Shown: piece after piece, positions 1-64,000 of the stretch
Numbering within the stretch: the stretch's first letter is position 1
How the letters are laid out: the number at the start of each line of letters is the position of its first letter
Origin: an uncultured Candidatus Saccharibacteria bacterium
Lineage (GTDB): Bacteria > Patescibacteriota > Saccharimonadia > Saccharimonadales > AWTP1-31
Length of the DNA stretch: 64,000 bases
NCBI GenBank assembly: GCA_964409615.1
Contig: CAYPDT010000001.1
Span: 243,880 to 307,879 of the forward strand
Reading direction: 5' to 3'
The notes under the pieces: model-generated
Told to the model about the DNA's origin: nothing
Databases searched by the model: none
What the model saw: the letters and a program-made list of their open reading frames with translations, nothing else
Translations under genes and position numbers: made by a program

Positions 1-1
1 G

Positions 2-1531
2 CTAACCCGTAACTCTTCGGTGCTTGGAACTTCCGAGCTAGCTGCGCTGTACCACTTTCCTTACGGGGAGCATATGCAGTCAGAAGATATGGTTAAGTCA
101 GTGGCAAAAACACTGCCAGCCCCATTGTCTATGAAGAATCACGCTAATGCTGCCGACTACGATATTGTTCTAGGAACTAATAATCACCATGGTAGCCGCA
201 CCGCTATTGGCTTAACGGCCAAGGAACGAGAAAAGCATGTCTATCTCATTGGTGGTACTGGCAACGGCAAGACCACCATGCTGGAGTACGCGTTACTCCA
301 AGACATCAAGGCCGGTAAGGGCGTGGCTTTTATTGACCCCCATGGTGATGCTGCCCAAAAGCTTCTTAAGTACATCCCCGAGGAGCGCATTAAGGATGTG
401 GTCTACTTAAACCCTCGAGATATTAAGCACCCGATTGGCCTCAATCTCCTGGAGCTACCTGAGGGACTCGACGAAGATGAACTGCTGGTCGAACAGGAGC
501 GTGTGACTGAAGCGGTTGTGTCAGTACTACGGAAAGTCTTTGCCGATGATGATGCTAATGCCCACCGCATCGAAGGCATGCTCCGCAATACCATTAGGAC
601 GGCGTTTAGCACTGAAAACCCGACATTATTTACCTGTTTAGAGCTACTGCGTAACGGTGAGTTTCGCAATAAAGTGGTGGCAAAACTCACAGACGCACAC
701 CTAAAAGACTTCTGGCGAGAAGAGTTTGGTAAAGCTGGCGGCATGCAACGGGTAAGTATGACAAAAGGACTAACTCACCGCTTAGATCGTTTTGATGGTT
801 CGCAGTTCGTAAACCGTATGATGAGTCAAACGAAATCTACCATTAGCTTCGAGGATATTATTGACACTGGGAAGATCCTTATCTGTAACTTTAGTACTGA
901 CATGGGTGAAGATACCGCAACGTTGTTTGGTACAACTGTATTGGCTAAACTCAAGATTGCCGCCGAACGACGCCACAACCAGCCCGAAGCTCAGCGTAAG
1001 CCCTTTTACGTTTACGTAGATGAGTTCCAGAACTTTGCGACTACGCCGTTTGTGAAGATGCTGTCTGCTTCACGCAAATACAAGCTATTCTTAACCATTG
1101 CCGAACAATCTGCCGCTCAACAGGAAGAACAACGCTTAACGGAAGCGATCCTGGCCAACGTCAGTACAATTGTGTGCTTTGGATTGGGCAGCCCATTCGA
1201 TGAGCGGTTGTTGCTTGGCCGGTATGAACCTTGGCTTGAGAAAGGCAATTTACTCAACCAACCGGCTTACAACTTTTATCTACGAGTAAAGGCCGAGGAG
1301 CCAATGGAGCCGGTTTCCGGGGAGACTATAGTACTAGATAGTGCGGAAGGCAGTGAACGACGTGCTGAAGAGGTCATATCAGCCTCCAGAGAGAACTATG
1401 CGGTTGAATGGAAAAGTTATATGCCCAGCAGGGCAAAGGACGCCTCCAAACAACCCGACGTCAAAGTAGCTAACAGTAGGGAGGGTGCTGAGAAGAGTGT
1501 AGATTTTCAAGCTAGAGCGCTGGATGCTTAA
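2..1531 (+). CDS. Type IV secretion coupling-protein-like ATPase (TraG/TraD/VirD4 family), 5' end cut by window edge
   Basis: The reading frame is open from nt 2. Walker A is GGTGNGKTT and a Walker-B-like segment is FYVYVDEFQNF. Size and layout match conjugative coupling ATPases. Confidence 0.6.
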   Translation, partial: LTRNSSVLGTSELAALYHFPYGEHMQSEDMVKSVAKTLPAPLSMKNHANAADYDIVLGTNNHHGSRTAIGLTAKEREKHVYLIGGTGNGKTTMLEYALLQDIKAGKGVAFIDPHGDAAQKLLKYIPEERIKDVVYLNPRDIKHPIGLNLLELPEGLDEDELLVEQERVTEAVVSVLRKVFADDDANAHRIEGMLRNTIRTAFSTENPTLFTCLELLRNGEFRNKVVAKLTDAHLKDFWREEFGKAGGMQRVSMTKGLTHRLDRFDGSQFVNRMMSQTKSTISFEDIIDTGKILICNFSTDMGEDTATLFGTTVLAKLKIAAERRHNQPEAQRKPFYVYVDEFQNFATTPFVKMLSASRKYKLFLTIAEQSAAQQEEQRLTEAILANVSTIVCFGLGSPFDERLLLGRYEPWLEKGNLLNQPAYNFYLRVKAEEPMEPVSGETIVLDSAEGSERRAEEVISASRENYAVEWKSYMPSRAKDASKQPDVKVANSREGAEKSVDFQARALDA

Positions 1532-1600
1532 CAGTTTAATAGAGAATTGATAGCAACTAGATTATTCGGAAGTTACTAGTAACAGCTCGACCAAATTGTG

Positions 1601-3076
1601 CTAGTTCCGTTTAGCGGCGATAGAGTAGCCGATGGCAGACAAACCAAGTAGTGTGGCGATAACCACGCCAAGTAGAGATACTGAATTGATGCCGGTGTTT
1701 GGTGCGGCAGCATTAGTGCCAGCATTTGCATTGGTGGTTGTAGCTGAGCAGACAGCACCTTCGAATTGGTAGGCACCAACAGATGGACAAGAATTACGGG
1801 CTACACCACGAGCATCGGTAGATATGCCTAAGACCTGACCACCGGCGTTAATTGCCGGACTACCTGCCAATAAGGCCATGGTTGGTACAACACCACCATT
1901 GTCCTGCAGCGGGCCGAGAGTGCTGAAAAGATTGGCAAGATTTTGTTGGTCGCCGGGTTGGGTAAAGGTGGTACACGTACTATCGTCGGATAAATTATGG
2001 CCGTCGGAAATAATCCCGGTAGTAACCGTGCCTGTCAGGCCACCAAATGCCGCATTACCATTTAATTCAGCACAGTTGGACGATACATTATCGCTGATAT
2101 TATTGGTGAGCAGGCTATTTTCGACGTTCATAGTAACGGACGAGGTGTGCGGTGTCGCCGCTGCTCCACCGGTGAAGAAGGCCACTGAATTTTCACCAAT
2201 CGAACCAGTACTTCCGTCAAGTCCGACAACTGTTACGTTTTTTACAATCACACTGATGGTGGTATCACCGCTCAACGCCGCACCAATGCTTCCAAATCCT
2301 AGCGCTGCTGCAGAAGCAGTTATGTTATTAATAGTTGTATTGTAGACATTTGCATTTACCGTGCCGGTTCCGGCTATTAGGACAAAGAAGGCTCCGGCAT
2401 CGCCAGCAGAGTTATGTATATTTGCTACCGTAGTATTCTGTATATTGGCCGTAGGTGTAGAGGTATTAAAGGCATATACCCCACTAGTTGCCGCGGCGTC
2501 TAGATCATGAATATAGACGTTATTAGCTGTCGTGGTAACATTGGCCGCTGCGGAGTTGCCCAGTTCCACACCCTTTAATTGGTTCCCCGTTGGCAGGGCG
2601 TTAGTGCCATCTATTTCAATGTTTGATAGTGTCACACTGCCATTGGTGCTGATAATTCCTTGCCCAAGATAGCTGGCTATTTTCAAGTCCTGGACAGTAA
2701 CGACAGCCGTAGAACTGTTGATGCGAATTGTGCGATATTGCCCAGCATTTCCATCAATTGTCGTCTGGCTCATCCCAGCTCCCTGGATCTTGACCGACAC
2801 CGATATTGTCGGTGAATCTGCTGTTAACGTCTGCGTGCCTGCAGGTATGGTAATGGTGTCATTGGTTCCATAGCCGTCTGGTGAGACTGTAGCTGTGCAG
2901 CCGGATTGATTAGAACCGGCATTAACCGAGTCAATCGCGATTGGCAGGGTACAGCCACCGGTGACGTTAAGGGTTGCCGCATGCGCCCGACCGGAACCAG
3001 AAGCAAGCACCGCCAGGAAGGCGAATGTTGCGAGGATTAGTTTGTTTGTTTTTGTTAGATTCAGAATACTGATCAT
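1601..3076 (-). CDS. Sortase-anchored surface protein, beta-helix-like repeats, APNTG sorting signal (paralog 1)
   Basis: Signal peptide (..GSGRAHA/ATLNV) followed by a G/N/T-rich repeat core. The C-terminal module is GHNLSDDSTC..DARGVAR..GAYQFEG (choice-of-anchor-Q-like). It ends with APNTG, a hydrophobic helix and a KRN tail. Confidence 0.75.
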   Translation of the reverse strand: MISILNLTKTNKLILATFAFLAVLASGSGRAHAATLNVTGGCTLPIAIDSVNAGSNQSGCTATVSPDGYGTNDTITIPAGTQTLTADSPTISVSVKIQGAGMSQTTIDGNAGQYRTIRINSSTAVVTVQDLKIASYLGQGIISTNGSVTLSNIEIDGTNALPTGNQLKGVELGNSAAANVTTTANNVYIHDLDAAATSGVYAFNTSTPTANIQNTTVANIHNSAGDAGAFFVLIAGTGTVNANVYNTTINNITASAAALGFGSIGAALSGDTTISVIVKNVTVVGLDGSTGSIGENSVAFFTGGAAATPHTSSVTMNVENSLLTNNISDNVSSNCAELNGNAAFGGLTGTVTTGIISDGHNLSDDSTCTTFTQPGDQQNLANLFSTLGPLQDNGGVVPTMALLAGSPAINAGGQVLGISTDARGVARNSCPSVGAYQFEGAVCSATTTNANAGTNAAAPNTGINSVSLLGVVIATLLGLSAIGYSIAAKRN

Positions 3077-3114
3077 GGAGTAATTCCTTTATACATCGTT
3101 TTAGCTTTACCGGT

Positions 3115-3143
3115 ATTCTACCCCCCCCTGAGATACAAAGCAA
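3115..3143 (-). promoter_or_regulatory. Putative sigma70-type promoter TTGCTT-N17-TAGAAT with a G8 tract in the spacer
   Basis: Read on the minus strand, -35 is at 3138-3143 and -10 at 3115-3120. The spacer is 9 nt plus G8 (3121-3128 on the plus strand as C8). Confidence 0.45.
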
Positions 3144-3294
3144 GAAACTAGCTCTAAAGATCATCACTGAGTATCTCCGAGACATCTACGTGGCGTTGGC
3201 AGTCTTCGATACTCCGTCAAGCCAAGGTGATGGCGAGGATTCGCTCAAAGTCAGTCTGTGCTGCAGCCAAGTCTTCATCATAAGTTACCAATAA

Positions 3295-3981
3295 TCACGA
3301 CTGTGCTTCGGCGACAACTATCACTCGAGAATCGTAAGTTTTGCTGGCCTTGTCGAATCTACCAGTACAGGTTATCAAGTTAAGTTGCTTTGCAATGGTA
3401 TTGTGACGGACAAACAGCGCCGTATCGGCTTCTTTAGTAGTAACCCTCTGCACTTTCCTGATTTTGAACCTACGGACACTTTTATCACCGAAAGTTACGG
3501 TAAAGGCATCACCGGCTTTTAGCCTACCAAGGCTATAGAATATCCCTTTGGCGTACAGCCCATGTACATGCCCGTCAATAATACTGAGGCCAGCATCACC
3601 AGGCAAGGAGCCCTTGGTGTACCAGCCAGCCATATTAACATTACTAGGGACTACCATCTGGTTATCTTTGTCTACGCCTACTTGCTGAATAAAGCCTTCT
3701 GTTTTGATAGTTGGCAGCTGAATGGATAGTGGCTTATCTGCTGGGACACTGTAATTATCTGGTACTGGCTGTTCGCTGGGAGTGTCGGTGGATTCTGTTG
3801 CTACGGTGTGTCCAGTCGGTACACCGGCATGTTGAATGAAGTACCAGTTTCGTATTGCATTCAGGCCAACGCCAACAAGTAATATGCCTACTATGAATAA
3901 CGCAAAGCGAATATTTCGTTGATTCTTAGAGACTGCTCCACGCTTTGATAATCTATTGCTACGCTTCTTGTGCCGAACCAT
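3295..3981 (-). CDS. Sortase (class E/F-like transpeptidase)
   Basis: N-terminal basic segment plus one TM helix. Conserved His (IIDGHVHG), catalytic Cys motif LITCTG, and conserved Arg (SRVIVVA). Confidence 0.8.
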   Translation of the reverse strand: MVRHKKRSNRLSKRGAVSKNQRNIRFALFIVGILLVGVGLNAIRNWYFIQHAGVPTGHTVATESTDTPSEQPVPDNYSVPADKPLSIQLPTIKTEGFIQQVGVDKDNQMVVPSNVNMAGWYTKGSLPGDAGLSIIDGHVHGLYAKGIFYSLGRLKAGDAFTVTFGDKSVRRFKIRKVQRVTTKEADTALFVRHNTIAKQLNLITCTGRFDKASKTYDSRVIVVAEAQS

Positions 3982-3996
3982 AGGTACTAATATAGA

Positions 3997-5475
3997 CTAG
4001 CTCGAGCGTTGTTGCTTGCGGAATACGTATGTTAGTAGTCCAATGCCAAGCATGCTGGCAAGTACATTGAGTATTTGTGCTATAGATCCAACACCCGTGT
4101 TTGGAGCTCCTGCGTTACTACCGCCAGATGCAGATGGAGTAGAAGCACCGCAGACAGCACCTTCGAATTGGTAGGCACCTACAGATGAGCATTCATCTGG
4201 GCGTGCTACGCCACGGGCGTCAGTGGTGACACCTAGAACTTGTCCACCAGCAGCGATAGCTGGAGAACCTGGCAAAAGAGCTCGTGTTGGAACTGCTCCG
4301 CCGTTATTCTGGAGTGGACCGAGAGTGGATAGTATGTTGCTGACATTTTGCTGATCACCTGATTGGTTGAAGGATGAGCAGCTGTCATCGTCTGAAATGT
4401 TATGGCCGAACGATAGAAGTGATAGATTCACTGTGCCCGGGCTACTGAACGTCGTGAGTGTACAGTTGGCAGCTGAGCCCATATGCGTATTACCCGCTAA
4501 TAGCGCATTGCCAACTGACAACGTTACACTTGCAGTTCTCGCATTCCCCGCCATACCACCAACGAATAAGGCGCTACTAGTCTGGCCATACTGCCCTAGC
4601 GCGGCCCCCGCGACATTAGTTACTGTTATATTTTGGAGTACGGTACTGAATACTGAATCACTACTATTTGCTCCACCTACATTTGCGAATCCAATCGCTG
4701 TATGCGCAGCCTCTAGGTTATCGATCGTAGTATTTACAATGCGAGAATTGACGGTACCGACTCCCATTACAAGAAATCCAAATACATCTCCACCACTGTT
4801 CGTGAGATTTGAGATAGTGGTATTCGATATGTCTATGGTACTTGATAAGCCATCTTGCAATTGAGTCTGAATACCGTGGACTATCCCTGATGTTGATGCT
4901 AAGTCATGAATGTATAGGTTATTGGTAGTTATACTATTGTCAACACCTTGGCTGTTCCCTAGCCACAATCCCCAGAGGGGTCCGCTATCAGGCTGAGCTT
5001 CGCCACCATCCACCTCAATATTTTCGAGCGTGAGAGCCCCTCCGTCATTCCATATACCTGCCCCAAAAAACTCTACAATGGTCATACCCTTTAATCTGAT
5101 ATTATCATTCGGGCTTTCAATATTAAAAGGTGCGTACAGTCCACTATCACCACTGATTACGGTCTGTCCCATACCTGCCCCCTGGATAGTCACCGATTCG
5201 GTTATGGCAGGCAAATCTGCTGTCAACGTAATCGTCCCCGCAGGAATAGTAATTGTATCGTTCGTGCCGTACCCACTAGGAGATACCGCGGCCGTACAAC
5301 CAGATTGGTTGGCACCTGCATTCACCGAATTAATAGCAATAGGAAGCGTACATCCGCCCGTGACGTTAAGGGTCGCTGCATGCGCCCGACCCGAACCAAA
5401 GGCAAGCACTGCCAAGAAGACGAAAGCTGCCAGGACTAGTTTGTTTGTTTTTGTCAGGTTCAGAATATTGAGCAT
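3997..5475 (-). CDS. Sortase-anchored surface protein, beta-helix-like repeats, APNTG sorting signal (paralog 2)
   Basis: The N-terminal ~90 aa and C-terminal ~130 aa are near-identical to the 1601..3076 product, while the core is divergent. It ends with APNTG, a hydrophobic helix and an RKQQRSS tail. Confidence 0.75.
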   Translation of the reverse strand: MLNILNLTKTNKLVLAAFVFLAVLAFGSGRAHAATLNVTGGCTLPIAINSVNAGANQSGCTAAVSPSGYGTNDTITIPAGTITLTADLPAITESVTIQGAGMGQTVISGDSGLYAPFNIESPNDNIRLKGMTIVEFFGAGIWNDGGALTLENIEVDGGEAQPDSGPLWGLWLGNSQGVDNSITTNNLYIHDLASTSGIVHGIQTQLQDGLSSTIDISNTTISNLTNSGGDVFGFLVMGVGTVNSRIVNTTIDNLEAAHTAIGFANVGGANSSDSVFSTVLQNITVTNVAGAALGQYGQTSSALFVGGMAGNARTASVTLSVGNALLAGNTHMGSAANCTLTTFSSPGTVNLSLLSFGHNISDDDSCSSFNQSGDQQNVSNILSTLGPLQNNGGAVPTRALLPGSPAIAAGGQVLGVTTDARGVARPDECSSVGAYQFEGAVCGASTPSASGGSNAGAPNTGVGSIAQILNVLASMLGIGLLTYVFRKQQRSS

Positions 5476-5512
5476 TGAAGTAGTTCCTTATATTATTTAT
5501 AGCGTTACCGGT

Positions 5513-5542
5513 ATTGTACCCCCCCCCGAATATAGTGCGCAA
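5513..5542 (-). promoter_or_regulatory. Putative promoter TTGCGC-N18-TACAAT with a G9 tract in the spacer
   Basis: Read on the minus strand, -35 is at 5537-5542 and -10 at 5513-5518. The spacer is 9 nt plus G9 (5519-5527 on the plus strand as C9). Confidence 0.4.
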
Positions 5543-5634
5543 ATTTTTGTATAAAATCATGTCTCTTTCCCCTAGAAACAGACCAACCATTATTTGCTTT
5601 GCAAACACTGGTTACAAGATAAGGACTTCACATG

Positions 5635-6414
5635 CTAACGTTCTATAGTTAGAAACTCAAATTTTATAGTTACCCAGTTATTGTCTAGCTCTCGTTTAGT
5701 CAAGTTCTGTAATCTTCGCTCCAGTATTTTTGTTTCACAAGCTATAAGTACAACTGGAAAGTCGCGTTCGGTGACTTTCTGCCACTTTTCTGACTCCGCA
5801 TAGGTAATGTAGCGTCTGATGCTGTTCTTGATCCTCCAGTAGGGCGCACTGGCCTCATAGAAGCTCAGGAAATAGTCTGGGGCAATTAGTTGGAGCTTGT
5901 TCGTGCCTCCATTGTCAGTAATCTCTTCGTTCTTTTGTAGGTAGGCATCCGTAAGGTCTCTTGGGAGCTTGTACTTCAAGCTAGGCAGTTCAGTCTTGCT
6001 GAAGAACTGAAATTGCTTGGGGTAATTTTGTTTAATAAATACGTACGCCTTAAAGACGTTCAGTCTGTGTTGGATATGACCATCGTCTTTGTTCTTGTCG
6101 TAGTAGATTTGTTTGAGTGCGTTTGGATCTGCAAATGGTTGCTGTCTGAGTACCTGTATTCCTTTGGGAAGTAAGTGATAAGTAGCTGGTTTACCGATGA
6201 TCTTATAGCTTTTGTCATAGTTCTGACCAATATAGCCTTGATCTACTAATATCTTTAGTCTTGTTAGTATTACTCTGGTATGTTTAGCTCCCTGACTTGA
6301 GGCAATGATTTGAGCTGTTATATAGCGAAATTTATATAGTGTAGTGAGTAGTTGAAGTTGATGTGAGTTTATGGGTCGATGTTTAGTGTTGGTGGGTTGT
6401 GGTGTTGTGTTCAT
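5635..6414 (-). CDS. Hypothetical protein, possibly replication-relaxation family (winged-helix N-terminus)
   Basis: The N-terminal segment LQLLTTLYKFRYITAQIIASS..RLKILVDQGYI resembles a winged-helix DNA-binding domain. It lies between surface-protein genes and a recombinase. The family call is tentative. Confidence 0.35.
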   Translation of the reverse strand: MNTTPQPTNTKHRPINSHQLQLLTTLYKFRYITAQIIASSQGAKHTRVILTRLKILVDQGYIGQNYDKSYKIIGKPATYHLLPKGIQVLRQQPFADPNALKQIYYDKNKDDGHIQHRLNVFKAYVFIKQNYPKQFQFFSKTELPSLKYKLPRDLTDAYLQKNEEITDNGGTNKLQLIAPDYFLSFYEASAPYWRIKNSIRRYITYAESEKWQKVTERDFPVVLIACETKILERRLQNLTKRELDNNWVTIKFEFLTIER

Positions 6415-6601
6415 AGTAAGTTTTTATACGCCTATCTATGTTAATAGATATATAAGTAAAGATGCAAGCCATTAACTCCTTGAGATTTAACTCTTATATA
6501 TCCTATCGGCAGGATATCCACAGTTGTATTTAATACCTTGATAATATACTTGTAGGTATACTTATTAGTGGTATATACTAAGCTTATAAGTGGGGGTAGT
6601 C

Positions 6602-6769
6602 ATGATACAGACAGAACCAATACAACCCAGTCCAGAGGACACTTCCGAAGCGCCGTTATCAGATAACGAGCGCATCGATCTCATCGCTAACTTACTTTTA
6701 GATTACTTAGACGAAGAGCAGTCGGGAGAAAAGGGGTCATGCAAGACGACGCAAACAAAAATGCTGTAG
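6602..6769 (+). CDS. Small acidic ORF (55 aa) overlapping the recombinase start; doubtful
   Basis: ATG at 6602 preceded by GTGGGGG; product MIQTEPIQPSPEDTSEAPLSDNERIDLIANLLLDYLDEEQSGEKG.. It overlaps the recombinase start by 31 nt, is below the ORF-track size cut-off, and shows no recognisable motif. Confidence 0.2.
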   Translation: MIQTEPIQPSPEDTSEAPLSDNERIDLIANLLLDYLDEEQSGEKGSCKTTQTKML

Positions 6770-8454
6770 CTGCTATTCGTGTCTCGACCACCAAGCAGGG
6801 TACTGAGGGTGACTCACCTGAAGCTCAGAAAGAACAAATAGAGCGTTTTGCTTTAACCCGTGGCATCACCATAAAAAAGTTTTTCGTGTTTTTGGAATCC
6901 GCTAGTAAAGAACAACAACCGATGCAGGAAGCCATTGATTACTGCAAGAATCCCAAGAACGGGATCGAGCTGTTTATCATAAAATCGATCGATCGTTTTA
7001 CTCGCGGCGGATCGCTTTCGTACGACCTACTCAAAAACCAGCTGGAAGCAAATAGCGTGTCATTGGTAGACATTTACGGCGTGATTAGTTCTCGGCAGGT
7101 GAATACCCTAGAACACCTCGGTTTTGAATATAAGTGGAGTAAATACTCACCAAGTAAGAAGTCCGAGATATTAGAGGCTGAACGCTCCAAGGATGAGCTA
7201 AGAGACATTATGAGCCGTATGATTGGGGCTGAGATTCGCTATACCCAACTAGGTTTCTGGATGCGACAACCGCCGTTCGGTTTTGTCAGTGAAAAAGTCG
7301 AAACAAATAACGGCAAACGCTGCATCTTACGACCACACCCGACTGAAGCCCAATACATTACTAAGATTTTCGATCTTCGAGCCCGTGGCACTATGCGCGA
7401 TATGGAGATTGTTGAGGAAGTTAATAAACTTGGTTATCGAGGACGAGTGCAATATGTCCGAGATAAGAGTGATCGGTCTAAAGTTTTAAAGAAACGTGGA
7501 GGCGACCCCTTAACCCTCAAAGCCTTGGATCGTATTGTCTCTAATCCAATCTATGCTGGGATTAATGCCGAGAAATGGACTGACGGGAAACCAGTGCAGT
7601 GCGCTTTTGACGGGCTCGTATCTATCGACCAGTTTAACCGCGCGAACAAAGGTAAGAAGATCATCACCAAAGATGATCAAGGCGACATTTTCATCATCAA
7701 CAGAGCGCCAGAGCCACGCTACGCAGTCATCAAAGGCACTCGCAATCCTGATTTTCCATACCGCAAGTTTGTTCTGTGCCCAGAGTGCCATAGACCGCTA
7801 ATTGGCAGCGCATCGCGGGGTAAGTCCGGTAAACATTATCCAGCTTATCACTGTGATAAACGCGGCCATTATTTTCGTGTACCTAAAAAGGAACTGGAGG
7901 ATAGAGTGAATGAATTTATAAACGGTATTCGTGTCTCGCCGGAGCAGGTCGATAAAGTTTTGGCTGTTATTGAAGCCGAGTGGAAGAAGCGGGAACAGGC
8001 GCTCAAACAAGAGGTTGAGACGCTTGATAGCCACATACTGGGCTTACGTACCGAAATTGACATGACTGGAAGCAAGATTAAGCTCGTGAGCAACGAGACA
8101 GCAATTAAATACATAGAGGAGGACATTGTGCGTATAGAACAACAAATTAAAGAGCTGGAGGCTACGAAGATGAAGAAGATAAACCGTAAACCCATTAATT
8201 GGCAGGGTCTGAAAGCTAGGGTTCGCTACCTGGCGGAACACTTTGATGAGCTACTACTACAACAGATTGATCCGGTCAAAAAAGCTCAATTTTTTGCTGC
8301 ATTATTCAATAAATTTCCAACATTTGAAGATCTAGCCAGCGGAACACCCGGCAAGCCAAACTTTACAGGGGTGAATCCAATATTTTCTCTTGCTAAATTA
8401 CCTACTACCCATTTGGTGACCTCACGGGGAATCGAACCCCGATTGCCGGGATGA
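6739..8454 (+). CDS. Large serine recombinase
   Basis: N-terminal resolvase domain with the catalytic Ser context AAIRVSTTKQ. A recombinase domain follows, then a Cys/His zinc-ribbon (CPECHRPL..YHCDKRGH) and a C-terminal coiled coil. The last ~14 codons are antisense to tRNA-Glu. Confidence 0.9.
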   Translation: MQDDANKNAVAAIRVSTTKQGTEGDSPEAQKEQIERFALTRGITIKKFFVFLESASKEQQPMQEAIDYCKNPKNGIELFIIKSIDRFTRGGSLSYDLLKNQLEANSVSLVDIYGVISSRQVNTLEHLGFEYKWSKYSPSKKSEILEAERSKDELRDIMSRMIGAEIRYTQLGFWMRQPPFGFVSEKVETNNGKRCILRPHPTEAQYITKIFDLRARGTMRDMEIVEEVNKLGYRGRVQYVRDKSDRSKVLKKRGGDPLTLKALDRIVSNPIYAGINAEKWTDGKPVQCAFDGLVSIDQFNRANKGKKIITKDDQGDIFIINRAPEPRYAVIKGTRNPDFPYRKFVLCPECHRPLIGSASRGKSGKHYPAYHCDKRGHYFRVPKKELEDRVNEFINGIRVSPEQVDKVLAVIEAEWKKREQALKQEVETLDSHILGLRTEIDMTGSKIKLVSNETAIKYIEEDIVRIEQQIKELEATKMKKINRKPINWQGLKARVRYLAEHFDELLLQQIDPVKKAQFFAALFNKFPTFEDLASGTPGKPNFTGVNPIFSLAKLPTTHLVTSRGIEPRLPG

Positions 8455-8488
8455 AAACCCGATTTCCTAACCGTTAGAAGATGAGGCC
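8414..8488 (-). tRNA. tRNA-Glu (anticodon TTC), CCA encoded
   Basis: Manual cloverleaf: acceptor GGCCTCA/TGAGGTC, D arm TTCT/GGAA, anticodon stem TCGGG/CCCGG with loop TTTTCAT, T arm CGGGG-TTCGATT-CCCCG, then ACCA. Confidence 0.85.
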
Positions 8489-8591
8489 TTCTTATGTCAT
8501 GACCAGTCTTTGTACCCTGGCTTAGATGACAAATAAAGGAACCTGAAGATTATAACATAACAGAGACAGAATTGAAATAGACTACCAATTT

Positions 8592-9563
8592 TTAGCGCGT
8601 ACTGCGCAGTTTATAAGCGCGACGTGCATAGTGCAAAACCCCAAATACATATCCTACCGAAACCAACGCCCAGTAGACAACCGAAAACCGAGCTTGAAAC
8701 AATTCAACACTAAAAAACACAGCGGCAGCAAGGTAAGTCACGCTAAACCATGCGAACTGTTTTAGGTAATGACTTGTCTTAGTGGCATTACTCACACTAT
8801 ATAGTCGCTGAAGCTCAGTTATTTGTTCGGAGTTAAAAGCTGGCGCTGGGTGCGTTTTATCGAGTACTTCTCGCATCAAGATATGGGCAGCATTTATCAG
8901 AGTTTTGGTTGAGGCACTATATTCCAATTGTGCAGCACCACTTCTGAAATAAAGAAAAATACTGTTCCCGCTAAATTCAACGTCGATCATGGTTGGAAAA
9001 TCTATTAAGCTACGCATAACATCTGGGGTTAAGATGGTAAGTACTGCTTGCTCAGTACCTCGTGAGCACAAAACATCAAAGTAGCTATGAAAATCACCCT
9101 CTAACAAGTACTGGCTTGGAATAGCCACCATGTCGTCAAGCGTGTCTTCGATGAGAGTGTCATTTGCCTTCCGGTTCAGAACTATCCTTGGGAATTCTCG
9201 CGTTGTAATTAGCCGCAATACGCGTGTCCTATTTGCAACACCATTTGTTTCGCTAATTACTAACATATCTGCTCGCAAGGTCGTACCAGGCAGAAAGCCT
9301 TTGATAGCCTCACTGACTCCACGACTTGTGCCCATGGCAATGTTTTTAAGAGCCGCAGGTGGCCGATGATGATAATAACCCAGCTCCCAACCAGCCTGAG
9401 TTGCCCATTGAACGTATGGTTGATTATTGGAATTCGCCGTGTCAGCTGCCGGATTGGCCACTTTCGTCATAGCAGGTGATGAAGGAGTGATATTTGCGGA
9501 AGGGTTAGAATTGTTTGCAGGATTTTTTTGTGGTTCCATTACAGACAATATACCACTCGTCAT
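8592..9563 (-). CDS. Hypothetical membrane protein
   Basis: Long ORF with a low-complexity N-terminus and C-terminal hydrophobic helices (FAWFSVTYLAAAVFF.., VVYWALVSVGYVFGVL). Confidence 0.5.
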   Translation of the reverse strand: MTSGILSVMEPQKNPANNSNPSANITPSSPAMTKVANPAADTANSNNQPYVQWATQAGWELGYYHHRPPAALKNIAMGTSRGVSEAIKGFLPGTTLRADMLVISETNGVANRTRVLRLITTREFPRIVLNRKANDTLIEDTLDDMVAIPSQYLLEGDFHSYFDVLCSRGTEQAVLTILTPDVMRSLIDFPTMIDVEFSGNSIFLYFRSGAAQLEYSASTKTLINAAHILMREVLDKTHPAPAFNSEQITELQRLYSVSNATKTSHYLKQFAWFSVTYLAAAVFFSVELFQARFSVVYWALVSVGYVFGVLHYARRAYKLRSTR

Positions 9564-9701
9564 TTCAAAGCAATGTAAAGCTTCAGCTTAAATTCAGCTT
9601 TATCTGTGATTCATCTGTAAGTTATCCACAAGCGGTATTGACTTTGTGTAAAAAACGCGAGATACTTCACTCGATTAACATAAAAATAAGGAAAAAGTTC
9701 G

Positions 9702-11522
9702 ATGGCTCTACCTAGAACACAAACAAAACCCAAATCAATACAAAAACAAAAGTCCTTCAAAGACTTTTTTAACACTGGTAAAAAGAAAGCTATCGCCCTT
9801 GGTGGTGTTTTGGTCATCGCAGCAATAGGTGCGTACCTAATGTTCTTTGTTGGTGCCGCACCAAACAACTGTTCTGCAGTTGATGGTGGTGGCATATGTG
9901 ATGTCAACCAAGCTTCAAGCCCTGATGGAGCTGATGCCGTAGCATCTACAACCGACGAAGTACAAAATCTGAGCCGTAATGCTGGCTGGACCGACTGGGG
10001 AGTGCCCTTCCGAGCACCTAACTTCCCGCAAAATGGTGCATTACCTGTATGGCGCTTTTATCGTAACGACATTACCGCTCACTTCCTAGTTATCGAAGGT
10101 AGCGCCGAATATAACACGATGGTAGCTGACCCAGCGAATGCTCGAGAAGGCATTGCCTTTTACGCATGGCCAGATGGTCGTCAGCCCGGCACCACACCAA
10201 TTCACCGTATTAATCGCAAGCCATTATGGTTCTTGCAGATGTACACCGACAACCAGAATGTTGTTAACCAATTCGTTGCTAACCCAGATGGTTCTTGGCA
10301 AGATGGTGGTGTAAACTTCTGGGCTTACCCATCAACCTACTTCCCTCCAGTTCCTGCCTCAACACCAACCAAAGATACTGACTGTGCTAACCAGAATCTA
10401 ACTCCTGGCGATAAGGGTGCCTGCGTACAATGGCACAAGGGTGTGCTCAATGGCTACGTTGTATACAACGGTAATCAAGCACCACAGCTCGATGTCAACA
10501 ATAATGACTTCGATTCAACCACCAACGACTACACTCGTCTGTTTGTAAAATCACTACAGTCTAAGGGTGTCAAAGCACCAGACTATAGCAATGTTCTAAC
10601 CAAAGAAATTTGGGAGGCATTTGCTGCCGGATATCCTGCAGCTCCAGTCACCCGACCTAACCCAACAACTCCTGGTGTGCCTAACGTTCCAAGTACTCCT
10701 CAGCCAAAAGACCCAGGTAAGACCGATACACTTCCTTCTGGACCAACTCAGCCAGTAGGTACCGACAACAAACCTCCACAGCCAAGTCAACCAATCGCCG
10801 GGCCAGATAGCGGTGTTGGATGTACTACTGCAAACGCTGGCGAGGCACTAACCCATAAAGGACGCAATGCTGCTGGGGAACAATATAGCAAAGCATGTAT
10901 AACAACACTCCAGGTTTGGGCAGGTCTACGTGGTGCGGATGCAGACGGCATCTGGGGACCAAAGACAGAATTCGCTATTACTGCAAAATTAAAGCAGAAC
11001 CAACCGCGGAATCCAGGGGCAATTCCAAACCGTAACCCTGATAATCGAAGTACGCAAAGTAACGATAGCAAAAACCCACAACCTTCAACTCCTGCACCAC
11101 GCCCAGACCCAGACACTCGAAGCCCACAAAATGCACCAACCGGGCGACTCGGTAACGGCACAAAACAACATTTAAACATATACGTTGACGCCAGCGATAA
11201 AGTTGTTTCCAACAGCGGATCATGGACACGACACTACATCTGCGATGTCTACGTTAACGACAAAGTATGGAAATATGCTCGAGATGACAGCGGTAAAGAT
11301 TTAACTAGCTCATTCCTCAAAGTCAAACAAGGCACCGGACGATTCGCCGCAACCAAGACGAATCCAGGCAACGATCGTACTTCGTGTACTTACACTAGTC
11401 GATTCAAGAACGCCAGAACCAATGCATGGATAATGTCAACTACTGACCGCGGTGTTGGCACCGACGGTGAAGGTGATGGCCTCGTCAACCGAGTAACTAA
11501 GAAGACTCGCGTTAACGACTAG
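9702..11522 (+). CDS. Secreted/anchored protein with peptidoglycan-binding-like segments and Pro-rich linkers
   Basis: N-terminal TM or signal anchor. Two PG-binding-like stretches (GDKGACVQWHKGVLNGY; ITTLQVWAGLRGADADGIWGPKTEFAI) and long P/T/Q-rich linkers. Confidence 0.55.
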   Translation: MALPRTQTKPKSIQKQKSFKDFFNTGKKKAIALGGVLVIAAIGAYLMFFVGAAPNNCSAVDGGGICDVNQASSPDGADAVASTTDEVQNLSRNAGWTDWGVPFRAPNFPQNGALPVWRFYRNDITAHFLVIEGSAEYNTMVADPANAREGIAFYAWPDGRQPGTTPIHRINRKPLWFLQMYTDNQNVVNQFVANPDGSWQDGGVNFWAYPSTYFPPVPASTPTKDTDCANQNLTPGDKGACVQWHKGVLNGYVVYNGNQAPQLDVNNNDFDSTTNDYTRLFVKSLQSKGVKAPDYSNVLTKEIWEAFAAGYPAAPVTRPNPTTPGVPNVPSTPQPKDPGKTDTLPSGPTQPVGTDNKPPQPSQPIAGPDSGVGCTTANAGEALTHKGRNAAGEQYSKACITTLQVWAGLRGADADGIWGPKTEFAITAKLKQNQPRNPGAIPNRNPDNRSTQSNDSKNPQPSTPAPRPDPDTRSPQNAPTGRLGNGTKQHLNIYVDASDKVVSNSGSWTRHYICDVYVNDKVWKYARDDSGKDLTSSFLKVKQGTGRFAATKTNPGNDRTSCTYTSRFKNARTNAWIMSTTDRGVGTDGEGDGLVNRVTKKTRVND

Positions 11523-11550
11523 ACACTGCCTGCCACTCAAAAGCACAAAT

Positions 11551-11578
11551 AGAAACACCCTCGCAAGAGGGTGTTTCT
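11551..11578. terminator. Hairpin between convergent genes (bidirectional terminator candidate)
   Basis: AGAAACACCCTC-GCAA-GAGGGTGTTTCT, a perfect 12-bp stem, lying between the 9702..11522 (+) and 11577..13091 (-) ORFs. Confidence 0.6.
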
Positions 11579-13091
11579 ATTTGGCAGGCTTAGAACGCCG
11601 AGCACGGAGAACGATAGCTATCAGCCGTCGTGTACTCACGAATACAGCTAAACATACAGTAATGACAAACCCAAACGATACCAGCCACTCACCAAACCGA
11701 GTGTATAGCGTTTCAACCTGGTTGGTACGTGCCTCGACTACCACGGTAGTTACGCCACTTACTTGAGCATACTGATTACCGTTTGTATCGATAGCATAGG
11801 CAGATGCTGCATTAGCTGATTGCAAGAAATACCGAGCGTTAGAGACAGCCATAAACTTCCCAAGAGTCTTTTGTTGCCAGGAAAATAACGGTGATCCTTT
11901 GAAGGTAGCCAGCGATGCTGAATTAGTAAATAGGTTAGCACCACTTCGGGCAAAATCACGGTAGTCCTGTGGAGCAATAATGCTCGAGCAAACGGCTGAT
12001 GCTACCCGAATGTCGTCACCAATAACAAACGGAAGGAGTTGGCTCTCACCTTTTAGTACACTCCGGGCATAATCAAAATAGCTAATAGTCGATTGTTGCC
12101 CAAGTGCCCTCAGGCCACTACGCACCACGTATGGGAGGTCTTCACCACCTGGAATTAATCGATATTTATCCTGCGCCTCTAGCATGCCATCACGAGTATT
12201 ACCAAACAACATCCGGTTTAGATGGCCGGTGGTACGATTACGAAAAACCTGCTCTGAGCCAACAAAGTACGCCGGTTTGTCCCCAAGCCCTACAATCCGC
12301 GTAGCCAGATTTTCATTGGTAATTTTATCAAGCCCGTATTCTGGAAAAACCACCAGATCAACATTTTCTGGCGTAACAACCGGTACTCGTGCGCTCAAAC
12401 GCTCACTAATCAATTCTGCTCGTAGGCTCACTCCATTTGTAGTACGGTATGTAAAAAAACCTACGAACGACAGTACAGCAAGTGCTCCAATAGGCCACAG
12501 GCTGGCTTTGCGAGTAGTTTTTCGTCTCACCAGGTACACTATCAACCACACAAACCCACCAAGCCCATAAAGTCCCACAATACGGGCTGCGAATCGAAAG
12601 GGTGTAGTAACAACCGGCAAGCCGACACTACCCATTGGCAACACGTTATCGATGCTGCCCTGCGGGCCAAGCCAGATTAAAGCAACCAACCAAGCAACGG
12701 CGTATTCTGCCAGCGCCATAACAGGCACGCCAAGCACCAATAGAACCTTCAGCCCCATGCGACGATGAATGAATGCCAAAAGACGAATAAACTGCCACAT
12801 AATTAGCACCGCCAACAGAACATTGATTAACACTACAACGGTGGCTAACGCCAAGCCTTGCGTCTTAGACCCAGCAAGCTTGAGCGAGTCGGTAAAGAAC
12901 GACCATGACCACATTAAGCTATACCAGACAACAAGTGACAGTATAAACTTGCGGCGCGAAGCCCACCCAACAACCGGATTAGTGAATCTCGCAAGTTGCC
13001 TGAGCTTCTGACGAAACCTTGTGGCAATTCTCGTAGACTTTGTATGCGCATTGAAAGCTCGCGCTGACTTATCCTTGTGCTGGACACCCAT
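11577..13091 (-). CDS. lnt: Apolipoprotein N-acyltransferase-like protein (multi-TM N-terminus plus carbon-nitrogen hydrolase domain)
   Basis: Several N-terminal TM helices. CN-hydrolase triad context: VVFPEYG (Glu), DKYRLIPGGEDLP (Lys), ASAVCSSII (Cys). Confidence 0.55.
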   Translation of the reverse strand: MGVQHKDKSARAFNAHTKSTRIATRFRQKLRQLARFTNPVVGWASRRKFILSLVVWYSLMWSWSFFTDSLKLAGSKTQGLALATVVVLINVLLAVLIMWQFIRLLAFIHRRMGLKVLLVLGVPVMALAEYAVAWLVALIWLGPQGSIDNVLPMGSVGLPVVTTPFRFAARIVGLYGLGGFVWLIVYLVRRKTTRKASLWPIGALAVLSFVGFFTYRTTNGVSLRAELISERLSARVPVVTPENVDLVVFPEYGLDKITNENLATRIVGLGDKPAYFVGSEQVFRNRTTGHLNRMLFGNTRDGMLEAQDKYRLIPGGEDLPYVVRSGLRALGQQSTISYFDYARSVLKGESQLLPFVIGDDIRVASAVCSSIIAPQDYRDFARSGANLFTNSASLATFKGSPLFSWQQKTLGKFMAVSNARYFLQSANAASAYAIDTNGNQYAQVSGVTTVVVEARTNQVETLYTRFGEWLVSFGFVITVCLAVFVSTRRLIAIVLRARRSKPAK

Positions 13092-13167
13092 GCATTACAC
13101 CCTCTTATTCTTAGCTATTATGCGCCAAGCTACCTCAACATGCCAGCGTTTGACTGTGGATTTACAG

Positions 13168-13199
13168 CAAAAAAATACTCTGCAGCATGTGCAGAGTAT
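13168..13199 (-). terminator. Intrinsic terminator (minus strand)
   Basis: Perfect 10-bp stem ATACTCTGCA/TGCAGAGTAT with a 5-nt loop, followed on the minus strand by T7 (plus-strand A7 at 13169-13175). Confidence 0.65.
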
Positions 13200-13317
13200 A
13201 AAGATTGAGCGGTCAGTCACGAACAACTCGTTAGCCTAAGCATACCACAACGTAACCATTTTGACCAGCCTGAAATTATCTGACAAAACACCCTCGCTAG
13301 AATGCGCTACAAAAGCT

Positions 13318-13347
13318 AAGGGCTCCTACCTTGCGGTAAGAGCCCTT
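13318..13347 (-). terminator. Hairpin terminator just downstream of the LPNTG protein gene
   Basis: AAGGGCTC..GAGCCCTT stem 20 nt past the stop at 13368, with T-rich sequence on both sides. Confidence 0.5.
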
Positions 13348-13367
13348 TTTGTCACAGCCAGGATTTC

Positions 13368-15620
13368 TTATACTTCTTTGCGAGCAGCGTATAGCTTGTG
13401 CAAGATTGCACCGACCATACTTGTTGCAGCGAAGATGCCGAAGATGTTGCCTGCACCAGTGTTTGGAAGCACTGTTGGAGGAGTTACAGTTGGAGGAGTA
13501 GTGGTAGTCTTGATTGTTACAGGAGCTGCACACTTGTCGCTCTCAACGGTTTTGTTCTCGCCATTGACATCGAAGGTTACTACTGCGCGAGTCACAAACG
13601 TACCATCTTTGGTGTAGGTGTGCTCAGCAGTTTGCTTGTTTGTCATGAACTTGTCGCTACCATCGCCGTAGTCGAAGGTTGCAAACTTGTAGTTAGCGCC
13701 ATTGTTGGCAGTAACTTTGATAGTGTAGCGATATTGCTTTTCACCAATCTTTTCAGCGGTCAGTAGGTCACAGCTATATACAGGAGTTACAGGCTTTGGA
13801 GCAATCTCGATTTGAGTTGCACATGCAGCTGATGTAGCAGTCTTGTCTACGCCGTTTACCGTAAAGGTAACAGTAGCAGTAACATTGTATGTACCATCTT
13901 TGGTGTAGGTGTGCTCAGCAGTTGGGCTGCCAGTAGTTACACCAGTACCATCGCCGTAGTTGTAAGCAACATTCTTGAAAGTTGCGCCGTTACGAGCAGT
14001 ATAGGTTGTAGTGAAACGGTACTTGTTCTCGCCAATCTTGTTAGTTGTAAGCAAGTCACAGCTATAGATAGGGGTAGGAACATTTACTGTTGCGTCATCA
14101 CAATCGTCTTCATCATTCGGGTTGTTAGGGTTAACTTCTGGAGCGTTGACACATGCTGTGTTAACGATATCACCAGCGACTTCTGCAGTTACCTTAGCGC
14201 GGATGTTGATGTTTACAGAAGCACCAACTGCAAGCGCAGGAATGGTATAGGTAAGCTTGTTACCTTCGATAGAACCTTTATCGGTGCTGATGAACTGTAC
14301 GTTTGCAGGAGCGTTGTCGCTAACCTTCACGTTTGTCAGTGCAACATCACCAGTGTTCTTAACAACCAACTGGTAGGTAAATTCTTGGTTTACACCAACA
14401 GTCTTCTTCTCGACGCCATCAACTTTTTTGTCGATGCTTACACCAGGATTCTTAGGTGTTGGGTTACAGTTGTCTTTCTTAATCTTAACATCTGCATAGT
14501 CTTGGATTTCTGGGTACTGTCGTGATGCAACGAATGCTAAGTTACGGACGGTAACTTCACACTCTGCAAAGTCATCTTTAGCAATTGTATCGAAGCGGAT
14601 GTTGAAACCTGAGTTTGGCTGTAGTACGCCGACACCAATACCACCGGTAGTGAATAGCGGGCCATCTTGCTGAACTACATCTTGTGGAGCAGAGTCAATG
14701 TAACGGACAGAACCCGAAACAAGCTGCATGTGTGGAGGAAGCTGATCGCTTACTGCAACGTCATCAAGCTTAGCAGTACCAAGGTTGTTTACGCGCAGAC
14801 CCCATTGGATTTTGTCACCAGGCTTTACTTCAGTTGACTTGCCGTAAGCAGCGTTAACGCCTGCCTTACGGACCATCTTCTCAAGCTTTAGTTCAGGTGT
14901 CTTAATGCGGACACGAATTTCTACGCTTGCCTGGTAGTCGAAACAGCCAGGGAAATCACCATTAATGTTGTCGTAGCCAACTTGTACCCCGTTACCGACG
15001 ATTCCATCACTTAGCTTATAGCCACCAGCTGATGCTGGGTGTGCAGCCGTGTAAAGGATAGCTGAACCAGGTACGTATTCTACAGAGAATGGAGTACCGT
15101 CAATAAGTTCGGTTGTGTCAGTTACTTCGCCAGCGTAGCCTGGAGCTGGGTTGTCCCAGTTGATGTAGCTACGTGCACGTAGTTCGGTAGCAGTACCAGT
15201 AGGAAGATCGATCCGAATACGAGTATTCTTAGCGATGCCAAGGCCACTTGCATTAGTGTCTTGGTTAGCATTGTTGTGAATGTACGAGCGAAGAATAACT
15301 TCTTTAGTACCCTGGGTTGGGTAACTTGTTACATCTTTGAACGCGTTAACGCCGTCGGCTTGGTCAGTTCGTGCTGAGTCAAAGAACGCACGTTCGTCGC
15401 CATAATATGGAGTGTTAACAAATGAGTTAAACACTGGGCCATTCAAAGAACCTTTGCGTTGATCAGGATTGTTCCAGTCAAAGGTTGGTCGGTTTGCTGG
15501 GCTAAAGCCGGCAAACGTAAGTGCGCTCGTTAGTACGATGCCTGTGGCAACGAGGCCAGCAAGGACTTTAGTCTTCACACTTGTTGGGCGAAGCTTTTTG
15601 ATGATATTTCGTAATTTCAT
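13368..15620 (-). CDS. Sortase-anchored surface protein with DUF11-like and PKD-like repeats, LPNTG signal
   Basis: Signal peptide, a DUF11-like region (VKNTGDVALTNVKVSD) and two PKD-like repeats (..YGDG..EHTYTKDGT..). It ends with LPNTG, a hydrophobic helix and an ARKEV tail. Confidence 0.8.
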   Translation of the reverse strand: MKLRNIIKKLRPTSVKTKVLAGLVATGIVLTSALTFAGFSPANRPTFDWNNPDQRKGSLNGPVFNSFVNTPYYGDERAFFDSARTDQADGVNAFKDVTSYPTQGTKEVILRSYIHNNANQDTNASGLGIAKNTRIRIDLPTGTATELRARSYINWDNPAPGYAGEVTDTTELIDGTPFSVEYVPGSAILYTAAHPASAGGYKLSDGIVGNGVQVGYDNINGDFPGCFDYQASVEIRVRIKTPELKLEKMVRKAGVNAAYGKSTEVKPGDKIQWGLRVNNLGTAKLDDVAVSDQLPPHMQLVSGSVRYIDSAPQDVVQQDGPLFTTGGIGVGVLQPNSGFNIRFDTIAKDDFAECEVTVRNLAFVASRQYPEIQDYADVKIKKDNCNPTPKNPGVSIDKKVDGVEKKTVGVNQEFTYQLVVKNTGDVALTNVKVSDNAPANVQFISTDKGSIEGNKLTYTIPALAVGASVNINIRAKVTAEVAGDIVNTACVNAPEVNPNNPNDEDDCDDATVNVPTPIYSCDLLTTNKIGENKYRFTTTYTARNGATFKNVAYNYGDGTGVTTGSPTAEHTYTKDGTYNVTATVTFTVNGVDKTATSAACATQIEIAPKPVTPVYSCDLLTAEKIGEKQYRYTIKVTANNGANYKFATFDYGDGSDKFMTNKQTAEHTYTKDGTFVTRAVVTFDVNGENKTVESDKCAAPVTIKTTTTPPTVTPPTVLPNTGAGNIFGIFAATSMVGAILHKLYAARKEV
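13497..14072 (-). repeat. Two tandem 288-nt (96-aa) PKD-like coding repeats
   Basis: Both units begin P[I/V]YSCDLLT.. and contain YGDG..TAEHTYTKDGT. Boundaries were counted from the C-terminus of the ORF translation. Confidence 0.7.
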
Positions 15621-15648
15621 AGTTATGTCCTAATTACCTTTCGTTACC

Positions 15649-16782
15649 TTAATCGCCAAGTTCTGGTGAAGTTACTGTTGGTCGTGGAGCCTCAGTAGTT
15701 GCAGGCGTCGATGGTGCTGGAGTTCGTGGAACGCCCGTGGTTGCAGGAGGAAGTGCAGGAGGAAGTGTTTCCTGAGGGTGTTCTGCCCTTGGAACAGTTG
15801 CAGTTGGTACATCGCCAGGGCCGTAACCAGTTTCATTGCTGTCGTTTTGTGGGTCGTCACCATTTTCCGGGCTACCACCGGCACCGGCAGAATTTGGGTT
15901 ACCTTCGTGGGTGCGAGGCTTTGGAGTTTTGTCGCGTGGACCAGGAGTTGGTGTTTCTGGGGTGCCTGGTTGTGGGTTCTGTGGAACGCTTACTACAACT
16001 GGAGGGAGTTCTGGTGGTGCACTTACAACAAGTTTGGTACGGAGGATTGGGTTATCGCAACCGTAAGCCTTAAGTACAACTGCGTAAAGTACATCCTTTT
16101 CGTCGCCACCCTGAGCGATACGAATAATGTCTACTGGTAAGCTACCGTCATCAAAGCGTTTAACTTTGCTCAAGAAGTTTTCGATACCAGCTTGGTCTAC
16201 AACTACAGCCTCGACGTGTCCGCCGGCTTCGATAGAGATGGTAGGCTTCTTAGTTGCACGGTGGATGTCTACTTGATCACCTTTTTTACAGCTAAAGTTT
16301 GCATAGGTACGAGCCTGGGTAATCTGTACAGCAGTCATCTTGTGAGCAAGCACATCAGCACGTTCGTCTGCTGTTAGTACACGACCTTCCGAGGTAACAC
16401 TATTTAGGTAGCCATCGCCAAGGAGTGAGTCAACTGCTTCACTGCCAAGAGCGTGATCATAGAATGACATAAGCTTAGGACCAAGTTCTGGGTTGTCGTT
16501 TGCGTAGTCAATCCAGTAGTCACCGTTAAATTCGTTTGCAGTCTGCTCTGCTGGGCGCAATTTACCACCACAGTTAAAGACAGAGATGTCATCACGTTGT
16601 AAATCTGCGTCAGTTACTGGTGTAACTTCTGTAAGATTAGTTAGCTGATCGAGTGTCTGGCCTTCAGCCTCACTTCGTTGGCTAGCCTGTTGTACTTCAC
16701 CGCCGCTACATGCAGCACCGCCCAATAAAGTTGCGGTAAGTGTTGCGACTGCTAGTGCTTCTCGGATACCTGGTCGTTCCAT
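15649..16782 (-). CDS. Putative lipoprotein with Pro-rich C-terminal tail
   Basis: I moved the start to the ATG at 16782 because it has SD GGGAGA upstream. The N-terminus is MERPGIREALAVATLTATLLGGAAC (lipobox-like). The C-terminus is P/T-rich. The stop lies 28 nt upstream of the LPNTG gene start, which suggests an operon. Confidence 0.55.
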   Translation of the reverse strand: MERPGIREALAVATLTATLLGGAACSGGEVQQASQRSEAEGQTLDQLTNLTEVTPVTDADLQRDDISVFNCGGKLRPAEQTANEFNGDYWIDYANDNPELGPKLMSFYDHALGSEAVDSLLGDGYLNSVTSEGRVLTADERADVLAHKMTAVQITQARTYANFSCKKGDQVDIHRATKKPTISIEAGGHVEAVVVDQAGIENFLSKVKRFDDGSLPVDIIRIAQGGDEKDVLYAVVLKAYGCDNPILRTKLVVSAPPELPPVVVSVPQNPQPGTPETPTPGPRDKTPKPRTHEGNPNSAGAGGSPENGDDPQNDSNETGYGPGDVPTATVPRAEHPQETLPPALPPATTGVPRTPAPSTPATTEAPRPTVTSPELGD

Positions 16783-16996
16783 AATTCTCCCATTTGGGCG
16801 TATTGCCCTTACTCCATCTACCCCGTAGGGGCAGACCACCTTGTAATGCGTTCTACTTTACCACAAGCATATGCTTATGTCAATACTTTTCAACATGTAT
16901 TCACCATAAACACAAGCGTTTTAAAGAATAACACCGTACCGGTCAAAGCCTACCACACCTTACAGAGGTAAAACTGTGAAATATCTTATAAAATAA

Positions 16997-19195
16997 TTAG
17001 TTCTTTGATGCCAGCAATTTAGCCTTTGGGAAGGTAAAACCAAAGGTGCTACCTTTGCCCTCTTCGCTCTTGAAAATAATTGCCCCACCCTGGGCAATAA
17101 TGACTTTTTTAGCCATGAACAACCCTAGTCCGGTACCATCTGGGCGAGCTTTCTTGGCATTACCTGCCCGGAAGAACTTGGTGAACAGATGGTGCTGCTC
17201 GGCTTTCGGAACACCCAGACCATCGTCAACTACGGTATATTCAATAGAATCACCCTTATCTTCTAGATTAAGCTGTATATGCCCCCCTGCCGGGGTGTAA
17301 TGCAAGGCGTTATCGGCGAAGTTCATAATTACCTGGCGAATCTTAGTTTCGTCGAGCATTAATTCGGGGAAGTTCTCTGGCTTAGTAAAGGTGAGGGTCT
17401 GATTTTTACTCTTAGCCACCTCTGTTAACTGCTCCATTTCAGATGACACCACCTCTGTTAGCTGCGTTGGCTTGTTCTCTATTACAAACTTACCACTACG
17501 CAAGCGAGAGACGTTTAACAGGTCGGCAATCAGATAAACCATACGCTGCGAGCTAGCAAAAGCCTGGTTTAGCAGTTCTTGCTGCTGCTTGGTTAGCTTG
17601 CCAGCGTCGCCCTCTACAACCATACTCACATAGCCTTTCACCGCTGTTAATGGTGTCCGTAGCTGATGAGAAGCCATACTAATAAACTCGTCTTTAGTTT
17701 CGTCTAGTGCCTTTAGTTTCTCATTGGTCTGACGTAACTGACGAGTAGCATCATCGACTTTTTGTTGCAGGGTGATGTTAAATGTCTCAATCTCTTCGAA
17801 ACGAAGAGCGTTTTGGATAGCAATCACCAGCTCATTCGCAATAATATCCAACACCTGTAAGTCTTGTTTGTTATAGGCATTTCCACTCTGTTTTGCGCCC
17901 ATAAGCATGTAGCCGATTTCTTGCGATGACTTGTCGGCGAGAGCCAATTTAGATGCAATAGCCACCCCACTCTGGTTGAGTGTAGTCTTGAGAGCAGCCT
18001 GATTTTCCTCTAGCTCATCCGTTACTACGATGGTCGTCTTGCCTTTAATACGCTCACCAATAGATAGAATGCCATCCTCATCGATATCTCGCTTGCGCGA
18101 GAGTACAACACGTCTAGCTGTATTTTCGGTTTTTCTGATGATAAAACCAGAGTATTCGGCCTTCAGGGTGCTACTTATCAGGTCTGCTGACTGCTTGAGC
18201 AATATGTCGAGGTTAATATTACCCACCAGCATCTTATTAAGCTTATCCAGCAGGTCCTGAGCATCATATGCATCCCTATAGAACAATCTGTTAGTAATAC
18301 GGTCAAAGAAGCGCTTGAGCGGTGCAAGACTGAAACCAAAAATAAGGGTGGCAAGTATATACAATGCTTGCTGTAAACCAGTTAAGTTACCGGAGCCAAA
18401 CACGTTGCTCGACAGTCCAAAAATGGCTAATACATATGCCCCTACAAGAGTAGTTAAGGTTAAGATGTAGCCCACAGATCGAGCAACAATTAGGCGGATA
18501 TCAAACAACCCCTGTTTTAATAGTGAATACACCGTTAAAGAGATGAAGTATATCGGTGCCATGTAGCCAACAACATATAACGCAGTCTGATCACCCAGTA
18601 TTTGGGGCAATAGCACTATAAATACAGTGGCATGCACAATAGTAAGTGTTAGCCCACTCAAAAGAGTTACTGTTTGTCGACGAAGTGCGACATCCTTACT
18701 CCTGCGGATAATTTCGATGTCATTGAAGTAAACACTGACCAGCACTAAGATTACAAAAACTCCAATTATCGCAGCTAACGGGCCAGGACTGTAAACAAAC
18801 TTATCACTCTTAATAATGAATTCACCGGCCACAATTTTATAGGGCGATAGAATTGCGCTTATAGCGCCAAAGCCCACAATAGACTTCTGTACAGTTGTCA
18901 TCCTCTTTTTCTCTGGGTAATACAGAGTAAATAAATAAATTTCTAGTAATACTAGGCTCCCCAGAAAATATCCGAGCCTGTTTAATACTCCGAAGAGAGT
19001 CGCGTACGAAACATTGGCATTGTCTACAAATGCAAGTGCGCCGTTAACAATTGTCCAGGTAAGTGTAGAAAGCGTAACAACGGCGAATAGTCGTTGATCA
19101 ATCCTACGAGTCGCTCTACCTTCAAGGAATAGCAATAGCCCTACTGCCAGCTGGCAGACAGCCACAATACCTAGCAGAGCAATTGCAAACTTCAT
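16997..19195 (-). CDS. Sensor histidine kinase with multi-TM N-terminal domain
   Basis: About 8 N-terminal TM helices. H-box SMASHQLRTPLT, N-box NFADNALHYTP, G1 DDGLGVP, G2 GTGLGLFMAKKV. Confidence 0.85.
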   Translation of the reverse strand: MKFAIALLGIVAVCQLAVGLLLFLEGRATRRIDQRLFAVVTLSTLTWTIVNGALAFVDNANVSYATLFGVLNRLGYFLGSLVLLEIYLFTLYYPEKKRMTTVQKSIVGFGAISAILSPYKIVAGEFIIKSDKFVYSPGPLAAIIGVFVILVLVSVYFNDIEIIRRSKDVALRRQTVTLLSGLTLTIVHATVFIVLLPQILGDQTALYVVGYMAPIYFISLTVYSLLKQGLFDIRLIVARSVGYILTLTTLVGAYVLAIFGLSSNVFGSGNLTGLQQALYILATLIFGFSLAPLKRFFDRITNRLFYRDAYDAQDLLDKLNKMLVGNINLDILLKQSADLISSTLKAEYSGFIIRKTENTARRVVLSRKRDIDEDGILSIGERIKGKTTIVVTDELEENQAALKTTLNQSGVAIASKLALADKSSQEIGYMLMGAKQSGNAYNKQDLQVLDIIANELVIAIQNALRFEEIETFNITLQQKVDDATRQLRQTNEKLKALDETKDEFISMASHQLRTPLTAVKGYVSMVVEGDAGKLTKQQQELLNQAFASSQRMVYLIADLLNVSRLRSGKFVIENKPTQLTEVVSSEMEQLTEVAKSKNQTLTFTKPENFPELMLDETKIRQVIMNFADNALHYTPAGGHIQLNLEDKGDSIEYTVVDDGLGVPKAEQHHLFTKFFRAGNAKKARPDGTGLGLFMAKKVIIAQGGAIIFKSEEGKGSTFGFTFPKAKLLASKN

Positions 19196-19260
19196 CTTGC
19201 ATAAATTATAGCAAGCTTAAGCGACTTGTAACAGTTTAATTAGTGCTTACAGCAAGTAAT

Positions 19261-20091
19261 TTACAGATGAACTTCTGGAGCACCAAAGACGGCTAGGTCT
19301 CTAAAGATAGCCAAGTTGTGCGCATTGCTTGGAATAGCTACAGGAGCGTACTTATCGTCAAATTGTACTTCACCAACTGTAGGTGTCTTCAAACCAGGTA
19401 CGCCAGCAATATCTTCGTATTCAACACCAAGCCCACCGAGTGACTTGATAGCAGGTGTGTTAAGGTGAGCAAAAATCATCAATTCACCTTCATCTAGCTG
19501 ACCACGTTCTACGTGATTGAATAATGCAAGATAACCTACATCAGATATTCGTAAACCATTATAAGGTTCTGTCTCTTTGATACGGAAGTTGGTTTCGACA
19601 CTGATACTTCGCTCAAGTCGTGTGCCATTTTTTGCATAAAAGTCAGCAAATTGTGCACCGTCAAGACCTTGGCCTGACAGTACAATATCATCGATAAATG
19701 GCATGCCAGTCAACTGAACTTGCTCACCATTAACATCGGTTGCCATCTCGGTTGAACCGCCTTCTGATCGCCCTGAGAATCTGAAAGCATGAACTAATTC
19801 TTGCCTGCCATCTCGCATATCAGCAATTGCAAGGAAGAGGCAAAGGCCTTCGTAACTAGCAACAATTTCGGGTATTTCAGGGAACTTCTTGGCTTCTTCA
19901 TTCTTGACTAAGTCAACATGAGGACTATCAGGACTTAACCATACAGAATAAAGGTCGCCTTGGTCACCCTGAGATTCACGGATAGCATCAAAGAACTGAG
20001 CTTCTCGTTCTACAACTTGTTCAGGGGTTAAATGATAAGGGTCGAATCCTGGTGTCATACCATCGCTTGGTCGCACATCAACTAAACTCAT
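19261..20091 (-). CDS. Hypothetical protein, co-operonic with pdaD
   Basis: 276-aa ORF starting 3 nt after the pdaD stop. I recognised no motif. Confidence 0.5.
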   Translation of the reverse strand: MSLVDVRPSDGMTPGFDPYHLTPEQVVEREAQFFDAIRESQGDQGDLYSVWLSPDSPHVDLVKNEEAKKFPEIPEIVASYEGLCLFLAIADMRDGRQELVHAFRFSGRSEGGSTEMATDVNGEQVQLTGMPFIDDIVLSGQGLDGAQFADFYAKNGTRLERSISVETNFRIKETEPYNGLRISDVGYLALFNHVERGQLDEGELMIFAHLNTPAIKSLGGLGVEYEDIAGVPGLKTPTVGEVQFDDKYAPVAIPSNAHNLAIFRDLAVFGAPEVHL

Positions 20092-20094
20092 GAT

Positions 20095-20610
20095 TTACTC
20101 CTTGTCTCCTTCCAGTAAAACTGGCTTATTTTCCCAATCGCTCGCCTGGTAAACTGCAACTGCAAAAGCACAAATTGGCTTGTCTTTACAGACACCACCA
20201 ACAACGGTCATGTTGATTTTGCCAAAGTCTACACCACGGGTTTTCATTAGGTCTTTGAGGCTATTTTCGATATCTTGGCGAACTTGCTGCTCGCTATTAC
20301 CTTCGTGTTCTACAAACAGACCTTTGCCGTCAGTTTCGTCTTGCACCCAGCCAATTCCAGCCCAGGCTTCTTCGTTGTGGGTACTGGTACGCTGTTCGGC
20401 ATACACTACATATAGTCGGTCTCCCCAGCCACCAATAGTGTTCTGGATAGGCCCGTCCACGCACTCAACCTGGGTGTTTGGGGGGATAACTGAACTTAAT
20501 CGAATAAGATTACGGTCGCAAACACCGGTTGCATATAACGCGGCATCAAACGCACCGAGCTGTGTTGTACCTTCTTTTACTGCCGTCGAAACCTGAATTT
20601 TCATAATCAC
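20095..20610 (-). CDS. pdaD: Pyruvoyl-dependent arginine decarboxylase
   Basis: About 170 aa with the self-cleavage Ser-Ser context NLIRLSSVIPP. Length and overall pattern match the PdaD family. Confidence 0.75.
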   Translation of the reverse strand: MIMKIQVSTAVKEGTTQLGAFDAALYATGVCDRNLIRLSSVIPPNTQVECVDGPIQNTIGGWGDRLYVVYAEQRTSTHNEEAWAGIGWVQDETDGKGLFVEHEGNSEQQVRQDIENSLKDLMKTRGVDFGKINMTVVGGVCKDKPICAFAVAVYQASDWENKPVLLEGDKE

Positions 20611-20623
20611 TTTCCGTGGGTAT

Positions 20624-20670
20624 TAAAAAAACGGCACGCGGACAGACGAAGTTGTCTGTTCACGTACCGT
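20624..20670 (-). terminator. Intrinsic terminator-like hairpin plus U7 inside the pdaD leader (attenuator candidate)
   Basis: On the minus strand, ACGGTACGTGAACAGAC-AACTTC-GTCTGTCCGCGTGCCGT (17-bp stem, 2 mismatches) is followed by TTTTTTT. The pdaD ATG lies 14 nt downstream of the T-run. Confidence 0.55.
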
Positions 20671-20700
20671 TTAATCTTGCAAAGTTCTAAACTATATTGC

Positions 20701-20729
20701 ATTATACGGTACCACAAGGGTTTTGTCAA
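20701..20729 (-). promoter_or_regulatory. Consensus sigma70 promoter TTGACA-N17-TATAAT
   Basis: Minus strand: TTGACA (20724-20729), a 17-nt spacer, TATAAT (20701-20706). It sits between the upstream gene stop (20740) and the leader hairpin. Confidence 0.65.
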
Positions 20730-20739
20730 CACAATTTAA

Positions 20740-21624
20740 CTATATTTTAAGGGCTTCTTCTTGTTCTTCATTGGCCCGATTAACTTTACGCTTACCCCAA
20801 TTATAGACTGCCGGGATACTTGCCACACCAAGGATTGCCCCTCCAACTGTTTGTAAACTTGGGCTTTCTATTCCTTGATCAAGCAACCACCCCTGCACGG
20901 CACAAACACCAGCCAACGCTGCAGAGGTTTTAAGCCCGTATTCGGCATTCTCGCGGAACGTGCGCTCCTCTGTTGCCTCTCTATCTCTTATAAACACTGA
21001 TACTGCAGTGCCGCCAAGGAAAGCTGCAGCGGCCTTTATGCCGCCATTAACTTTTGCACCTTCGTGTAGCCCAACTTTGTTCAAGCCCTTATTTAGCAGA
21101 GCCCGAGAACGTTTTGCACCGCCACGTGATAACACGTCAGCTGTTGCCAAGCCTGCTAGCCCTTCAATAATAAAGGTAGCTGCACCATATATAGCACCAA
21201 CAAGTGCAGATTTGCCATCTAGTGCTGTTGCCGCCATGCCTAGCACGGCAAACCTCAGCGCTTCGTTAAATGGTGTGACCTCAAGGCCGATAATTCCTGC
21301 TTCTGAACCGCTACGAGTCGCGGATAGAACTCGCCGACCTATTCTTCGCCAGCGTGATACTTCTTGTTGTGTATCTGCTTCTATGGCAGCCGGGGCTTCG
21401 ATACTAAACAGTGGTGATGTTGCTACATCTATCGATTCGATATTTTGCTCACTTGGCAGACCGTGTAGCAAAGGACCTTCGTAAAAGCCATTCTCATTTA
21501 CAAGAGCTGAGTTACTATTTTCAACCAAATCTTGACCAACCAAGAAACGTGCTACAGCGCTATACTCTGTCTCGTTGAGGGGTGGTTGTATAATGTTTGG
21601 ACTAATGGCTGATAATTCTGTCAT
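20740..21624 (-). CDS. Hypothetical membrane protein (Gly/Ala-rich TM helices)
   Basis: Long ORF with a soluble N-terminal third followed by several G/A-rich hydrophobic segments. Confidence 0.5.
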   Translation of the reverse strand: MTELSAISPNIIQPPLNETEYSAVARFLVGQDLVENSNSALVNENGFYEGPLLHGLPSEQNIESIDVATSPLFSIEAPAAIEADTQQEVSRWRRIGRRVLSATRSGSEAGIIGLEVTPFNEALRFAVLGMAATALDGKSALVGAIYGAATFIIEGLAGLATADVLSRGGAKRSRALLNKGLNKVGLHEGAKVNGGIKAAAAFLGGTAVSVFIRDREATEERTFRENAEYGLKTSAALAGVCAVQGWLLDQGIESPSLQTVGGAILGVASIPAVYNWGKRKVNRANEEQEEALKI

Positions 21625-21764
21625 GATGATGTAGTAATATAAAACCGACCCACAACAAAACGGTTATGAATTGCTGCGAGTCGGAATAATCTTCTAAAGT
21701 ACTCGGCAATTGTACAACTTTTTATAAAATATGTCAATATAGACGTCAAGTCGCAAGGAATACC

Positions 21765-22139
21765 ATGATAACCATCGCCGTCGTAGAAGACGACCATCCA
21801 ATCGCCCAGATGTATCAGTTCAAGTTAGAGTCGGCGGGCTTTAAAACAGCCGTTGCCCACGATGGTGAACAGGGCTTGAAGGTCATCGAAGAAGTACGAC
21901 CTGATTTAATCTTGCTCGACCTGCGCATGCCTGTCATGACTGGCGACGAAATGCTGGAAAAGCTACGACAAACAGAATGGGGTAGTAGTATTCGAGTAAT
22001 TATCCTGACCAACATTAGCAAAAATGAGGCACCGCACGGTCTGCGATTCTTGAATGTAGACCGCTACGTAGTAAAGGCGCATCACACGCCACAACAGGTT
22101 GTGGATATCATAAAAGAAGTGCTTCGACTACCACGTTAG
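21765..22139 (+). CDS. Single-domain response regulator (receiver only), copy 1
   Basis: CheY-like: acidic pair EDD, phospho-acceptor LLDLRMP, conserved T (ILTN) and K (VVKAHHTP). No output domain. Confidence 0.85.
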   Translation: MITIAVVEDDHPIAQMYQFKLESAGFKTAVAHDGEQGLKVIEEVRPDLILLDLRMPVMTGDEMLEKLRQTEWGSSIRVIILTNISKNEAPHGLRFLNVDRYVVKAHHTPQQVVDIIKEVLRLPR

Positions 22140-22203
22140 CATTGTGAAACTCACAGCATAAACAATTTGAAATGGTTGCTGAAAGTGCGTAGACTTAATC
22201 CTT

Positions 22204-22608
22204 GTGCGCAAAAAAATAACCATCATCGAAGACGACAAATCTATAGCAAAAATGTACCAGTTCAAGCTGGAAAATGAGGGCTTTGATATCGAAGTTGCCC
22301 ACTCCGGACCAGCCGGATTGCATCTGGTACGCAATACTCGCCCCAACCTCATATTACTCGACTTGCGACTACCACATATGAACGGCGATGAAGTACTGCA
22401 CCACATCCGCCAGCATGAATGGGGCAAGGCCATTAAGGTGATGATTATGGCAAATGTCAGCCGAGTACATGCTCCTAAACGACTAGAGACGCTGGAGTTC
22501 GATAAATATCTGATTAAAGCTCACCATACACCTGGGCAAGTAGCCGACATTATTAACGACTTGCTCAGCCAACCTTCAGCTTCGCATAGTAGTTACTACA
22601 GTAAGTAG
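22204..22608 (+). CDS. Single-domain response regulator (receiver only), copy 2
   Basis: GTG start. Contains IIEDD, LLDLRLP and LIKAHHTP. Paralog of copy 1 with a short S-rich tail. Confidence 0.85.
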   Translation: MRKKITIIEDDKSIAKMYQFKLENEGFDIEVAHSGPAGLHLVRNTRPNLILLDLRLPHMNGDEVLHHIRQHEWGKAIKVMIMANVSRVHAPKRLETLEFDKYLIKAHHTPGQVADIINDLLSQPSASHSSYYSK

Positions 22609-22668
22609 CTAAACAAAGATACCGGTACTGTATTGTGTTTACGCCTAACTTACACTACTATTCTTTAT

Positions 22669-23043
22669 ATGGCGGCAGTAAAAGTTGCAATCATCGAAGA
22701 CGACCAGGCCATCAGCCAGATGTATCGCATCAAGTTCCAGGCTGAAGGTTTTGACGTAGATACAGCCGAGAACGGCAAGCTGGGTCTTGAGCTGTGTGAA
22801 AAAATGCGTCCCGACATCATCTTGCTCGACCTCATGATGCCCGAGATGACTGGCGACCAGATGTTACTTGAACTGCGTAAAACTACTTGGGGTGCAAAGA
22901 CCAAGGTAGTTATTCTTACTAATATGGGTGAGCAAGAAATTCCTGAATCAGTCAAAAACCAAGGTGTTAGTGCCGTTATTCTAAAAGCCGACATGACCCC
23001 TCGTCAGGTCGCCGAACTCGTCAAGAAAACAATTGATAGCTAA
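22669..23043 (+). CDS. Single-domain response regulator (receiver only), copy 3
   Basis: Start placed at MAAVKVAIIEDD. Contains LLDLMMP, ILTN and ILKADMTP. Confidence 0.85.
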   Translation: MAAVKVAIIEDDQAISQMYRIKFQAEGFDVDTAENGKLGLELCEKMRPDIILLDLMMPEMTGDQMLLELRKTTWGAKTKVVILTNMGEQEIPESVKNQGVSAVILKADMTPRQVAELVKKTIDS

Positions 23044-23084
23044 ATTCGCACCCTCACAGCAGGCTAATACGGTATGATAGAAGC

Positions 23085-24416
23085 ATGAGAATTGCTGTTA
23101 TAGGCTATGGCAAACAGGGCCAGGCCGCTGTCGAATATTGGGGTAAAGATAATGATGTTACGGTCTGTGATCAGAACGAACATCTTGAATTACCCGATGG
23201 CGTTGAAGCCCAGCTAGGGCCCGGCTATTTGGACGACCTCGACCGTTTTCATCTGATAGTCCGCTCCCCTGTTATACACCCTCGAGACATTGCCGAAGCT
23301 AACGGTGAACGCATTCTGAAAAAGGTTACCACTGTCACCGAAGAGTTTTTCCGTGTCTGCCCTGCCAACATTATCGGAGTAACTGGTACTAAAGGTAAAG
23401 GAACCACCTCTTCACTCATCGCTAAAATACTAGAAGCCGGCGGGCACCGCGTTCACTTGGGTGGCAACATCGGCATTGCGCCACTTGAAATGCTGAAGTG
23501 GAATATTAAACCCACCGATTGGGTTGTATTGGAGTTGGCGAACTTCCAGCTGATCGACCTCGGTGTATCACCAACCATTGCCGTCTGCTTAATGGTCGCG
23601 CCTGAACACTTGGACTGGCATAAAGACATGGCCGAATACGTTGGCTCTAAACAGAATTTATTCCGTCACCAAGGGCCAGATGACCTGACAATCTTTAATC
23701 GTCTGAGCGATTTTTCGGGTGAAGTTGCCGAAGTATCTCCTGCCCTCAAGATTTCCTACGAAGTACCGCCGTTACACCAAGAACCCGAAGAGAAAAATGG
23801 CGCCTATGTGCTTGGTGATGATATCTATATGGATGATGAGCGAGTTTGTGGAGTTAGTGAAGTTAATCTGCTGGGTCGGCACAACCTCGAAAATGTCTGT
23901 GCCGCTATTGCCGCTACCTGGGAACTAATCGACCACAATCCTAAAGCTGTTTCTAAAGCTCTTAGTACGTTTGTCGGGTTACCACACCGGCTTGAATTTG
24001 TTCGTGAACTCGATGGAATAAAGTACTATAACGATTCATTTGCTGCCACACCCCAGGCATCTGTGGCAGCTATGCACGCCATACCTGGCCCCAAAGTTGT
24101 CATTGCCGGCGGCTACGACAGAGGTCTTGACCTTTCGGTATTTGCCGAAGGCGCTACAAGCCCCGATGCACAGGTGCAACACATGCTCCTCATCGGTCAA
24201 ACCGCTCCCAAGATTGCCGAAGCGCTTACTAAAGCCAATTTTAGTGCATTTACCATCTTAGGTGCTACTGACATGAAAACCATTATTAACACTGCTCGAG
24301 AGACCGCCTCTTCTGGCCAAGCAGTGGTACTGTCTCCTGGCTGTGCTAGTTTTGATATGTTCAAGAACTTCGAAGACCGCGGCTTGCAATTCAAGGCCGG
24401 AGTTGACGCATTATGA
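23085..24416 (+). CDS. murD: UDP-N-acetylmuramoyl-L-alanine--glutamate ligase (MurD family)
   Basis: Mur ligase ATP site GVTGTKGKGTT, an N-terminal Rossmann-like MRIAVIGYGKQG, and a C-terminal HRLE motif (LPHRLEFV). Confidence 0.85.
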   Translation: MRIAVIGYGKQGQAAVEYWGKDNDVTVCDQNEHLELPDGVEAQLGPGYLDDLDRFHLIVRSPVIHPRDIAEANGERILKKVTTVTEEFFRVCPANIIGVTGTKGKGTTSSLIAKILEAGGHRVHLGGNIGIAPLEMLKWNIKPTDWVVLELANFQLIDLGVSPTIAVCLMVAPEHLDWHKDMAEYVGSKQNLFRHQGPDDLTIFNRLSDFSGEVAEVSPALKISYEVPPLHQEPEEKNGAYVLGDDIYMDDERVCGVSEVNLLGRHNLENVCAAIAATWELIDHNPKAVSKALSTFVGLPHRLEFVRELDGIKYYNDSFAATPQASVAAMHAIPGPKVVIAGGYDRGLDLSVFAEGATSPDAQVQHMLLIGQTAPKIAEALTKANFSAFTILGATDMKTIINTARETASSGQAVVLSPGCASFDMFKNFEDRGLQFKAGVDAL

Positions 24417-25711
24417 ACAATGCCCCAACCTACAAAGCCTTTATTTTTAAAGGCTACAATTTCGATGCCACTACTAAAACCTTAAAACTTAGCTATGGTT
24501 TTGATGATGCATATAGCTTCACCGAAGAATACCGCTTCAATTTCGACCTCCGACCGCATGACCAGCAGGTGCTAGACCGAGCCATCCAGTCGCTTTTCTT
24601 TATGGCTGGCGTCTCATACTACAAGGCATTTCCAGTCGAAGCTATCCGTATAGATCAAGGCAAAATCGACCGCAAAGATGCCGACTTCTTTGCCAAAACG
24701 TATCAGCGTGGCCTCGGAGAGTATTACTACATCAACAAGATGAATCCGCGCAGCGAAGTTCCTTTTATTGCCAATACCACCGACCAGCTTGCTATCCATC
24801 ATAACCATGGCACAGGTGCCGTCATCGGCATCGGCGGGGGTAAAGACTCGCTCGTGAGCGCCGAACTACTGCGGAATCGGCCCGACTTTGCAACCTGGAG
24901 CCTTGGCCATCGCAGCCAACTAGAACCCCTGATCAAGCGCATTGGCATGCCTCACTTCTGGGTAGAGCGAACCCTCGACCCCCAAATTATTGGACTCAGT
25001 GCGAAAGGCGCCCTAGGCGGGCACATACCTATTTCGGCAATCTTTGGCTGTGTCGGCAGTATCGTAGCCATATTAAGCGGCCACCGCGATAGCATTGTAT
25101 CCAACGAAAACTCCTCAAACGAGCCAACATTGCACTACGACGGCGTAGCGATAAACCACCAGTATTCTAAGTCATTGGAGTATGAAAAAGACTATCAAGC
25201 TTACCTTGCTCGACATTTTGATGATACTGTTCGATATTACTCATTTTTACGACCCTTTAGTGAAGTAAAAATTGCAGAACTATTTGCCCAGTTAGGCTTC
25301 GAAAAATACAAAGATGTCTTTAGTTCGTGCAACCGTGCCTTCGTGCAGGGCAGCAACCAAATCAGCTGGTGTGGACAATGCAGCAAGTGCGCCTTTACAT
25401 TCTTAGCACTCAGCCCTTTTATCTCTCACACTGAGCTTGAAAAGTTATGGCACAAAAACTTACTACTCGACCCTACTCTAGTTACAACTTACCAGAACCT
25501 TCTTGGCATCAGTGGCGACAAACCCCTGGACTGTGTTGGCGAAATCAAAGAATCACGAGCTGCTATGCAAATAGCCCAAAAAGACTACCCGGGCCTCAGT
25601 TACGAATTCGACATTCCAGCCGACTACAGTTACAAAAACCTAGCCGACCACAGCATGCCACCCGAAATGTATGCCGTACTTACAGACTATCTTGCAAGTA
25701 GTGAAAGCTAA
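24413..25711 (+). CDS. PP-loop-like ATP-binding protein, candidate MurL-type UDP-MurNAc-L-Ala-L-Glu epimerase
   Basis: Its ATG overlaps the murD stop (ATGA). It carries a PP-loop-like motif GIGGGKDSLVSAELL and a Cys cluster SWCGQCSKCAFTF. The ~430-aa size matches the reported MurL. The assignment is inferential. Confidence 0.45.
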   Translation: MNNAPTYKAFIFKGYNFDATTKTLKLSYGFDDAYSFTEEYRFNFDLRPHDQQVLDRAIQSLFFMAGVSYYKAFPVEAIRIDQGKIDRKDADFFAKTYQRGLGEYYYINKMNPRSEVPFIANTTDQLAIHHNHGTGAVIGIGGGKDSLVSAELLRNRPDFATWSLGHRSQLEPLIKRIGMPHFWVERTLDPQIIGLSAKGALGGHIPISAIFGCVGSIVAILSGHRDSIVSNENSSNEPTLHYDGVAINHQYSKSLEYEKDYQAYLARHFDDTVRYYSFLRPFSEVKIAELFAQLGFEKYKDVFSSCNRAFVQGSNQISWCGQCSKCAFTFLALSPFISHTELEKLWHKNLLLDPTLVTTYQNLLGISGDKPLDCVGEIKESRAAMQIAQKDYPGLSYEFDIPADYSYKNLADHSMPPEMYAVLTDYLASSES

Positions 25712-25713
25712 GT

Positions 25714-26124
25714 TTACTTGTTTTGGTCGAATAGCGTAAAGTCTTCAGCTGTAAGTCGACCATCATCGCATGGAGGATAGTTTTCCTCTACATCGGGAGC
25801 GCCCCCGGCATAGCCAGTATTTCCACCCGAGGTTACGAGCTCCGTCACACTCACCAACCCGCCAGCACCGTCACAGAACTGCAGAATACTCGGAAAACTC
25901 CCGGGCTGTCGGTCACCGTCCTCTGTCATGAACTGGATTAATCTACTGCCATCATGTAAATACTCCACTTCGATGCCTGCCGCTGCCATAGGCACAACGG
26001 TCACTTCAGTCTCGCCAGACTTTCCGGCTTCGCTTGGCCTTGAGTAATTACCGTCCCCGCCACCACATCCTGCTAAAAATGCAGCGCTTAATAAAACTGG
26101 TACAAAAGCTTCTCTTGGTTTCAT
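25714..26124 (-). CDS. Small lipoprotein
   Basis: Signal plus lipobox: MKPREAFVPVLLSAAFLAGC. Confidence 0.55.
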   Translation of the reverse strand: MKPREAFVPVLLSAAFLAGCGGGDGNYSRPSEAGKSGETEVTVVPMAAAGIEVEYLHDGSRLIQFMTEDGDRQPGSFPSILQFCDGAGGLVSVTELVTSGGNTGYAGGAPDVEENYPPCDDGRLTAEDFTLFDQNK

Positions 26125-26207
26125 GAAAGAATATTATGTTCTTTTTTTATCACATGTCAATTTAGTACCCATCGCGCCTGTCGTATAGTTCTGTTATCAT
26201 TAACATA

Positions 26208-26696
26208 ATGTCAGAAGATAGCGCAACCGCAGCCCACGGCCAACAAGTATTTAGTGCCGTTGCTGTAATCCACAAAACAGTCGACAATGTACCTCATATC
26301 TTGGTTGCAAAGCGTGCCGATACCAAAAAATTCTTGCCTGGCAAGATAGAATTACCTGGTGGTCACATCGATTTTGGCGAAGACATGAAAACTGGCCTCA
26401 AGCGAGAACTAGCCGAAGAACTAGAAATTGAGGTTAATCTCGGGGCGCCATTTGCGGTGTTCACGTATGTGAACGAAGTGAAAGGCTCTCATTCTATCGA
26501 AGTTGCTTACTTTGCAACACTCATTAGCCTTGAAGAAAATATCACTCTTCACCCTGCAGACCATTCAGAGTGGTTTTGGGTAACACCCAATACTATGCAC
26601 AGAATAACTGATGTGAATGGCTCAACTGACGAAGAGCTGAGCGTCATTCTAGAAGCCTTTCGGCTGTTGCAAGGCGGCACGCCGCAGCTTGGCTAG
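26208..26696 (+). CDS. NUDIX hydrolase
   Basis: Nudix box GHIDFGEDMKTGLKRELAEELEI. Confidence 0.8.
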   Translation: MSEDSATAAHGQQVFSAVAVIHKTVDNVPHILVAKRADTKKFLPGKIELPGGHIDFGEDMKTGLKRELAEELEIEVNLGAPFAVFTYVNEVKGSHSIEVAYFATLISLEENITLHPADHSEWFWVTPNTMHRITDVNGSTDEELSVILEAFRLLQGGTPQLG

Positions 26697-26757
26697 TCCA
26701 TGATTATTGGTGACTAAAGCTATTGCCGTTTATGCTTAAATGTGCTATAATTGTGTT

Positions 26758-27492
26758 ATGCATTCTATTGTTGCTATTGGTGGTGGTTACATCGGTGAAC
26801 GGCAAACCGAAGCTATTGACCGTTACGCACTAGAACTTACTGGGGTTGAAAATCCTTCAGTTCTTTTTGTGCCGACGGCATCTTCAGACGACCCTAGCTA
26901 CAGCCAGACATTTACCGATTATTACCAAAGTCTTGGCGCCAACGTCAGTACCCTTGAACTCACCAAGTCACCGAGCCCCGACCAAGTCAGTGAAGCAATA
27001 TTGTCAGCCGACATGATTTACTGTGGCGGTGGTGATACTAGACTTGCAGTAGAGATGTGGCAAGGAGCTGGCATACCGGAATTGTTAGCACAAACAAAGT
27101 TACAAGAACGAGTCCAGGTACTCGGTGGCTTAAGTGCCGGTGCAAATATTTGGTTTGAGTTTTGCTCGTCAGATCTGGGTGTGGACGATGGGCCACTACA
27201 TCTAGTAAACGGCCTTGGTTTGATACCTAACATGTTAGTCAGCCCTCATCATGTCACCGAAGCAAAAGCACGCGACACTTTTATTGACAGCACATTACCC
27301 CTACCAAACCGCAAAGGTTTTGCTAGCACCAATGCTCTGGCCATAGATGACTGTGCTGCAGTTGTCATAGAACCAGGTATCAGGCCCTATGCAATCAACT
27401 CTCAAGCCGGTCGAAATGTAACTCTGGTAAGTCCTCGTATTGGGCAGTCGCACCGTCGGAGTTTTTTGACAATCGGCCGACCACCGCAATAA
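26758..27492 (+). CDS. Peptidase S51 (dipeptidase E / cyanophycinase-like)
   Basis: IVAIGGG.., LFVPTAS, YCGGGDT, and nucleophile context LGGLSAGAN. Start placed at MHSIVAIGGG. Confidence 0.6.
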   Translation: MHSIVAIGGGYIGERQTEAIDRYALELTGVENPSVLFVPTASSDDPSYSQTFTDYYQSLGANVSTLELTKSPSPDQVSEAILSADMIYCGGGDTRLAVEMWQGAGIPELLAQTKLQERVQVLGGLSAGANIWFEFCSSDLGVDDGPLHLVNGLGLIPNMLVSPHHVTEAKARDTFIDSTLPLPNRKGFASTNALAIDDCAAVVIEPGIRPYAINSQAGRNVTLVSPRIGQSHRRSFLTIGRPPQ

Positions 27493-27499
27493 GCACCAA

Positions 27500-28291
27500 T
27501 CAAGCACTAACCGGCCGTGATTGCCGCCACAACAGTTCGAAAAGCTTTCGTTGAGCATCAGCGATGGCTGGATTATGAATCTCAATCCCAAAAATTTCTT
27601 GATCTTTCCAATCGAAAAACGCTACTACATTGTCGTAAATAATAGTTGAATGAGATATTTCAAACAACTCAGCCGTAACTAATCGAGCCTGCCAATTATC
27701 CAACTTGTCGGTGACGGCTCGTACTGCCCACAGTCGTTGACTATCCAGAAACTCATCGTTTACTAAGCTACGGTGTGTAACCTGTTTTTCATTCACCCTA
27801 CTCACCCATCGTTCAAAAAACTTTTGATCAGTATTCATCTGTATGGTGGCGTTCAATATAGATAATGTCTCGCCACCAGTACGAGTTTCGTTCCACAGTA
27901 TTTGTTTAACACCATCGAGGCCCTGGTAAAACTGAATTCTCGTGGCTTCTTGCTGCAGTAAACTTTTTTCCAAAAGAGAGGTAATAGTGGGTAATTCCGC
28001 TTGTAGCTCAGCCAATTCTTGCTCGCGTTTTGCCATTAGCACCTGCAGATTCTCTATGGGTGCAGCCCGCAGCAACTGTCGTTTATATTCTGAATCAATT
28101 TCAATTAAAGCGTTCGTTTTTAAATCATCCAGCAGGCGATATATCTGGGTGCGTTCCATGCCAGCTTTGCGCGCTAACTCAGAAATGGTCAAACGCCCAT
28201 GCGAATGCAAACACAAGTACAAGTCGGCTAAACGTGGTTCGAGCCCCAGCTTATGAAAATAGCTCCGTACAACTTTCTGTCGATGCTCCAT
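27500..28291 (-). CDS. TrmB-family transcriptional regulator
   Basis: N-terminal wHTH: LGLEPRLADLYLCLHSHGRLTISELARKAGMERTQIYRLLDDLKTNALI. The start is uncertain (28291 or 28330). Confidence 0.65.
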   Translation of the reverse strand: MEHRQKVVRSYFHKLGLEPRLADLYLCLHSHGRLTISELARKAGMERTQIYRLLDDLKTNALIEIDSEYKRQLLRAAPIENLQVLMAKREQELAELQAELPTITSLLEKSLLQQEATRIQFYQGLDGVKQILWNETRTGGETLSILNATIQMNTDQKFFERWVSRVNEKQVTHRSLVNDEFLDSQRLWAVRAVTDKLDNWQARLVTAELFEISHSTIIYDNVVAFFDWKDQEIFGIEIHNPAIADAQRKLFELLWRQSRPVSA

Positions 28292-28394
28292 GCCAAAAGT
28301 ATACAAGTTGTTGCAACATTCACACAACAACTTAACCTGTTAGTATAACAATTTTACGCTGTTTGTGTAGGTTTTGTTACACAAGGAGCACACC

Positions 28395-29183
28395 ATGAAA
28401 CACCTCGAAACTGCAGACGCAATCGCCTTACGCGACATATCTGCGCTGGCATTACAACTGGTCGATAATCGATACGGGCAAAGCCCAGATTCATCACCTA
28501 AACCGGCTGACTTCAAGAGCTACCACAATGGGCTACACACTCGTAATGTCATGCAAGACTTTTCGGTGCTTGCCACTGCGCACGGCCTATCCCCCTTGCT
28601 TCATGCCGTTGGTAGCGCAGCAAGCGCCGCACACGACCTAGATCAAAACCTTGGTAGTGGCAGTAACGAAAGTGCATCAGGCACATGGCTACAAACTCAG
28701 ATTGAGCGGCGCACAAACCCTGAGCACCGATACGCACAGATGGGTATGCTTGCTGTTCTAGGCACAGAACCAGTTATGGATGGCTTCGTCATGACAGGTC
28801 AGAAAGCCAGCCAGCAAGACTACCGCAGCGCTGATGAAGAACTTGTTGCCAAATTAGTTGCCAGCGCCGACCTTGGTCGACTGTACTCGGCTGACGGCCC
28901 GTACACAGCACACCTGCTGGCACGAGAGTTTGCTGGCGAGCCTGAAGACGACAACGTGGCCTACCAAAAACTATTAGCCTTTCAACGGAATCAACCAGCA
29001 TTCTTAGAGGCTTATCATTACCCCCTTGTTTCGGCCGCCAGATTGTTGATGTGCCATGAAGTAGCCGTGAAGCACTACGCTGAAGAACTAATTGGCAAAC
29101 TTGAACAAGGCCAAGTTACCAGCTGGCAAGACGTGTTAGAACACGATGCCGCCTTTGCCAAAAAAACTCTAGCGCTTGATTAA
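28395..29183 (+). CDS. Hypothetical protein, possible HD-domain phosphohydrolase
   Basis: SD AAGGAG lies 6 nt before the ATG at 28395. An H..HD pattern is present (YHNGLHT ... SAAHDLD). Confidence 0.4.
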   Translation: MKHLETADAIALRDISALALQLVDNRYGQSPDSSPKPADFKSYHNGLHTRNVMQDFSVLATAHGLSPLLHAVGSAASAAHDLDQNLGSGSNESASGTWLQTQIERRTNPEHRYAQMGMLAVLGTEPVMDGFVMTGQKASQQDYRSADEELVAKLVASADLGRLYSADGPYTAHLLAREFAGEPEDDNVAYQKLLAFQRNQPAFLEAYHYPLVSAARLLMCHEVAVKHYAEELIGKLEQGQVTSWQDVLEHDAAFAKKTLALD

Positions 29184-29588
29184 CAAATATGGTTTGGTGA
29201 AAAAGACAGCCAGTTTCGGTCGCCTATTACTGGTCTTGATTAAATGCGTATGCTGATGGTTAACCGAACGATTTACGAATCCAACGCCCCTAGCGTAAAT
29301 GCTATAGCCCCGTGATTCATAATCGGCAATAACGTTGATGAGTGAGGTGCGTTCTTCGGCATCTAGTTGTGTTAACGCTTCTACATGACGCTTCGGCACT
29401 ACTAGTAAGTGCTCTTGCACATCGAACAGTTCCCACAAATCGTACTTAGTGAGGTTATGAAGTACGTACACATGCTTGTCTTCATATACGGCTTTCGCCA
29501 GTGTTTCTGGCAGGCAGAACGGACAGTTATGTGGATCTTTGCGAGCTCGATATACTTTTATAGTTTTTCTATAGTGATGCACAAACAA
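29169..29588 (-). CDS. HIT-family protein
   Basis: Histidine triad NHQHTHLI near the C-terminus, and an N-terminal CPFC. Confidence 0.7.
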   Translation of the reverse strand: MFVHHYRKTIKVYRARKDPHNCPFCLPETLAKAVYEDKHVYVLHNLTKYDLWELFDVQEHLLVVPKRHVEALTQLDAEERTSLINVIADYESRGYSIYARGVGFVNRSVNHQHTHLIKTSNRRPKLAVFFTKPYLLIKR

Positions 29589-29601
29589 TATGATACCACT
29601 A

Positions 29602-29910
29602 CTACCCTCTGCTACGAGACTTTATGACACCAAGAAGTATACCCATAGTTGCCCACGTGCTCGTATATGCAAGAAAACCGCGTGTCAGTAGCTTGAACCC
29701 GCCGCTAAATCCACCCCCGGCTAGTGGAGTTTTCTGAATCTCAAAAAGTTCGAGGGAGCCAATTTTCCCAATAACTACGCCGCTACCGTTGCTTAATTGC
29801 GCCGAGTTAGCAATCAACATAACACCAAACAACACTCCAGCTATAAACAGTGTTGTCAACAAGCTGGTGAGTATTACTTTTTGACGATTAGATGTGTCAA
29901 GAACGACCAT
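29602..29910 (-). CDS. Small membrane protein (2 TM), last gene of the ABC cluster
   Basis: Two hydrophobic helices. It overlaps the upstream permease gene by 14 nt. Confidence 0.5.
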   Translation of the reverse strand: MVVLDTSNRQKVILTSLLTTLFIAGVLFGVMLIANSAQLSNGSGVVIGKIGSLELFEIQKTPLAGGGFSGGFKLLTRGFLAYTSTWATMGILLGVIKSRSRG

Positions 29911-31243
29911 ATGATTTTCTCCTTACATTTTCAATTACGTATACAATAATTCCACCTCCGCACGCAGCGATGAACCATCGCAAGGTTTGCATGCCATAAC
30001 TCAACGATGAGAAGTGCATGATTCGAGGGATTGCTACAAGTGATGCACTGGCCAGCACGCCTGTAAAAAATTGCACACCGGCCTCTCCTTCTCCAGGCAC
30101 GAAAAGTGTACTTGCAAATAACCCAGAAATACCGCAAAACACATGGAGTGAGACAAACAAAAACAGGAAAGCTACCAGGTTATCAGCTTGAACCAACAAG
30201 CACAGCGCCAAAGGAGCACCAATGAGAAAACTCATCAAAACTACCGCCCTAAGTTCTGACCAAACCAAGCCAGATACACCATTTATTAGCACGATTTCTG
30301 GTGGTTTATGCCTGCGAAAAAGACCACGGACATCACCCGCGAAACTTGCGGCTAAAATTGCACCAATCATCAATAACCCGTATGGGTCGGAAACTGTCTT
30401 GCTTTTTACTACGATACTTATAGCCACTATAGCGTCTAGAACAAATGCTAAACATAGCGAATTGCGCGTGCGCTTATTTCGCCAGACCTTAACCAATAAC
30501 CAACTTCTCGCCGACACTATATTTGGGATTAGCGACACTGTTATGTCGCCATGACTCAAGTTATCGAGTCTGCCAGTCTGTCTACGACTAGCACTAATCC
30601 CAATAATAGGTAGTAGCAGCACACAACTCGCCAGGCAAGCAATCAACTTTCTCTTGCCCACACCTGAACTCGTCAAAGATAATTCAACTAGCCAGACACC
30701 ACCACCAACAACCGCGGCATATGCAACGGCCTTAAGTAGTAAGCGTCGAGGTCGAGGCAATAAGACAAGCCCGAAACCACTCAGCAGCCCAAGTAACCAG
30801 CTTAGGATAATTAGCAGCTGACTACACTGCAGCCTAGTAGCCAAGTAACCCAGCACTATTCCACCCAACATGCTCATCATGCCTAATGACAGTAAACCCG
30901 GAACTATCCTGACTAACCAGCGCATAGTATTAGATATTGGTAGGAGCAATATTACTTTTTGTAATCCATTCAACTTAATTGCATCGTTGCCGTAGATTGT
31001 CAGCAGAAGTAAACCGCTCAAAACAAAGCCGGTAAGAAGACACAAATTAACGGCTAATTGCTGAGGTATGGACGTTGGCAATCCAGCCTTGGCAATAATT
31101 TTGGTAAATATCATACCCAAGCCAATCGCAGCCGCGTATCCAACTGTTAATCGAGTTAACAATGCCTCTCTTGGTCGATACGCCCCTCGTGCGAAAGCCA
31201 CAACCAAAACAGCTTGCCACAAAAGACTATAGCGACTGCGCAT
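29897..31243 (-). CDS. Polytopic membrane protein, putative ABC permease partner
   Basis: At least 10 predicted hydrophobic helices. It overlaps the ABC ATPase stop by 17 nt. Confidence 0.55.
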   Translation of the reverse strand: MRSRYSLLWQAVLVVAFARGAYRPREALLTRLTVGYAAAIGLGMIFTKIIAKAGLPTSIPQQLAVNLCLLTGFVLSGLLLLTIYGNDAIKLNGLQKVILLLPISNTMRWLVRIVPGLLSLGMMSMLGGIVLGYLATRLQCSQLLIILSWLLGLLSGFGLVLLPRPRRLLLKAVAYAAVVGGGVWLVELSLTSSGVGKRKLIACLASCVLLLPIIGISASRRQTGRLDNLSHGDITVSLIPNIVSARSWLLVKVWRNKRTRNSLCLAFVLDAIVAISIVVKSKTVSDPYGLLMIGAILAASFAGDVRGLFRRHKPPEIVLINGVSGLVWSELRAVVLMSFLIGAPLALCLLVQADNLVAFLFLFVSLHVFCGISGLFASTLFVPGEGEAGVQFFTGVLASASLVAIPRIMHFSSLSYGMQTLRWFIAACGGGIIVYVIENVRRKSYGRS

Positions 31244-31967
31244 AATGCTCCATAAATCCCACCTCTAGGCTGCCGTATTTTTCAATAATATGTTTAGTGA
31301 AATCGTTGAGCACAACTTGCCCCCTCCGAATCATTACAATCTCATCTGCAAATCGCTCTGCCCACCATAAGTCATGCGTAGCTGCGATAATTGCTGTGCC
31401 GCCAGCCTGTTTTCGTTTTAACAGCTTTTCGGCCTTGATGATAGCGATTGGATCTAGGCCGTTGCGCAATTCATCAACAACAATAAATCGTGGCTCATGA
31501 AGCAAGCCTGCAATTATTTGCACTTTTTTCTTGTTGCCATGGCTCAACCCTCCGAGCTGTTGATCAAAACTTGTAAAGAGAAGTTCTTCAGCAAGCTCCG
31601 CAGAACGCATAACCATACGCTTCTTACTACCGGCGATTGTCTGGACACTTGCCAGTAGTTCAAAATACTCTCGTGCAGTAAGCTCTGGAATGAGCCAGGT
31701 ATCGTCATCGGGGATGAAGCCAAGCGCTCGCTTTACATAGATATTGTCTGTATGTGATTCTGCTTCACACACCCTGACTGTGCCAGAGTCAGGCTGCACC
31801 AAGCCGACAATCGACTCTATAAGTGTGGTTTTGCCACTACCGTTTGCCCCAACGATACAGACTACACTGCCAGGTGTAAGATTCATGAAAGGTACAGCAA
31901 GCTGAAACTTCCCTCTTCGTACTTTTAATTCATGTATTGTGAGTATCAGTTTCTGTCTACTTCTCAT
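31227..31967 (-). CDS. ABC transporter ATP-binding protein
   Basis: Walker A GANGSGKTT, signature LSHGNKKKV, Walker B FIVVDE, H-loop ATHD. Start placed at the ATG at 31967, which has SD GGAGG 8 nt upstream. Confidence 0.85.
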   Translation of the reverse strand: MRSRQKLILTIHELKVRRGKFQLAVPFMNLTPGSVVCIVGANGSGKTTLIESIVGLVQPDSGTVRVCEAESHTDNIYVKRALGFIPDDDTWLIPELTAREYFELLASVQTIAGSKKRMVMRSAELAEELLFTSFDQQLGGLSHGNKKKVQIIAGLLHEPRFIVVDELRNGLDPIAIIKAEKLLKRKQAGGTAIIAATHDLWWAERFADEIVMIRRGQVVLNDFTKHIIEKYGSLEVGFMEHYAQSL

Positions 31968-32778
31968 GGTATTGCCTCCAGATTTTTCGAACTGTTTTCC
32001 CGTCGCCATATTCTGGTAGCCAACTTGCTACATGAAACACAGCGACAGCAGCCACTGATGCAGCCACAAAAGTGTCTCTGCTGGTACACATCAAGCTCAC
32101 AACAATAACGGCTGCCACTCCACCAAGTGGCCCCAGTAATGCTGAAGTAACTTCATCTACGGTACTTAGTGGTGGATGCAATATGCCGATACGAACACCA
32201 CGAGAAATTACCGCAACGGACTTTTTACTACGTTTTGCGATGAACATATGTATTGCTTCGTGAACAATCGTGGATATCCAGACAGTTACTAGCAAAAGTA
32301 CGTGTGCTTCTACGAACACCCATCCACCAACTCCACCGAAAGTTGTAACTCCAGCCACCACAGTCGTTACCCATACAAGCAACCTGCATGATTGACTTGT
32401 TGCTCTCACAACACTCCAAATAGTGCTTTTATATCGCCGAGACTGAACTGGCAGCGATACACCACGTAAGCGGAATATTATTTTTCTTATAGTGTGAATA
32501 TAGTGTTCCCATAATGAACGATGCACCATAAGTCCACCAATATCATTAAGAAACATAATAACGCTCGCAATTTCATCTTCGGCAAGTGTACAGGTTTTGA
32601 TGATATGCCTAATCCGTACTGGCTGCCTTAGCATATTCACCATTGGTATTGCAGCCGGAAGCACTACATGGGATGCTCCAGCGGCAGTGTCCATAAGCTG
32701 ATTACCATACAATGCCAACCCCGTTGCTAGTTCAATACAATCTTGTTCGGTGACAAGACCAAGTGTTTTGTTGAACAT
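31957..32778 (-). CDS. Membrane-embedded HExxH zinc-protease-like protein with N-terminal soluble (PqqD/RRE-like?) domain
   Basis: HEAIH sits within a hydrophobic segment (WISTIVHEAIHMFIA), and there are 4-5 TM helices. The ~90-aa N-terminal domain ends ..LAEDEIASVIMFLNDIGGLMV, which resembles peptide-binding PqqD-like domains. That last point is tentative. Confidence 0.55.
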   Translation of the reverse strand: MFNKTLGLVTEQDCIELATGLALYGNQLMDTAAGASHVVLPAAIPMVNMLRQPVRIRHIIKTCTLAEDEIASVIMFLNDIGGLMVHRSLWEHYIHTIRKIIFRLRGVSLPVQSRRYKSTIWSVVRATSQSCRLLVWVTTVVAGVTTFGGVGGWVFVEAHVLLLVTVWISTIVHEAIHMFIAKRSKKSVAVISRGVRIGILHPPLSTVDEVTSALLGPLGGVAAVIVVSLMCTSRDTFVAASVAAVAVFHVASWLPEYGDGKTVRKIWRQYHEK

Positions 32779-32784
32779 GGCTTA

Positions 32785-32982
32785 CTATCTACAAACAAAA
32801 GATGCTCTCATCGACTTCCAGTCCATGGAGACACTTTTAGCACCCTTCCAACCGCAAAGTATTACTGCAGCGATAGTACTAGAGCCGACCATAAGTACCC
32901 AAGCTAAAGCAACTGCTATTACAATCCCTTCCTTGGCCACATACTGCGCCGAACTATCGGCAATGACTAACGAATCAACCAT
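32785..32982 (-). CDS. Small hydrophobic protein/peptide (65 aa), first gene of the cluster
   Basis: Strong SD AGGAGGG lies 6 nt before the ATG at 32982. The stop is 6 nt before the next gene. It has one central hydrophobic helix. Confidence 0.5.
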   Translation of the reverse strand: MVDSLVIADSSAQYVAKEGIVIAVALAWVLMVGSSTIAAVILCGWKGAKSVSMDWKSMRASFVCR

Positions 32983-33218
32983 AACTCACCCTCCTAATTT
33001 GTTATGTAGCTTTGCGTAGATCTATCGCATCTCCAGTTCTAGCTTTATGGATATTTAAAGTCAATTTGGCAATAAGCATGACTTGGGGCACAAGCCTATT
33101 CGTTATTATTGTTGTAGCTGATATTCCGATGTATAAAATAACTTAAATGATGCAACTTCTACAACGTAGATTAAGGCCATGCTTTACTAGTATCCTGCCA
33201 TGTCATATGCTACTCATC

Positions 33219-33509
33219 ATGAACAATGACCTCCAAAAACTCAGGGACCAGCTCGACGATATAGATGCCAAGATTATTCATTTGCTCGGTCAACGTTTTG
33301 CAGTAACGCAACAAGTTGGTGAGCTGAAAAAGCATAGTGATATGCCTCCAGTCGACCCTTCGCGTGAAGCTCGACAAATGGAACGCATCTCTCAATTAGC
33401 GCAACAGGCCAAAGTTAACCCAGTGCTTGCCCAAGCAATATTGCGGTTAATAATCGACGAGGTTGTGCGTAATCATCGAGCACTACGCAGCAGCACGAGC
33501 GCTTCGTAA
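33219..33509 (+). CDS. Chorismate mutase (AroQ class)
   Basis: Single helical-domain pattern: LRDQLDDIDAKIIHLLGQRFAVTQQVGELKK..PVDPSREARQMERI.. Start placed at M25 (33219). Confidence 0.7.
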   Translation: MNNDLQKLRDQLDDIDAKIIHLLGQRFAVTQQVGELKKHSDMPPVDPSREARQMERISQLAQQAKVNPVLAQAILRLIIDEVVRNHRALRSSTSAS

Positions 33510-34286
33510 AACATTCTCGAACAAAGCACACACTGTCAGTGGGCCTACACCACCTTTTTCGGGTGTAATTGTAATGCCCTGCAACTCTCGGACATTCGGA
33601 GCAATATCACCAGATAATCCATTAGAATCCGTTGCAACGCCAGCATCTACAATAATTGCGTCAGCTTTCACCATGTCGGCGGTAATCAGGCCTGGCACGC
33701 CAGTAGCGCAAACCAAAATATCAGCTTCACGGGCAACTTCAGCTAAATTGTTTGTCTTTTTATCCACAACTGTCACTAGCAAGCCAGAAGCTCGCCATAA
33801 CTCAGAAAGTGGCTTGCCGACCAAACGACCATTGCCCACGATAACAATATTCTTGCCAGGCAGGTTAACGTTGTATCCCGCCAATAGCCAGTTAATGGCC
33901 ATAGGTGTAGCTGGATCAAAATTTGTTTTAGCTGCTAAACCATCAACGTCTTTTGAAGCGCTAACAGCGTTAAGAATTTCATTAGTCTGTGTAGTATCTG
34001 GCAAAGGAATTTGCACAATAATACCGTGTATTGACGAATCATTATTAAGCTCGGTAATGGTTGCCAATGCATCTTTTTGATTGATGGTATGCACGTCTAC
34101 CATAACTTGTATGTCATCACCGTATTTCTGCTTAAGATGCATGTAGCTATCCACTACAGGGTCAGGATTAGTACGTATAATTGCAAGTCGCGGCGTAATA
34201 TGACTACCTTGGATAAGGGAGCGCGCGTCGCGAGCCTGACGCTCTTTAATATAGCTGGCCAAATCTGACCCATTTAGTAACTTCAT
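33483..34286 (-). CDS. folD: Bifunctional methylenetetrahydrofolate dehydrogenase/cyclohydrolase
   Basis: The N-terminus MKLLNGSDLASYIKERQ matches the usual FolD N-terminus. Also GKNIVIVGNGRLVGKPL and PEKGGVGPLTVCALFENV. Confidence 0.85.
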   Translation of the reverse strand: MKLLNGSDLASYIKERQARDARSLIQGSHITPRLAIIRTNPDPVVDSYMHLKQKYGDDIQVMVDVHTINQKDALATITELNNDSSIHGIIVQIPLPDTTQTNEILNAVSASKDVDGLAAKTNFDPATPMAINWLLAGYNVNLPGKNIVIVGNGRLVGKPLSELWRASGLLVTVVDKKTNNLAEVAREADILVCATGVPGLITADMVKADAIIVDAGVATDSNGLSGDIAPNVRELQGITITPEKGGVGPLTVCALFENVLRSARAAA

Positions 34287-34348
34287 TACCCATAGTATAA
34301 CAGAGATGGAGCTAGTAGTTCTCAAACCTACTACACCACATTTTAGGT

Positions 34349-34373
34349 GTTTCCAAGGTCGGACCTTGGAAAC
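34349..34373. repeat. REP-like palindrome copy a (GTTTCCAAGGTC-G-GACCTTGGAAAC)
   Basis: Perfect 12-bp arms around a central G. It lies between the crp-like stop and the folD start. The same 25-mer recurs at 51844 and, nearly, at 63296 and 63340. Confidence 0.8.
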
Positions 34374-34377
34374 AAGG

Positions 34378-35025
34378 TTAGAGGAAGGACTTAAGTTTTG
34401 CGGTGTCCTTCAATAGAATGAACGACCGCTTTGCCTCAATCAGCCCCTTTTGCTCTAAGGCTGCAAGTTCTCGACCTGTAGTTTCGCGCGAAGCGTTAAT
34501 AGAACTAGCAATATCTTGCTGCCTGAGCGGCACATTCAGTAGCATGCCCTCATCAGTCTTACTTCCAAAGCGCTTAGCTGAACCAAGCAAAAAAGAAATT
34601 AGTCGTTCTCTAACCGTGCGATACTCAAGACTCATGATTCGCTCGCTATGAATCCGGTACATCTCTATTGTCATATCTAATACTGGCGCCAGTGCATCTG
34701 GGTGGCTGTACAGGTAGTCTAAATATTGTTTGCGCGTAATCCTCCAAACGGTTACGTCAGATAGTGCTTGGTAGATAACACTGCGCTCTTGGCCAGTAAT
34801 GGCCCAGATTAATGGGAATATTTCGTGCTCTTTACGAATAATAAGCAGGTTTTCTTCACCGTATTTTGTGATGTCAAAGGCCTTGATAAGACCTGTCTCG
34901 ATATAAAAAACCGCCGAAGGCTGCTCGCCCGGGCGGATAATGAACTCGTTTTTACTATACTTCAGGCATGTACCCTGCTTGAAGGTCTGGATAAGGGTGT
35001 TGGTTTGTTTTTCAGTAGCCAACAT
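34378..35025 (-). CDS. Crp/Fnr-family transcriptional regulator
   Basis: cNMP-binding-like beta-barrel N-terminus and C-terminal HTH (IASSINASRETTGRELAALEQKGLI). Confidence 0.75.
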   Translation of the reverse strand: MLATEKQTNTLIQTFKQGTCLKYSKNEFIIRPGEQPSAVFYIETGLIKAFDITKYGEENLLIIRKEHEIFPLIWAITGQERSVIYQALSDVTVWRITRKQYLDYLYSHPDALAPVLDMTIEMYRIHSERIMSLEYRTVRERLISFLLGSAKRFGSKTDEGMLLNVPLRQQDIASSINASRETTGRELAALEQKGLIEAKRSFILLKDTAKLKSFL

Positions 35026-35161
35026 ATATTAATTATGCCAGAAAATTGCGATTAAACTAGCCTCGAATGTGCGAAATGTCACACCGCCAAAGTGAGCTTG
35101 TTGGCTGTAGCTAAAACACAATCAGCATATAGTAGAAGTTGTTAAGCAGGAGGTGCGTAAC

Positions 35162-35761
35162 ATGGTTGACCCGCGTATAGTCAAACAGCAACTAGACCGG
35201 CTGGGCGTACAGTTCGCCTTTGTTGGTCAGGCCGAAGCAAATGAACTCCCGCAAATTCTCATGGAAGGCGAAGAAGTACAGCATGTTATCGTGGGGCGTT
35301 ACAGTGGCGGCTTCGCCATAATGTGCGCCACCAACTTACGGCTCCTCTTAATCGATAAGAAGCTATTCTTCTTGACTGTCGAAGACATCCGCTACGACAT
35401 GATTGCAGAACTCGATTACGGCCATCAGCTTGTTGGCGCTACCATTCACATACGGAGCTTTAGTAAAGACTTAAAATTCCAAAGCTTTAAAAAACTGAAG
35501 TTGCGAGAATTCACATCATTCGTTCAGCAGAAGGTTATGGAAATACGCCAACAACAAAAAGCTGACAATCCATTGATACCAATCCAAACATTTAGCGACC
35601 GCGACACCGACCTAACTCCTGCCCAGGCACAATCGCTAGTACCGCTGACTGCAGAAACTTGGTATAAAGCTAATCCACCTGCTGCCGTAACTCATCCATA
35701 CACTCAAACACCGTTACTAACTCGCCGTCGAATTGGACGCTTCGACGCAGCCAGTAAGTAA
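35162..35761 (+). CDS. Hypothetical protein, possible bacterial PH-like domain
   Basis: SD AGGAGG lies 8 nt before the ATG at 35162. The segment EEVQHVIVGRYSGGFAIMCATNLRLLLIDKK resembles bacterial PH-domain proteins. Confidence 0.4.
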   Translation: MVDPRIVKQQLDRLGVQFAFVGQAEANELPQILMEGEEVQHVIVGRYSGGFAIMCATNLRLLLIDKKLFFLTVEDIRYDMIAELDYGHQLVGATIHIRSFSKDLKFQSFKKLKLREFTSFVQQKVMEIRQQQKADNPLIPIQTFSDRDTDLTPAQAQSLVPLTAETWYKANPPAAVTHPYTQTPLLTRRRIGRFDAASK

Positions 35762-35762
35762 A

Positions 35763-36233
35763 CTACGCTCGCCTTTGCTCAAGCCGGCGAATACGGATTT
35801 CGTGATTATCATGCTGACTTTGCGTAACTTCATGTGTATCGTCTAGCGCATCGGCAATGGCCACAGAAAGCTCGTGAAAATGCAATGACAACGACGACTC
35901 AAGCTGGTCAATACGTTGCTCTAGTCGTGTGAAGTGTTGACTGTGACTGTCCAAGCGTTTTTCGACTTTCGTAAAATGCTGGTTGTACCCTTGAAGTTGT
36001 TCTTCAAATCGTGTGAACCGCTGGTTGTAACCTTGAAGTTGTTCTTCAAATCGTATGGAACGCTGGCTGTGACTGTCCAAGCGTTTTTTAATTTGCGACA
36101 AGTGCTGCTCGTATGTATCGAGATGCTTTGTAATACCTTGTAGATGCTGGCTATGCGCCATAAGTTGAGATTGAACACCCGAAAAAGCACCACCGATAAA
36201 ATGTTTTAGGTCTGCAACTGCGTCTGTATCCAT
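35763..36233 (-). CDS. Coiled-coil repeat protein (hypothetical)
   Basis: Heptad-like Q/L/H-rich sequence with internal repeats (RFTRFEEQLQGYNQ twice; RLDSHSQ twice). Confidence 0.5.
   Translation of the reverse strand: MDTDAVADLKHFIGGAFSGVQSQLMAHSQHLQGITKHLDTYEQHLSQIKKRLDSHSQRSIRFEEQLQGYNQRFTRFEEQLQGYNQHFTKVEKRLDSHSQHFTRLEQRIDQLESSLSLHFHELSVAIADALDDTHEVTQSQHDNHEIRIRRLEQRRA
35979..36061 (-). repeat. 42-nt tandem coding repeat (2 copies, about 41-42 nt each), flanked by a further 22-nt direct repeat
   Basis: GCTGGTTGTA-ACC(C)TTGAAGTTGTTCTTCAAATCGT.. occurs twice in tandem. CTGTGACTGTCCAAGCGTTTTT occurs at about 35941 and 36066. Confidence 0.7.
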
Positions 36234-36315
36234 GCATTCATGGTATCAGTCTGCTAGTGAGATAGAAATTGCTAACAATAAAAATAGCCCACAAAATGGG
36301 CCAATTTCTTAAATA

Positions 36316-36390
36316 TGGTGCGGGTGGAGGGAATCGAACCCTCGTCCTGAGTTTGGAAAACTCATATACTAGCCGTTGTACGACACCCGC
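36316..36390 (-). tRNA. tRNA-Gly (anticodon TCC), CCA encoded
   Basis: Manual cloverleaf: acceptor GCGGGTG/CACCCGC, anticodon stem TGAGT/ACTCA with loop TTTCCAA, T arm GAGGG-TTCGATT-CCCTC. Confidence 0.85.
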
Positions 36391-36582
36391 GAAGTAAACT
36401 GAAAAAGTAAATTTGGTAGTTTGGCTGTTGGACAGCTGGGCTAGTGTAGCATTTTTTGAACTGTTTTTCTACTGGGCGCAATAAAATGCCACAGCTGCAG
36501 TCAACCATACTTAGGTAACTTTTTCTTCAGAATTCAAGGAGTGATGAGCTATACTATAGCTATCGTTAACAGAAACGACCGT

Positions 36583-36659
36583 GCCCTGATAGCTCAGTTG
36601 GATAGAGCAGGAGACTTCTAAGCTCAAGGTCGGGGGTTCGAATCCCTCTCGGGGCGCCA
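36583..36659 (+). tRNA. tRNA-Arg (anticodon TCT), CCA encoded
   Basis: Acceptor GCCCTGA/TCGGGGC, D arm GCTC-AGTTGGATA-GAGC, anticodon loop CTTCTAA, T arm GGGGG-TTCGAAT-CCCTC. The anticodon stem has only 3 clean pairs (GGAGA/GCTCA). Confidence 0.75.
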
Positions 36660-36692
36660 AACATTCAAACGTAGTACTATATAAGCAGAATT

Positions 36693-37337
36693 ATGCGAAA
36701 ATCTATTTCATCAATAACTGCTCGCCGACGTGTCTTTATATCAATTGCCTGCGGACTGCTTGTTGGTTTAGCCGTGGCCCGTACTGGCCATCCTTATATG
36801 GCAGGCCTTTTAGGATGGGACGTTACAGCCATCACCTTTATGATTCGTCTCTGGCTGCACATCTGGCCGATGAATGAAAAAGAAACTGCTGAGCATGCTA
36901 TGGTCGAAGACCCAACCCGAGCGACCGCATATTCAATTCTGCTCATCGCTAGCCTGGCTAGCTTGGGCGGTGCAGGAGTAATTCTGGCAAAGGCCAGTCA
37001 TGCGCAAGGGAGTCTCGAAGTACTACTGGCCTTATTAGGCGTAGGCAGTGTGGTGGTTTCTTGGTTGATTGTTCACACGCTTTATACGTTGCGTTATACG
37101 GTACTGTACTTTACTCCACCAGAAGGTGGCGTGAGTTTTAATAAAGATATTCGGCCAACCTATAGCGATTTCGCATACCTTGCCTTCACACTTGGCATGA
37201 CATACCAAGTTTCTGACACTGGTTTCGAAACACGTAAGTTTCGAAAGCTGGCACTGACGCACGCATTGTTTTCTTTCTTGTTTGGCACGGCAATTCTTGC
37301 AACCACCATCAACTTACTGGCTGGGCTTGGCCGCTAA
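36693..37337 (+). CDS. DUF1345-family membrane protein
   Basis: The C-terminal half (LYTLRYTVLYF..GGVSF..PTYSDFAYLAFTLGMTYQVSD..RKLALTHALFSFLFGTAILATTINLL) matches the DUF1345 pattern as I remember it. Confidence 0.65.
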   Translation: MRKSISSITARRRVFISIACGLLVGLAVARTGHPYMAGLLGWDVTAITFMIRLWLHIWPMNEKETAEHAMVEDPTRATAYSILLIASLASLGGAGVILAKASHAQGSLEVLLALLGVGSVVVSWLIVHTLYTLRYTVLYFTPPEGGVSFNKDIRPTYSDFAYLAFTLGMTYQVSDTGFETRKFRKLALTHALFSFLFGTAILATTINLLAGLGR

Positions 37338-37398
37338 ACTCACTCACCTGCTCCGGAGTTGTAAAATAGTACCATAACAGATATAATGGGCAAGTTCT

Positions 37399-37476
37399 GG
37401 CGGATGTAGCTCAGTTGGTTAGAGCGTCTGTTTGTGGCACAGAAGGCCGTGGGTTCAATTCCCATCATTCGCCCCA
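37399..37476 (+). tRNA. tRNA-His (anticodon GTG) with encoded G-1 and CCA
   Basis: An extra 5' G pairs with discriminator C. Acceptor GCGGATG/CATTCGC, anticodon stem TCTGT/ACAGA with loop TTGTGGC, T arm GTGGG-TTCAATT-CCCAT. Confidence 0.85.
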
Positions 37477-37496
37477 GAATTCGACTAAAATTAAAA

Positions 37497-37520
37497 AGTG
37501 ACCCAACGTGGTCGCTTTTT
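37497..37520 (+). terminator. Intrinsic terminator after tRNA-His
   Basis: AGTGACC-CAACGT-GGTCGCT stem (one G-U pair) followed by TTTTT. Confidence 0.6.
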
Positions 37521-37524
37521 ATAT

Positions 37525-37671
37525 TTGACAAACAGCTTTTGGCTATGGATAATAGTCGGAATGCAAAGTATGTACGTAATCTGCAAGCGCAAGAAGACCC
37601 ATTTGGGGCTTGTTTTGCTGTAACGTCAAATTACTACATGCATAACTCGACCCCGAAAGGGGTCGTTTTTT
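37525..37671 (+). promoter_or_regulatory. Promoter plus ~110-nt structured leader plus intrinsic terminator (riboswitch/attenuator or sRNA candidate)
   Basis: TTGACA (37525-37530), 17-nt spacer, GATAAT (37548-37553). Terminator CGACCCC-GAAA-GGGGTCG plus T6 at 37648-37671. The next ATG is at 37706. Confidence 0.5.
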
Positions 37672-37705
37672 ATGCAAACGTTTTAGTACCAAGAAAAGAA
37701 TTATC

Positions 37706-38710
37706 ATGAAAGAAACTATTTTACCCAACCAAACCAGTTCAATCGGTGCCGCTTGGCCTCCTGTAGAGGCGAGTTTTGAGCGCCAACGTGGTTTCTATAT
37801 GGAAGGAGTTGTTGGGCCAGACCATGCATCGGTAGCTAATTTTACCGAGCAGTATCGTGACCAACGCTCATTTTTTGGGCGCGTCCATTCCGAAACGGGA
37901 TTACGAGCCACACGTCTCAGTGTTCGTGCTGTTGTTGCGTCAACCGCCGTTCGGCAGATTGCACAGCTAATGCCAGTAGAGGCAGCTATCCCGCTGGGAG
38001 GCGAACATCAGGGTCACCATATTGTGTATGTCGGCGCCAATACAACTGGCAGAGATGTTCATAGTAACATTATCGACAAACACCGTCAGCGATTAGCTGA
38101 GGTTATCGATGGCAACCTGCCCTCTCCAATCACTCAAGCTGACTTAACGAGCAGGAATATTGAAGTTTCAACCGTTCGTCCAGAGCAGTCAGCCGAATAT
38201 CTAGACCAGTTCTGCGAGCTGTACCGTTCGTTCGGCTATGACCGTAAAGACACCGAAGAATTACTCGAGAATCCAGACAATACTATCGTCTTCGCTCGAG
38301 ATGTTACTACCGGTGATGTTGTTAGCTCAGCCATGGCCGAACATGCTTCTATAGAAATTGCAGGTATGGGTGAGTTATCTATAGTCGAAATAACCGAAGC
38401 GATTACTCTGCCCGACCAACGCGGTCGTGGCCTCTACCGCGTAGTTTCTGGCTTACTGACAGATGAGTTAGTTGATCAATCTAAAAACGGTGAATCACCA
38501 ATCCACGCCATTTACGGCGAGTCGAACCTGGCAGCCGTGGGCGTATTACGAGCGGCGTATCAAAACGGTCGTCGTTTTAGTGCCTTCGATGGCCAGGAGC
38601 TGGGTATCGACAGCCCACGCTTTGGAATTTTGCCACAAAACTTTTCGGTACAAGACGGCATCGAACAACGGCCGTACAATGATTTTGCTGTAAGCTACGT
38701 TCCGCTATAG
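37706..38710 (+). CDS. Hypothetical protein with C-terminal GNAT-like acetyltransferase motif
   Basis: The segment ITLPDQRGRGLYRVV resembles GNAT motif A (Q/R-x-x-G-x-G/A). The N-terminal half is unassigned. Confidence 0.4.
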   Translation: MKETILPNQTSSIGAAWPPVEASFERQRGFYMEGVVGPDHASVANFTEQYRDQRSFFGRVHSETGLRATRLSVRAVVASTAVRQIAQLMPVEAAIPLGGEHQGHHIVYVGANTTGRDVHSNIIDKHRQRLAEVIDGNLPSPITQADLTSRNIEVSTVRPEQSAEYLDQFCELYRSFGYDRKDTEELLENPDNTIVFARDVTTGDVVSSAMAEHASIEIAGMGELSIVEITEAITLPDQRGRGLYRVVSGLLTDELVDQSKNGESPIHAIYGESNLAAVGVLRAAYQNGRRFSAFDGQELGIDSPRFGILPQNFSVQDGIEQRPYNDFAVSYVPL

Positions 38711-38722
38711 TAAAGGGGCCTC

Positions 38723-39403
38723 ATGAAATATCACGAACCACTCCAGGAAATGTTTACCCAATCAAAACTAATGATTTTAGACTTTGCCCTCATTCCACAG
38801 GGCCTGCCCACGACTGAGAATATTCAGCTCTTCTTTGAGACGCAAAGTAAGGCAGGCGTTAACCCACGGCTTCCAGAACATAGGCAAGTATTTAACAATC
38901 GGATGCTTACAGAAACCGGCGCACGATATTTAGTCAGTCAATATGGTGAAGATAGAAGCGCAATGCTGGCTGGCTCGTCTATTGCCGACGAAGGCCGCAC
39001 GCTACATATGGGCATCGACATCTTTTCTCGCGAACTTGAAACCGTATACGCACCCTGTGATGGCACTATTGTTCGAGCCAGTTACGAAGATCAAGACCAC
39101 GGGTATGGTCACTACCTCGTATTAAAACCGGATGATGCTGAGTTGTACTTTTTTATGGGACATTTGAGTAAAAAGCTACCTCAACTCGGTGCGGTCAAGG
39201 CTGGCGAAGCAATCGCTACACTTGGTGATTTTCACGACCAAGAAAACGGTGGATGGACGCGCCATCTACACTTACAAATTTGCACCGAGCTGCCGCCTGA
39301 GGGTCAAACACCAATTGGTTACTCCACCAAGCAAGCATTTGCCGTAAACAGCCTGAAGTTCCCTAACCCTTTCAATTATTTTCCAGATTGGCGTCTTAAA
39401 TAA
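38723..39403 (+). CDS. M23 (LytM)-family metallopeptidase-like protein, no signal peptide
   Basis: HxxxD (LHMGIDI), the APCDGTIV turn, GYGHYLVL, and HxH (HLHLQI). Confidence 0.65.
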   Translation: MKYHEPLQEMFTQSKLMILDFALIPQGLPTTENIQLFFETQSKAGVNPRLPEHRQVFNNRMLTETGARYLVSQYGEDRSAMLAGSSIADEGRTLHMGIDIFSRELETVYAPCDGTIVRASYEDQDHGYGHYLVLKPDDAELYFFMGHLSKKLPQLGAVKAGEAIATLGDFHDQENGGWTRHLHLQICTELPPEGQTPIGYSTKQAFAVNSLKFPNPFNYFPDWRLK

Positions 39404-39429
39404 ACCCGAACTTAATTCTTGAAATCAGT

Positions 39430-39579
39430 ATGCACACTACAAAACAGTAGCCAGGATTGACTCTTCGACAGCGCAGCCGGGTTGGTATGACAAGGAAATG
39501 CGATAGTGTTATTGCAGTTCAGTTGTCATACCATCCGCGCGTGAGCGGTCTGGCCTGGCTACTGTTTTGGAGTGTGCAT
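39430..39579. repeat. 150-nt extended imperfect inverted repeat (long hairpin; ncRNA or MITE candidate)
   Basis: Outer arms 39430-39455 / 39554-39579 form 26 bp with 1 mismatch. An internal loop of about 15 x 11 nt and an irregular GC-rich segment follow. The inner stem 39484-39493 / 39523-39532 is a perfect 10 bp, and a small apical hairpin GCGATA-GTGT-TATTGC closes it. Confidence 0.6.
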
Positions 39580-39763
39580 CTACGGGCTTCAGCAAATATT
39601 CATATTGAGTAAGTACTATGGGGTTGTTGCCTGAGCAATCAGCAACAGCTAACCAAAACCGGTTGTCACATCACCAAAAGAGTGCAGAGGCACTCGATGT
39701 GCGGAGGCGGTCAGCACGATACGTAACAAGGAGGCGATTATTAAGCAACAGATTAAACGAGGA

Positions 39764-40279
39764 TTGTTAGTGAGTGGTGCCGTACTGAGCATTGGCGCCG
39801 CGAGCGTTGGCACTATGGGCTTGGCACATGCCGCGACAAGCTCAAACACCAGCACCAATCCGCAACAAGGTCTTATCGACAAACTCGTCAGCAAATTCAA
39901 TCTCAACAAAGATGATGTGCAGAAGGTGTTTGATCAAGATCGTAGCGACCGCGAAGCAAATCGTCAGCAAGAGATTCAAGATAAAATTACCGCACTCGTA
40001 AAGGACGGTAAGCTAACCCAAGATCAAGCTGACAAACTTATTGCCAAAGGCAAGGAGCTACAAACGCAGCGCGAAGCAAATCGTGACGCCATGATGAATA
40101 AAACTGATGCAGAACGCAAAACAGCAATGGATGCCGGGCGCGACAGTTTTAAAAAATGGCTGAGCGATAATGGTATCGCCGAAGAGTATGGTCGACTCAT
40201 TATGGGTCATGGCCATGGTGGACGAGGCCCCGGTGGCCCACCGCCAAGTGAGTCATCGAACTCATCAACTTCTAACTAA
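39764..40279 (+). CDS. Secreted helical Lys/Asp/Gln-rich protein with Gly/His/Pro tail (hypothetical)
   Basis: Signal peptide ..SIGAASVGTMGLAHA/ATSS. The ORF-track TTG start at 39764 lacks an SD. An in-frame ATT at 39740 lies 5 nt after AAGGAGG (see findings). Confidence 0.55.
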   Translation: MLVSGAVLSIGAASVGTMGLAHAATSSNTSTNPQQGLIDKLVSKFNLNKDDVQKVFDQDRSDREANRQQEIQDKITALVKDGKLTQDQADKLIAKGKELQTQREANRDAMMNKTDAERKTAMDAGRDSFKKWLSDNGIAEEYGRLIMGHGHGGRGPGGPPPSESSNSSTSN

Positions 40280-40298
40280 CGGAGGTCAGGCACAATAA

Positions 40299-40325
40299 CA
40301 AAGCACCGTACCACGCGGTGCTTTG
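40299..40325 (+). terminator. Intrinsic terminator
   Basis: CAAAGCACCG-TACCACG-CGGTGCTTTG, a perfect 10-bp stem, followed by TTGTGTT. Confidence 0.6.
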
Positions 40326-40399
40326 TTGTGTTCTTGGCATAAGGCTACTCTTCAAGCAGTGTTATCTCTGTTATAATATGAGCTGAAAGAGAGGTTCCC

Positions 40400-42265
40400 T
40401 TGAAAAAGCTATTGAAGAATATTGCTGGATTTTTTACTGAGTATAAACAATTTGGATTTACGCTGCTCAGCGTGGTAATCGCATTAGTGCTACAACTAGT
40501 TGGTGCAAAAACTGCGGCACATATCGTACTTGCCGTGAGCGCTGGCATCAACCTTATCCCGCTACTGTGGGGTATGATTCAAGACCTACGAGTTGGCACC
40601 TATGGCGTTGACATCCTTGCTGCTACGGCTATCGCCAGCTCGCTACTCTTCCGGGAATACTGGACGGCTATTATCATCGTCTTCATGTTAACTGGCGGCG
40701 AAGCCTTAGAAGATTACGCCGAAAAACGCGCACAATCAGAGCTGACAGCGTTATTATCGCGAGCGCCTCAAAAAGCTCACGTGCTGCGTGGCCGTAAAGA
40801 AATTGATATTCCAGCTAGTCAGGTACAAGTTGGCGATAAAGTGGTCGTTAAGCCTGGTGAAGTGGTGCCGGTTGATGGGACAATTCTTGAAGGTACCTCC
40901 GACTTTGACGAGTCAAGCCTAACCGGTGAGAGTCTACCAGTCACAAAAGTTGTTAGCCAAGAAATCCTCAGCGGTTCATTAGCTGTTGATGGTTCTGTAG
41001 TGATTAAAGCCAGTAACAACGCAAGGGACAGTCAATATAGCCAAATTATTAAACTCGTTAAGTCAGCGCAGGCTAGTCGTGCGCCATTTGTGAGACTGGC
41101 CGATGTCTACGCTGTACCGTTCACGTTGCTATCATTCACCATTGCCCTAGGGGCTTGGGCACTCAGCGGAGACAGTTTACGCTTCTTGCAAGTTTTGGTT
41201 GTAGCAACTCCCTGCCCGCTTATCCTTGGAGCTCCGATTGCCTTAGTTTCTGGCATGAGCCGGGCTGCAAAACACGGTATTATTATCAAAAATGGCGGCG
41301 CTCTTGAACAACTAGCAAAGATTAAAACCCTCGGCTTCGACAAAACTGGAACACTAACCGAAGGATTACCAAAAGTTAAAAAAGTTGAAACCTTTGGTAA
41401 CTACAAGCAATCAGATGTATTGAGCTACGCTTCGGCTTTAGAACAAAAGTCTAATCATGTACTTGCACAAACAATCGTCGACTATGCTGCAAGCAAGAAG
41501 ATTAAGCCCGTTAAAGCTAAGAACATCCAAGAAATTCCTGGTATGGGACTTCGTTCGGTAGTTAGTGGCAAAACAGTATTAGTTGGTAAGTTCAATCTTA
41601 TGAAAGAAGAAAAAGTTACCCTAGCCAAGAATATTACTGCCCAAAGTATTAAAGATACCGCAGCATACGTGGCTATTGATGGCTCTTTGGCAGGCATCAT
41701 TACATTTGAAGATGCGTTGCGCCCCGAAGCTAAAAAGACCCTGGCACGCATTCAAGCTCTTGGTATCAAGCAGTTGCTCATGGTGACTGGCGATAATAAA
41801 ACCACTGCTCAAGCTATTGCTAAGAAACTTGGTATTACTAAAGTCGTCGCCGAAGCCATGCCGGGCGATAAGCTGATTGCTATCGAAAATGCCGAGAAAC
41901 AACCCGTCGGCTTTGTGGGAGATGGTGTCAACGACGCCCCTGTGCTTACGGTAGCAAGTGTGGGTATTGCCCTTGGTGCCCGAGGTTCTACTGCCGCCAG
42001 CGAGTCTGCTGATGTAGTTATATTGCAAGATGACTTAGAACATGTTGCTACCAGTGTAGATATTGCCAAGAAGACTATTCGCGTAGCTAAACAAGCAATT
42101 TTGACAGGTATCTTTTTAAGCGTAGTTTTGATGTTCATCTTTGCAAGCGGTAAATTTGCTCCAATCTATGGTGCAGCCATTCAAGAATTAGTCGATGTAG
42201 TGGTCATCATCTACGCACTGCGCGCCCACCAAGACAAAGCCTACAAAACGTTCCGCGCTCGGTAA
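40400..42265 (+). CDS. Heavy-metal-translocating P1B-type ATPase without N-terminal metal-binding domain
   Basis: TGES (SLTGESLP), DKTGTLT, MVTGDN, GDGVNDAP, and membrane motif ATPCPL. There is no HMA (CxxC) domain. TTG start. Confidence 0.85.
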   Translation: MKKLLKNIAGFFTEYKQFGFTLLSVVIALVLQLVGAKTAAHIVLAVSAGINLIPLLWGMIQDLRVGTYGVDILAATAIASSLLFREYWTAIIIVFMLTGGEALEDYAEKRAQSELTALLSRAPQKAHVLRGRKEIDIPASQVQVGDKVVVKPGEVVPVDGTILEGTSDFDESSLTGESLPVTKVVSQEILSGSLAVDGSVVIKASNNARDSQYSQIIKLVKSAQASRAPFVRLADVYAVPFTLLSFTIALGAWALSGDSLRFLQVLVVATPCPLILGAPIALVSGMSRAAKHGIIIKNGGALEQLAKIKTLGFDKTGTLTEGLPKVKKVETFGNYKQSDVLSYASALEQKSNHVLAQTIVDYAASKKIKPVKAKNIQEIPGMGLRSVVSGKTVLVGKFNLMKEEKVTLAKNITAQSIKDTAAYVAIDGSLAGIITFEDALRPEAKKTLARIQALGIKQLLMVTGDNKTTAQAIAKKLGITKVVAEAMPGDKLIAIENAEKQPVGFVGDGVNDAPVLTVASVGIALGARGSTAASESADVVILQDDLEHVATSVDIAKKTIRVAKQAILTGIFLSVVLMFIFASGKFAPIYGAAIQELVDVVVIIYALRAHQDKAYKTFRAR

Positions 42266-42338
42266 CTCAGCTTTAACCTACCGTTAATTTGACATTGTCC
42301 GTTTCGTTATCTTAGATAGTTTGCTGGGCAATTTAGTT

Positions 42339-42977
42339 CTATACAAGCATGTTGAGGGTAATTGTCAGGAGTAGCGGCACAGTGATGTTATCACTACCAT
42401 ATACGCCCAGGTTCTCTGCGAGAGTTGCAGCAATAGGCAGCACTAAGGCGACTGGTCCAAGCGCAATATGTAATGGCCCCGGCACAATGATTGCCAATAT
42501 TATAAGGGAGCTCACCGCGAAGGCAAAGCTACCGGCCAGACTTTTGCGCTGCCCCAGAATACGATATTGACCGCCCTTGCCATATTTGGCACCAATCAAA
42601 CCGGCCAGACCATCGCCAATGCTCATGTGTAATATAGCTACAGCAAAAATCCAAGGACTTTGACTGAGAAACGCGGTAAGCCCGATGCCCAGGGCATAAA
42701 ATAAATCGCCCCATGTCTTGCGTTTTACATCCAGGATTGCGTGGAATATTTTAAATCGGTGTGAAACGGCTACCCCCACGAATAATAAGGCGCTCAGGAA
42801 TTCAATATGTCGCGCCGTTAAAAAGAAGGCCCAGCTGGCCACATAGCTGCCAATAATTATATGGAGCAGCTTCCGGGCTGGCTCTCCTCTGAGTACTTTG
42901 CTGCGCCACAGAACCTCTGAAAGTACGAGCAAGAAAAATAAAGGACCAATCGCGACCAGCGTGGAAATCATAATCAC
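42339..42977 (-). CDS. Polytopic membrane protein, CdsA/polyprenol (dolichol/phytol) kinase family-like
   Basis: About 6 TM helices. The motif SIGDGLAGLIGAKYGK is typical of the CTP-dependent cytidylyltransferase/kinase family. Confidence 0.45.
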   Translation of the reverse strand: MIMISTLVAIGPLFFLLVLSEVLWRSKVLRGEPARKLLHIIIGSYVASWAFFLTARHIEFLSALLFVGVAVSHRFKIFHAILDVKRKTWGDLFYALGIGLTAFLSQSPWIFAVAILHMSIGDGLAGLIGAKYGKGGQYRILGQRKSLAGSFAFAVSSLIILAIIVPGPLHIALGPVALVLPIAATLAENLGVYGSDNITVPLLLTITLNMLV

Positions 42978-43035
42978 TATTGTACTCCTCTGCTTACATC
43001 ACCACTAGCGTAGTGCGAACATCTTCGAGGAAAAT

Positions 43036-43887
43036 CTAGAGTGTTTGTAAATAGCCAGCCAGGGCTTGGGGATTCTTAAGCCTTGTTACCGACTCATGTT
43101 CGTACAGATACCCCATAATCGTGTCAGTCTCGGCATCGTCACCGACTAATATGCGATGGGCTGCTGGCATATTGAGCATATCGACATCATTAGTCGAATT
43201 ACCTGCTACCAATAATCGTTCGTGACTACCGCCATGGTGTTTCAGAAAATAGTCGATAGATAGCGCTTTATTGGTGTTAGTCTTGGTAAAATCCATATTG
43301 CCATCTTGGAAGGTAACCTTTATTGGTGTGCGGGTGAAATTGAGTTTAAGGCCATGGACTTGAATATGTGGCATGAGCTTGATTGATAGGCTGCTCAGCG
43401 GCTGGGCATGCAATCGCTCTCTCAAGTTACCGAATGAGGTGCTGTACACATCCGAATAACTACCCCTTTCTGCCTCTAGGTCGCTAATATCCGATGCATC
43501 CTTGCACCAAACTTGTACCTTGCGTTCTTGAGTTGGCGGGTTGAACCACACGAAGCGCACTATTTCGGCATTACTGCGAATAAAGTCATGTACATGATTA
43601 ATCTCGTCTTCACTGAAGTAGGCACCGTACAATACTGTACCATCGAGTTGATTAACCTTTGTCCCGTGTTCTAGCAGCAGTAAGGCATCGGGGCTGACGA
43701 TAGTTTCAAACAAATCACCAAGGGCAGCTTTGGCACGCGGATATCCACGCCCTGTACAAATAGTGGTAATCCAGCCAGTTTTCTGAAGATGCGTGAAAGC
43801 TTGTACCATCTCTGGCAAGACTTTTCCATTCAGGGCAATGGTACCATCAATATCGAAAACTGCTATCTTGGGTTTTGTGTTTGGCAT
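43036..43887 (-). CDS. HAD-superfamily hydrolase (Cof-like, IIB)
   Basis: Motif I IAVFDIDGTI and motif IV GNSTNDVDML, with a large cap insertion. Confidence 0.7.
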   Translation of the reverse strand: MPNTKPKIAVFDIDGTIALNGKVLPEMVQAFTHLQKTGWITTICTGRGYPRAKAALGDLFETIVSPDALLLLEHGTKVNQLDGTVLYGAYFSEDEINHVHDFIRSNAEIVRFVWFNPPTQERKVQVWCKDASDISDLEAERGSYSDVYSTSFGNLRERLHAQPLSSLSIKLMPHIQVHGLKLNFTRTPIKVTFQDGNMDFTKTNTNKALSIDYFLKHHGGSHERLLVAGNSTNDVDMLNMPAAHRILVGDDAETDTIMGYLYEHESVTRLKNPQALAGYLQTL

Positions 43888-43957
43888 AGTATTAAGTATA
43901 GCGTAGTTATGTCTGCTTGTAGGGCCCTAAACATAGTGGAGCTAACCGGTAGTTGGC

Positions 43958-44731
43958 GTGGGTAGAATTGTTATATTTGATATTTTGTTGTATAATATAC
44001 CTATGGCATTGTCTTATTTCTCGCCCGGCGCTGAGAACCGTGGAGCCCATAGTGAGCTCTGGAAACCATTGCGTTTTATTGGTGACTTTTTGGCCGATAA
44101 TAACAGCGATACGCCTCGTGCCGCCCTTGTTATTAGCAATTTTGCTAGACATATCCGCAGGTCACGCAATCAGCCAAGCCCCCTGAATGATGCAATCAGA
44201 TCAATTATCAACACTGCGCATGGTATTGACCCAACGATCTCTCGCTTTCGGGTTACTCGTCACTTACCAGGTTCTGAAGCCGAAATCTGGTCGCTACACA
44301 CCGATGTGACGCTTGGCACTCCCCGCAAACAATTAGATGGAAGTTGGAAAGTAGCCACCAACACACATGCCGGATTACTTCGATTCATGGCAATAGACGG
44401 CGAAGCACCGCTCGCTACTAAAGGAATGTTCATTGAGGATGGCCCCGTTCTGAAAGCACGCTTCATCCACCTGCCCGACACACTAGTTACCGTAGACGAC
44501 GCAACGCGTGCTGCGCACAAAGCCAAAGAAACACTCTACGAGGAGCATCCCGAAACAATTACTGGCCACGATGGTCAAATTATCCGTTGGCGCTTCGGCG
44601 AGACCGCCCTGCAAGAAACAGTACAGTATCAGACAGTGGAAGAAGGCGAATTAATGGAACTATCACCACGCACCATACACATTCCACCATTCAGCCAGGC
44701 CGATGGACGAGTGTTCTTGCACCTCTCGTAG
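43958..44731 (+). CDS. Hypothetical protein (start uncertain)
   Basis: Long non-repetitive ORF. The alternative start at 44003 (MALSYF..) is equally plausible. I recognised no motif. Confidence 0.4.
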   Translation: MGRIVIFDILLYNIPMALSYFSPGAENRGAHSELWKPLRFIGDFLADNNSDTPRAALVISNFARHIRRSRNQPSPLNDAIRSIINTAHGIDPTISRFRVTRHLPGSEAEIWSLHTDVTLGTPRKQLDGSWKVATNTHAGLLRFMAIDGEAPLATKGMFIEDGPVLKARFIHLPDTLVTVDDATRAAHKAKETLYEEHPETITGHDGQIIRWRFGETALQETVQYQTVEEGELMELSPRTIHIPPFSQADGRVFLHLS

Positions 44732-44804
44732 TACAAAGCATATAAACTCCAATAGGTCCGTTTTTAAGCCAAAGAAAAAGCCCAGATATACTGGACTCTT
44801 ACTT

Positions 44805-44880
44805 TGGTCGGGGTGAAAGGACTCAAACCTTCGACCTCTCGGTCCCAAACCGAGCGCGCTATCAACTGCGCCACACCCCG
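44805..44880 (-). tRNA. tRNA-Pro (anticodon TGG), CCA encoded
   Basis: Acceptor CGGGGTG/CACCCCG, D arm GCGC-AGTTGATA-GCGC, anticodon stem CTCGG/CCGAG with loop TTTGGGA, T arm GAAGG-TTTGAGT-CCTTT. Confidence 0.85.
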
Positions 44881-44922
44881 TCGAGTAGCTATTTTACCAG
44901 ATTAACAGCGGTACGCCTAGTG

Positions 44923-45336
44923 TTATTGCTTCCGCGAACGTAACGCATCAATGGAGCCAAGTATGTAATCAGCATTGCAGAGCTGTAGTCCGGTGATTTC
45001 CTCGTATGTAAACCACCCGGCATCAAGTAGTTCATCTTCAGGAAATTGCAACTGGCCACCAGTAATCTGCGCCTCGAAGGAATGCAGTACAGGGGTATCT
45101 ATGGATTCATGCATAACCAGCAGCTCATCGCCCAGTTCTACATCATAACCGACTTCCTCTTTTGCTTCGCGAATAGCTGCTTGCTGTATTGACTCACCTT
45201 TATCAACTTTACCTGCGGGTAAATTCCATTGCTTATATGCTTTGGGTTGTTTTTCTTGAACTAACAGAAACTTTCCATCTTTTTCTATAAGTACTCCAGC
45301 CACAAGGAATGTCATTGCTAGTTCTTGCTGGCTCAT
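44923..45336 (-). CDS. NUDIX hydrolase
   Basis: Nudix box GKVDKGESIQQAAIREAKEEVGYDV. Confidence 0.8.
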   Translation of the reverse strand: MSQQELAMTFLVAGVLIEKDGKFLLVQEKQPKAYKQWNLPAGKVDKGESIQQAAIREAKEEVGYDVELGDELLVMHESIDTPVLHSFEAQITGGQLQFPEDELLDAGWFTYEEITGLQLCNADYILGSIDALRSRKQ

Positions 45337-45972
45337 ACTTCAATCTCCAATTTCTGACCACTAATTGGTAATAAAACTTTTGTTGTGCTGTCTATAAAGA
45401 CTCGTTCCAAGCCCTGATAGATTGTTGCTCGCCATTCATCGTTCCACATCCAATCATGAATAGGAACCAGGTATTTTGGCTGTAGTTCTTGGCCAAGCTC
45501 GAAGGCTCGAATAGTGGTTCCCCACGGGGGCTTGAACAGGGAGCAGCAGAATGTCTTTAGTTTCCGTAAAGTCGTGTGTGTCGCCCGGGCTAGTAACGAG
45601 CCCAAAACAATGGACGACAAGGTTCTGACAAGCAACCCCGAAAGGCACAACTTTGGCATGTTCTACTGTCTGTACCTCGACGTCAACAGTACTTTGGTCG
45701 CTCACATTCAGGGCACCTAGCTGCCGCAACTGGTCGTGCGAATCTGCAGGTGCAATCCACAGAACATCCGGCTGAGCCTCAAGCAGAGCCTTCACGAATG
45801 GCTCTCCCAAATGATCAGGATGACGATGAGTAACAATCACCGCTTCAAGCTTTGGTAGTGCCGTAACATCTACCAGCCCCGACTGCCAACTGTAAATGCC
45901 CGGATCAAGCAACAATGCTTTGCTGTCGTGTTCAATCAGTATGCATGAATGTGCAAATTTAGTTATCTTCAT
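45333..45972 (-). pseudogene. MBL-fold metallo-hydrolase split by a 1-nt frameshift in a C5 run
   Basis: The N-terminal ORF (45454..45972) has HRHPDH. Its continuation ..PWGTTIRAFELGQELQPKYLVPIHDW.. lies in another frame (45333..45659). The frames meet at coding-strand GCCCCCGTGG (plus-strand G5 at 45526-45530). Removing one C restores ..LLLPVQAPWGTT.. Confidence 0.65.
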
Positions 45973-46571
45973 TACTTTTCCGTTGCGTTAAACCAGCCAG
46001 GAACTGGCGCTCCGAATGATATAGAAGGAATAGTTGAAACTAGACCGTTTCGCTCGATGTCGGGATACTGTATTTTATAAATCTCTGTTACACTTCCAAA
46101 AACAGCTTGATTCCAATCGAGACCTAATTGCTTAGCCACTCTCTGTACCGCCCCTTTAGTTGGTCCTTCTATCTCTATAAAGGGCTCCAGCCAAGGCCAT
46201 ATGTCCAGTACCACCTCGACGTCATGAGTATGCCAAGTTTCTCTTTTAGATTCTTGTCTGCTCTGGATTTGCATCCCCAACACTTCTAACATCGACACCA
46301 TCGAATCGAGTGACCCAACTGTTGTTTCGATTTCTCTGGCAGAGCCAAACGCATTATCACTATCTTGCTTGTATGTGACAGTGGTCTTATCCCCTTCGTC
46401 GCGCACACGTACGTAGGCATGAATTGCAGTTAGTCGACTGTCTGGAAAATCAAGTATCGCTCGTTTCATTAATCTCATCGGCTGATGGCAGATTCCTCCA
46501 ATCTTGATTAATCGTTCGCGTATTTGGTCGTGATTTTGGTCGACGAACTTTGCTTCAATTTCATCTTGCAC
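45972..46571 (-). CDS. CYTH-domain protein (triphosphate tunnel metalloenzyme / class IV adenylate cyclase-like)
   Basis: N-terminal ExExK signature: MQDEIEAKF. Size is about 200 aa. Confidence 0.65.
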   Translation of the reverse strand: MQDEIEAKFVDQNHDQIRERLIKIGGICHQPMRLMKRAILDFPDSRLTAIHAYVRVRDEGDKTTVTYKQDSDNAFGSAREIETTVGSLDSMVSMLEVLGMQIQSRQESKRETWHTHDVEVVLDIWPWLEPFIEIEGPTKGAVQRVAKQLGLDWNQAVFGSVTEIYKIQYPDIERNGLVSTIPSISFGAPVPGWFNATEK

Positions 46572-46633
46572 AATTATTCCTCGGCTTAAATATTTGGTTC
46601 TAACTTCTAGTTCTGTCTAGTCTAGTGTGCTTG

Positions 46634-46825
46634 CTAGTCCTTAAACGGACCGCTCTTAGTGACCTGGCTGCCGATGCCGGCGATGGCGCCAAGCAAGAAG
46701 ATAATAAAAGCTACAACTGCTTTGGCGAAAATAGCCAGCACAATCCCAACGACTATGAGTACTAAAGCCGTCATCAGAAGTTGTTGACTAAGTTTTGGTT
46801 TTGGAGGTATATCAAATTCTGCCAT
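46634..46825 (-). CDS. Small membrane protein (2 TM)
   Basis: 63-aa ORF with two hydrophobic helices. Confidence 0.4.
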   Translation of the reverse strand: MAEFDIPPKPKLSQQLLMTALVLIVVGIVLAIFAKAVVAFIIFLLGAIAGIGSQVTKSGPFKD

Positions 46826-46866
46826 ATAGTTCTATTCTACACCTCGCTTGAAAGTCGAGCTAACAT

Positions 46867-47505
46867 TTACGATAGTATCTGCGAAAGTTGAGTTATGACG
46901 TGCGTTGGCTGAAGCCCGGTTAGATATTCCTTGTCGTGGAAAAGGTGGTGTTGTGGCGGGTAGAACAAAATGCTGTCGCAGCCGGCATTTTTAGCTGCCA
47001 GCATATCCTTGTCAGAATCACCAATCATCACACAATCACTGATATCCACACCAAGCTGCTGTGCGGCAAAACGCAGGCTTTCGGGATCTGGTTTGTGGCT
47101 CGTTACATCATCGCCGGTTACCACACTCTGAAAATACTCGAGAATATTGTGATGCTCCAATACTGTATCAATAGTCTTGCGTATACTGCTGGTAACTAAC
47201 GCTAGCTTCTTACTACCGTCTGCCTGCAAAGCCTGAAGTGTTTCACGCGCCTGGGGATAGAGTGGTGCTTTCTGGATGGCGGCGTGCGAGATTTCTTCGA
47301 GCTCTGCAATAAATGTATCTGTACTTTTGGCATCCAGCCCCAGTTTTTCGGCTGCACGCCAATCGCCAAACAATGCAGCAATCTGGGCATCAGTTGGGTG
47401 TAAGTCGTATTTATTGTAATGACTACGCAGTATATCAAGCCACACTTGTAACGTCTGGCATAACGTGCCATCCCAATCGAACAAGTAGGCTTGATACTGC
47501 TTCAT
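46867..47505 (-). CDS. HAD-superfamily phosphatase (phosphoglycolate phosphatase-like, IA)
   Basis: Motif I YLFDWDGTL, motif II LVTSS, motif IV GDSDKDMLAAKNAG. Confidence 0.75.
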   Translation of the reverse strand: MKQYQAYLFDWDGTLCQTLQVWLDILRSHYNKYDLHPTDAQIAALFGDWRAAEKLGLDAKSTDTFIAELEEISHAAIQKAPLYPQARETLQALQADGSKKLALVTSSIRKTIDTVLEHHNILEYFQSVVTGDDVTSHKPDPESLRFAAQQLGVDISDCVMIGDSDKDMLAAKNAGCDSILFYPPQHHLFHDKEYLTGLQPTHVITQLSQILS

Positions 47506-47521
47506 CGTTACGTGTAATTAC

Positions 47522-49036
47522 CTACTTAGCGAATTCAATAGCACGAGTTTCGCGAATAACATTCACTTTGATTGTTCCGGGATATTGCATAGTACTTTCA
47601 ATCTTGGTGGCAATATCACGGGCCAAGCGAATAGCACTCAGGTCATCGACGTTTTGTGGGCGCACAAAGACACGCACTTCACGACCTGCGCTAATGGCAT
47701 AGCTCTTGTCGATACCCTCAAAACCGTTGGCAATGTTTTCGAGTTCTTTCATACGCTCCGCAAAATTCTCGGCACTAATATTGCGCGCACCGGGTCGTGA
47801 GGCAGAGATAGCGTCTACAACACGAACAATTACTGCTTCCACGCTAGTCGCTTCTACGTCATCGTGGTGCTGTTCTGCGGCTTGAGCAACGGCCTCTGGA
47901 GCACCATATTTACGCAGCATTTCGCCACTAATATGGTGGTGCTTGCCTTCCATTTTGTGCGTTAGAGCTTTACCGAGATCATGTACTAAAGCTGCGTATT
48001 TAGTGACGCGCACATCAGCACCAACTTCTTCGGCAATAACACCTGCAATGTGTGCCATTTCGGTTGAGTGCTTCAGAACATTTTGACCATAGCTTGTTCG
48101 ATACTTTAGCTCGCCTAACAGTTGTAATACCTCTTTTGGAATACCAATCACACCGACTTCTCGGGCGGCATCCTCACCAGCTCGCACGACGTCTTTGAGG
48201 ACTGTTTTTTGTGCTTTATCAACAACTTCTTCAATGCGACCCGGATGGATGCGTCCATCTTTCATTAGCATCTCTAAGGCCTGCCGTGCAACTTCACGAC
48301 GAACAGGATCGAAGGAGCTCAAGATAATCATGCCTGGTGTATCATCAACCATAATGTCGACACCAGTAGCCCGTTGTAAGGCTTGGATATTTCGGCCTTC
48401 TTTACCAATAATGCGGCCCTTCATTTCCTCGTCCTCAAGCTTGACAGCCGTGACTGTTCGCTCGGCGGTTACTTCGCTGGCCATTCGTTCCATCGCAGAG
48501 GTAATAATGACAGCTGCTTGTTCTTCGGCAGCATCACGAGCATCGGCTTGCAGTTTTGCAACCAGACCTGTGAGGTCGTTCTTGATGTCGCGCTCGGTCA
48601 TTTTCATGAGCTTCTCGGCAGCATCTTCTTTGGTTAGCTTAGCAACTTTCTCTAGCTTTTCTTGCTGCTTCTTACGAATCTCACGGATTTCGTTCTTGAA
48701 GTCTTCGAGTTCGTCTTCGGCTTTACGCAAGTTTTCACTTCGCTTATCCAACTGATCAAGTTTCTTGTCGAGCGATTCTTGTCGTTCTAGTAAACGCTGC
48801 TCAATTTCTTTAACTTCTCGGCGACGAGTCTGCTCTTCTTTACGGGCATTTTCAGCGAGTTTAGCTGCTTCTTCGCGCGCTTCAGCAATCTGCTTGTCTG
48901 CTTCTTTTTTAGCCTTCTTAAGCTCTTTCTCGGCGGCATCCTGCGCTCCGCCAAGCTTCTTTTTGGTGATAACAGTATTGGCACCAAAGCCAATACCAAG
49001 ACCAGCCACTGCAAGTACAATGGTAATTGGATCCAT
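47522..49036 (-). CDS. rny: Ribonuclease Y
   Basis: N-terminal TM (MDPITIVLAVAGLGIGFG), a long E/K coiled coil, a KH domain (GRIIGKEGRNIQAL) and an HD domain (LVHDLGKA..). Start placed at 49036, which has SD GAAAGGA. Confidence 0.9.
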   Translation of the reverse strand: MDPITIVLAVAGLGIGFGANTVITKKKLGGAQDAAEKELKKAKKEADKQIAEAREEAAKLAENARKEEQTRRREVKEIEQRLLERQESLDKKLDQLDKRSENLRKAEDELEDFKNEIREIRKKQQEKLEKVAKLTKEDAAEKLMKMTERDIKNDLTGLVAKLQADARDAAEEQAAVIITSAMERMASEVTAERTVTAVKLEDEEMKGRIIGKEGRNIQALQRATGVDIMVDDTPGMIILSSFDPVRREVARQALEMLMKDGRIHPGRIEEVVDKAQKTVLKDVVRAGEDAAREVGVIGIPKEVLQLLGELKYRTSYGQNVLKHSTEMAHIAGVIAEEVGADVRVTKYAALVHDLGKALTHKMEGKHHHISGEMLRKYGAPEAVAQAAEQHHDDVEATSVEAVIVRVVDAISASRPGARNISAENFAERMKELENIANGFEGIDKSYAISAGREVRVFVRPQNVDDLSAIRLARDIATKIESTMQYPGTIKVNVIRETRAIEFAK

Positions 49037-49199
49037 AGTAGTCCTTTCTATAAGCACAGATAGGCCTAGCAATCACTATCACTTCTTTAGCTAGAATCTA
49101 TCTGTTAATTCGATATTAGTAATGAGTAAAACACATACGGATGGATGCTCTCAAACGCGACCAATCCTTAGTACCTATAATAGCACAGCCGGCCAGGCC

Positions 49200-50099
49200 T
49201 TAGACAGGTACTGCGTAGACAATAATACGCTGCTCATATTGCTTGGTAGAGCTGTTGTACTTACCGGTGCAAGTAATCAAGTTCAGGCCCTGCCGATTGC
49301 TATCAGCAGGCACCATTGCTGAAGCCATGTCGGTATCGCTTGCGTCTGCTACCGAGCTCTTGACGACCTTATAGCTAAGTTTTTGGCCATCGCCACGTTC
49401 TACTTCGATGATGTCCCCTGCAACCAGCTTCTTAATGCCGTAGAAGGCGCCACGAGTGGTTGGGCCCGATACATGGCTGTCGAACAGCATAGCGCCGTCT
49501 TCGCCTGGCTTAGCACTGCCGTCATACCAACCTACATCGTGAACGTTACCCGGAGCCCTTACTGCACCGTCTTTATCGAGACCTTGGCGGGTTACTCGAG
49601 CAGTTAGGCCCAGTTTAGCGATACGAACATAGCGAGGCAAGTCTGGGGCAACACGGTATTCACCAACTGCCTGTGCTGATGGTGCTTGCTCATTCGGGGC
49701 AGTTTCGGGATTTTGCTGAGCCTGCTTTGTTACAGCCTGTACCTGCGCTTCGACATGCTTATTGGTACGCAATCCAATAAGCGCGACGGCAATGCCAGAT
49801 ACAAAAACGACCGCAGCCATACTCATCAGAATTTGCTGTCCGCCAATCCGGGCTCGGCGCTTCTTAGAGGTTACTTTGGGCGGAGTAGTAATGGCTCGCA
49901 ACAATACTTCAGACTTCTCCTGGCGTTGCCGTGCCGGCTTAACGGAGCTTACCTGGCGAGCGGGGCGCTCGTAAACATCACGGATATCACGAGTTTGTAC
50001 TTGCCGTGCCGCTGGCTTGACGAAATACGAGCCTCTCCCTAAGTCACGAAAGCGACCAGAGAAAGCGGGATTATCGAGTGTTATACGAGCTGTTGACAT
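49200..50099 (-). CDS. Sortase (class E/F-like) with ~95-aa cytoplasmic N-terminal extension
   Basis: TM at about aa 97-118. Conserved His (FDSHVSG), LITCTG and QRIIVYA. Confidence 0.8.
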   Translation of the reverse strand: MSTARITLDNPAFSGRFRDLGRGSYFVKPAARQVQTRDIRDVYERPARQVSSVKPARQRQEKSEVLLRAITTPPKVTSKKRRARIGGQQILMSMAAVVFVSGIAVALIGLRTNKHVEAQVQAVTKQAQQNPETAPNEQAPSAQAVGEYRVAPDLPRYVRIAKLGLTARVTRQGLDKDGAVRAPGNVHDVGWYDGSAKPGEDGAMLFDSHVSGPTTRGAFYGIKKLVAGDIIEVERGDGQKLSYKVVKSSVADASDTDMASAMVPADSNRQGLNLITCTGKYNSSTKQYEQRIIVYAVPV

Positions 50100-50165
50100 G
50101 ATTTTTTGTTTTTTGTTTTATTTTTTTGAACTTTTTGGAATTAAACGTTTGAACTTTTGTATCTG

Positions 50166-51353
50166 CTAGCGTCGCACTCGCTTAGTAGCAGGCTTCATAC
50201 GTCGCGCAATTACGGTTAAGGTGACGGCAGAAGCTAGAGTGACACCAGCAATTAAAGCTGGATTGTTGAGTAGCAAGCCAAAACCGGTATTTGGTACCTT
50301 TGGCGTTTGCTTGGCGACGTTAACAATACATGCCGCTGGTCCATTCAAGAAGTTTGCAACTCGGTTGTTATCAGTATCGTACTGCAAGCAGTGACCATTG
50401 GTGGTAATGCCAGCCAAATTAACCTGAACCGGTCGGTTAACGTTATCTACAATTCCGAAACGAGCGTTACCGAGTAGTGTAATGTGAGGAACGGTGTACA
50501 CAACGGCTGCTGTGCTCGACCAAAACTCAATCTGGTTGGCCAAGAATGTTCCCTCTGTTTCTGGAGGGCTGATATTGATAGGGTTATTGATAGTGACTTG
50601 GCCATCGGCCTCGAATAAGATGCGCGAGTTAGGACTAATATTGATAGTAGAACTACCGAACGCCGTAGTAAGTCCATCGATAGTTGTGGCGTAGTTGAGG
50701 GTAGTTAGGTTGGTTGTGCCAGAGTAATCGTTAGCATTATTCATGAAGAAAGCCGTCGTGGCAGGGATTTCAACCGTAAGCGTACCATTACCGGTAACTC
50801 TGACGCCAAAGTTAAGTGTTGTACCAACATAGATTGAGGTCACTCGATATGTCGCAATATTACCACCAAGTGTTAGTACACCAGAACTATCACCCAGGTA
50901 AACATTAGTAAGCACTGAGTTTGCCCCTAATGTAACAGCACCGTCTAGCGGAAGTAAATCTTGGATGGTATAACCGCTGGGCGCTGGTGAACTTGCAGCA
51001 TTGTGGGTAATAGGACCGGTAATTGTCAGTCCGGCAGTGTTATGAATCCATGCTTGCCCATTACCAGATACGTCGGGATCATAGCCACTGGTAGTTATCG
51101 AGGCAACCGTCAGGTTTGCGATATCTTGTATGGTTGATGATGAAGTGCTAGTATTTCCGATTATTACAATGTCATCTCCATTGGTTGGTGCCGTGCCACC
51201 TTGCCAGTTAGCAGTATTACTCCAGTCGCAATCAGATGAGTTAGTACATGCAGTACCGACCCAGTTTTTTGTGGCGGCAAAAGCGCTGTCACCACGAAGA
51301 AAGATGCCAGCCGCCAAGAGCAACGACAAAATCACCAGCTTCTTTATATTCAT
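50166..51353 (-). CDS. Sortase-anchored surface protein (VPNTG signal), Thr/Asn/Gly-rich
   Basis: Signal peptide ..GDSAFA/ATKN. The C-terminus is KVPNTG, a hydrophobic helix and RRMKPATKRVRR. Confidence 0.7.
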   Translation of the reverse strand: MNIKKLVILSLLLAAGIFLRGDSAFAATKNWVGTACTNSSDCDWSNTANWQGGTAPTNGDDIVIIGNTSTSSSTIQDIANLTVASITTSGYDPDVSGNGQAWIHNTAGLTITGPITHNAASSPAPSGYTIQDLLPLDGAVTLGANSVLTNVYLGDSSGVLTLGGNIATYRVTSIYVGTTLNFGVRVTGNGTLTVEIPATTAFFMNNANDYSGTTNLTTLNYATTIDGLTTAFGSSTINISPNSRILFEADGQVTINNPINISPPETEGTFLANQIEFWSSTAAVVYTVPHITLLGNARFGIVDNVNRPVQVNLAGITTNGHCLQYDTDNNRVANFLNGPAACIVNVAKQTPKVPNTGFGLLLNNPALIAGVTLASAVTLTVIARRMKPATKRVRR

Positions 51354-51426
51354 ATTTGTTTTTCCTTTTTGTTTTAGTAAGGCTTACCATAAGCGTAACT
51401 AAGCCTTGCACCACTGTCAAGGGTTT

Positions 51427-51816
51427 TTATTTTCGCTGTTGGGTAATGTGCACCGGTGCGCCGTATTCTGGCAACACAACTCGGGAGCTGGCGCTACCTT
51501 CTATTCGGCGGAGTCCTTGCGATATCCATGTTTCGCCAGTACTACCAACAACAGGGATGTCCAAGCTGGCGGCAAGGGCATTAGCAACGCTCAAGCCAAT
51601 TCTGAGCCCTGTGAAGCTTCCAGGCCCCTCATAGCAAACGATGCCGGTGATTGCTGACCAACTCTGATTTTGTTGGCTCAACATGTCTCTTATCTTAGCG
51701 TGAAGCGTCTCGGCCAATTGGCGATGAGCCTCCCAGGTTATGTAGGCACATTGCATGCCATCTTGAAACAGGCCAATCTCGGCTTCGGGTTTATCTGTTC
51801 GCAAGACAAGAATCAT
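51427..51816 (-). CDS. tsaB: tRNA t6A biosynthesis protein TsaB (short form)
   Basis: The segment GIVCYEGPGSFTGLRIGLSVANALA is typical of TsaB/YeaZ. Only 129 aa. Confidence 0.75.
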   Translation of the reverse strand: MILVLRTDKPEAEIGLFQDGMQCAYITWEAHRQLAETLHAKIRDMLSQQNQSWSAITGIVCYEGPGSFTGLRIGLSVANALAASLDIPVVGSTGETWISQGLRRIEGSASSRVVLPEYGAPVHITQQRK

Positions 51817-51843
51817 ATCAGCCTATTATACAATCTTTTCCTT

Positions 51844-51868
51844 GTTTCCAAGGTCCGACCTTGGAAAC
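51844..51868. repeat. REP-like palindrome copy b (GTTTCCAAGGTC-C-GACCTTGGAAAC)
   Basis: Identical arms to copy a with the central base complemented, meaning opposite orientation. It lies between the sortase stop (51885) and the tsaB start (51816). Confidence 0.8.
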
Positions 51869-51884
51869 CTTAGAAAAATGGAGG

Positions 51885-52820
51885 TTAGACTTGTTCGGCG
51901 TACACAATGATGCGTTGTTCAAAACTGTTCGTTTTGCGGTTAAATGCGCCACCGCAAGATATAATGTTTAACCCGTGTTTGGCTGTAGCTGGTTGCATCA
52001 CCTCGTACATATTGACGTCTGCTACATAGTGTTGCTCTGTCTTAATAACTTTATATGTAACCTTCGTCTTATCGCCCCGTTCGATACTAATAATATCCCC
52101 CGCCTGAAGTTTCTTGAGATTCACAAATACGCCCGGTTGTGTCGGGCCAGAAATATGACCATCAATAACGGTAGCACCACTTGCTTCTCCAGGTTTTGCA
52201 CTGCCGGTGTACCAGCCAGCATCATGGACATTATTTGGGGCTAAAAGCGTATCTTGCTTGTCTAGACCAACACGCATCACTCGGGCTTTTGCATTTAACT
52301 TAGGTATTTCGATAATACGGGGCGCATCAGGAGCAACTGAGTATGAGTCGAGGTTGTTTGGCTTGGCCTCATCAACATCTAGCGGACCACTTGCAGCCTG
52401 AGCGGATACTGTAGCAGTTGCCATTCTATCTATTCGGAATGAGTTAATCGAAACCGCGATACCCACTACAAACAAAAATGTTGCCATAGCCATAAGCATG
52501 CGATTAGATACAGTAACCTTCTGCTGCTTGGTAGGTTGCTTTTCGAGCTTCCAGGCCTCGGCGCGTTTGGCGAAATCTATACGCTCGGCTGTAGTAGAAA
52601 TAATTGAGGCAGGCGATGCTTGAAGGGGAGCCTCATGAGGCAACACTTCAACTGGAGCAACATACGAGTTACTCAATATCGTTTGCATAGGTGCGGTTGG
52701 TGCAGCAGCCGTTTGAACAACTGGACTACGCTGACTGACCGACTGGACAGGACGCCGTTTGTACGGCTGAATCCTGTCATACAGCAGCGACCTATCAAAT
52801 TGTATCGATTGTGTACTCAT
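51885..52820 (-). CDS. Sortase (class E/F-like) with ~100-aa cytoplasmic N-terminal extension
   Basis: TM at about aa 107-128. Conserved His (IDGHISG), catalytic Cys context LNIISCGG, and QRIIVYA. Confidence 0.8.
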   Translation of the reverse strand: MSTQSIQFDRSLLYDRIQPYKRRPVQSVSQRSPVVQTAAAPTAPMQTILSNSYVAPVEVLPHEAPLQASPASIISTTAERIDFAKRAEAWKLEKQPTKQQKVTVSNRMLMAMATFLFVVGIAVSINSFRIDRMATATVSAQAASGPLDVDEAKPNNLDSYSVAPDAPRIIEIPKLNAKARVMRVGLDKQDTLLAPNNVHDAGWYTGSAKPGEASGATVIDGHISGPTQPGVFVNLKKLQAGDIISIERGDKTKVTYKVIKTEQHYVADVNMYEVMQPATAKHGLNIISCGGAFNRKTNSFEQRIIVYAEQV

Positions 52821-52866
52821 TTTGTTTTTTGTTTTGTTTTATTTTTGTGCGAACGGTTTTTTTATT

Positions 52867-54798
52867 CTAACGACTAGCTGTAGTGGACGAATACCTCTTA
52901 GCAATGATCACGATGAGCGCAGTGGTAAACAGTGTGACTGTCAGAGTGACAATGGGGTTGCTTCGGATGAGGCCACCAAAACCAGTGTTTGGTACACCCA
53001 GGTTGCGTGACAGCAAGACTTGCCCATCATTACCTGCGGAAGGGTTGCTTGGGAATTGAGTGGTTGCAGCACCAGCGACAAAACCGACTCTGTACTGCGC
53101 AGCATAACCGCCAACATTACTACATACAACTTTATAGTTTTGCTGACCAGACGTTGCGGTTACATTGATGGTGGCACTGCCGCCTGAGACAGTAGCGGAG
53201 TTGCTGCCAATGGCACAGGTAGTGGCATTCGTAGAAGTAACGGTGATGGGCACGGTGTCACCTTCTGTATGAGTACCGCCAGCTGCGGCTGCAGTTGTAA
53301 TGGCTGGCTTGTTATTCATTGCAGACAAAGTAGCTGCAAGTGCTAATCGCTTCTGTGAAGTCGTGGTATAGCTTGGACGGTTGTCGGTGATAGTCACTGC
53401 AGTCTCTTGCATGATACGGAGTATTGTGGCCACAGTAGCACTGGGGTTCTTTTCGCGCGCTACGGCCCAAGCACCAGCTACTATTGGACCAGCAAAAGAG
53501 GTGCCCTGCTCATCGACTAAACCGTTATTGCTGCTCACATCTGCTAGTGGTAGTCCACCATCATTAGTATTGAGTAGGTCGCCACCTGGCGCAAAGATAT
53601 CTGTTCTAGGACCTGCCTCGGTATAGTAAGCTGGGGTGTCGTCGACAGCACTAGCTGAGACTGCAACCGCGTTGGTTAGACAAGCTGGCCATGCAATTTT
53701 GTTAGCATTAGCAACGTGAACTGTCTGACCATTACCAGTATCTGTATTGCCGTTGTTGTGAGCAATCATGACCGGTGCGATATTAGCTTCACGGAGTGCT
53801 GCAAAAGCAGTGAGATACGGACCAGACTGCGAGTCTGCATCACAAGTGCTCGTGTCGCTGTAGGTGTTGTCTGGCTGTCCGATACTAACATTTACAGAGC
53901 TAATCGGTTCATTAAGTGCAGCATCATTCTGTAGTTGCGCAACTCGGTTGAGACCAGTAAGCACACCACTCATATTAACTTTATAGCAGAAGGAAACTGT
54001 TCCTGGATCTCCACAGAAGTCTGCCTGGCCGGCTTTTTCTTGTACCTTTAAAGTTGCCTTTATAAGTACAAGCTTTGCAGCCTTAGCAGAACCAGAGTAA
54101 CTCTTTCCACCACCTGTGACTTGCCTTCCGGCTGCAGCACTTGCAACGGCAGTCCCGTGAGCACAGGTGCCATCGTCAACTCCTACACTACAATCACTAG
54201 CCGCCGAAGATCCTGTCGATGTACTTGAATCAGCTCCGCCAGCACAAGTACTTATTACTTCAGCATCGGTATAACTTCCGCTTTGGCTGTAGCACGCCTC
54301 ACTCACGACTGCGCCTGACAACATAATGTGATTCAGGTTAAAGCCGGAATCGATAATAGCGACCGTCTGACCATTACCGGTGAAGTTAGTAGTACCATCG
54401 CTAAAACCATTAGCAACAGTTCCGCCCATCACTGGCAATGCCTGGTCGGTTCCAGCACCAATATCCAGTAATTTGTCTTCTGTAATCGATTTAATGCGCT
54501 TGTTAGCACGAAGCGAAGCCTCTCCCTCTGCATCTACCTGGACAACTGATACAGGCATTTCGCTGAGGTTCCGGAGAACGCGCTTATAGCCTTTTGTATA
54601 ACTAAGTTCGGTCATAACTCGGTTTTTCTGCCAGAAATACTTGGCACGAGTCTGAGCAACGCCTACTGATGTTCGCGGTTCACCTGGCAAGCTATCGTAC
54701 GTAATGATAAGCGACTTGATTGGTCCGTTTGGTGTCTCACTTCCCTCAGCCATCACAGGAGTTGAACCAATAAAGGCAAAGCCAGCTAATTGCAGCAA
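52867..54798 (-). CDS. Sortase-anchored S8 (subtilisin-like) serine peptidase, VPNTG signal; 5' end probably at 54860 via a 1-nt shift
   Basis: Catalytic triad contexts VAIIDSGFN (Asp), HGTAVAS (His), GTSFAGPIVAG (Ser). The C-terminus is GVPNTG, a hydrophobic helix and KRYSSTTASR. See the finding on the A7 tract. Confidence 0.8.
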   Translation of the reverse strand: MLQLAGFAFIGSTPVMAEGSETPNGPIKSLIITYDSLPGEPRTSVGVAQTRAKYFWQKNRVMTELSYTKGYKRVLRNLSEMPVSVVQVDAEGEASLRANKRIKSITEDKLLDIGAGTDQALPVMGGTVANGFSDGTTNFTGNGQTVAIIDSGFNLNHIMLSGAVVSEACYSQSGSYTDAEVISTCAGGADSSTSTGSSAASDCSVGVDDGTCAHGTAVASAAAGRQVTGGGKSYSGSAKAAKLVLIKATLKVQEKAGQADFCGDPGTVSFCYKVNMSGVLTGLNRVAQLQNDAALNEPISSVNVSIGQPDNTYSDTSTCDADSQSGPYLTAFAALREANIAPVMIAHNNGNTDTGNGQTVHVANANKIAWPACLTNAVAVSASAVDDTPAYYTEAGPRTDIFAPGGDLLNTNDGGLPLADVSSNNGLVDEQGTSFAGPIVAGAWAVAREKNPSATVATILRIMQETAVTITDNRPSYTTTSQKRLALAATLSAMNNKPAITTAAAAGGTHTEGDTVPITVTSTNATTCAIGSNSATVSGGSATINVTATSGQQNYKVVCSNVGGYAAQYRVGFVAGAATTQFPSNPSAGNDGQVLLSRNLGVPNTGFGGLIRSNPIVTLTVTLFTTALIVIIAKRYSSTTASR

Positions 54799-55026
54799 TA
54801 CAATAGCTACTACACCACTGCAGCCAAAGAATCGGCGTATTTTTTTGTTTGTTGTCTCATATTTTATTTTCCCTCATGTTGTATAAAGAACTTGCTTTGA
54901 GCTTATGTTTAATCAGTTATTCTGTCAACAACAAACTATGTACATGTTGTTTTGTGTACAACTTTTATCCACAAGTGTTTTGTGATTTGCCAGATATCAA
55001 TGATTATTGTTGTTACGTAGTATTAT

Positions 55027-55509
55027 TTACGCACTAATACTTCCGTGCCATTCACTCAGTAGATATGCTATCGAATCAGTCGTTTTAAGTTTAAACAAAC
55101 GGCCATTTGTGCCAGTTGAAGTGATGGTAATTGTCAGACGCGATTGTGGAAGCACATCCTGCACAATATCAGCCCACTCTACAATCACAACAGTATCAGG
55201 TTCGCTGAGTGCCTCGGCAAGTTCAAACTGCATGAGGCCTGGGTCATGCAAACGATAAAAGTCGTAGTGCACAATTCGCTTGTCGCCGCTTCGGTATTCT
55301 TTATTGACCGTAAATGTTGGGCTCGACACTTTATCTTGGCTGCCAAAACCACGAGCGATGCCTCGCACAAGCGTTGTCTTACCGCCACCTAGGTCACTAA
55401 TCAACTCAATCACCTCCCCGCCGCGCAGTCGATTGCCTATTCGCTCACCGATTTTTTCGGTGTCTTCTGAGCTGTCTGAAGAAATTTGCAGCGTCTTGTC
55501 GATATTCAT
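55027..55509 (-). CDS. tsaE: tRNA t6A biosynthesis ATPase TsaE
   Basis: P-loop SDLGGGKTTLVRGIARG, a family-typical N-terminal region (SEDTEKIGERIG) and C-terminal WAD. The start is uncertain (55509, 55518 or 55533). Confidence 0.75.
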   Translation of the reverse strand: MNIDKTLQISSDSSEDTEKIGERIGNRLRGGEVIELISDLGGGKTTLVRGIARGFGSQDKVSSPTFTVNKEYRSGDKRIVHYDFYRLHDPGLMQFELAEALSEPDTVVIVEWADIVQDVLPQSRLTITITSTGTNGRLFKLKTTDSIAYLLSEWHGSISA

Positions 55510-55777
55510 ATGCTCCATATAGTACCGCAGCACCCCCTACCCCGGCAACAACCCCTGAATGGACTGATGGTTTTACTTGCATAGTATTAGCCCTTGCATT
55601 TTTAGACTTGGTCTTGGTAGATGCTGTATTAGATGTGGCTTTTTGGGAAGTCTTGGGAGCAGTACCTTTACCTGCTACTTTTTTGGTAGAGCCTTTTGCT
55701 GGTTTGCTAGTATTAGAGTTTTGGTCGGCCGCAAATTGATTTGCTTGGTTTGGAGTAGGAGATGATGTCCAGTACCA

Positions 55778-56695
55778 CTACTCACCACTCCACGCGTATG
55801 ATTGACCAACTTTTGCCAGTGCATAACTGAGCTGGTCTATAGTGTTGTCATTCACCGTACTGAGCACCACCCTACCCGTTGAATTACTAAGTGCTAGCTT
55901 TGTTTGGCCGCTATAGAATGCTTTGTACTCGCCTGGGCCTATCACATAGCCAGATAGTATATATTTCTTACTTATCTGAGAACCCACCACAATCTTGTAA
56001 GTCGAGAGGTCTATAGTCTGCGCCGACGAGTTGTGCAGCTCGATGAACTCTCCTTCGGCATCAGTTACTGGTGAAGCTGGGTCGGGCAGAACCTCAGTAA
56101 TGCGCAGTATGGAAGTGTCAACAGATGACCCGTCAGTACGCGCCACTAATGACTCGGAACTTACCGCAAAATCCTGCTTATTATTACCGGTTTGCACTAG
56201 CATGTGATTACTATCGACATTTCTTCTTAAAACCTGGCCAGCGCCCGGTGCGACTGCTGCAGACACCATAGGTAAGCCAGCAGTACCCCAACCCAAACGG
56301 TCTACTTCTTGCCCCTGATATGCAAGACGAAGATGACCTCCGCCAGCTGCTAACGTAGAATTAAATGTCTGATTAACATTAGATATGAGTGTTTGACTGG
56401 TAGCAATTACATAGGCGGAAGATGGCTCGGCTTGTCCTCGTAGGGCGATGATGCGACTCGGTTTGGTAAAATCTTTTGCAGTTGCCGGAAAATATTGGAC
56501 TACATAATCGGCAAGAGCGATGGCATGGTTAGAACTGTTGGTCAGCTCGATGAACTCATCACTGGCATTTTGAATACTGCCGGTTTGCACTGCAGTAATT
56601 AGTAAGCCATCGGGTATAGAAGTTAAAGCATAAGCTTGCTGCACTTGCAACAACTGCATGGATGCCATCAATACCGCTAGAATTACCCTCTTCAT
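55778..56695 (-). CDS. Secreted protein with two lamin-tail-like domains
   Basis: Signal peptide, and two copies of the LTD-like motif (DEFIELTNSSNHAIALADY; GEFIELHNSSAQTIDLSTY). It ends at a TAG that is followed by a long open in-frame extension. Confidence 0.65.
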   Translation of the reverse strand: MKRVILAVLMASMQLLQVQQAYALTSIPDGLLITAVQTGSIQNASDEFIELTNSSNHAIALADYVVQYFPATAKDFTKPSRIIALRGQAEPSSAYVIATSQTLISNVNQTFNSTLAAGGGHLRLAYQGQEVDRLGWGTAGLPMVSAAVAPGAGQVLRRNVDSNHMLVQTGNNKQDFAVSSESLVARTDGSSVDTSILRITEVLPDPASPVTDAEGEFIELHNSSAQTIDLSTYKIVVGSQISKKYILSGYVIGPGEYKAFYSGQTKLALSNSTGRVVLSTVNDNTIDQLSYALAKVGQSYAWSGE

Positions 56696-56772
56696 ACTTC
56701 CACGATACTACGCAAATACTATATTTACAAAATATATTTTACAGAAGCACAATCTTTATGTTTTAGTTATGT

Positions 56773-57306
56773 TTAGTTGGCCGGCAAGGGGTTAGCGGCA
56801 GGCACGACAGACTTTATGGGCTGCAGTGGGTCTTTTACAATAATTCGATTTTTATTTATTTCGACAATCTGATTACGGTCAATACTCAGGCTTCCCCCGG
56901 CAAAACTTCGGACGATAGACTGCACTACGTACAATTTTTGGATAATCATACTTTCTGGGTCAGTGGCAAAGTCGGTTATCTTTCCAAGCTTTTTCTTGTG
57001 TACCGTATAAACGGCCTTACCAATGAGCTGGTAGTCCCATTCCATGACATCATGTAAACGTACAAGGTCTTCGGGTTCACTTAAGACCTCGTGGTCGTTA
57101 ATTACCAAACCAGCCGGCAACACATCACGGATGTCACGATTAACCAGTATAAGAGTTTTGTGCGTGTCGATACTGTCAGTGCAATAAAAGCCCTCTATTT
57201 TTAAATTGGTCGGGTTAATGATTGGTGCACGTGCGGTTGCAACTCTACCGCCGGTACGAAGACTCATGACTGGCTGGTCTAGAAGAAGTTTCGAAAGTAT
57301 CAACAT
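56773..57306 (-). CDS. Hypothetical protein, possibly two PRC-barrel-like domains
   Basis: Two similar halves (..PVMSLRTGGRVATA..IINPTNLKIEGFY.. and ..GKAVYTVHKKKLGKITDF..), reminiscent of PRC-barrel/YlmC-type proteins. Confidence 0.35.
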   Translation of the reverse strand: MLILSKLLLDQPVMSLRTGGRVATARAPIINPTNLKIEGFYCTDSIDTHKTLILVNRDIRDVLPAGLVINDHEVLSEPEDLVRLHDVMEWDYQLIGKAVYTVHKKKLGKITDFATDPESMIIQKLYVVQSIVRSFAGGSLSIDRNQIVEINKNRIIVKDPLQPIKSVVPAANPLPAN

Positions 57307-57330
57307 AACCTTTTTAGTATATCAGCGATA

Positions 57331-57939
57331 TCACCGGTCTTCAGGCACTTCTAACGCAGTTTTAATATCTTGATAGTTATAGCCTTGTCGCATCAGATAG
57401 GCCATGAGCTTTGGGGGGTCCTGATAACGCGTCTGGCGTTGCTTTCGCACAATAAGTTCTCTGAGAATAGATAAGTCGTCAACTTCGTCCTCGGCCATCG
57501 CCTCGGTGATAATAACATCGCTTACACGCTTGGCTTTGAGCTCCTGAGTTAAGCGACGCCGACTCATACTTTTAAGAAGCCGTCTGTTTTCTATCCAGCG
57601 ACGGGCAAAATCTAAATCACTGAGCCAGTTCCCTTCGTACAGCTTATCAATAATTTGCTGCACCAATTCTGGTTCGTACTCTTTACGCTTCAAATAGTCA
57701 CGCATTTCCCACTCGCTTCGTGGCCGCCGGGCCAGTTGTCCGAGTGCAAGATTATAGGCCTTATCTGTTCGGGCAGTATCTTTGAGAACATGAAGTTCTT
57801 CCGCACTCAGCTCATGGCCTATGCGTATACCACTGTTCATTAGAGCCAATTCACTAAGCCCAAAGCTAAACTTACCATCGATGAAGATAGAGTAGCGACC
57901 CTGCGTCTTAACCTGCTGCTTTATGTCAGTAATCTTCAC
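57331..57939 (-). CDS. recX: RecX-family regulator
   Basis: About 200-aa helical-repeat protein (..LGQLARRPRSEWEMRDYLKRK.., ..RRLTQELKAKRV..) in the recA operon context. Confidence 0.65.
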   Translation of the reverse strand: MKITDIKQQVKTQGRYSIFIDGKFSFGLSELALMNSGIRIGHELSAEELHVLKDTARTDKAYNLALGQLARRPRSEWEMRDYLKRKEYEPELVQQIIDKLYEGNWLSDLDFARRWIENRRLLKSMSRRRLTQELKAKRVSDVIITEAMAEDEVDDLSILRELIVRKQRQTRYQDPPKLMAYLMRQGYNYQDIKTALEVPEDR

Positions 57940-57957
57940 TAGATCAACCTACCAATC

Positions 57958-58428
57958 TTAGACATTCCCTGCCAAACCATCGATAGCTGCTGGTGGTGCA
58001 GAAGTATGTAGTCCGAGCACTGCGGGAGACTGGTCGAGCTGAGCATCTACGATTTCGGGCTGTGGTGCCGTGGTAACTAGTTCATCCGTTGCCGCATTGG
58101 CCGCAACTGATTCATCGCGTCTTTGCATTTCATCACGGTAGCGGTTGTGTCGGCCCCAAGTCTCGGTCACACTTTCAACACCAATGACTGTGCCCACTAG
58201 CGCTATCCCCAGGTTGGCGGCTACGCTGCCTTGTTCGTGGCGTTGCACCAGGTCGGCAACAGCGGCCCCATACCCATACCCAAAAATCAGCAGTGAACCA
58301 AAAGACTCTCCGATAAATCTCCTGTGTAAGCTTGTTCTTGCGGCCTGAAGTTCGGCATAAGTTGCCAGTTCTTCATCTGGCAAATTACGATAACGTGCCC
58401 AGTTGGAAATGGTTTGAAGCGTACCCAT
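57958..58428 (-). CDS. Hypothetical 2-TM protein between recA and recX
   Basis: ORF with two hydrophobic helices (FGSLLIFGYGYGAAVA; LGIALVGTVIGV), tightly spaced within the recA-recX run. Confidence 0.45.
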   Translation of the reverse strand: MGTLQTISNWARYRNLPDEELATYAELQAARTSLHRRFIGESFGSLLIFGYGYGAAVADLVQRHEQGSVAANLGIALVGTVIGVESVTETWGRHNRYRDEMQRRDESVAANAATDELVTTAPQPEIVDAQLDQSPAVLGLHTSAPPAAIDGLAGNV

Positions 58429-58440
58429 CGGCTGTGGCTT

Positions 58441-59484
58441 TTATATCTCTTTGGTCGCTATAACACTAACTTTTTTGGCAATCTCTTCGAGAACTTTCGG
58501 ATTTTCTTCCAGGTATTTCTTGGTAGCCTCACGACCTTGACCAATCTTGGCATCGTTATACGCAAACCAGGCACCCGATTTTTCGACAATTTCGTGCTCT
58601 ACAGCTAGGTCAAGAACATCACCGCTTCGGGAAATACCTTGGTTATACATAATGTCAAACTCTGCCTGGCGGAAAGGAGGCGCAATTTTATTCTTAACTA
58701 CCTTAACGCGTGTACGATTGCCAATAATGCTTTCGCCTTGCTTAATCTGTGCGATACGACGGATGTCCATTCGTACTGATGCGTAAAACTTCAAAGCGTT
58801 ACCACCAGTAGTAGTCTCGGGATTACCGAACATTACACCAATTTTCATTCGGATTTGGTTAATAAAGATAACTGTGGCATTCGAGCGGCTGATAACACCG
58901 GTCAACTTGCGGAGTGCTTGGCTCATTAATCGGGCCTGCAATCCCATATGACTGTCGCCCATATCACCCTCGATTTCAGCGCGCGGGACGAGTGCCGCTA
59001 CTGAGTCGACAACAATCAAGTCGACTGCATTACTGCGAACCAATGTCTCAGTTATTTCGAGCGCCTGCTCTCCGTTGTCTGGCTGTGAAAGCAGCAGATT
59101 CTCTACGTCTACACCAATGCGCTTGGCATAGGCTGGATCCAGAGCATGCTCGGCATCGATAAATGCAGCCGTGCCACCTTGCTTTTGAATCTGAGCAATT
59201 GCGTGCAGAGTTAATGTGGTCTTACCTGAAGATTCAGGACCATAAATTTCGATAATACGACCCTTTGGAATACCGCCACCAAGAGCGATGTCGAGCGATA
59301 AACTTCCGGTGGGAATACACTCTACTTTTGCTGCGTGAGCTTCGCCCAATTTCATAATAGAACCCTTACCGAATTGCTTCTCGATTGTGTCGAGCGCTAG
59401 GCCAAGAGCCTTGCTCTTGCCGTCGGTTGTTTGTGGTTCTTGGTTCTTTGTTGGATCTTCTTTTTTTGGCTTCTTTTCTGCCAT
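58441..59484 (-). CDS. recA: Recombinase A
   Basis: Walker [10 protein letters not shown], plus [10 protein letters not shown] and [28 protein letters not shown]. Start placed at 59484, which has SD AGGAGGG upstream. Confidence 0.95.
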
Positions 59485-59737
59485 AGTGTTCTTACCCTCC
59501 TGACACATGCGGTCACTTATAAAACTATGTTTTGCTATTACCCTCCACGAGTGGTCTATAGATAGTATACCAATTCGTAGCCCGTGTTAATTGCTCGCGT
59601 TAAAATTCACTCGATTATCGTAATAAAAACGAGCGGGTCCTGCCAGTCGGTCCGCCCCTCCTTCGCTCACTTACGCTCGCCTCCGGGGGAGCTGCCCCGC
59701 CTCCTGTCACCCGCTAACCCCATGTAGTGCACCGAAC

Positions 59738-59766
59738 TTGACGATACATCGCTTACGGTTGATAAT
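59738..59766 (+). promoter_or_regulatory. Promoter TTGACG-N17-GATAAT driving a (near-)leaderless pilin mRNA
   Basis: -35 at 59738-59743 and -10 at 59761-59766. The ATG at 59776 is only 9 nt after the -10, and there is no SD. Confidence 0.5.
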
Positions 59767-59775
59767 TATCCCTAT

Positions 59776-60225
59776 ATGAAACGCACCACAGGCCAAGATG
59801 GCTTCACTATTGTCGAATTGCTCATTTTTATCATCATCATTGGAATTTTGGCCGGCCTAATTGTCACCTCTTTTTCTAGCTTCAAACAGAAAGATCGCAA
59901 TCAGAGTCGACAAAAAGATGTCAAAGCATTACAGGTTGCCGTAGAGGGATATTATGCTCAAAACGGTAAATACCCAACCTTGAATGAGCTTAATGATTCA
60001 GCCTGGCGAACCAAGAATGTCAAAGCCCTTGAAGCGGATGATTTCCAAGACCCCGAGGGTACTGACTCTAAACTGACTGCAAAACCCGGTGCGCGCGCCT
60101 ACAGTTACGAAGTAACTGCCGATGACGGAGCCGCGTGCGATAACAGCACTAAAGATTGCACCAAGTACACACTAACCGCCACTCTTGAAGGTACAGATGC
60201 CTTCGTGAAGAATAACGTTAACTAG
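59776..60225 (+). CDS. Type IV pilin-like protein (prepilin-type N-terminal cleavage/methylation domain)
   Basis: Class III signal MKRTTGQDG/FTIVELLIFIIIIGILAGLIV (G-F-T-x-x-E). Confidence 0.85.
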   Translation: MKRTTGQDGFTIVELLIFIIIIGILAGLIVTSFSSFKQKDRNQSRQKDVKALQVAVEGYYAQNGKYPTLNELNDSAWRTKNVKALEADDFQDPEGTDSKLTAKPGARAYSYEVTADDGAACDNSTKDCTKYTLTATLEGTDAFVKNNVN

Positions 60226-60251
60226 CTAAATAACTGAATCGGTATTTAAGA

Positions 60252-60947
60252 TTACTGTTGATTTTGACCAGTTGGGTCGATTGGCGCTGCCGGTTGCTGA
60301 ATAGGTTCGGGCTGGTATTGTGCTTGTTGCGGTTGCTGCTCTGGATAGTTACCTGGTTGACTGTAAGCATAGCTACGCTGTTCTTCGCGGAATTCACTTT
60401 CGCGGCGACCCATAAACTGTTGTCGCGCCTCAAGAACCAGCTTGGCATAGTGGTCGGCATGCGGGCAATAATCGAAATGGAAGTTTTCTTGCTCACCAGC
60501 GGTTTCAATCAGCAGCTTGCCGTAATTAAGCGTAGTAGGGAAAAAGCCATTACTATTTGCCGTAACGTCTTCGACGCTCGAGATTGCCAACTGAGATGTT
60601 TTTTTGCTGAACAAACTAGTTTGAATCGTCTGAGTTATGGTTTTGTCGGTAACGACAATCTGACTTTGGTAATAAATAACTGTGGCGATAAAAACGATAA
60701 ATAGCATAAAACCGATAATCACCACCGCGCCAAGACCCAGCATGGTGTAAGCGGCCTGGTTTTGTTCGGGGTCGATAAATTCGGGCAACAGATAGTAGAT
60801 AAGGCCCCCGGCGGCAGCTAGCCCAATAAAAGTTTGGACGTATAATTTTACAATTCCGAAAGGATGACGCTTGATAACTGCCAAGATTTTTTCGTCTTGG
60901 TCGACACTATGCAGTGTATGATGAAAATCTTGTTTTGGTGGATTCAT
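60252..60947 (-). CDS. Membrane protein with bacterial PH-like (YdbS/YdbT-type) domain and Gln/Pro-rich tail
   Basis: DEKILAVIKRHPFGIVKLY is followed by two TM helices and a soluble domain. The C-terminus is Q/P-rich. Confidence 0.45.
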   Translation of the reverse strand: MNPPKQDFHHTLHSVDQDEKILAVIKRHPFGIVKLYVQTFIGLAAAGGLIYYLLPEFIDPEQNQAAYTMLGLGAVVIIGFMLFIVFIATVIYYQSQIVVTDKTITQTIQTSLFSKKTSQLAISSVEDVTANSNGFFPTTLNYGKLLIETAGEQENFHFDYCPHADHYAKLVLEARQQFMGRRESEFREEQRSYAYSQPGNYPEQQPQQAQYQPEPIQQPAAPIDPTGQNQQ

Positions 60948-60955
60948 GGCCTCTA

Positions 60956-61987
60956 TTATAACAGTGTTGGCTGATTATCAGCGGTGAACTTTCTGCCGAG
61001 GTGTGCATAGGCTTTGGGTGTTACCTTGCGACCGCGCGGCGTACGCTCCAGTAATCCAATCTGCATAAGGTATGGTTCATAAAAGTCTTCGATGGTGCTT
61101 CGCTCTTCGGCAGTCAGGGCAGCCAGAGTCTCTACCCCTACGGGTCCACCGTTGTAGCTGTCGATAATTGCATTGAGCAACATGCGGTCACCAGGATCAA
61201 GACCCAGTTCGTCAACTTCTAGCAACTCTAGGGCATGACCACTAATAACCGTATCGATGATGCCATCACCGTTTACATCGGCATAATCTCTTACCCGCCG
61301 GAGGAGTCGATTAGCAATTCGAGGTGTTAAGCGCGCACGCAAGGCAAGCTGCTGGGCGGCTTTTTCATCGATATGTATGCCTAAGATGCCTGCCGCACGA
61401 ACAATAATTTTGGCAACCTCTTCTGGTGTGTAGAACTCAAGGCGATGAATCATGCCAAAACGATCACGAAGCGGTGCAGCGAGTGCCCCGGTGCGAGTAG
61501 TAGCCCCGATAAGCGTAAACCGTGGCAAATCAAGCCGTAGACTCTTTGCACTCGGCCCTTTGCCTAGCATAATATCCAACTTAAAATCTTCCATTGCGCT
61601 ATACAGAACTTCTTCAACCGTACGATGTAAACGATGTACTTCGTCGATGAACAATATATCGCCATCTTGTAAGTTTGTAAGAAGGCTGGCCAAATCTCCA
61701 GCGCGCTCAATGGCTGGGCCACTAGTAATACGTATCTGGGCACCCATCTCGTTAGCAATAACACTGGCCATTGTTGTCTTCCCCAGACCAGGAGGGCCGT
61801 ACAATAATACGTGGTCGAGCGCTTCTCCCCGCTTTTTGGCGGCGTCGATTGCCAGCTTAATATTTTTCTTTAAACGTTCCTGTCCAATATAGTTGGCAAA
61901 ATCTTTAGGTCGCAAAGTTTGCTCGAGCTCTTGCTCGGCTTCATCCTCTACATCTGCTCCTGTGCTGACGATTCGTTCTATTGCCAT
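60956..61987 (-). CDS. ruvB: Holliday junction branch-migration helicase RuvB
   Basis: Contains [16 protein letters not shown], Walker [10 protein letters not shown], Walker [10 protein letters not shown], and a RuvB-type C-terminal wHTH. Confidence 0.95.
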
Positions 61988-62028
61988 AATCTATATTCTA
62001 CAATTTTCTGTACTGCTGAGCGAATTGT

Positions 62029-62694
62029 TTGAACATTACATTTGTATTTTGGCTAACAGTCTTTACTATTACAGATATGGTTCGAGGAATTACTAGAGTG
62101 CCCGTCGCCCAAAGCATCACTGACTTAAACAGCAGCATCCACGCAGCCGTTGGTAAAGTGCGTGCCGAAATGGGGCTTGAATACGCTGGAGGCATGTTTT
62201 ATAGCCGTCGTTATTTGGCACACATCGCAAGTAGATTAGCGGTAGGTACGCTTCTTCAAAAAACAGTTATGACTAGTTCTGATATTGATGCGCTGCTCGA
62301 TAGCGACCCAGGCAATACTACTGTCACCGCTAATTTCAAAAGTCTCCAAGCTTTGGATCTAGACATTTCCGGCAAGGAGCGTATCGACCGACGCATCATG
62401 CATCAATTGCAATCAAATAATGTCCCAAGTCAGCTGTGGCCTTGGATTTCTAAGATTGTGGCTACTCACCAAGTCACTGAAGGTGCTTATATGCCACCGA
62501 ATCTTAGTGAAAAGTTCTACGAAATTGGTGTTTCTGGGGGACTACGTAGCCATGCCCCACATGACACATGCATAGCATGGATGTCGGCCTACGATGCTTC
62601 TACGGCCCAGCAGGCAGCAGATTTATTATTGACGACTCTGCGCCAGGAGGCGGTGCTGGGCCTGCGACTCATGCCAGCCACAATGAGCGATTAA
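62029..62694 (+). CDS. Hypothetical protein encoded opposite to and between ruvB and ruvA (start uncertain)
   Basis: Non-repetitive 221-aa ORF that overlaps the ruvA stop by 4 nt. I recognised no motif. Confidence 0.35.
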   Translation: MNITFVFWLTVFTITDMVRGITRVPVAQSITDLNSSIHAAVGKVRAEMGLEYAGGMFYSRRYLAHIASRLAVGTLLQKTVMTSSDIDALLDSDPGNTTVTANFKSLQALDLDISGKERIDRRIMHQLQSNNVPSQLWPWISKIVATHQVTEGAYMPPNLSEKFYEIGVSGGLRSHAPHDTCIAWMSAYDASTAQQAADLLLTTLRQEAVLGLRLMPATMSD

Positions 62695-63278
62695 CGTGAC
62701 TTGAGAGCTCGCTTAACACGCTCCTCTATAGGCAAAGTTACGTCAATGCCCTCTAAAGCTTGTTGTGCATCAATATCAGAGTAACCAAGTGACAATAAAG
62801 CTTGAATTGCTTCATCGGACTGGTTAACGCCCGCTCTGCTAATAAGGCCTTCGGCAGCGGCACCAACAGGTGCTCCAACTTTGTCGCGAAGTTCAACCAC
62901 TATTTGTTCTGCGGCACGTTTGCCGACTCCTTTTGCAGTTTGCAGAATCTTGACCTCACCTCCGGCTATGGCTGCCCTGACTACTGCCTCTGGACCAATG
63001 TCTAGCACCGCAAGCGCACCTTTAGGCCCCACGTTCTTTACACTGAGGAGCTGCTCGAATAGCTGTTTGGTGCTTTGTGATTTAAAGCCTATCAAATCAT
63101 GGGCATCTTCTTTGATATGTTCATGAATATATAATTTTACTTCTGCACCATTTGGCAACGCTCCTTGGTCGGTAGAGGTAACCATCACTCCATATCCAAC
63201 AAAACCAACCTCGAGAATCACCTGGTTACCTTGATGTTCGGTAACGATACCGGTAAGTGTTGCAATCATATTCAGCAT
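62691..63278 (-). CDS. ruvA: Holliday junction DNA-binding protein RuvA
   Basis: The N-terminal OB-like MIATLTGIV..V.LEVGFVGYGV, two HhH motifs (LLSVKNVGPKGAL; LQTAKGVGKRAAEQI), and a C-terminal domain III. Confidence 0.9.
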   Translation of the reverse strand: MLNMIATLTGIVTEHQGNQVILEVGFVGYGVMVTSTDQGALPNGAEVKLYIHEHIKEDAHDLIGFKSQSTKQLFEQLLSVKNVGPKGALAVLDIGPEAVVRAAIAGGEVKILQTAKGVGKRAAEQIVVELRDKVGAPVGAAAEGLISRAGVNQSDEAIQALLSLGYSDIDAQQALEGIDVTLPIEERVKRALKSR

Positions 63279-63295
63279 TATGACACAATTTTTTT

Positions 63296-63362
63296 GTTTC
63301 CAAGGTCCGACCTTGGATTACACTTGTGGTATTTTGATTTTTCCAAGGTCGGACCTTGGAAA
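63296..63362. repeat. Inverted doublet of REP-like palindromes (copies c and d) upstream of the RAYT gene
   Basis: Copy c (63296-63317) is GTTTCCAAGGTC-C-GACCTTGGA. Copy d (63340-63362) is TTTCCAAGGTC-G-GACCTTGGAAA. They are separated by a 22-nt spacer and have opposite central bases (opposite orientation). Confidence 0.8.
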
Positions 63363-63390
63363 CTAAGTTTCAGTGATATAGTATGCCTGT

Positions 63391-64000
63391 ATGCCGAGTC
63401 GAAATGTTGAAAAAATATACCTAGCCGAAAACTACTATCATGTATATAACAGAGGGGTCAATAAACGTCGTATTTTTATGGACGAAGAAGACTACGCAGT
63501 TTTTCTGAATCTTCTCAAACGCTACTTAGGGAAGGGCGCAGTCGATAAAAAAGGTAGACACTATGTAAACCTCAACGGGAAAATTGAACTCTTGTCATTC
63601 TGTCTTATGCCAAATCATTTTCACCTACTCTTTTATCTGGTAGAGCCGACTGCACTGACACAACTTATGCGTAACGTCACTACAACATACACTATGTATT
63701 TCAATAAAAAACACGGACGCGTTGGCCATTTGTATCAAGAGAGGTTCAAAGCTAGCCGAATTGATAATGATGCATATCTAACCCATATCGCCCGCTATAT
63801 TCACCTGAATCCTGTCGGATACCGGACTTGGGATTTCTCTAGTCACCCCTACTACATGGGCGATAAGTATGCCACCTGGATACACCCAGAGCGAATCCTT
63901 GAGCTGTTTAGTAGTCGTCAAGAATATGCTGACTTTGTTGAAGATTACGAATCAAACAAGCAATTGTTCGATAAATACAAGCAAGAGTTAGCCGACTTCT
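63391..64000 (+). CDS. REP-associated tyrosine transposase (RAYT; IS200/IS605-like Y1 HUH family), 3' end cut by window
   Basis: I translated this by hand; the frame is open from the ATG at 63391 to the window end (203 codons). Contains YHVYNRGVNKRRIF, the HUH motif MPNHFHLL, GHLYQERFK, and the catalytic Tyr context ARYIHLNPV. It is absent from the ORF track because there is no stop in the window. Confidence 0.8.
   Translation, partial: MPSRNVEKIYLAENYYHVYNRGVNKRRIFMDEEDYAVFLNLLKRYLGKGAVDKKGRHYVNLNGKIELLSFCLMPNHFHLLFYLVEPTALTQLMRNVTTTYTMYFNKKHGRVGHLYQERFKASRIDNDAYLTHIARYIHLNPVGYRTWDFSSHPYYMGDKYATWIHPERILELFSSRQEYADFVEDYESNKQLFDKYKQELADF

What the first reader, a model, noticed from the sequence alone, without database searches (positions are those of the whole stretch)
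1..8488. Integrative element whose serine-recombinase ORF terminates inside tRNA-Glu
The large serine recombinase gene (6739..8454, +) overlaps the 3' half of a minus-strand tRNA-Glu (8414..8488) by 41 nt. Its last ~14 codons (..HLVTSRGIEPRLPG) are therefore antisense tRNA sequence.

This is the geometry expected when an element integrates into a tRNA 3' end and re-supplies it. It also means the recombinase C-terminus would differ between the integrated and excised forms.

To the left lie a replication-relaxation-like gene, a sortase with two surface proteins, and a TraG/VirD4-like coupling ATPase that runs off the window. Together these suggest an ICE/IME-type element carrying adhesin-like cargo.
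Basis: partly seen in the sequence, partly recalled or inferred. Interest (0 to 1): 0.7.

Follow-up and report, generated by a model that had tools for sequence, protein, structure and literature searches.

The report
Saccharibacteria mobile element rewriting its recombinase
The window holds the right-hand ~8.4 kb of a ~10.7-kb mobile element of a Saccharibacteria (TM7) genome, inserted by a large serine recombinase into the last six bases of tRNA-Glu at a crossover site lying inside the recombinase's own gene, so each insertion or excision swaps the enzyme's C-terminal tail.

Summary
A 571-aa large serine recombinase (LSR) ORF (6739..8454, +) ends 41 nt inside a minus-strand tRNA-Glu(UUC) (8414..8488). 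Its TGA stop is the complement of tRNA positions 35-37.

- In 62 of 80 related loci from Saccharibacteria/Patescibacteria MAGs, the homologous recombinase also ends inside a tRNA: Glu 50, Gln 8, Leu 2, Arg 1, Lys 1.
- Recombinases 96-97% identical sit in five different species, each with a host-specific tRNA tail.
- A 99%-identical strain carries a second 10-kb element between this one and the tRNA.
- Five complete relatives and one left-end proxy show the other junction: host terminator, then TGGTGA, then an orphaned 28-43-aa native tail whose stop overlaps a nuclease gene's ATG.

So attP lies inside the recombinase ORF, and the common core is TGGTGA (tRNA 3' UCACCA).

The element carries a VirD4-type coupling protein, a MobC-like relaxase candidate, a sortase and two sortase-substrate surface proteins, but no mating-pore genes. 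It is therefore best called an integrative mobilizable element.

I found no published description. Whether the tail swap regulates anything is untested. The left end lies outside the window, and I found neither an empty site nor a circular form.

The parts
1..1531 (+). C-terminal ~510 aa of a VirD4/TraG-type coupling protein (T4CP); the gene runs off the left end of the window
   Evidence: Pfam hits above threshold: TrwB_AAD_bind, TraG-D_C and T4SS-DNA_transf. The frame is open from base 2. Full-length relatives are 881-889 aa.
1601..3076 (-). Secreted surface protein 1 (491 aa), a predicted sortase substrate
   Evidence: N-terminal signal-like segment, and a C-terminal APNTG motif followed by a hydrophobic stretch and KRN. 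No Pfam hit. This region varies in copy number and sequence between related elements.
3295..3981 (-). Sortase
   Evidence: Pfam Sortase, E=6.9e-18.
3997..5475 (-). Secreted surface protein 2 (492 aa), a paralogue of protein 1 and a predicted sortase substrate
   Evidence: C-terminal APNTG motif, hydrophobic stretch and basic tail. The 5' parts of the two paralogues are about 76% identical at the nucleotide level.
5635..6414 (-). Replic_Relax (PF13814) protein, a candidate MobC-type relaxase, transcribed divergently from the recombinase
   Evidence: Pfam 30.1 bits against a cut-off of 25.3. PF13814 is equated with the MobC relaxase superfamily in PMC5357655. A homologue lies next to the recombinase, divergently oriented, in 47 of 62 loci with enough upstream sequence.
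6590..6769 (+). Conserved small ORF (about 40-60 aa; start codon uncertain) that abuts or overlaps the recombinase start; function unknown, possibly an accessory or directionality factor
   Evidence: Found in 41 of the 43 loci examined (not in L042 or L073), with the motif ..ER(I/L)xL(I/L)AxL(I/L)L(D/E)...EE. No Pfam family.
6739..8454 (+). Large serine recombinase, 571 aa in this integrated form; residues 562-571 (SRGIEPRLPG) are encoded antisense to the tRNA
   Evidence: R14-V15-S16 is invariant across 120 homologues.
8414..8419 (.). Common core TGGTGA (complement of tRNA nt 71-76, UCACCA); the crossover lies inside it. This is the attR junction: P arm to the left, tRNA body to the right
   Evidence: L007 diverges from the window after 8421. 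In L049, attR reads TGGTGA|TC (host, pairing with tRNA base 3) while attL reads TGGTGA|CC (element).
8414..8488 (-). tRNA-Glu(UUC), intact with encoded CCA but separated from its terminator
   Evidence: The other minus-strand tRNAs in the window (Gly, Pro) are followed by hairpins; this one is followed by antisense recombinase sequence. Reconstructed attB sites place a terminator hairpin directly after CCA.
8452..8454 (+). Recombinase stop codon TGA, supplied by the tRNA anticodon loop (complement of U35 C36 A37)
   Evidence: Read directly from the sequence. It explains the uniform 570-572-aa length of the tRNA-Glu-fused homologues.
8489..13091 (.). Host flank, not part of the element: a 315-aa DUF3137-like protein, a 606-aa DUF5648 protein and a 504-aa CN_hydrolase-family (Lnt-like) protein
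   Evidence: 99.2% identical to the flank in the JGI strain that carries the extra element. Weak synteny with other species to the right of the tRNA, none to the left.

Best explanation
**What it is**
Window 1..8419 is the right-hand part of an integrative mobilizable element of a Saccharibacteria chromosome. Total length is about 10.7 kb. By homology, the left end lies about 2.3 kb beyond the window start.

**How integration works**
- The element is inserted by its own large serine recombinase into the 3' end of tRNA-Glu.
- The element's attachment site (attP) lies inside the recombinase ORF. The crossover falls within TGGTGA, which spans codons L559-V560-T561 and is the complement of the tRNA's terminal UCACCA.
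- Integration regenerates the tRNA exactly.
- Integration replaces the enzyme's native tail of about 28-43 aa with about 10 residues read antisense from the tRNA acceptor and T arms (SRGIEPRLPG). The protein stops at a TGA supplied by the anticodon loop.

**What ends up at the other junction (attL)**
- The tRNA's former terminator, then the orphaned tail-coding segment, then a nuclease gene (PLD-like or Mrr-like) whose ATG overlaps or closely follows the tail's stop codon.
- After that come a 69-76-aa gene and an oppositely oriented Xre-type HTH gene.

**Layout of the family**
- Shown: a conserved backbone of [tail-nuclease-small protein-HTH] ... cargo ... [MobC-like Replic_Relax | small ORF-recombinase].
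- In the window copy the cargo is a VirD4-type coupling protein, a sortase and two sortase-substrate surface proteins.

**Inferred**
- The tRNA-side half-site plus the core carries most of the target specificity, because the terminator-side arms are not conserved. This would let new elements insert next to the tRNA beside residents, producing tandem arrays.
- The element transfers by using its relaxase candidate and coupling protein together with a mating pore encoded elsewhere, for example the chromosomal Patescibacteria T4SS.
- Circularisation restores a recombinase-nuclease-small protein operon and the full-length enzyme. Tail and operon state would then report whether the element is integrated or free.
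For: **The recombinase**
- It is a large serine recombinase.
- The fusion with a tRNA 3' end recurs in 62 of 80 GTDB loci and in about 102 of the 120 closest protein clusters.

**Mobility**
- Recombinases 96-97% identical occur in five species, with host-specific tRNA tails and unrelated flanks.
- The same host flank (99.2% identical, tRNA 100%) occurs with and without a 10.1-kb copper-resistance element between element A and the tRNA.
- A 100%-identical recombinase is found in two junction states, L130 and L131.
- Two copies can occur in one MAG or one contig.

**attL sites**
- Found in five complete elements (L049, L081, L087, L034, L032) and in the 92-93%-identical proxy L092.
- In four of the six (L049, L034, L087, L092) I read a terminator hairpin just upstream of TGGTGA; all six have TGGTGA, an intact orphan tail and a nuclease gene.

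**Extent of the core**
-.

**Native tails**
- The tail stop overlaps or lies within about 40 nt of the nuclease ATG in 13 of 13 P' arms.
- pN is below pS in 12 of 12 pairwise comparisons.

**Backbone and cargo**
- Backbone proteins are homologous between elements.
- PF13814 corresponds to MobC.
- Coupling-protein domains are present.
- The literature reports 5,713 VirD4 homologues in Patescibacteria, only 148 of them near virB4, and few relaxases (PMC12102498).
Against: - The left end of this particular copy is outside the window. It is inferred from L092 and L003 (92-97% nucleotide identity), not observed.
- No empty attB and no unambiguous circular junction was found. Every native-tail junction examined is consistent with a tandem array.
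- AlphaFold gives the crossover region and native tail (residues 550-590) pLDDT below 50. There is no structural support for a tail function.
- The Replic_Relax hit is weak (30 bits). No oriT was identified, and no mating-pore genes lie in the element or in the ten large ORFs of the window that I scanned.
- Serine integrases normally recombine only attP with attB. Tandem arrays require action on hybrid sites, which is unproven here.
Confidence: 0.88

Rival explanations
1. The element and its integration are real, but the tail swap and the split of the recombinase-nuclease operon are neutral side effects of where attP happens to lie. Under this view the recombinase works equally well with either tail, and directionality is set by a separate factor.
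For: - AlphaFold predicts residues 550-590 as disordered, with pLDDT below 50.
- tRNA-derived tails differ freely between hosts: SRGIEPRLPG, SPGIEPGLPG, SRRIELLFPG, and long read-throughs in tRNA-Gln.
- The first ~8 tail codons must also serve as the P' DNA half-site, which alone would conserve them (sequences).
- A conserved small ORF upstream of the recombinase could be a conventional directionality factor.
Against: - Native tails stay open in 13 of 13 P' arms, including the six orphan attL copies.
- pN is below pS in 12 of 12 pairs.
- An amphipathic pattern ending in acidic residues (e.g. W-N-x-x-L...L-E-x-I-D...E-E) extends 40-90 nt beyond the core. That is further than a typical serine-integrase half-site (my own knowledge: about 25 bp).
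- The stop/ATG overlap with the nuclease gene is conserved across tail types.
- In phage Mx8 the analogous swap changes integrase behaviour (PMC6070905).
Confidence: 0.45
2. The element is a self-transmissible ICE with a minimal, unconventional transfer apparatus: a coupling ATPase, a relaxase-like protein and sortase-anchored adhesins for cell contact. It would need no separate mating pore.
For: - Coupling protein, Replic_Relax, sortase and two PNTG-motif proteins are clustered between the att ends.
- A TraG homologue lies within 10 kb upstream of the recombinase in 19 of 45 loci.
- Most Patescibacteria T4CP genes are far from virB4 (PMC12102498).
Against: - No VirB4, VirB6 or other channel component lies in the ~10.7 kb.
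- Many family members, such as element B in L007 and L049, lack the coupling protein altogether yet keep the same integration backbone.
- A sortase homologue was found upstream in only 1 of 45 loci.
Confidence: 0.12
3. The arrangement is ancestral and fixed. A domesticated recombinase gene has always sat next to tRNA-Glu in Saccharibacteria, and the overlap has nothing to do with mobility.
For: - The same recombinase-into-tRNA-Glu geometry recurs in distant relatives at 52-66% identity.
- The right-hand flank shows some synteny between species.
Against: - A second element is present or absent at this exact site in a 99.2%-identical host background.
- Near-identical recombinases occur in five species, while the flanking DNA outside the element is unrelated.
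- Family members use five different tRNA targets.
- Cargo varies between elements.
- Orphan tails lie at defined left ends.
- Multiple copies occur per genome.
- Only 121 confirmed loci were found among 185,579 species genomes, although that search used just two peptide patterns.
Confidence: 0.03
4. The element is a prophage or phage remnant integrated by a phage serine integrase.
For: Large serine integrases are best known from temperate phages. An Xre-type HTH repressor-like gene lies in the left-end module.
Against: - No capsid, terminase, tail or lysis genes occur in any of the complete 8.7-11.1-kb elements.
- Instead they carry a relaxase candidate, a coupling protein and cargo such as copper resistance, a reverse transcriptase or adhesins.
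Confidence: 0.02

Closest known systems
Myxococcus phage Mx8 integrase IntP/IntX (tyrosine recombinase)
   Same: attP lies inside the integrase coding sequence. Integration creates a recombinant gene with a new 3' end, so the prophage-encoded enzyme has a different C-terminus with altered properties (PMC6070905). The target is a tRNA gene region (my own knowledge: tRNA-Asp).
   Different: Mx8 Int is a tyrosine recombinase from a phage. Here the enzyme is a large serine recombinase from a non-phage mobilizable element. The shared core is only 6 bp, and the trait is conserved across a whole family using at least five tRNA targets.
SSV1-type 'suicidal' integrases of archaeal viruses and plasmids
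   Same: The recombination site lies within the integrase's own gene, and the target is a tRNA gene (PMC8371274).
   Different: Those are tyrosine recombinases whose gene is split into two inactive parts. That review describes the trait as exclusive to archaea. Here only the last 5-7% of the ORF is exchanged, and all catalytic and DNA-binding domains remain in one ORF.
Large serine integrases of phages and ICEs (Bxb1, phiC31, SPbeta SprA, TP901-1, Tn5397 TndX)
   Same: Same fold and domain order: catalytic domain, recombinase domain, zinc ribbon and coiled coil. Very short att identity.
   Different: - Known members have attP outside the int ORF and mostly target protein-coding genes.
- Use of t(m)RNA genes by S-Ints was called previously unreported in 2020, with only 14 of 297 predicted cases (PMC7192596).
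- This family has only about 15% identity to solved structures, an extra helical bundle (residues 488-532) and a swappable tail.
Integrative mobilizable elements (IMEs) of streptococci
   Same: Small integrated elements encoding their own integration module plus a relaxase (including PF13814/MobC) and often their own coupling protein, and relying on another element's mating pore. Tandem accretion at att sites is also seen (PMC5357655).
   Different: The host phylum is different (Patescibacteria). The integrase family and target are different. The streptococcal coupling proteins are mostly TcpA-type, whereas this one is VirD4-type.
Integration-dependent immunity of mycobacteriophages, and Tn916 transcription across the circular joint (my own knowledge, not checked here)
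   Same: The integration state changes a gene product's C-terminus, or changes which genes a promoter reaches.
   Different: In those systems the affected gene is a repressor (mycobacteriophages) or the transfer operon (Tn916), and the recombinases are tyrosine-type. Here the affected units are the recombinase itself and a nuclease + small-protein operon, and the effect on expression is only inferred.

Membership tests
Large serine recombinase (serine integrase) | N-terminal resolvase-type catalytic domain with the nucleophilic serine | tested here: met
   Pfam Resolvase E=4.5e-9, 37 bits against a cut-off of 23.3. R14-V15-S16 and Q20 are invariant in 120 homologues. Weak sequence hit to the TP901-1 catalytic domain.
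Large serine recombinase (serine integrase) | C-terminal recombinase domain, zinc ribbon and embedded coiled coil | tested here: met
   Pfam Recombinase (19.7 bits vs 21.1) and Zn_ribbon_recom (17.9 vs 25.3) are below threshold in the window protein but are precomputed hits in many homologues. The AlphaFold model shows these domains and two long helices at 401-482. Foldseek aligns 565-574 columns to SPbeta integrase (E 1e-17) and 502 columns to Bxb1 (E 7e-13).
Large serine recombinase (serine integrase) | Short att sites sharing little more than a central crossover dinucleotide | tested here: met
   Reconstructed attP and attB share only TGGTGA in the five complete elements, and 12 nt in the window/L092 proxy pair. 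The exact dinucleotide cannot be determined from sequence.
Large serine recombinase (serine integrase) | Directionality controlled by a separate recombination directionality factor | not testable with these tools
   The candidates are the small ORF at 6590..6769 and the 69-76-aa left-end protein. Neither has a Pfam family.
Integrative genetic element (attL + attR + int) | Two recombinant junctions flanking the element, with an integrase inside | tested here: inconclusive
   attR and int are in the window. attL lies outside it and is inferred at about -2264 from L092. Both junctions are seen in five complete relatives.
Integrative genetic element (attL + attR + int) | An uninterrupted attB in a related genome | tested here: not met
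   No empty site was found among the 135 loci fetched or in contigs carrying the flank proteins. The nearest substitute is the presence/absence of element B at the same site in a 99.2%-identical flank.
Integrative mobilizable element (IME) | Own relaxase and/or coupling protein, without a mating-pore (T4SS) gene set | tested here: met
   Replic_Relax/MobC-like hit at 30.1 bits against 25.3. T4CP domains are above threshold. No VirB4-like or other channel genes lie between the att ends in the window, L092, L081 or L087.
Integrative and conjugative element (ICE) | A complete conjugation apparatus, including a VirB4-type ATPase, encoded by the element | tested here: not met
   None in the ~10.7 kb. 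None among ten large ORFs in the rest of the window.
Mx8-type attP-within-int system | attP inside the int ORF, so that integration rewrites the 3' end of int | tested here: met
Mx8-type attP-within-int system | Tyrosine recombinase of a temperate phage | tested here: not met
   The enzyme is a serine recombinase and there are no phage genes. It works like Mx8 but is not a member of that family.
SSV-type suicidal integrase | Integration splits int into non-functional parts | tested here: not met
   All domains stay in one 571-aa ORF. Only residues after 561 are exchanged.

The most novel reading that the evidence does not exclude
The recombination reaction rewrites its own enzyme as a built-in state switch.

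- The free, circular element would encode a full-length integrase with a conserved amphipathic, acidic tail. This gene would be translationally coupled to a nuclease and a small protein.
- The integrated element would encode a tRNA-tailed integrase, uncoupled from those genes.
- The two enzyme forms, and/or the coupled genes, would have different directionality: integration-proficient versus excision-competent or excision-locked. The tail would then act as a cis-encoded directionality determinant for a serine integrase.
- Separately, because the enzyme appears to read mainly the conserved tRNA 3' half-site, the family could offer programmable, broad-host integration tools for otherwise intractable CPR bacteria.
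Probability: 0.2. Interest if true: 0.85.

Novelty: new variant of a known kind. Interest (0 to 1): 0.72.

Why it matters
1. **A serine-integrase family that targets tRNA genes.** It is large (more than 1,600 protein clusters) and systematically targets tRNA 3' ends. That target class was thought to belong almost entirely to tyrosine integrases. S-Int use of tRNA genes was called unreported and awaiting proof in 2020 (PMC7192596).
2. **attP inside the recombinase gene.** This was previously documented, to my knowledge and in the papers I read, only for tyrosine recombinases (Mx8, SSV-type). It sets up a simple experiment on whether a serine integrase's directionality can be encoded by its own rearranged 3' end.
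3. **A defined family of mobile elements for Saccharibacteria/Patescibacteria.**
   - It may explain the thousands of 'orphan' VirD4 coupling-protein genes and the scarce, mostly MobC, relaxases noted in the 2025 survey of Patescibacteria T4SS (PMC12102498).
   - It makes the open question of whether that T4SS conjugates DNA directly testable.
4. **Practical uses and cautions.**
   - A 6-bp-core, tRNA-Glu-specific integrase native to TM7 is an obvious candidate for a genetic tool.
   - The cargo (variable sortase-anchored surface proteins, copper resistance, a reverse transcriptase) suggests these elements move traits for host attachment, stress and possibly defence between epibionts.
   - Assemblies often break at or near these junctions: 9 of 80 GTDB contigs end there, and seven short-read contigs (six end inside the tRNA, one starts at the core) do too. 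MAG-based surveys therefore probably undercount the elements.

Tried and rejected
**Exact-protein look-ups**
- The window recombinase and the 323-aa form of the flank ORF returned nothing. The source NCBI contig seems not to be in the position index, and the flank gene is called 8 codons shorter.

**Search for the left end of this exact copy**
- L004 is 100% identical to the window but extends only 1,094 bp to its left.
- L003 stops inside the nuclease gene.
- L133 starts about at the att core.
- Only the 92-93%-identical L092 crosses attL.

**Search for an empty attB**
- Six of the eight contigs carrying the flank protein (five Logan, one ENA) stop inside or just past the tRNA; the two JGI contigs run on into element B's recombinase. 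L134, which carries an 81% homologue, also stops inside the tRNA.
- A more distant homologue (P0243) lies in a different gene neighbourhood.
- The left flanks of five complete elements match no other fetched locus.

**Search for a circular form**
- Every native-tail junction with enough sequence is a tandem array: L007/L122, L047, and L080 together with L014 of the same MAG.
- L130 versus L131 is undecided, because no attL lies within 10 kb.

**G2:U71 wobble**
- I first considered this wobble in the tRNA a possible scar of element-supplied sequence.
- I rejected that idea: it is present in all 50 tRNA-Glu genes while pair 3:70 covaries, and it is normal for bacterial tRNA-Glu (my own knowledge).

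**An apparent 98% match**
- The match of element B's recombinase 3' end to window 8221..8413 is an alignment extension out of the host flank. One search gives 69% for that stretch.

**Other dead ends**
- Dyad symmetry of the att sites is weak, at most 12 of 24 positions, and does not fix the crossover dinucleotide.
- Sequence searches of the PDB found only the TP901-1 catalytic domain and generic coiled coils.
- Eight literature searches found no description of these elements.

Full report
**1. The observation**

ARAGORN places a tRNA-Glu (anticodon ttc) at 8414..8488 on the minus strand. Rfam's tRNA model confirms it at 56 bits. The ORF 6739..8454 (+) is 571 aa long, so the overlap is 41 nt.

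From the sequence itself:
- The tRNA gene encodes its CCA end (8414-8416, TGG on the plus strand).
- The ORF reads L559 V560 T561 across the acceptor end, then SRGIEPRLPG across the acceptor and T arms.
- The ORF stops at TGA (8452-8454), which is the complement of tRNA positions A37-C36-U35.

The protein is a large serine recombinase (LSR):
- Pfam Resolvase E=4.5e-9, with Recombinase and Zn_ribbon_recom just under threshold.
- R14-V15-S16 is invariant in 120 homologues.
- An AlphaFold model built from a 120-sequence alignment has mean pLDDT 79.9. It shows the catalytic domain, the recombinase domain, the zinc ribbon, a long coiled coil (401-482) and an extra helical bundle (488-532).
- The best structural matches are full-length SPbeta and Bxb1 integrases, E 1e-17 to 7e-13.

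- A VirD4/TraG-type ATPase that runs off the window.
- Two paralogous secreted proteins ending in APNTG + hydrophobic segment + basic residues.
- A sortase and a Replic_Relax protein.

**2. The organism and the family**

The recombinase has more than 1,600 homologue clusters at E<=1e-10. The named ones come from Candidatus Saccharibacteria.

A scan of one genome per GTDB species found 121 confirmed loci. I kept 80. Nearly all are from Saccharibacteria/Patescibacteria MAGs.

In 62 of those 80 the recombinase C-terminus is fused to a minus-strand tRNA:

| tRNA target | Loci |
|---|---|
| Glu(UUC) | 37 |
| Glu(CUC) | 13 |
| Gln | 8 |
| Leu(UAA) | 2 |
| Arg(CCU) | 1 |
| Lys(CUU) | 1 |

Of the other 18 loci, nine contigs end at the junction, eight show no tRNA there and one had no C-terminal match. 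About 102 of the 120 closest protein clusters carry tRNA-antisense tails. The overlap is therefore a defining trait of the family, not an accident of this locus.

**3. Evidence that the element is mobile**

(a) *Recent transfer between species.* Loci L012-L016 carry recombinases 96-97% identical to the window's, in five different GTDB species.
- They sit next to tRNA-Glu UUC or CUC genes whose T arms differ. The tails read SRGIEPRFPG, SRGIEPLLPG, SPGIEPGLPG and SRRIELLFPG.
- The element DNA is 88-90% identical to the window. The DNA beyond the tRNA is unrelated, or 78% identical over one gene.

(b) *Polymorphism within one species.* JGI contig Ga0490049_000515 (22,035 bp; L007 plus L122) has the same host flank as the window.
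- The flank is 99.2% identical over 5 kb, the tRNA is 100% identical, and the 315-aa and 606-aa proteins are identical.
- Between element A and the tRNA this contig carries a second, 10.1-kb element B with these genes: Mrr-like nuclease, 69-aa protein, HTH, copper P-type ATPase, DUF305, CsoR, rhodanese, Crp, a short-chain dehydrogenase, its own Replic_Relax-like protein and its own recombinase (62% identical).
- Element B's recombinase ends ...DMVTSRGIEPRLPG* inside the tRNA.
- Element A's recombinase (P0002, 99% identical to the window's) diverges from the window exactly after TGGTGACC (window 8421). It continues as HVDQTWNQILTGLERIDAIMEESLESEDE*.

(c) *One recombinase in two junction states.* L130 and L131 are 100% identical over 4,025 nt up to ...ATGGTGACCTC. 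One then continues into tRNA-Glu, the other into a native tail plus an Mrr-like gene.

(d) *Multiple copies.* Several MAGs, and even single contigs, hold two copies.

**4. The other junction and the crossover**

I scanned for the core sequence followed by an in-frame tail. This found attL sites in five complete elements:

| Locus | attL position | Element length |
|---|---|---|
| L049 | 3005 | 8.7 kb |
| L081 | 530 | 11.1 kb |
| L087 | 1167 | 10.5 kb |
| L034 | 290 | about 11.4 kb |
| L032 | 975 | 9.1 kb |

It also found attL in L092 (position 608), whose coupling protein is 96% identical to the L002 relative's and whose DNA is 92-93% identical to window 3..3288.

Each of the six attL sites has TGGTGA, then an open tail ORF of 28-43 codons not preceded by a recombinase, then a nuclease gene. 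In four of them (L049, L034, L087, L092) I read a host terminator-like hairpin just upstream of the core. In L081 the upstream arm looks like a recombinase remnant instead, and I did not examine L032's arm for a hairpin.

Joining the left arm of attL to the right arm of attR rebuilds a normal tRNA-Glu gene followed immediately by the attL left arm, which carries the terminator hairpin where one was identified. Joining the other two arms rebuilds an uninterrupted, longer recombinase ORF.

The core can be delimited in L049. The host tRNA has T at position 3 pairing with A at position 70.
- attR reads TGGTGA|TC (host sequence).
- attL reads TGGTGA|CC (element sequence).
- The exchange therefore lies within TGGTGA, which corresponds to tRNA nucleotides 71-76.

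The G2:U71 wobble is native to these tRNAs. Mapping L092 onto the window puts this copy's attL at about -2264, giving an element of about 10.7 kb. This is an inference, not an observation.

**5. Backbone, cargo and arrays**

The left-end module (tail, PLD-like or Mrr-like nuclease, 69-76-aa protein, oppositely oriented Xre HTH) is homologous between elements. So is the right-end module (Replic_Relax-like protein divergent from a small ORF plus the recombinase).
- A Replic_Relax homologue adjoins the recombinase in 47 of 62 loci.
- A coupling protein lies within 10 kb upstream in 19 of 45 loci.

The middle of the element varies:
- Coupling protein, sortase and surface proteins (window, L092, L081, L087).
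- Copper resistance (element B).
- A TerC-like protein, a reverse transcriptase and a pilin-like protein (L049).

Native-tail recombinases turned out to be junctions of tandem arrays: L007/L122, L047, and L080 together with L014 from the same MAG.

The terminator-side arms of the reconstructed attB sites share no sequence, whereas the tRNA-side arm is conserved. From this I infer that the enzyme relies mainly on the tRNA half-site and the core. That would explain both the wide host range and insertion next to resident elements.

**6. Possible consequences of the geometry (inferred unless stated otherwise)**

Shown:
- Integration shortens the enzyme from about 590-602 aa to 571 aa.
- The native tails remain open in 13 of 13 P' arms, and their stop codon overlaps (ATGTTTAA/ATGTTTAG) or lies within about 40 nt of the nuclease ATG.
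- pN is below pS in 12 of 12 tail comparisons.
- The tRNA loses its terminator, so its 3' trailer is now antisense to the recombinase.

Inferred:
- The circular form expresses a recombinase-nuclease-small protein operon that integration splits.
- The tail and/or those genes may bias the direction of recombination, as reported for the analogous Mx8 IntP/IntX swap (PMC6070905).

Against a structural role: AlphaFold gives the tail pLDDT below 50. I put roughly even odds on the swap being functionally neutral.

**7. Mode of transfer**

PF13814 (Replic_Relax) corresponds to the MobC relaxase superfamily (PMC5357655). Together with a VirD4-type coupling protein and no mating-pore genes, the element fits the definition of an IME.

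A 2025 survey found 5,713 VirD4 homologues in Patescibacteria. Only 148 lay near virB4, and relaxases were few and mostly MobC. The authors left open whether the phylum's T4SS conjugates DNA (PMC12102498). That paper does not mention recombinases, integrases or tRNA. This element family offers a concrete mobile substrate for testing the question.

**8. Comparison with known systems, and novelty**

| System | Same | Different |
|---|---|---|
| Mx8 IntP/IntX | attP inside int; integration gives a new C-terminus | Tyrosine recombinase of a phage |
| SSV-type suicidal integrases | att site within int | Tyrosine recombinases; the gene is destroyed; described as exclusive to archaea (PMC8371274) |
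| Known LSRs | Same fold and domain order | attP lies outside int; tRNA genes are rarely targeted |

Mageeney et al. (PMC7192596) wrote that S-Int use of t(m)RNA genes had not been reported and needed proof.

Eight literature searches found no description of this family. The library is incomplete, so prior mention elsewhere cannot be excluded.

I rate the finding a new variant of a known kind: an LSR-driven integrative mobilizable element with an unusual target class and an attP embedded in its own recombinase gene.

**9. Limits**
- The left end of this copy is outside the window.
- No empty site and no circular junction were found.
- Relaxase function, transfer, directionality and any regulatory role of the tail are untested.
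- The count of 121 loci comes from two peptide patterns and is a lower bound.

Noticed in passing
window 6590..6769 (+); same position in 41 of the 43 related loci examined: A conserved small ORF of 40-60 aa directly upstream of, and often overlapping, the recombinase start. It has a basic N-terminus (MGRxKGSxNK in many) and the motif ER(I/L)xL(I/L)AxL(I/L)L(D/E)..EE. It has no Pfam family. It could be an accessory or directionality factor.
   Followed up: partly
L007+L122 (JGI Ga0490049_000515), positions about 6840..16950 of the rebuilt contig: A 10.1-kb sister element (B) carrying a copper P-type ATPase, DUF305, CsoR, rhodanese, Crp and a short-chain dehydrogenase. It sits between element A and tRNA-Glu in a strain whose host flank is 99.2% identical to the window.
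   Followed up: yes
window 3305..8421 compared with the JGI contig: Identity between the two copies of element A is mosaic. Blocks of 99.5-100% (3705-5304, 7305-7704) alternate with blocks of 80-92%. This suggests recombination between related elements, in contrast to the uniform 99.2% of the host flank.
   Followed up: partly
L034 87..107: A 21-nt fragment of the tRNA-Glu 3' end (TGGTGATCTCACCGGGAATTG) lies about 200 nt to the left of that element's attL. It is probably a relic of an earlier integration or a decayed neighbouring element.
   Followed up: no
L081 505..529: The 'host' arm immediately left of this attL reads TTGGCAGATGAGTCTCTTA, which would encode LADESL. This resembles the recombinase C-terminus (..LEKSLMV). 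It may be the remnant of an older, deleted upstream element rather than original host sequence.
   Followed up: no
L120/L121/L124-L127/L129/L134 ends; L133 start; L012 and L014 starts: Short-read contigs repeatedly end inside the tRNA, and L133 starts about at the att core; in addition, 9 of 80 GTDB contigs end at the junction. L012 and L014 start just upstream of or inside the recombinase module. These elements are therefore probably fragmented and under-counted in MAGs.
   Followed up: partly
L049 4186..8890: The cargo of this 8.7-kb family member includes a reverse transcriptase (RVT_1, E=2e-24), a DUF475/TerC membrane protein, a weak methyltransferase hit and a type-IV-pilin-like protein with an N-methylation motif. 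It may be defence or surface cargo.
   Followed up: partly
protein P0090 (Candidatus Saccharibacteria bacterium RAAC3_TM7_1): A 572-aa member of this recombinase family in a published TM7 genome is named 'NUDIX hydrolase' by its source. This looks like a mis-annotation.
   Followed up: no
non-Glu loci: L059, L066, L071, L072, L088 (Gln); L021, L023 (Leu); L070 (Arg); L074 (Lys): Where the family targets other tRNAs, the recombinase's own last codons change to match that tRNA's 3' end (e.g. ..LAG.. for tRNA-Gln CCAGCCA). The only bases common to all targets are TGG, the complement of CCA. The crossover may therefore lie in or next to the encoded CCA.
   Followed up: no
window 13368..15620 (-) and 40400..42265 (+): The host region contains a 750-aa DUF11/PKD-domain surface protein and a chromosomal E1-E2 P-type ATPase. 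Neither is connected to the element.
   Followed up: no

Follow-up and report, generated by a model that had tools for sequence, protein, structure and literature searches.

Two genes for secreted proteins of 491 and 492 aa, designated A and B, are arranged in tandem on either side of a sortase gene in the 64,000-nucleotide stretch of Saccharibacteria DNA that was analysed here, referred to below as the window. The question raised by this locus is whether the combination of conserved ends and a divergent core in the two proteins reflects cassette-like variation, in which cores are replaced by recombination between the conserved flanks, as the original prediction proposed, or whether the variation arises in some other way. 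The answer that is favoured here, and that is held to be probable from comparisons of sequence, is that A and B are sortase-anchored beta-helix proteins of a mobile element, which are switched through poly-G promoters and exchanged between related elements, with their ends maintained by purifying selection.

Organization of the locus

The following features were identified at one end of the window:

1601 to 3076, minus strand: gene A, an ORF whose 491-aa product is a secreted parallel beta-helix protein bearing a sortase signal at its C terminus
3997 to 5475, minus strand: gene B, an ORF for the 492-aa paralog of A
3295 to 3981, minus strand: sortase of 228 aa (PF04203, E 7e-18), between A and B
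20 to 1531, plus strand: a VirD4/TraD-like type IV coupling protein, represented by its C-terminal 503 aa and convergent with A
5635 to 6414, minus strand: Replication-relaxation (PF13814) protein, a backbone gene upstream of B
6739 to 8454, plus strand: large serine recombinase
8414 to 8488, minus strand: tRNA-Glu(UUC), overlapped by the 3' end of the serine recombinase gene

The predicted arrangement of two paralogs around a sortase is therefore borne out. The sortase gene starts 16 nt past the stop codon of B, so that the two are probably co-transcribed, and its product reaches 115 bits against the class F sortase model, which is under the model cutoff of 166.

An integrase at a tRNA gene, together with Replic_Relax and VirD4/TraD-like genes, all of which are present here, is the set of features by which an ICE or mobilisable element is recognised. 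The tRNA-Glu(UUC) gene is probably both the integration site and the right boundary of this element, and the homology to the related locus L093 (88% identity) ends exactly at 8488, at this gene. On the left, the element extends beyond the window. The coupling protein is 881-889 aa at full length in the related loci L002 and L003, and the Replic_Relax gene is kept in L001, L089, and L093-L097. The order of genes in the element is serine recombinase, Replic_Relax, a variable number of surface protein-sortase units, and type IV coupling protein; in the related loci, a family gene usually comes with a sortase, and the content of the array varies from element to element.

Family, fold, and sorting signal of the two proteins

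The conserved C-terminal features of A and B were located as follows:

1763 to 1921, minus strand: choice-of-anchor Q domain of A (NF041518, residues 386-438)
4165 to 4326, minus strand: choice-of-anchor Q domain of B (NF041518, residues 384-437)
1691 to 1705, minus strand: APNTG sorting motif of A; the hydrophobic helix and the KRN tail behind it extend to 1604
4093 to 4107, minus strand: APNTG sorting motif of B, with the tail RKQQRSS

Neither protein matched a Pfam profile, and both matched NF041518 (choice-of-anchor Q) well above its cutoff of 25 bits, at 64.4 bits for A and 63.0 bits for B. The motifs GHN[LI]SDD, DARGVAR, GAYQFEGAVC, and APNTG, which had been noted beforehand, are found in both. 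The shared plan begins with a cleavable signal peptide and a conserved cap at the N terminus, continues with a helix body that is variable, and ends with the choice-of-anchor Q domain and the sorting signal. Read from the sequence, the signal peptide opens with a K-rich n-region, which is followed by a hydrophobic helix (residues 9-27) and a cleavage site AHA/A, and it is conserved family-wide. At the other end, the anchor Q domain finishes at residue 437/438 and is followed by APNTG at approximately 457-462, and then by the hydrophobic helix and the basic tail. The sorting motif is APNTG rather than LPXTG, and its T461 and G462 are invariant or nearly so across the family. A and B are presumably attached to the cell wall by the sortase encoded between them.

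The AlphaFold2 model of A (pLDDT 87) forms a beta-helix across residues 35-410 and a C-terminal helix at residues 468-490. What had been described as a central repeat region hence corresponds in the model to the coils of a parallel beta-helix, and not to a repeat in the sequence. Both proteins are members of a family of secreted, right-handed parallel beta-helix proteins from Saccharibacteria, and more than 160 homologs carry Saccharibacteria labels. Residues 1-350 match 201 clusters at 50% identity, which define a narrow, Saccharibacteria-restricted subfamily, whereas the choice-of-anchor Q domain itself is spread over many phyla; NF041518 proteins likewise have this domain directly before a C-terminal sorting signal, with the difference that in A and B the first 350 residues are restricted in this manner and the anchor is an APNTG sortase signal. 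The best Foldseek matches in the PDB were polysaccharide epimerases and lyases and Rhombotarget A, but as these are generic beta-helix matches with a TM of 0.2-0.44, no function can be transferred to A or B. They may be variable ligand-binding or glycan-acting surface proteins for attachment to a bacterial host or a mating partner.

Divergence between the paralogs

The two proteins are 54% identical overall (BLASTP, E 2e-171). As predicted, the identity is unevenly distributed, with 84% over residues 1-100, 41% over the core (101-355), 71% over the C-terminal module (356-445), and 37% in the tail. The same profile, with the core as the most variable part, is seen across 86 members of the family.

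At the protein level, this pattern is the one that would be produced if A and B, or silent copies elsewhere in the genome, swapped their cores by intragenomic gene conversion of the pilE/pilS or vlsE type, and two short regions would suit that model: the first 30 codons, where the proportion of synonymous differences (pS) between A and B is only 0.32, and a 38-nt block of A (1748 to 1785, minus strand; encoding S-VGAYQFEGAVC) that matches 4150-4187 with 97% identity and could act as a crossover anchor on the 3' side. Elsewhere, synonymous sites are saturated along both genes, with a pS of 0.65-0.89 in all the other 30-codon windows. In particular, the conserved coding flanks (residues 34-110 and 351-440) have a pS of 0.77-0.80, equal to that of the core, so that the conserved modules of approximately 90 aa (N-terminal) and 130 aa (C-terminal) are not substrates of recombination. 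Only four exact runs of at least 14 nt are shared by A and B (14-30 nt), the longest of which, of 30 nt, lies in the 38-nt block. Searches of the whole 64-kb window with A and B (tblastn and blastn) returned only A and B themselves, which leaves the expected silent or partial copies without a counterpart there, and the related copies are all complete genes, each with its own promoter and start codon.

Selection within lineages points in the same direction. Between A and a 95%-identical relative, the pS is 0.385 and the dN/dS is 0.06, falling to 0.03 in the core, which is therefore conserved inside the lineage, contrary to what core swapping would produce. Direct conversion between A and B was rejected on the basis of the saturated synonymous divergence, and the gene-conversion model as a whole, which is largely refuted for this window by these comparisons, is given very little probability. 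As the flanks are saturated to the same degree as the core, their synonymous sites demonstrate that purifying selection, rather than gene conversion, maintains the protein ends.

A further possibility is that the core is made variable by diversifying selection or by targeted hypermutation, for example, through a diversity-generating retroelement, rather than by recombination. Candidate phyla radiation genomes often carry such retroelements, and variability across the family is highest in the core, both of which would agree with this. However, the core dN/dS is 0.03-0.12 over three within-lineage comparisons, and the divergence of A and B comprises indels as well as saturated synonymous sites. 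No template-like DNA repeat of the core was found elsewhere in the 64-kb window, nor was a reverse transcriptase found among the ORFs scanned in or beside the element (20-9563). Given the low dN/dS and the lack of a template repeat, both diversity-generating retroelements and positive selection were rejected, and this explanation is considered extremely improbable. The comparisons of A and B with their relatives establish instead an ancient and diverse family, in which every allele lineage is strongly conserved in itself.

Exchange of alleles between related elements

While the paralogs do not appear to rewrite each other, recombination is evident when related elements are compared. Seven contigs with flanks that diverge by 5-20% carry copies of gene A that are 100% identical in nucleotides; these contigs were chosen by exact identity of the protein, which inflates the nucleotide identity and yet leaves the total lack of synonymous differences unexplained. 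In these diverged backbones, the left breakpoints of the A allele lie at 3128, 3237, and approximately 3600.

The further alleles that were anticipated in related genomes were also found. An exact look-up did not return protein B, and its cluster representative P0004, at 99.8% identity, was taken in its place. In the slot occupied by B, the backbone is 80-100% identical in nucleotides across the related elements and the gene body only 40-45%, and in other alleles in the same slot the pS is 0.00-0.07 in the tail and 0.66-0.84 in the remainder of the gene; for breakpoints by maximum chi-square, a test of the kind proposed at the outset, the results from L001, L026, and L093 are used, with L018 and L010 left out. 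Among paralogs, exact matches of at least 17 nt are almost confined to codons 1-20 and approximately 420-490. At the level of sequence, these data demonstrate an exchange of mature-protein cassettes between related elements, and the breakpoints lie in the promoter, 5' UTR, and signal-peptide region on the one side and in the sorting-signal and sortase region on the other. Whole gene-sortase units are swapped between elements too, which also alters how many units an array contains; both kinds of exchange act on a slower time scale than that of the promoter switch inferred below. The original idea of cassette variation by recombination is thereby retained for exchange between elements, and abandoned for exchange across the conserved modules of the protein ends; the process is real, acting at the level of the population and the mobile element.

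Putative poly-G promoters

The two putative promoters are as follows:

3115 to 3143, minus strand: promoter of A, with TTGCTT (3143-3138), a 17-nt spacer that has G8 (3128-3121) as its 3' part, and TAGAAT (3120-3115)
5513 to 5542, minus strand: promoter of B, with TTGCGC (5542-5537), an 18-nt spacer that has G9 (5527-5519) as its 3' part, and TACAAT (5518-5513)

In both cases the G run abuts the -10 box, and TTGCxx lies 9 nt upstream of the run. The duplication that had been claimed for the 5' UTR and promoter is confirmed over the approximately 57-60 nt between the G tract and the start codon, which are about 80% identical, but not further upstream, where only TTGC is common to both. In the window, the spacer of A has the optimal length of 17 nt and that of B has 18 nt.

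These are the only G or C runs of at least 7 nt in the 64-kb window. In 414 kb of Saccharibacteria loci, TAnAnT directly follows the run in 53 of the 53 G runs of at least 7 nt, compared with none of the 18 G6 runs and 1 of the 181 G5 runs. In all 21 distinct promoters, TTGC precedes the run by 8-9 nt, with spacers of 16-19 nt and other spacer bases that differ, and 20 of the 21 are followed by a gene of the family. The -35 element is weak, given that TTGCxx agrees with TTGACA at only three of six positions, and the promoters of A and B were accordingly missed by a generic sigma-70 scan, so that their assignment rests on the family-wide conservation. Promoter rules are not established for Saccharibacteria, and the G run is absent from more distant members of the family. 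Scans for the promoter motif recovered only three loci in metagenomes and no match in viral contigs.

The length of the run varies between otherwise matching sequences. Among assembled contigs, the promoter of A has G8 in six and G9 in one (L003), with identical flanks, that of B has G9 in nine and G10 in two (L001 and L089), and another type of promoter has G7 or G9 in otherwise identical sequences; these differences were all read from assembled contigs and may include homopolymer errors, and a single JGI sample has one extra nucleotide in two promoters. The position of the G runs in promoters, together with the differences of 1-2 nt in their length, predicts phase variation by strand slippage. 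Slippage at a run of G7-G10 would shift the -35/-10 spacer within 16-19 nt, which would raise or lower the expression of each surface protein independently, as at contingency loci.

Alternatively, A and B may be ordinary diverged paralogs in which the G run is a fixed promoter element, such as a protein-binding site or a spacer-rigidity element, and the differences in length are assembly errors or neutral drift. This would be in keeping with the identical length of the run in several assemblies of one study (G9 in L093-L097), and with the fact that the generic promoter scan passes over these sites. On the other hand, runs of G7-G10 occur at one promoter position only in the 414 kb, in at least 21 distinct promoters, and their lengths vary in both directions between near-identical sequences, whereas a coding G7 run in a distant relative from outside this set is constant across five assemblies. 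Moreover, relatives that have lost the G run have gained a canonical TTGACA or an extended -10 (TTGACA/TGnTACAAT), as expected of a switch that has been locked, or have an interrupted GGAAGGGGG run. The fixed-element explanation is accordingly regarded as unlikely, though it is a good deal less so than gene conversion, and we infer that the poly-G promoter tract, which was absent from the original prediction, is the more likely fast switch. Together with the exchange between elements, this makes A and B look like independently switchable and swappable surface proteins rather than copies that rewrite each other.

Comparison with known systems

The closest parallels to a promoter switch of this kind are found in bacterial surface proteins. 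In Mycoplasma hyorhinis, a poly-A tract in each vlp promoter is described as turning the gene ON or OFF (Citti & Wise 1995, as reported in PMC10502178). Like vlp, the present genes code for surface proteins, are clustered as a multigene family, and belong to a host-dependent bacterium with a small genome; each has its own promoter and homopolymer run, a conserved 5' end and signal peptide, and a divergent exposed body. The size of the vlp cluster differs between M. hyorhinis strains, and cluster size varies here too. Unlike in vlp, the run is of G rather than A, the proteins are sortase-anchored beta-helices rather than lipoproteins with tandem repeats, the array is on an integrative mobile element beside conjugation-type genes, and the switching is predicted from sequence.

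Poly-G or poly-C tracts in or near the promoter spacer are also known from porA and opc of Neisseria meningitidis and fim of Bordetella pertussis, where the gain or loss of 1 nt shifts the spacer about the 17-nt optimum and results in graded or ON/OFF expression of the surface protein. The G/C homopolymer between -35 and -10 is shared with these genes, which differ in phylum, while the run described here directly abuts the -10 hexamer and is common to a whole paralog family on a mobile element. Promoter runs of this kind are covered by surveys (PMC5084427, PMC1891110).

With regard to the exchange of alleles, the situation resembles that of the flagellin gene fliC, in that homologous recombination in conserved flanks replaces one old, highly divergent class of alleles by another on a similar backbone. 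In fliC and other surface-antigen loci, central regions are replaced between conserved ends; here, by contrast, the mature protein is exchanged in full, a mobile element serves as the backbone, and the flanks are the promoter and signal peptide on one side and the sorting signal and sortase on the other.

Finally, PrgB of pCF10 is a cell-wall-anchored adhesin of a Gram-positive conjugative element. It has no relation to A or B in sequence or fold, but in both cases sortase-type surface proteins are encoded beside relaxase-like genes and a coupling protein in an element that can be transferred, and A and B could mediate contact between donor and recipient or between epibiont and host. In Patescibacteria, no PrgB-like adhesins were detected (PMC12102498).

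Implications for epibiont attachment

The two mechanisms proposed for this locus are of known kinds, and in the literature searched no report of them from Saccharibacteria was found, including for phase variation via promoter homopolymers. Taken together, they raise the tentative idea, which is less probable than the reading of A and B themselves, of a transferable "switchboard", in which a tRNA-integrated, conjugation-type element carries an expandable array of phase-variable adhesins, the cassettes of which are shuffled, and thereby sets attachment to hosts or mating partners. Each adhesin would be phase-variable on its own through its poly-G spacer, and the ends with the signal peptide and the sorting signal would serve as the anchors for shuffling.

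In host recognition and attachment by ultrasmall epibionts, Saccharibacteria among them, type IV pili and a type IV secretion system have been implicated so far (PMC11623550, PMC12857230). A recent survey of T4SS loci in Patescibacteria reported no adhesins and few relaxases (PMC12102498). The present locus offers concrete candidate proteins, namely sortase-anchored surface proteins whose genes neighbour those for a coupling protein and Replic_Relax in a mobile element, and the G7-G10 promoter run provides a simple sequence feature from which stochastic switching is predicted.

Organization of the locus and features of the encoded proteins

The two paralogous surface-protein genes, A and B, are separated by a sortase gene within the following arrangement:

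20-1531, plus strand: type IV coupling protein gene, cut by the window start
1601-3076, minus strand: gene A, an ORF of 491 aa
3295-3981, between A and B: sortase gene, 228 aa
3997-5475, minus strand: gene B, an ORF of 492 aa
5635-6414: gene of a Replic_Relax (PF13814) protein
6739-8454: large serine recombinase gene
8414-8488: tRNA-Glu, overlapped by the 3' end of the recombinase gene

The ORFs and the comparison of A with B bore out the coordinates, lengths and motifs of the original prediction, and the paralogy of the two genes is real. Their proteins share 54% identity overall, distributed as 84% in residues 1-100, 41% in residues 101-355, 71% in residues 356-445 and 37% in the tail. Neither has a match in Pfam, and both are matched at residues ~385-438 by the NCBIfam model NF041518 of the choice-of-anchor Q domain (64 and 63 bits; cutoff 25 bits). 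The AlphaFold2 model, obtained from a 76-sequence alignment (pLDDT 87, pTM 0.80), predicts a right-handed parallel beta-helix over approximately residues 35-410, with a signal helix at the N-terminus and a membrane helix at the C-terminus. Foldseek retrieved from the PDB only generic beta-helix proteins with low TM scores (AlgE4 epimerase, Rhombotarget A, PL6 lyases), which gives no basis for assigning an enzymatic activity to A or B. The C-terminus, where APNTG is followed by a hydrophobic stretch and a basic tail, is, together with the adjoining sortase, a predicted cell-wall sorting signal, and the T and G of the motif are invariant or nearly so across the family.

More than 160 homologs were found, all of those with names being from Candidatus Saccharibacteria, and at least six paralogs occur in one metagenome-assembled genome. 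A search of 1.84 billion proteins matched residues 1-350 to just 201 clusters (50% identity); the choice-of-anchor Q domain by itself is present in many phyla. The motif YIHD (A residues 188-191, window ~2504-2515, with its equivalent in B) is nearly invariant family-wide at Y188 and H190 within a helix core that is variable elsewhere, and may have a functional or catalytic role.

The mobile element surrounding A and B

The genes follow one another in the order coupling protein, A, sortase, B, Replic_Relax and serine recombinase, and the backbone of recombinase, a 55-aa gene, Replic_Relax and surface-protein/sortase units is found again in other Saccharibacteria contigs. The 88% nucleotide homology between the window and one of these (L093) ends exactly at the outer end of tRNA-Glu (8488). 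Given this order, the shared backbone and the end of homology at the tRNA, the A/B locus belongs to an integrated mobile element of conjugation type, of which it forms the right-hand end; the left boundary lies beyond the window. The position of tRNA-Glu suggests that it serves as the attachment site and marks the element's right boundary; the recombinase ORF overlaps the tRNA gene, which is on the opposite strand, by 40 nt.

The remainder of the window is ordinary chromosome, including a Mur ligase and a histidine kinase. Just outside the element are a 606-aa DUF5648 protein (9702-11522) and a 750-aa DUF11/PKD-domain protein (13368-15620), which are probably further surface proteins.

The surface-protein array is flanked by the Replic_Relax protein and the coupling protein, which is VirD4/TraD-like and reaches 881-889 aa, with DUF8128, in two related contigs (L002 and L003). 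No canonical MOB relaxase was seen beside these genes of the element. In the T4SS loci of Patescibacteria, PrgB-like adhesins were not detected and relaxases were rare (PMC12102498), which makes the pairing of surface proteins with Replic_Relax and a coupling protein noteworthy, and the presence of Replic_Relax without a canonical relaxase may bear on the scarcity reported there.

Selection on the conserved ends

According to the original prediction, conserved ends around a divergent core reflect cassette-like variation, with the ends acting as recombination flanks. In a codon-based Nei-Gojobori scan with 30-codon windows, however, the proportion of synonymous differences (pS) between A and B is 0.65-0.89 in all windows except codons 1-30 (0.32), and residues 31-110 and 361-450, which are conserved as protein, fall within that same range, so that the protein-conserved ends do not behave as such flanks. 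The same profile is also seen across 86 aligned family members, and is due to constraint, both structural and functional, on the helix cap and the choice-of-anchor Q domain, purifying selection being the best-supported explanation for the maintenance of the ends.

Comparison of A with its 95%-identical relative gives a pS of 0.385 and a dN/dS of 0.06 for the whole gene and 0.03 for the core. This marks each allele type as old and strongly constrained by purifying selection, and the value for the core rules out hypermutation there. No extra copies or fragments of A or B occur within the 64-kb window, which, together with the high pS in the protein-conserved ends and the conservation of the core, leaves a pilE/pilS- or vlsE-like mechanism unsupported.

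Cassette exchange between elements

Seven contigs from different samples carry gene A as 100% identical DNA between flanks that differ by 5-20% per 200 nt. This identical block has its left edge at 3128 in L001, exactly at the G run of the A promoter, at 3237 in L003, and at ~3600 in L002, L005 and L006. At the position of B, the backbone is 80-100% identical between the window and five related elements, whereas the gene body is just 40-45% identical. What is shared comprises Replic_Relax, the promoter of B, the sortase and, within B itself, the first 100-300 nt and last ~50 codons; pS in these pairs is 0.00-0.07 in the tail versus 0.66-0.84 in the remaining gene. Maximum chi-square breakpoints in B fall at 5374/4405 against L001 and at 5215/4401 against L026 and L093. 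Among 105 paralog pairs, exact matches of at least 17 nt are nearly all in codons 1-20 and ~420-490, one of them being the 38-nt block at 4150-4187, which corresponds to 1748-1785.

The arrays differ as well, with B, sortase, a 586-aa member, a second sortase, a 77-aa gene and a 499-aa member in L090, compared with B, sortase and A in the window, and four family members in L093. Taken together, the identical A within diverged flanks, the divergence at the B position and the differences between arrays show, at the sequence level, an exchange of mature-protein cassettes and whole units between elements, for which the extreme gene ends would be the anchors. The recombination proposed originally is in part borne out, at the population level and with flanks other than the protein-conserved ends.

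Array size varies among elements (L090:2326-5050; L093:8277-13500), with members of 586, 561, 498 and 490 aa, second sortases of 186-232 aa, a DUF3800 protein and the 77-aa gene inserted between units. The closest non-identical relatives of A (P0002 and P0003) adjoin IS1595-family transposases (L098:180-1046, L099:2870-3814, L100:269-1213).

Putative poly-G promoters

The putative promoters of the two genes are:

A: TTGCTT (3143-3138), 17-nt spacer ending in G8 (3128-3121), TAGAAT (3120-3115)
B: TTGCGC (5542-5537), 18-nt spacer ending in G9 (5527-5519), TACAAT (5518-5513)

In A, the ATG follows TAGAAT after 38 nt that contain an AGGAA ribosome-binding site. The duplication of the 5' UTR and promoter claimed originally is partial: the ~57-60 nt from G run to ATG are ~80% alike, and beyond the run only TTGC is common. 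A generic sigma-70 scan called neither promoter, given the weak -35 element.

These G8 and G9 are the only G/C runs of at least 7 in the window. A set of Saccharibacteria loci totalling 414 kb, some of them overlapping, has 53 G runs of at least 7, and all 53 lie directly 5' of TAnAnT, compared with 0 of 18 G6 and 1 of 181 G5 runs. All 21 distinct poly-G promoters have TTGC at 8-9 nt before the run, with differing other spacer bases and spacers of 16-19 nt, and 20 stand in front of family genes whose signal peptide reads MxSILNLTKTNKL. The remaining one (L008:10552, TTGC / G9 / TAGAAT) precedes the gene of an unrelated 873-aa surface protein, which has a signal peptide of its own and ends in a hydrophobic and basic tail; genes outside the beta-helix family can thus also have a poly-G promoter.

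Promoters that are otherwise identical differ in run length, all figures being from assemblies:

A type: G8 in six contigs, G9 in L003, with identical flanks
B type: G9 in nine, G10 in L001 and L089
TTGCTCAAAATATC type: G9 in seven, G8 in two
TTGCAAATAACTTAC type: G7 and G9

Where relatives lack an intact run, the promoter is of the form TTGACA/TGnTACAAT or the run is an interrupted GGAAGGGGG, as in P0002/P0003 (interrupted GGAAGGGGG, or TTGACA/TGTTACAAT). The coding G7 run of the distant member P0089 (L101-L105:2233), the sole G run of at least 7 seen outside a promoter, is identical in five independent assemblies. The first bases of contigs L091 and L092 fall within the B-promoter G run, and L090:1-20 is an odd GC-rich sequence just upstream of that run. 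Assemblies seem to break at the run, which could be due to length heterogeneity or poor poly-G coverage.

Implications for surface variation in Saccharibacteria

The putative promoters of A and B have the architecture of promoter-spacer phase variation, like that of Mycoplasma hyorhinis vlp (PMC10502178). Neisseria porA/opc and Bordetella fim are further examples of it. Full-text literature searches on phase variation, homopolymeric tracts and sortases in Saccharibacteria, and on ICEs in Patescibacteria, yielded no description of the beta-helix family or its poly-G promoters, and both slippage switching and cassette exchange are known kinds of mechanism for which no report from this phylum was found.

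The best-supported overall picture is of a family of beta-helix surface proteins that are anchored by sortase and carried on a mobile element. Judging from the promoter sequences, strand slippage in the poly-G spacer is, on balance, the favoured candidate for a fast switch of these proteins, and recombinational cassette exchange between elements, seen at the sequence level, provides their slow diversification.

Follow-up and report, generated by a model that had tools for sequence, protein, structure and literature searches.

Surface-protein genes, sortase and mobile-element setting

Two surface-protein genes lie on the minus strand of the window (the whole 64 kb stretch of DNA that was analysed), with a sortase gene between them. 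The open reading frame of copy 1 (positions 1601–3076) encodes a surface protein of 491 residues that has a beta-helix body with a choice-of-anchor Q domain, as well as a signal peptide at the N-terminus and a PNTG sorting signal at the C-terminus, and that of copy 2 (3997–5475) encodes a paralogous surface protein of 492 residues. Both scored above the curated cut-off of 25 bits against the choice-of-anchor Q family of NCBIfam (NF041518; 64.4 bits for copy 1 and 63.0 bits for copy 2). The two proteins are ~54% identical (alignment A1), which bears out the paralogy claimed in the original prediction. An identical copy 1 protein is present in seven other assemblies. An exact look-up of the copy 2 protein found no record, and P0001, whose identity to it rounds to 100%, stood in for it in comparisons. 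Close homologues were all located in Saccharibacteria MAGs. The AF2 model of copy 2 (mean pLDDT 82) has a beta-rich core, and its best fold matches in the PDB are all right-handed parallel beta-helix proteins; together with the choice-of-anchor Q domains of both copies, these matches uphold the assignment to beta-helix proteins.

The N-terminus of each protein is a signal peptide, whose predicted helix ends in AHA-AT. At each C-terminus, APNTG is followed by about 20 hydrophobic residues and a basic tail (AAKRN or RKQQRSS), and the copy 2 model contains a helix at residues 465–491. The sorting motif is PNTG, not LPXTG; in the alignment G461 is invariant and T460 nearly invariant, with N459 outside the invariant and near-invariant columns. 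The sortase gene (3295–3981, minus strand; PF04203, E 6.9e-18) is closest to class F, its 115 bits against NF033748 class_F falling under the cut-off of 166 for that model. It starts 15 nt past the copy 2 stop, so that it is probably co-transcribed with copy 2, and the same gene order was identified in L025, L029 and L053. Both surface proteins combine the features by which sortase substrates are predicted, namely a signal peptide, a sorting motif with hydrophobic segment and basic tail, and a sortase gene nearby, and at the level of sequence the proposed sortase anchoring holds. With the beta-helix body, these same features characterise the two proteins as surface determinants, which are the usual cargo of contingency loci.

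The neighbouring genes are consistent with the mobile-element setting suggested before. A type IV coupling protein (VirD4/TraD-like by profile match; 20–1531, plus strand) is cut by the start of the window, and its full-length homologue in L002–L004 spans 874–889 residues. Directly upstream of copy 2 lies a Replic_Relax-family gene (5635–6414, minus strand; PF13814, 30 bits), which also precedes a gene of the surface-protein family in L025, L029–L034, L049–L051 and L068. A large serine recombinase (6739–8454, plus strand), recognised by a Resolvase match and weak Recombinase and Zn_ribbon_recom matches, is the probable integrase of the element. The 3′ end of its ORF overlaps a tRNA-Glu(TTC) gene (8414–8488, minus strand), the probable integration site. 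Based on this gene content, the locus appears to reside on an integrative, conjugative-looking element beside tRNA-Glu. We also considered an invertible promoter driven by a recombinase and rejected it, as no convincing inverted repeats flank either promoter; the serine recombinase is positioned at the element border beside tRNA-Glu.

Promoter layout and its conservation

Re-reading of the minus strand confirmed the promoter layouts originally proposed for both genes. In copy 1, the putative -35 hexamer TTGCTT (3138–3143) is followed by 9 nt (3129–3137), a G8 tract (3121–3128; C8 on the plus strand) that forms the -10-proximal part of the spacer, and the putative -10 hexamer TAGAAT (3115–3120), giving a deduced spacer of 17 nt. 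A Shine-Dalgarno-like AAGGAA (3084–3089) precedes the ATG at 3076. The equivalent elements of copy 2 are TTGCGC (5537–5542), 9 nt (5528–5536), a G9 tract (5519–5527; C9 on the plus strand), TACAAT (5513–5518), AAGGAA (5484–5489) and the ATG at 5475, with a deduced spacer of 18 nt. AGGAA occupies this position in most of the family promoters listed. Upstream of other genes in the window we found canonical sites such as TTGACA-17-TATAAT and TTGACA-17-TACAAT. The composite promoter pattern occurred once in the window and not at all in shuffled sequences, and the Rfam scan of the whole window reported tRNAs only, with no known RNA element in 5′ UTRs.

The hexamer assignments of both copies draw on a comparison of 17 distinct tract-bearing promoters from Saccharibacteria assemblies. 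All 17 consist of TTGC, 2 nt, a further 8–9 nt, a tract of G7–G10 and TAnAnT; the distance from TTGC to the tract was scored as the same, and TAnAnT as abutting the tract, in 17 of 17 promoter groups. The ATG follows 40–45 nt past the tract, and the deduced spacers are confined to 16–19 nt. One of the 17 precedes an unrelated Big_7 surface protein of 873 residues. Because this layout is conserved in every distinct promoter, the poly-G observation extends beyond chance. The Gs at the 3′ end hold a fixed register with the -10 at any tract length, and the quantity that changes is accordingly the distance from -35 to -10. In four contigs (L001, L010, L025 and L053) every visible paralog has a spacer of 16, 18 or 19 nt and none has 17 nt, a point against the switching proposed below.

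At least eight family members lack the tract. These carry an extended -10, mostly TGnTACAAT, and no TTG -35, and at neither of the two such loci that were covered by several assemblies does the promoter vary. The extended -10 is about as far from the ATG as the -10 of the tract promoters, which supports the assignment of the putative -10 in the latter. The more distant P0067 and P0099 groups (39–43% identical) are located inside operons and are without promoter tracts; the poly-G promoter is thus specific to the subfamily with the signal peptide MxSILNLTKTNKL and its near relatives. Scanning a viral collection with the -10/5′-UTR pattern produced no matches, and the same scan of a metagenome collection produced four loci only, one of which (L021) is a chance match without a tract.

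A generic promoter scan called neither poly-G promoter, because each -35 hexamer matches TTGACA at only three of six positions; the scan therefore gives no support either way. Upstream of copy 2 it did return a 9-of-12 site (TTGTAA-17-AATAAT, 5617–5589), and the true promoter might lie there, or transcription might read through from the gene before; the transcribed tract would then act as part of the 5′ UTR or by reiterative transcription, and not by spacing. In line with this, some promoter classes contain a -10-like TATATT or TAACTT within the 8–9 nt before the tract, and no terminator-like site was seen to separate the sortase gene from the copy 1 promoter. However, these -10-like hexamers vary by class whereas the TAnAnT right after the tract is invariant, and TTGC is conserved at a constant spacing from the point where the tract begins on its 5′ side. 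The position of the extended -10 in the tract-less paralogs likewise argues against an upstream start, which we regard as very unlikely. We infer that the hexamers on either side of the poly-G tracts constitute the promoter actually used.

Variation in tract length

The two promoter tracts are the only G/C runs of at least 7 nt in the 64 kb. According to an analytic first-order estimate for the window, 0.46 G/C runs of at least 8 nt were expected and two were seen, and about 4.4 A/T runs of at least 8 nt were expected and none was seen. Homopolymers are otherwise avoided in the 64 kb. As a statistic from the window alone this run count is weak, and the two tracts, which belong to paralogous copies, are not independent. 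Across the related Saccharibacteria loci scanned, only two G runs of at least 7 nt occur away from such promoters: a coding G7 in the L042–L048 group, invariant in seven assemblies, and a run with which contig L026 starts and to which junk sequence is joined.

Comparison of tract lengths in related genomes, a check proposed with the original prediction, revealed variation from G7 to G10. Copy 1 and its counterpart in L003 are identical over 1637 nt except for G8 versus G9. At the P0023 locus, contigs from four samples are identical over 2308–2974 nt except for the tract, which is G9 in two contigs and G10 in two. At the P0076 locus, two samples show no mismatches over 5922 nt and differ by G8 versus G10. 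In these three loci, over 1.6–5.9 kb, the tract is the sole difference, and in this respect they behave as contingency loci do, with a tract that mutates far faster than its surroundings. Promoters of the copy 2 type with identical flanks of 12 and 16 nt carry G7, G9 or G10 in other assemblies. L025, which encodes P0001, the protein almost identical to copy 2, has G10.

That copy 2 has one G more than copy 1 is by itself no evidence of switching. Homopolymer sequencing error had been put forward as a possible source of this difference. Five other, independent assemblies match the window throughout the copy 1 region and likewise have G8 there, so the difference of 8 versus 9 is not a one-off read error. 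A broader version of this explanation attributes all the length differences to artefacts that arise when a homopolymer is hard to sequence or assemble, leaving the tract with no special property. The contigs L003 and L025 both come from JGI sample 3300045347 and each has one G more than the window, for which a sample-specific homopolymer bias may be responsible. Furthermore, L027 and L028 start exactly at the G run, L026 has junk joined to it and in L016 an N gap covers it. We set aside these contig ends as a sign of heterogeneity within samples; since what follows the tract is common to the paralogs, it acts as a repeat for assemblers, and breaks are expected there anyway. Artefacts do not fit the finding that projects independent of one another arrived at the same lengths (G8 in six sequences of copy 1, the window among them, and G9 and G10 twice each at P0023), the 2-nt step between the P0076 contigs or the constancy of the coding G7. 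The chance that artefacts account for the variation is accordingly slim.

The consensus lengths are also stable in places. In six assemblies of one project the tracts remain G9, G9, G7 and G8, and with the G8 of the five other assemblies of copy 1 this means that any switching is too slow to blur consensus sequences. The same stability is what would be anticipated if the G run were a fixed cis-element, either a protein-binding site or a G-rich motif adjoining the -10 on its upstream side and preferred by the housekeeping sigma factor, whose length differences are near-neutral and cause no switching. Spacers of 16–19 nt could all still function, and the conserved palindrome TACCGGTA after the -10 could be an operator, hinting at conventional regulation. 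A fixed element would not, however, be expected to range from 7 to 10 Gs between orthologous promoters with identical flanks, nor to be the sole difference between kilobases of sequence. The constant register of the Gs with the -10, which leaves the -35/-10 distance as the variable, and the use of a TGn extended -10 in place of the tract in the tract-less paralogs also speak against it, and we consider this explanation unlikely.

Homology between the window copies stops just upstream of the tract (D3: 3099–3131 versus 5497–5529), and across the family one upstream flank can be joined to different downstream modules and vice versa. For example, ccttgcattgtatctca occurs before tagaataccgg or tacaataccgg, and gacttgctcaaaatatc before tagaataccgg or tagactacc. 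The tract could on this basis be mainly a recombination junction, a microhomology common to the paralogs at which upstream and 5′-UTR/gene modules are exchanged, with switching secondary or absent. Such a role is compatible with a contingency promoter and does not exclude it; as the main function of the tract it leaves unexplained both the single-G changes between otherwise identical contigs and the confinement of spacers to 16–19 nt, and we judge it extremely improbable.

Proposed switching and comparison with known systems

The conserved layout, the extended -10 of tract-less paralogs and the tract-only differences between contigs support the proposal of a slippage-prone tract in the promoter spacer. 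In our assessment both poly-G tracts are probably slipped-strand contingency promoters, that is, hypermutable repeats within sigma-70-type promoters whose genes form a multigene family and encode sortase-anchored beta-helix surface proteins. Each gene would have its own promoter with a weak -35 (TTGCnn), a good -10 (TAnAnT) and no TG extended -10, which would make it dependent on the -35/-10 distance. With the G tract occupying the -10-proximal half of the spacer, slipped-strand mispairing during replication would add or remove Gs and shift the spacer among 16, 17, 18 and 19 nt, altering promoter strength in a heritable and reversible manner. That tract length alters transcription is suggested by the spacer rules of sigma-70 and by the canonical 17-nt promoters in the same genome, and we infer that switching takes place within a population. 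As each paralog has a separate tract, the population would contain cells with differing combinations of surface proteins, and a sortase gene that is transcribed together with its neighbour, as is probable for copy 2, would let the anchoring enzyme vary too. We can only speculate that the bacteria benefit by varying how they attach to hosts, or by evading recognition by phage or host.

A more far-reaching possibility, which we offer tentatively and regard as rather doubtful, is that the surface coat of environmental Saccharibacteria is combinatorial and phase-variable and is encoded on an integrative conjugative-type island. The island would bear tandem beta-helix adhesin-like genes, as many as six or more, each switched by poly-G and some with a dedicated sortase, and a subset constitutively on through the extended -10; the tract would also serve as a junction for reshuffling modules. 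If true, the Candidate Phyla Radiation (CPR) would gain its first described contingency-locus system, which would point to proteins for attachment to, or evasion of, host bacteria. The means by which Saccharibacteria and other CPR episymbionts recognise their host bacteria, attach to them and persist there are, to our knowledge, poorly understood. Hypermutable promoters would mark the family as under fluctuating selection and hence as a prime candidate for host-range or phage-evasion determinants. Slipped-strand contingency loci are documented mainly in animal pathogens and mycoplasmas, and the present case would extend them to environmental ultra-small bacteria. The tracts lie at assembly breaks in several metagenome assemblies, and in genome curation they should be treated as true polymorphisms.

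In the literature on phase variation, slipped-strand mispairing, homopolymers and contingency loci in Saccharibacteria, Patescibacteria and CPR we found no description of such promoters, in agreement with the earlier remark that none was known for CPR-type bacteria. The nearest described case comes from a Gracilibacterium, in which a 9-mer repeat within a gene is hypervariable (PMC6851277). The kind of mechanism is already known; in CPR bacteria it is apparently undescribed.

In Mycoplasma hyorhinis, each member of the vlp surface-lipoprotein family reportedly has a poly(A) tract in its promoter spacer. The Saccharibacteria family resembles vlp in that its genes are clustered, encode variable surface proteins and belong to a host-dependent bacterium with a reduced genome, and in that each member has its own promoter (here putative) with a homopolymer between -35 and -10. 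In both, a variable body follows a strongly conserved promoter, 5′ UTR and signal peptide, and independent switching of each member, predicted in our case, would make expression combinatorial. The Vlp system is cited in PMC11868660. Unlike vlp, with its poly-A tracts of about 17–20 and its lipoproteins with internal repeats, the present family has poly-G tracts of 7–10 and sortase-anchored beta-helix proteins, and part of it has a tract-less extended -10 promoter.

The promoter spacers of porA and opc in Neisseria meningitidis are said to contain poly-G and poly-C tracts, respectively. As in the Saccharibacteria promoters, a G/C homopolymer (there about 9–13) lies between -35 and -10 of a gene for an outer-surface protein. 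Single-nucleotide length changes in porA and opc lead to high, intermediate or no expression, a volume control and not a strict ON/OFF switch. However, these are single genes of a Gram-negative pathogen whose promoters have been mapped experimentally, whereas the family described here comprises 2–6 or more tandem genes per genome of an environmental CPR bacterium, with putative promoters.

Poly-C tracts are also reported for fim2 and fim3 of Bordetella pertussis. There, as here, a C/G homopolymer directly precedes the -10 of a gene for a surface structure, and its length sets the distance to an upstream element, which in fim is the binding site of the activator BvgA and here a putative -35 hexamer. 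Homopolymer microevolution in Bordetella is covered in PMC1891110. Slippage of G tracts is tied to sortase-dependent surface structures in Bifidobacterium breve as well, whose pilus genes undergo intragenic poly-G slippage (PMC9187656). In B. breve the tract lies in the coding sequence and causes a frameshift, whereas the Saccharibacteria tracts lie in a putative promoter and would act on transcription.

Putative poly-G promoters of the two surface-protein genes

The two surface-protein genes of the window, copy 1 (1601–3076) and copy 2 (3997–5475), lie on the minus strand and are preceded by the same arrangement of putative promoter elements. For copy 1, a putative -35 element TTGCTT (3143–3138) is followed by 9 nt, a G8 tract (3128–3121) and a putative -10 element TAGAAT (3120–3115), giving a deduced spacer of the canonical 17 nt; AAGGAA (3089–3084) precedes the ATG at 3076. 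The corresponding minus-strand elements of copy 2 are TTGCGC (5542–5537), 9 nt, a G9 tract (5527–5519) and TACAAT (5518–5513), with a deduced spacer of 18 nt, followed by AAGGAA (5489–5484) and the ATG at 5475. The original prediction had described this layout, and the sequence reads identically. Both -35 hexamers are weak (three of six consensus matches), which explains why a generic promoter scan omitted both sites; promoters with canonical elements (TTGACA-17-TATAAT and TTGACA-17-TACAAT among them) occur at other sites in the window.

The tracts are the only two G/C runs of at least 7 nt in the 64-kb window. For runs of at least 8 nt, a first-order model predicts 0.46 G/C runs compared with the two observed, and approximately 4.4 A/T runs where none was found, which argues that long homopolymers are generally avoided in this genome. 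Because copy 1 and copy 2 are paralogs, this run statistic is weakly significant when taken from the window alone.

The approximately 150 nt between the sortase stop codon and the copy 1 promoter (3140–3294, minus strand) are kept in two related loci (L009 and L010) and missing from a third (L001). A spurious-looking ORF (2967–3185) crosses the copy 1 tract and overlaps this region, which may be a gene remnant. A separate repeat, the perfect 21-bp palindrome TTCCAAGGTCSGACCTTGGAA, has four intergenic occurrences in the window (34351–34371, 51846–51866, 63298–63318 and 63341–63361) versus none in shuffled sequences; it is a candidate REP-like element or terminator hairpin.

Encoded proteins and element context

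Copy 1 and copy 2 encode products of 491 and 492 aa that share ~54% identity in the family protein alignment. Their N-termini resemble signal peptides, both carry a choice-of-anchor Q domain (NF041518; 64 and 63 bits, cut-off 25), and at their C-termini APNTG is followed by a hydrophobic stretch and then a basic tail, in agreement with their predicted nature as paralogous surface proteins. The AlphaFold2 model of copy 2, built with 40 homologues, has a mean pLDDT of 82 and a confidently predicted long beta-rich core. Its best PDB matches are without exception right-handed parallel beta-helix proteins, including GH87 glucanases, AlgE4, PL6 lyases, tailspikes and rhombotarget A; because the TM-scores are low, the beta-helix fold that had been proposed is upheld for copy 2 at the level of fold class only.

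A sortase gene (3295–3981, minus strand) matches PF04203 and is nearest to class F, yet scores under the cut-off of that model. It starts 15 nt past the copy 2 stop codon and is therefore probably co-transcribed with copy 2. The locus also contains genes for a type IV coupling protein (20–1531, plus strand), a Replic_Relax protein (5635–6414, minus strand) and a large serine recombinase (6739–8454, plus strand), the 3′ end of which overlaps tRNA-Glu(TTC) (8414–8488, minus strand). This gene content resembles that of an integrative, conjugative-type element, probably an island integrated at or beside the tRNA gene; its second end falls beyond the window. The close homologues all come from Saccharibacteria MAGs. 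In the window and in related loci L025, L029–L034, L049–L051 and L068, the first family gene has a Replic_Relax-family gene directly on its upstream side, and some of these loci adjoin IS1595 transposases; the pairing may reflect a functional link beyond a role in mobility alone.

Tract layout and length among related loci

We gathered 68 related loci by looking up exact proteins, scanning a genome collection and scanning DNA for a pattern, and identified 17 distinct tract-bearing promoters among them. All 17 share one layout (TTGC, 2 nt, 8–9 nt, G7–G10, TAnAnT), with the ATG ~40–45 nt further on and an AGGAA-type ribosome-binding site in the interval. Although the sequence before the tract belongs to one of several dissimilar classes, the distance from TTGC to the 5′ end of the tract is kept. 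Deduced spacers are 16, 17, 18 or 19 nt and no others; several related contigs carry only 16-, 18- or 19-nt spacers. One genome has at least six tract-bearing family genes on two contigs, four in tandem (G9, G9, G7 and G8) and a further pair (G7 and G8). In L010, the same TTGC-N-G9-TAGAAT promoter/UTR module (G9 at 6610–6618) precedes an unrelated gene (6669–9290) for an 873-aa protein with a signal peptide, a Big_7 domain and a LADTG-type C-terminal sorting signal.

An 8-bp palindrome, TACCGGTA, part of AATACCGGTAAMGCTA, is conserved in the window copies (3107–3114 and 5505–5512, minus strand) and in most related promoters, more strongly than the coding sequence. Its first position is the final base of the -10 element, near the expected TSS, and it may function as an operator or as a 5′-UTR element. 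An alternative UTR class in the family reads TAGACTACCwrTTAAACAC.

The original prediction had named tract lengths in related genomes as a check. These range from G7 to G10, and at three loci tract length is the sole difference between assemblies. Over 1637 nt otherwise identical, the copy 1 locus has G8 in the window and five other assemblies and G9 in L003. In four samples with different accession prefixes, otherwise indistinguishable over 2308–2974 nt, the locus of family protein P0023 has G9 twice and G10 twice, and the P0076 locus has G8 or G10 in two samples with no mismatches in 5922 nt. In strains that have diverged further, promoters of the copy 2 type carry G7, G9 or G10 between identical 12-nt and 16-nt flanks, and L025, whose version of the copy 2 protein is nearly identical, carries G10 and differs by 10 mismatches over 1639 nt. 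By contrast, a coding G7 run was unvarying in seven assemblies. As counter-evidence to variation, six assemblies of one project all show G9, G9, G7 and G8, so that consensus lengths are stable there. Overall, the comparisons make it close to certain that the tract is hypermutable relative to its flanks.

Poly-G promoters often coincide with the start, end, chimera point or N gap of metagenome contigs (position 1 of L027 and L028, the 3′ end of L034, the chimeric 1–28 of L026 and the gap at ~2065–2115 of L016). Assemblies thus tend to break at the tracts together with the repeat that the paralogs share downstream, and this repeat explains the breaks just as well as mixed tract lengths would.

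Expected spacing dependence, proposed switching and known systems

The tract is absent from eight or more family members, which carry, roughly as far from the ATG, an extended -10 element (TGcTACAAT, TGaTACAAT, TGtTACAAT or TGtTACACT) with no TTG -35. These promoters are located at ~7960–8001 of L011, ~2880–2917 of L014, ~4555–4594 of L023, ~1825–1867 of L049, ~3960–4000 of L057, ~280–318 and ~2190–2228 of L062 and ~2080–2118 of L063, and are unchanged between sampled assemblies (P0012 identical in four, P0052 in five). As an internal control, the extended -10 of the tract-less paralogs, at its similar position, argues that the hexamer after the tract is the -10. Extended -10 promoters of the sigma-70 type are spacing-insensitive and their -35 is dispensable. 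Poly-G promoters, without the TG and with a conserved -35-like element, should therefore be spacing-sensitive by standard sigma-70 logic.

The repeat linking the copy 1 and copy 2 upstream regions covers the tract and ends just upstream of it. Paralog homology starts at the tract (3129–3131 and 5528–5530). Among the 17 promoters, a given upstream flank can pair with various downstream modules and vice versa, which suggests module exchange at or near the poly-G. Such mosaic flanks hint that the tract is a recombination junction, a reading compatible with spacer-length switching. None of the four rival explanations (artefact, fixed cis-element, upstream TSS or recombination junction) accounts jointly for the tract-only differences, the 16–19-nt range and the extended -10 class.

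In the mechanism that we favour, slipped-strand mispairing would alter the G count, which would fix the -35/-10 distance and hence promoter strength, so that every paralog, plus the co-transcribed sortase where present, would vary on its own. We consider this mechanism as a whole rather likely, the effect on expression being deduced from promoter spacing. The original interpretation as phase variation is supported as far as sequence comparison permits. Two features of SSR contingency loci are found: the tract is hypermutable compared with its flanks, and the cargo consists of surface proteins. The tract would lie within the spacer of a putative promoter, and an effect on expression and reversibility would be further such features.

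Full-text literature searches yielded no account of SSR-type phase variation for Saccharibacteria, Patescibacteria or CPR; the nearest case is a hypervariable 9-mer repeat that lies within a gene of a Gracilibacterium (PMC6851277). The mechanism is already familiar; what is new is the clade, the protein family and the division of the promoters into two classes. Promoter-spacer homopolymer switches operate at porA and opc of N. meningitidis, at Bordetella fim and in the vlp multigene family of M. hyorhinis. In its proposed working, the window system would resemble these switches, and its nearest counterpart would be the M. hyorhinis Vlp system (cited in the review PMC11868660).
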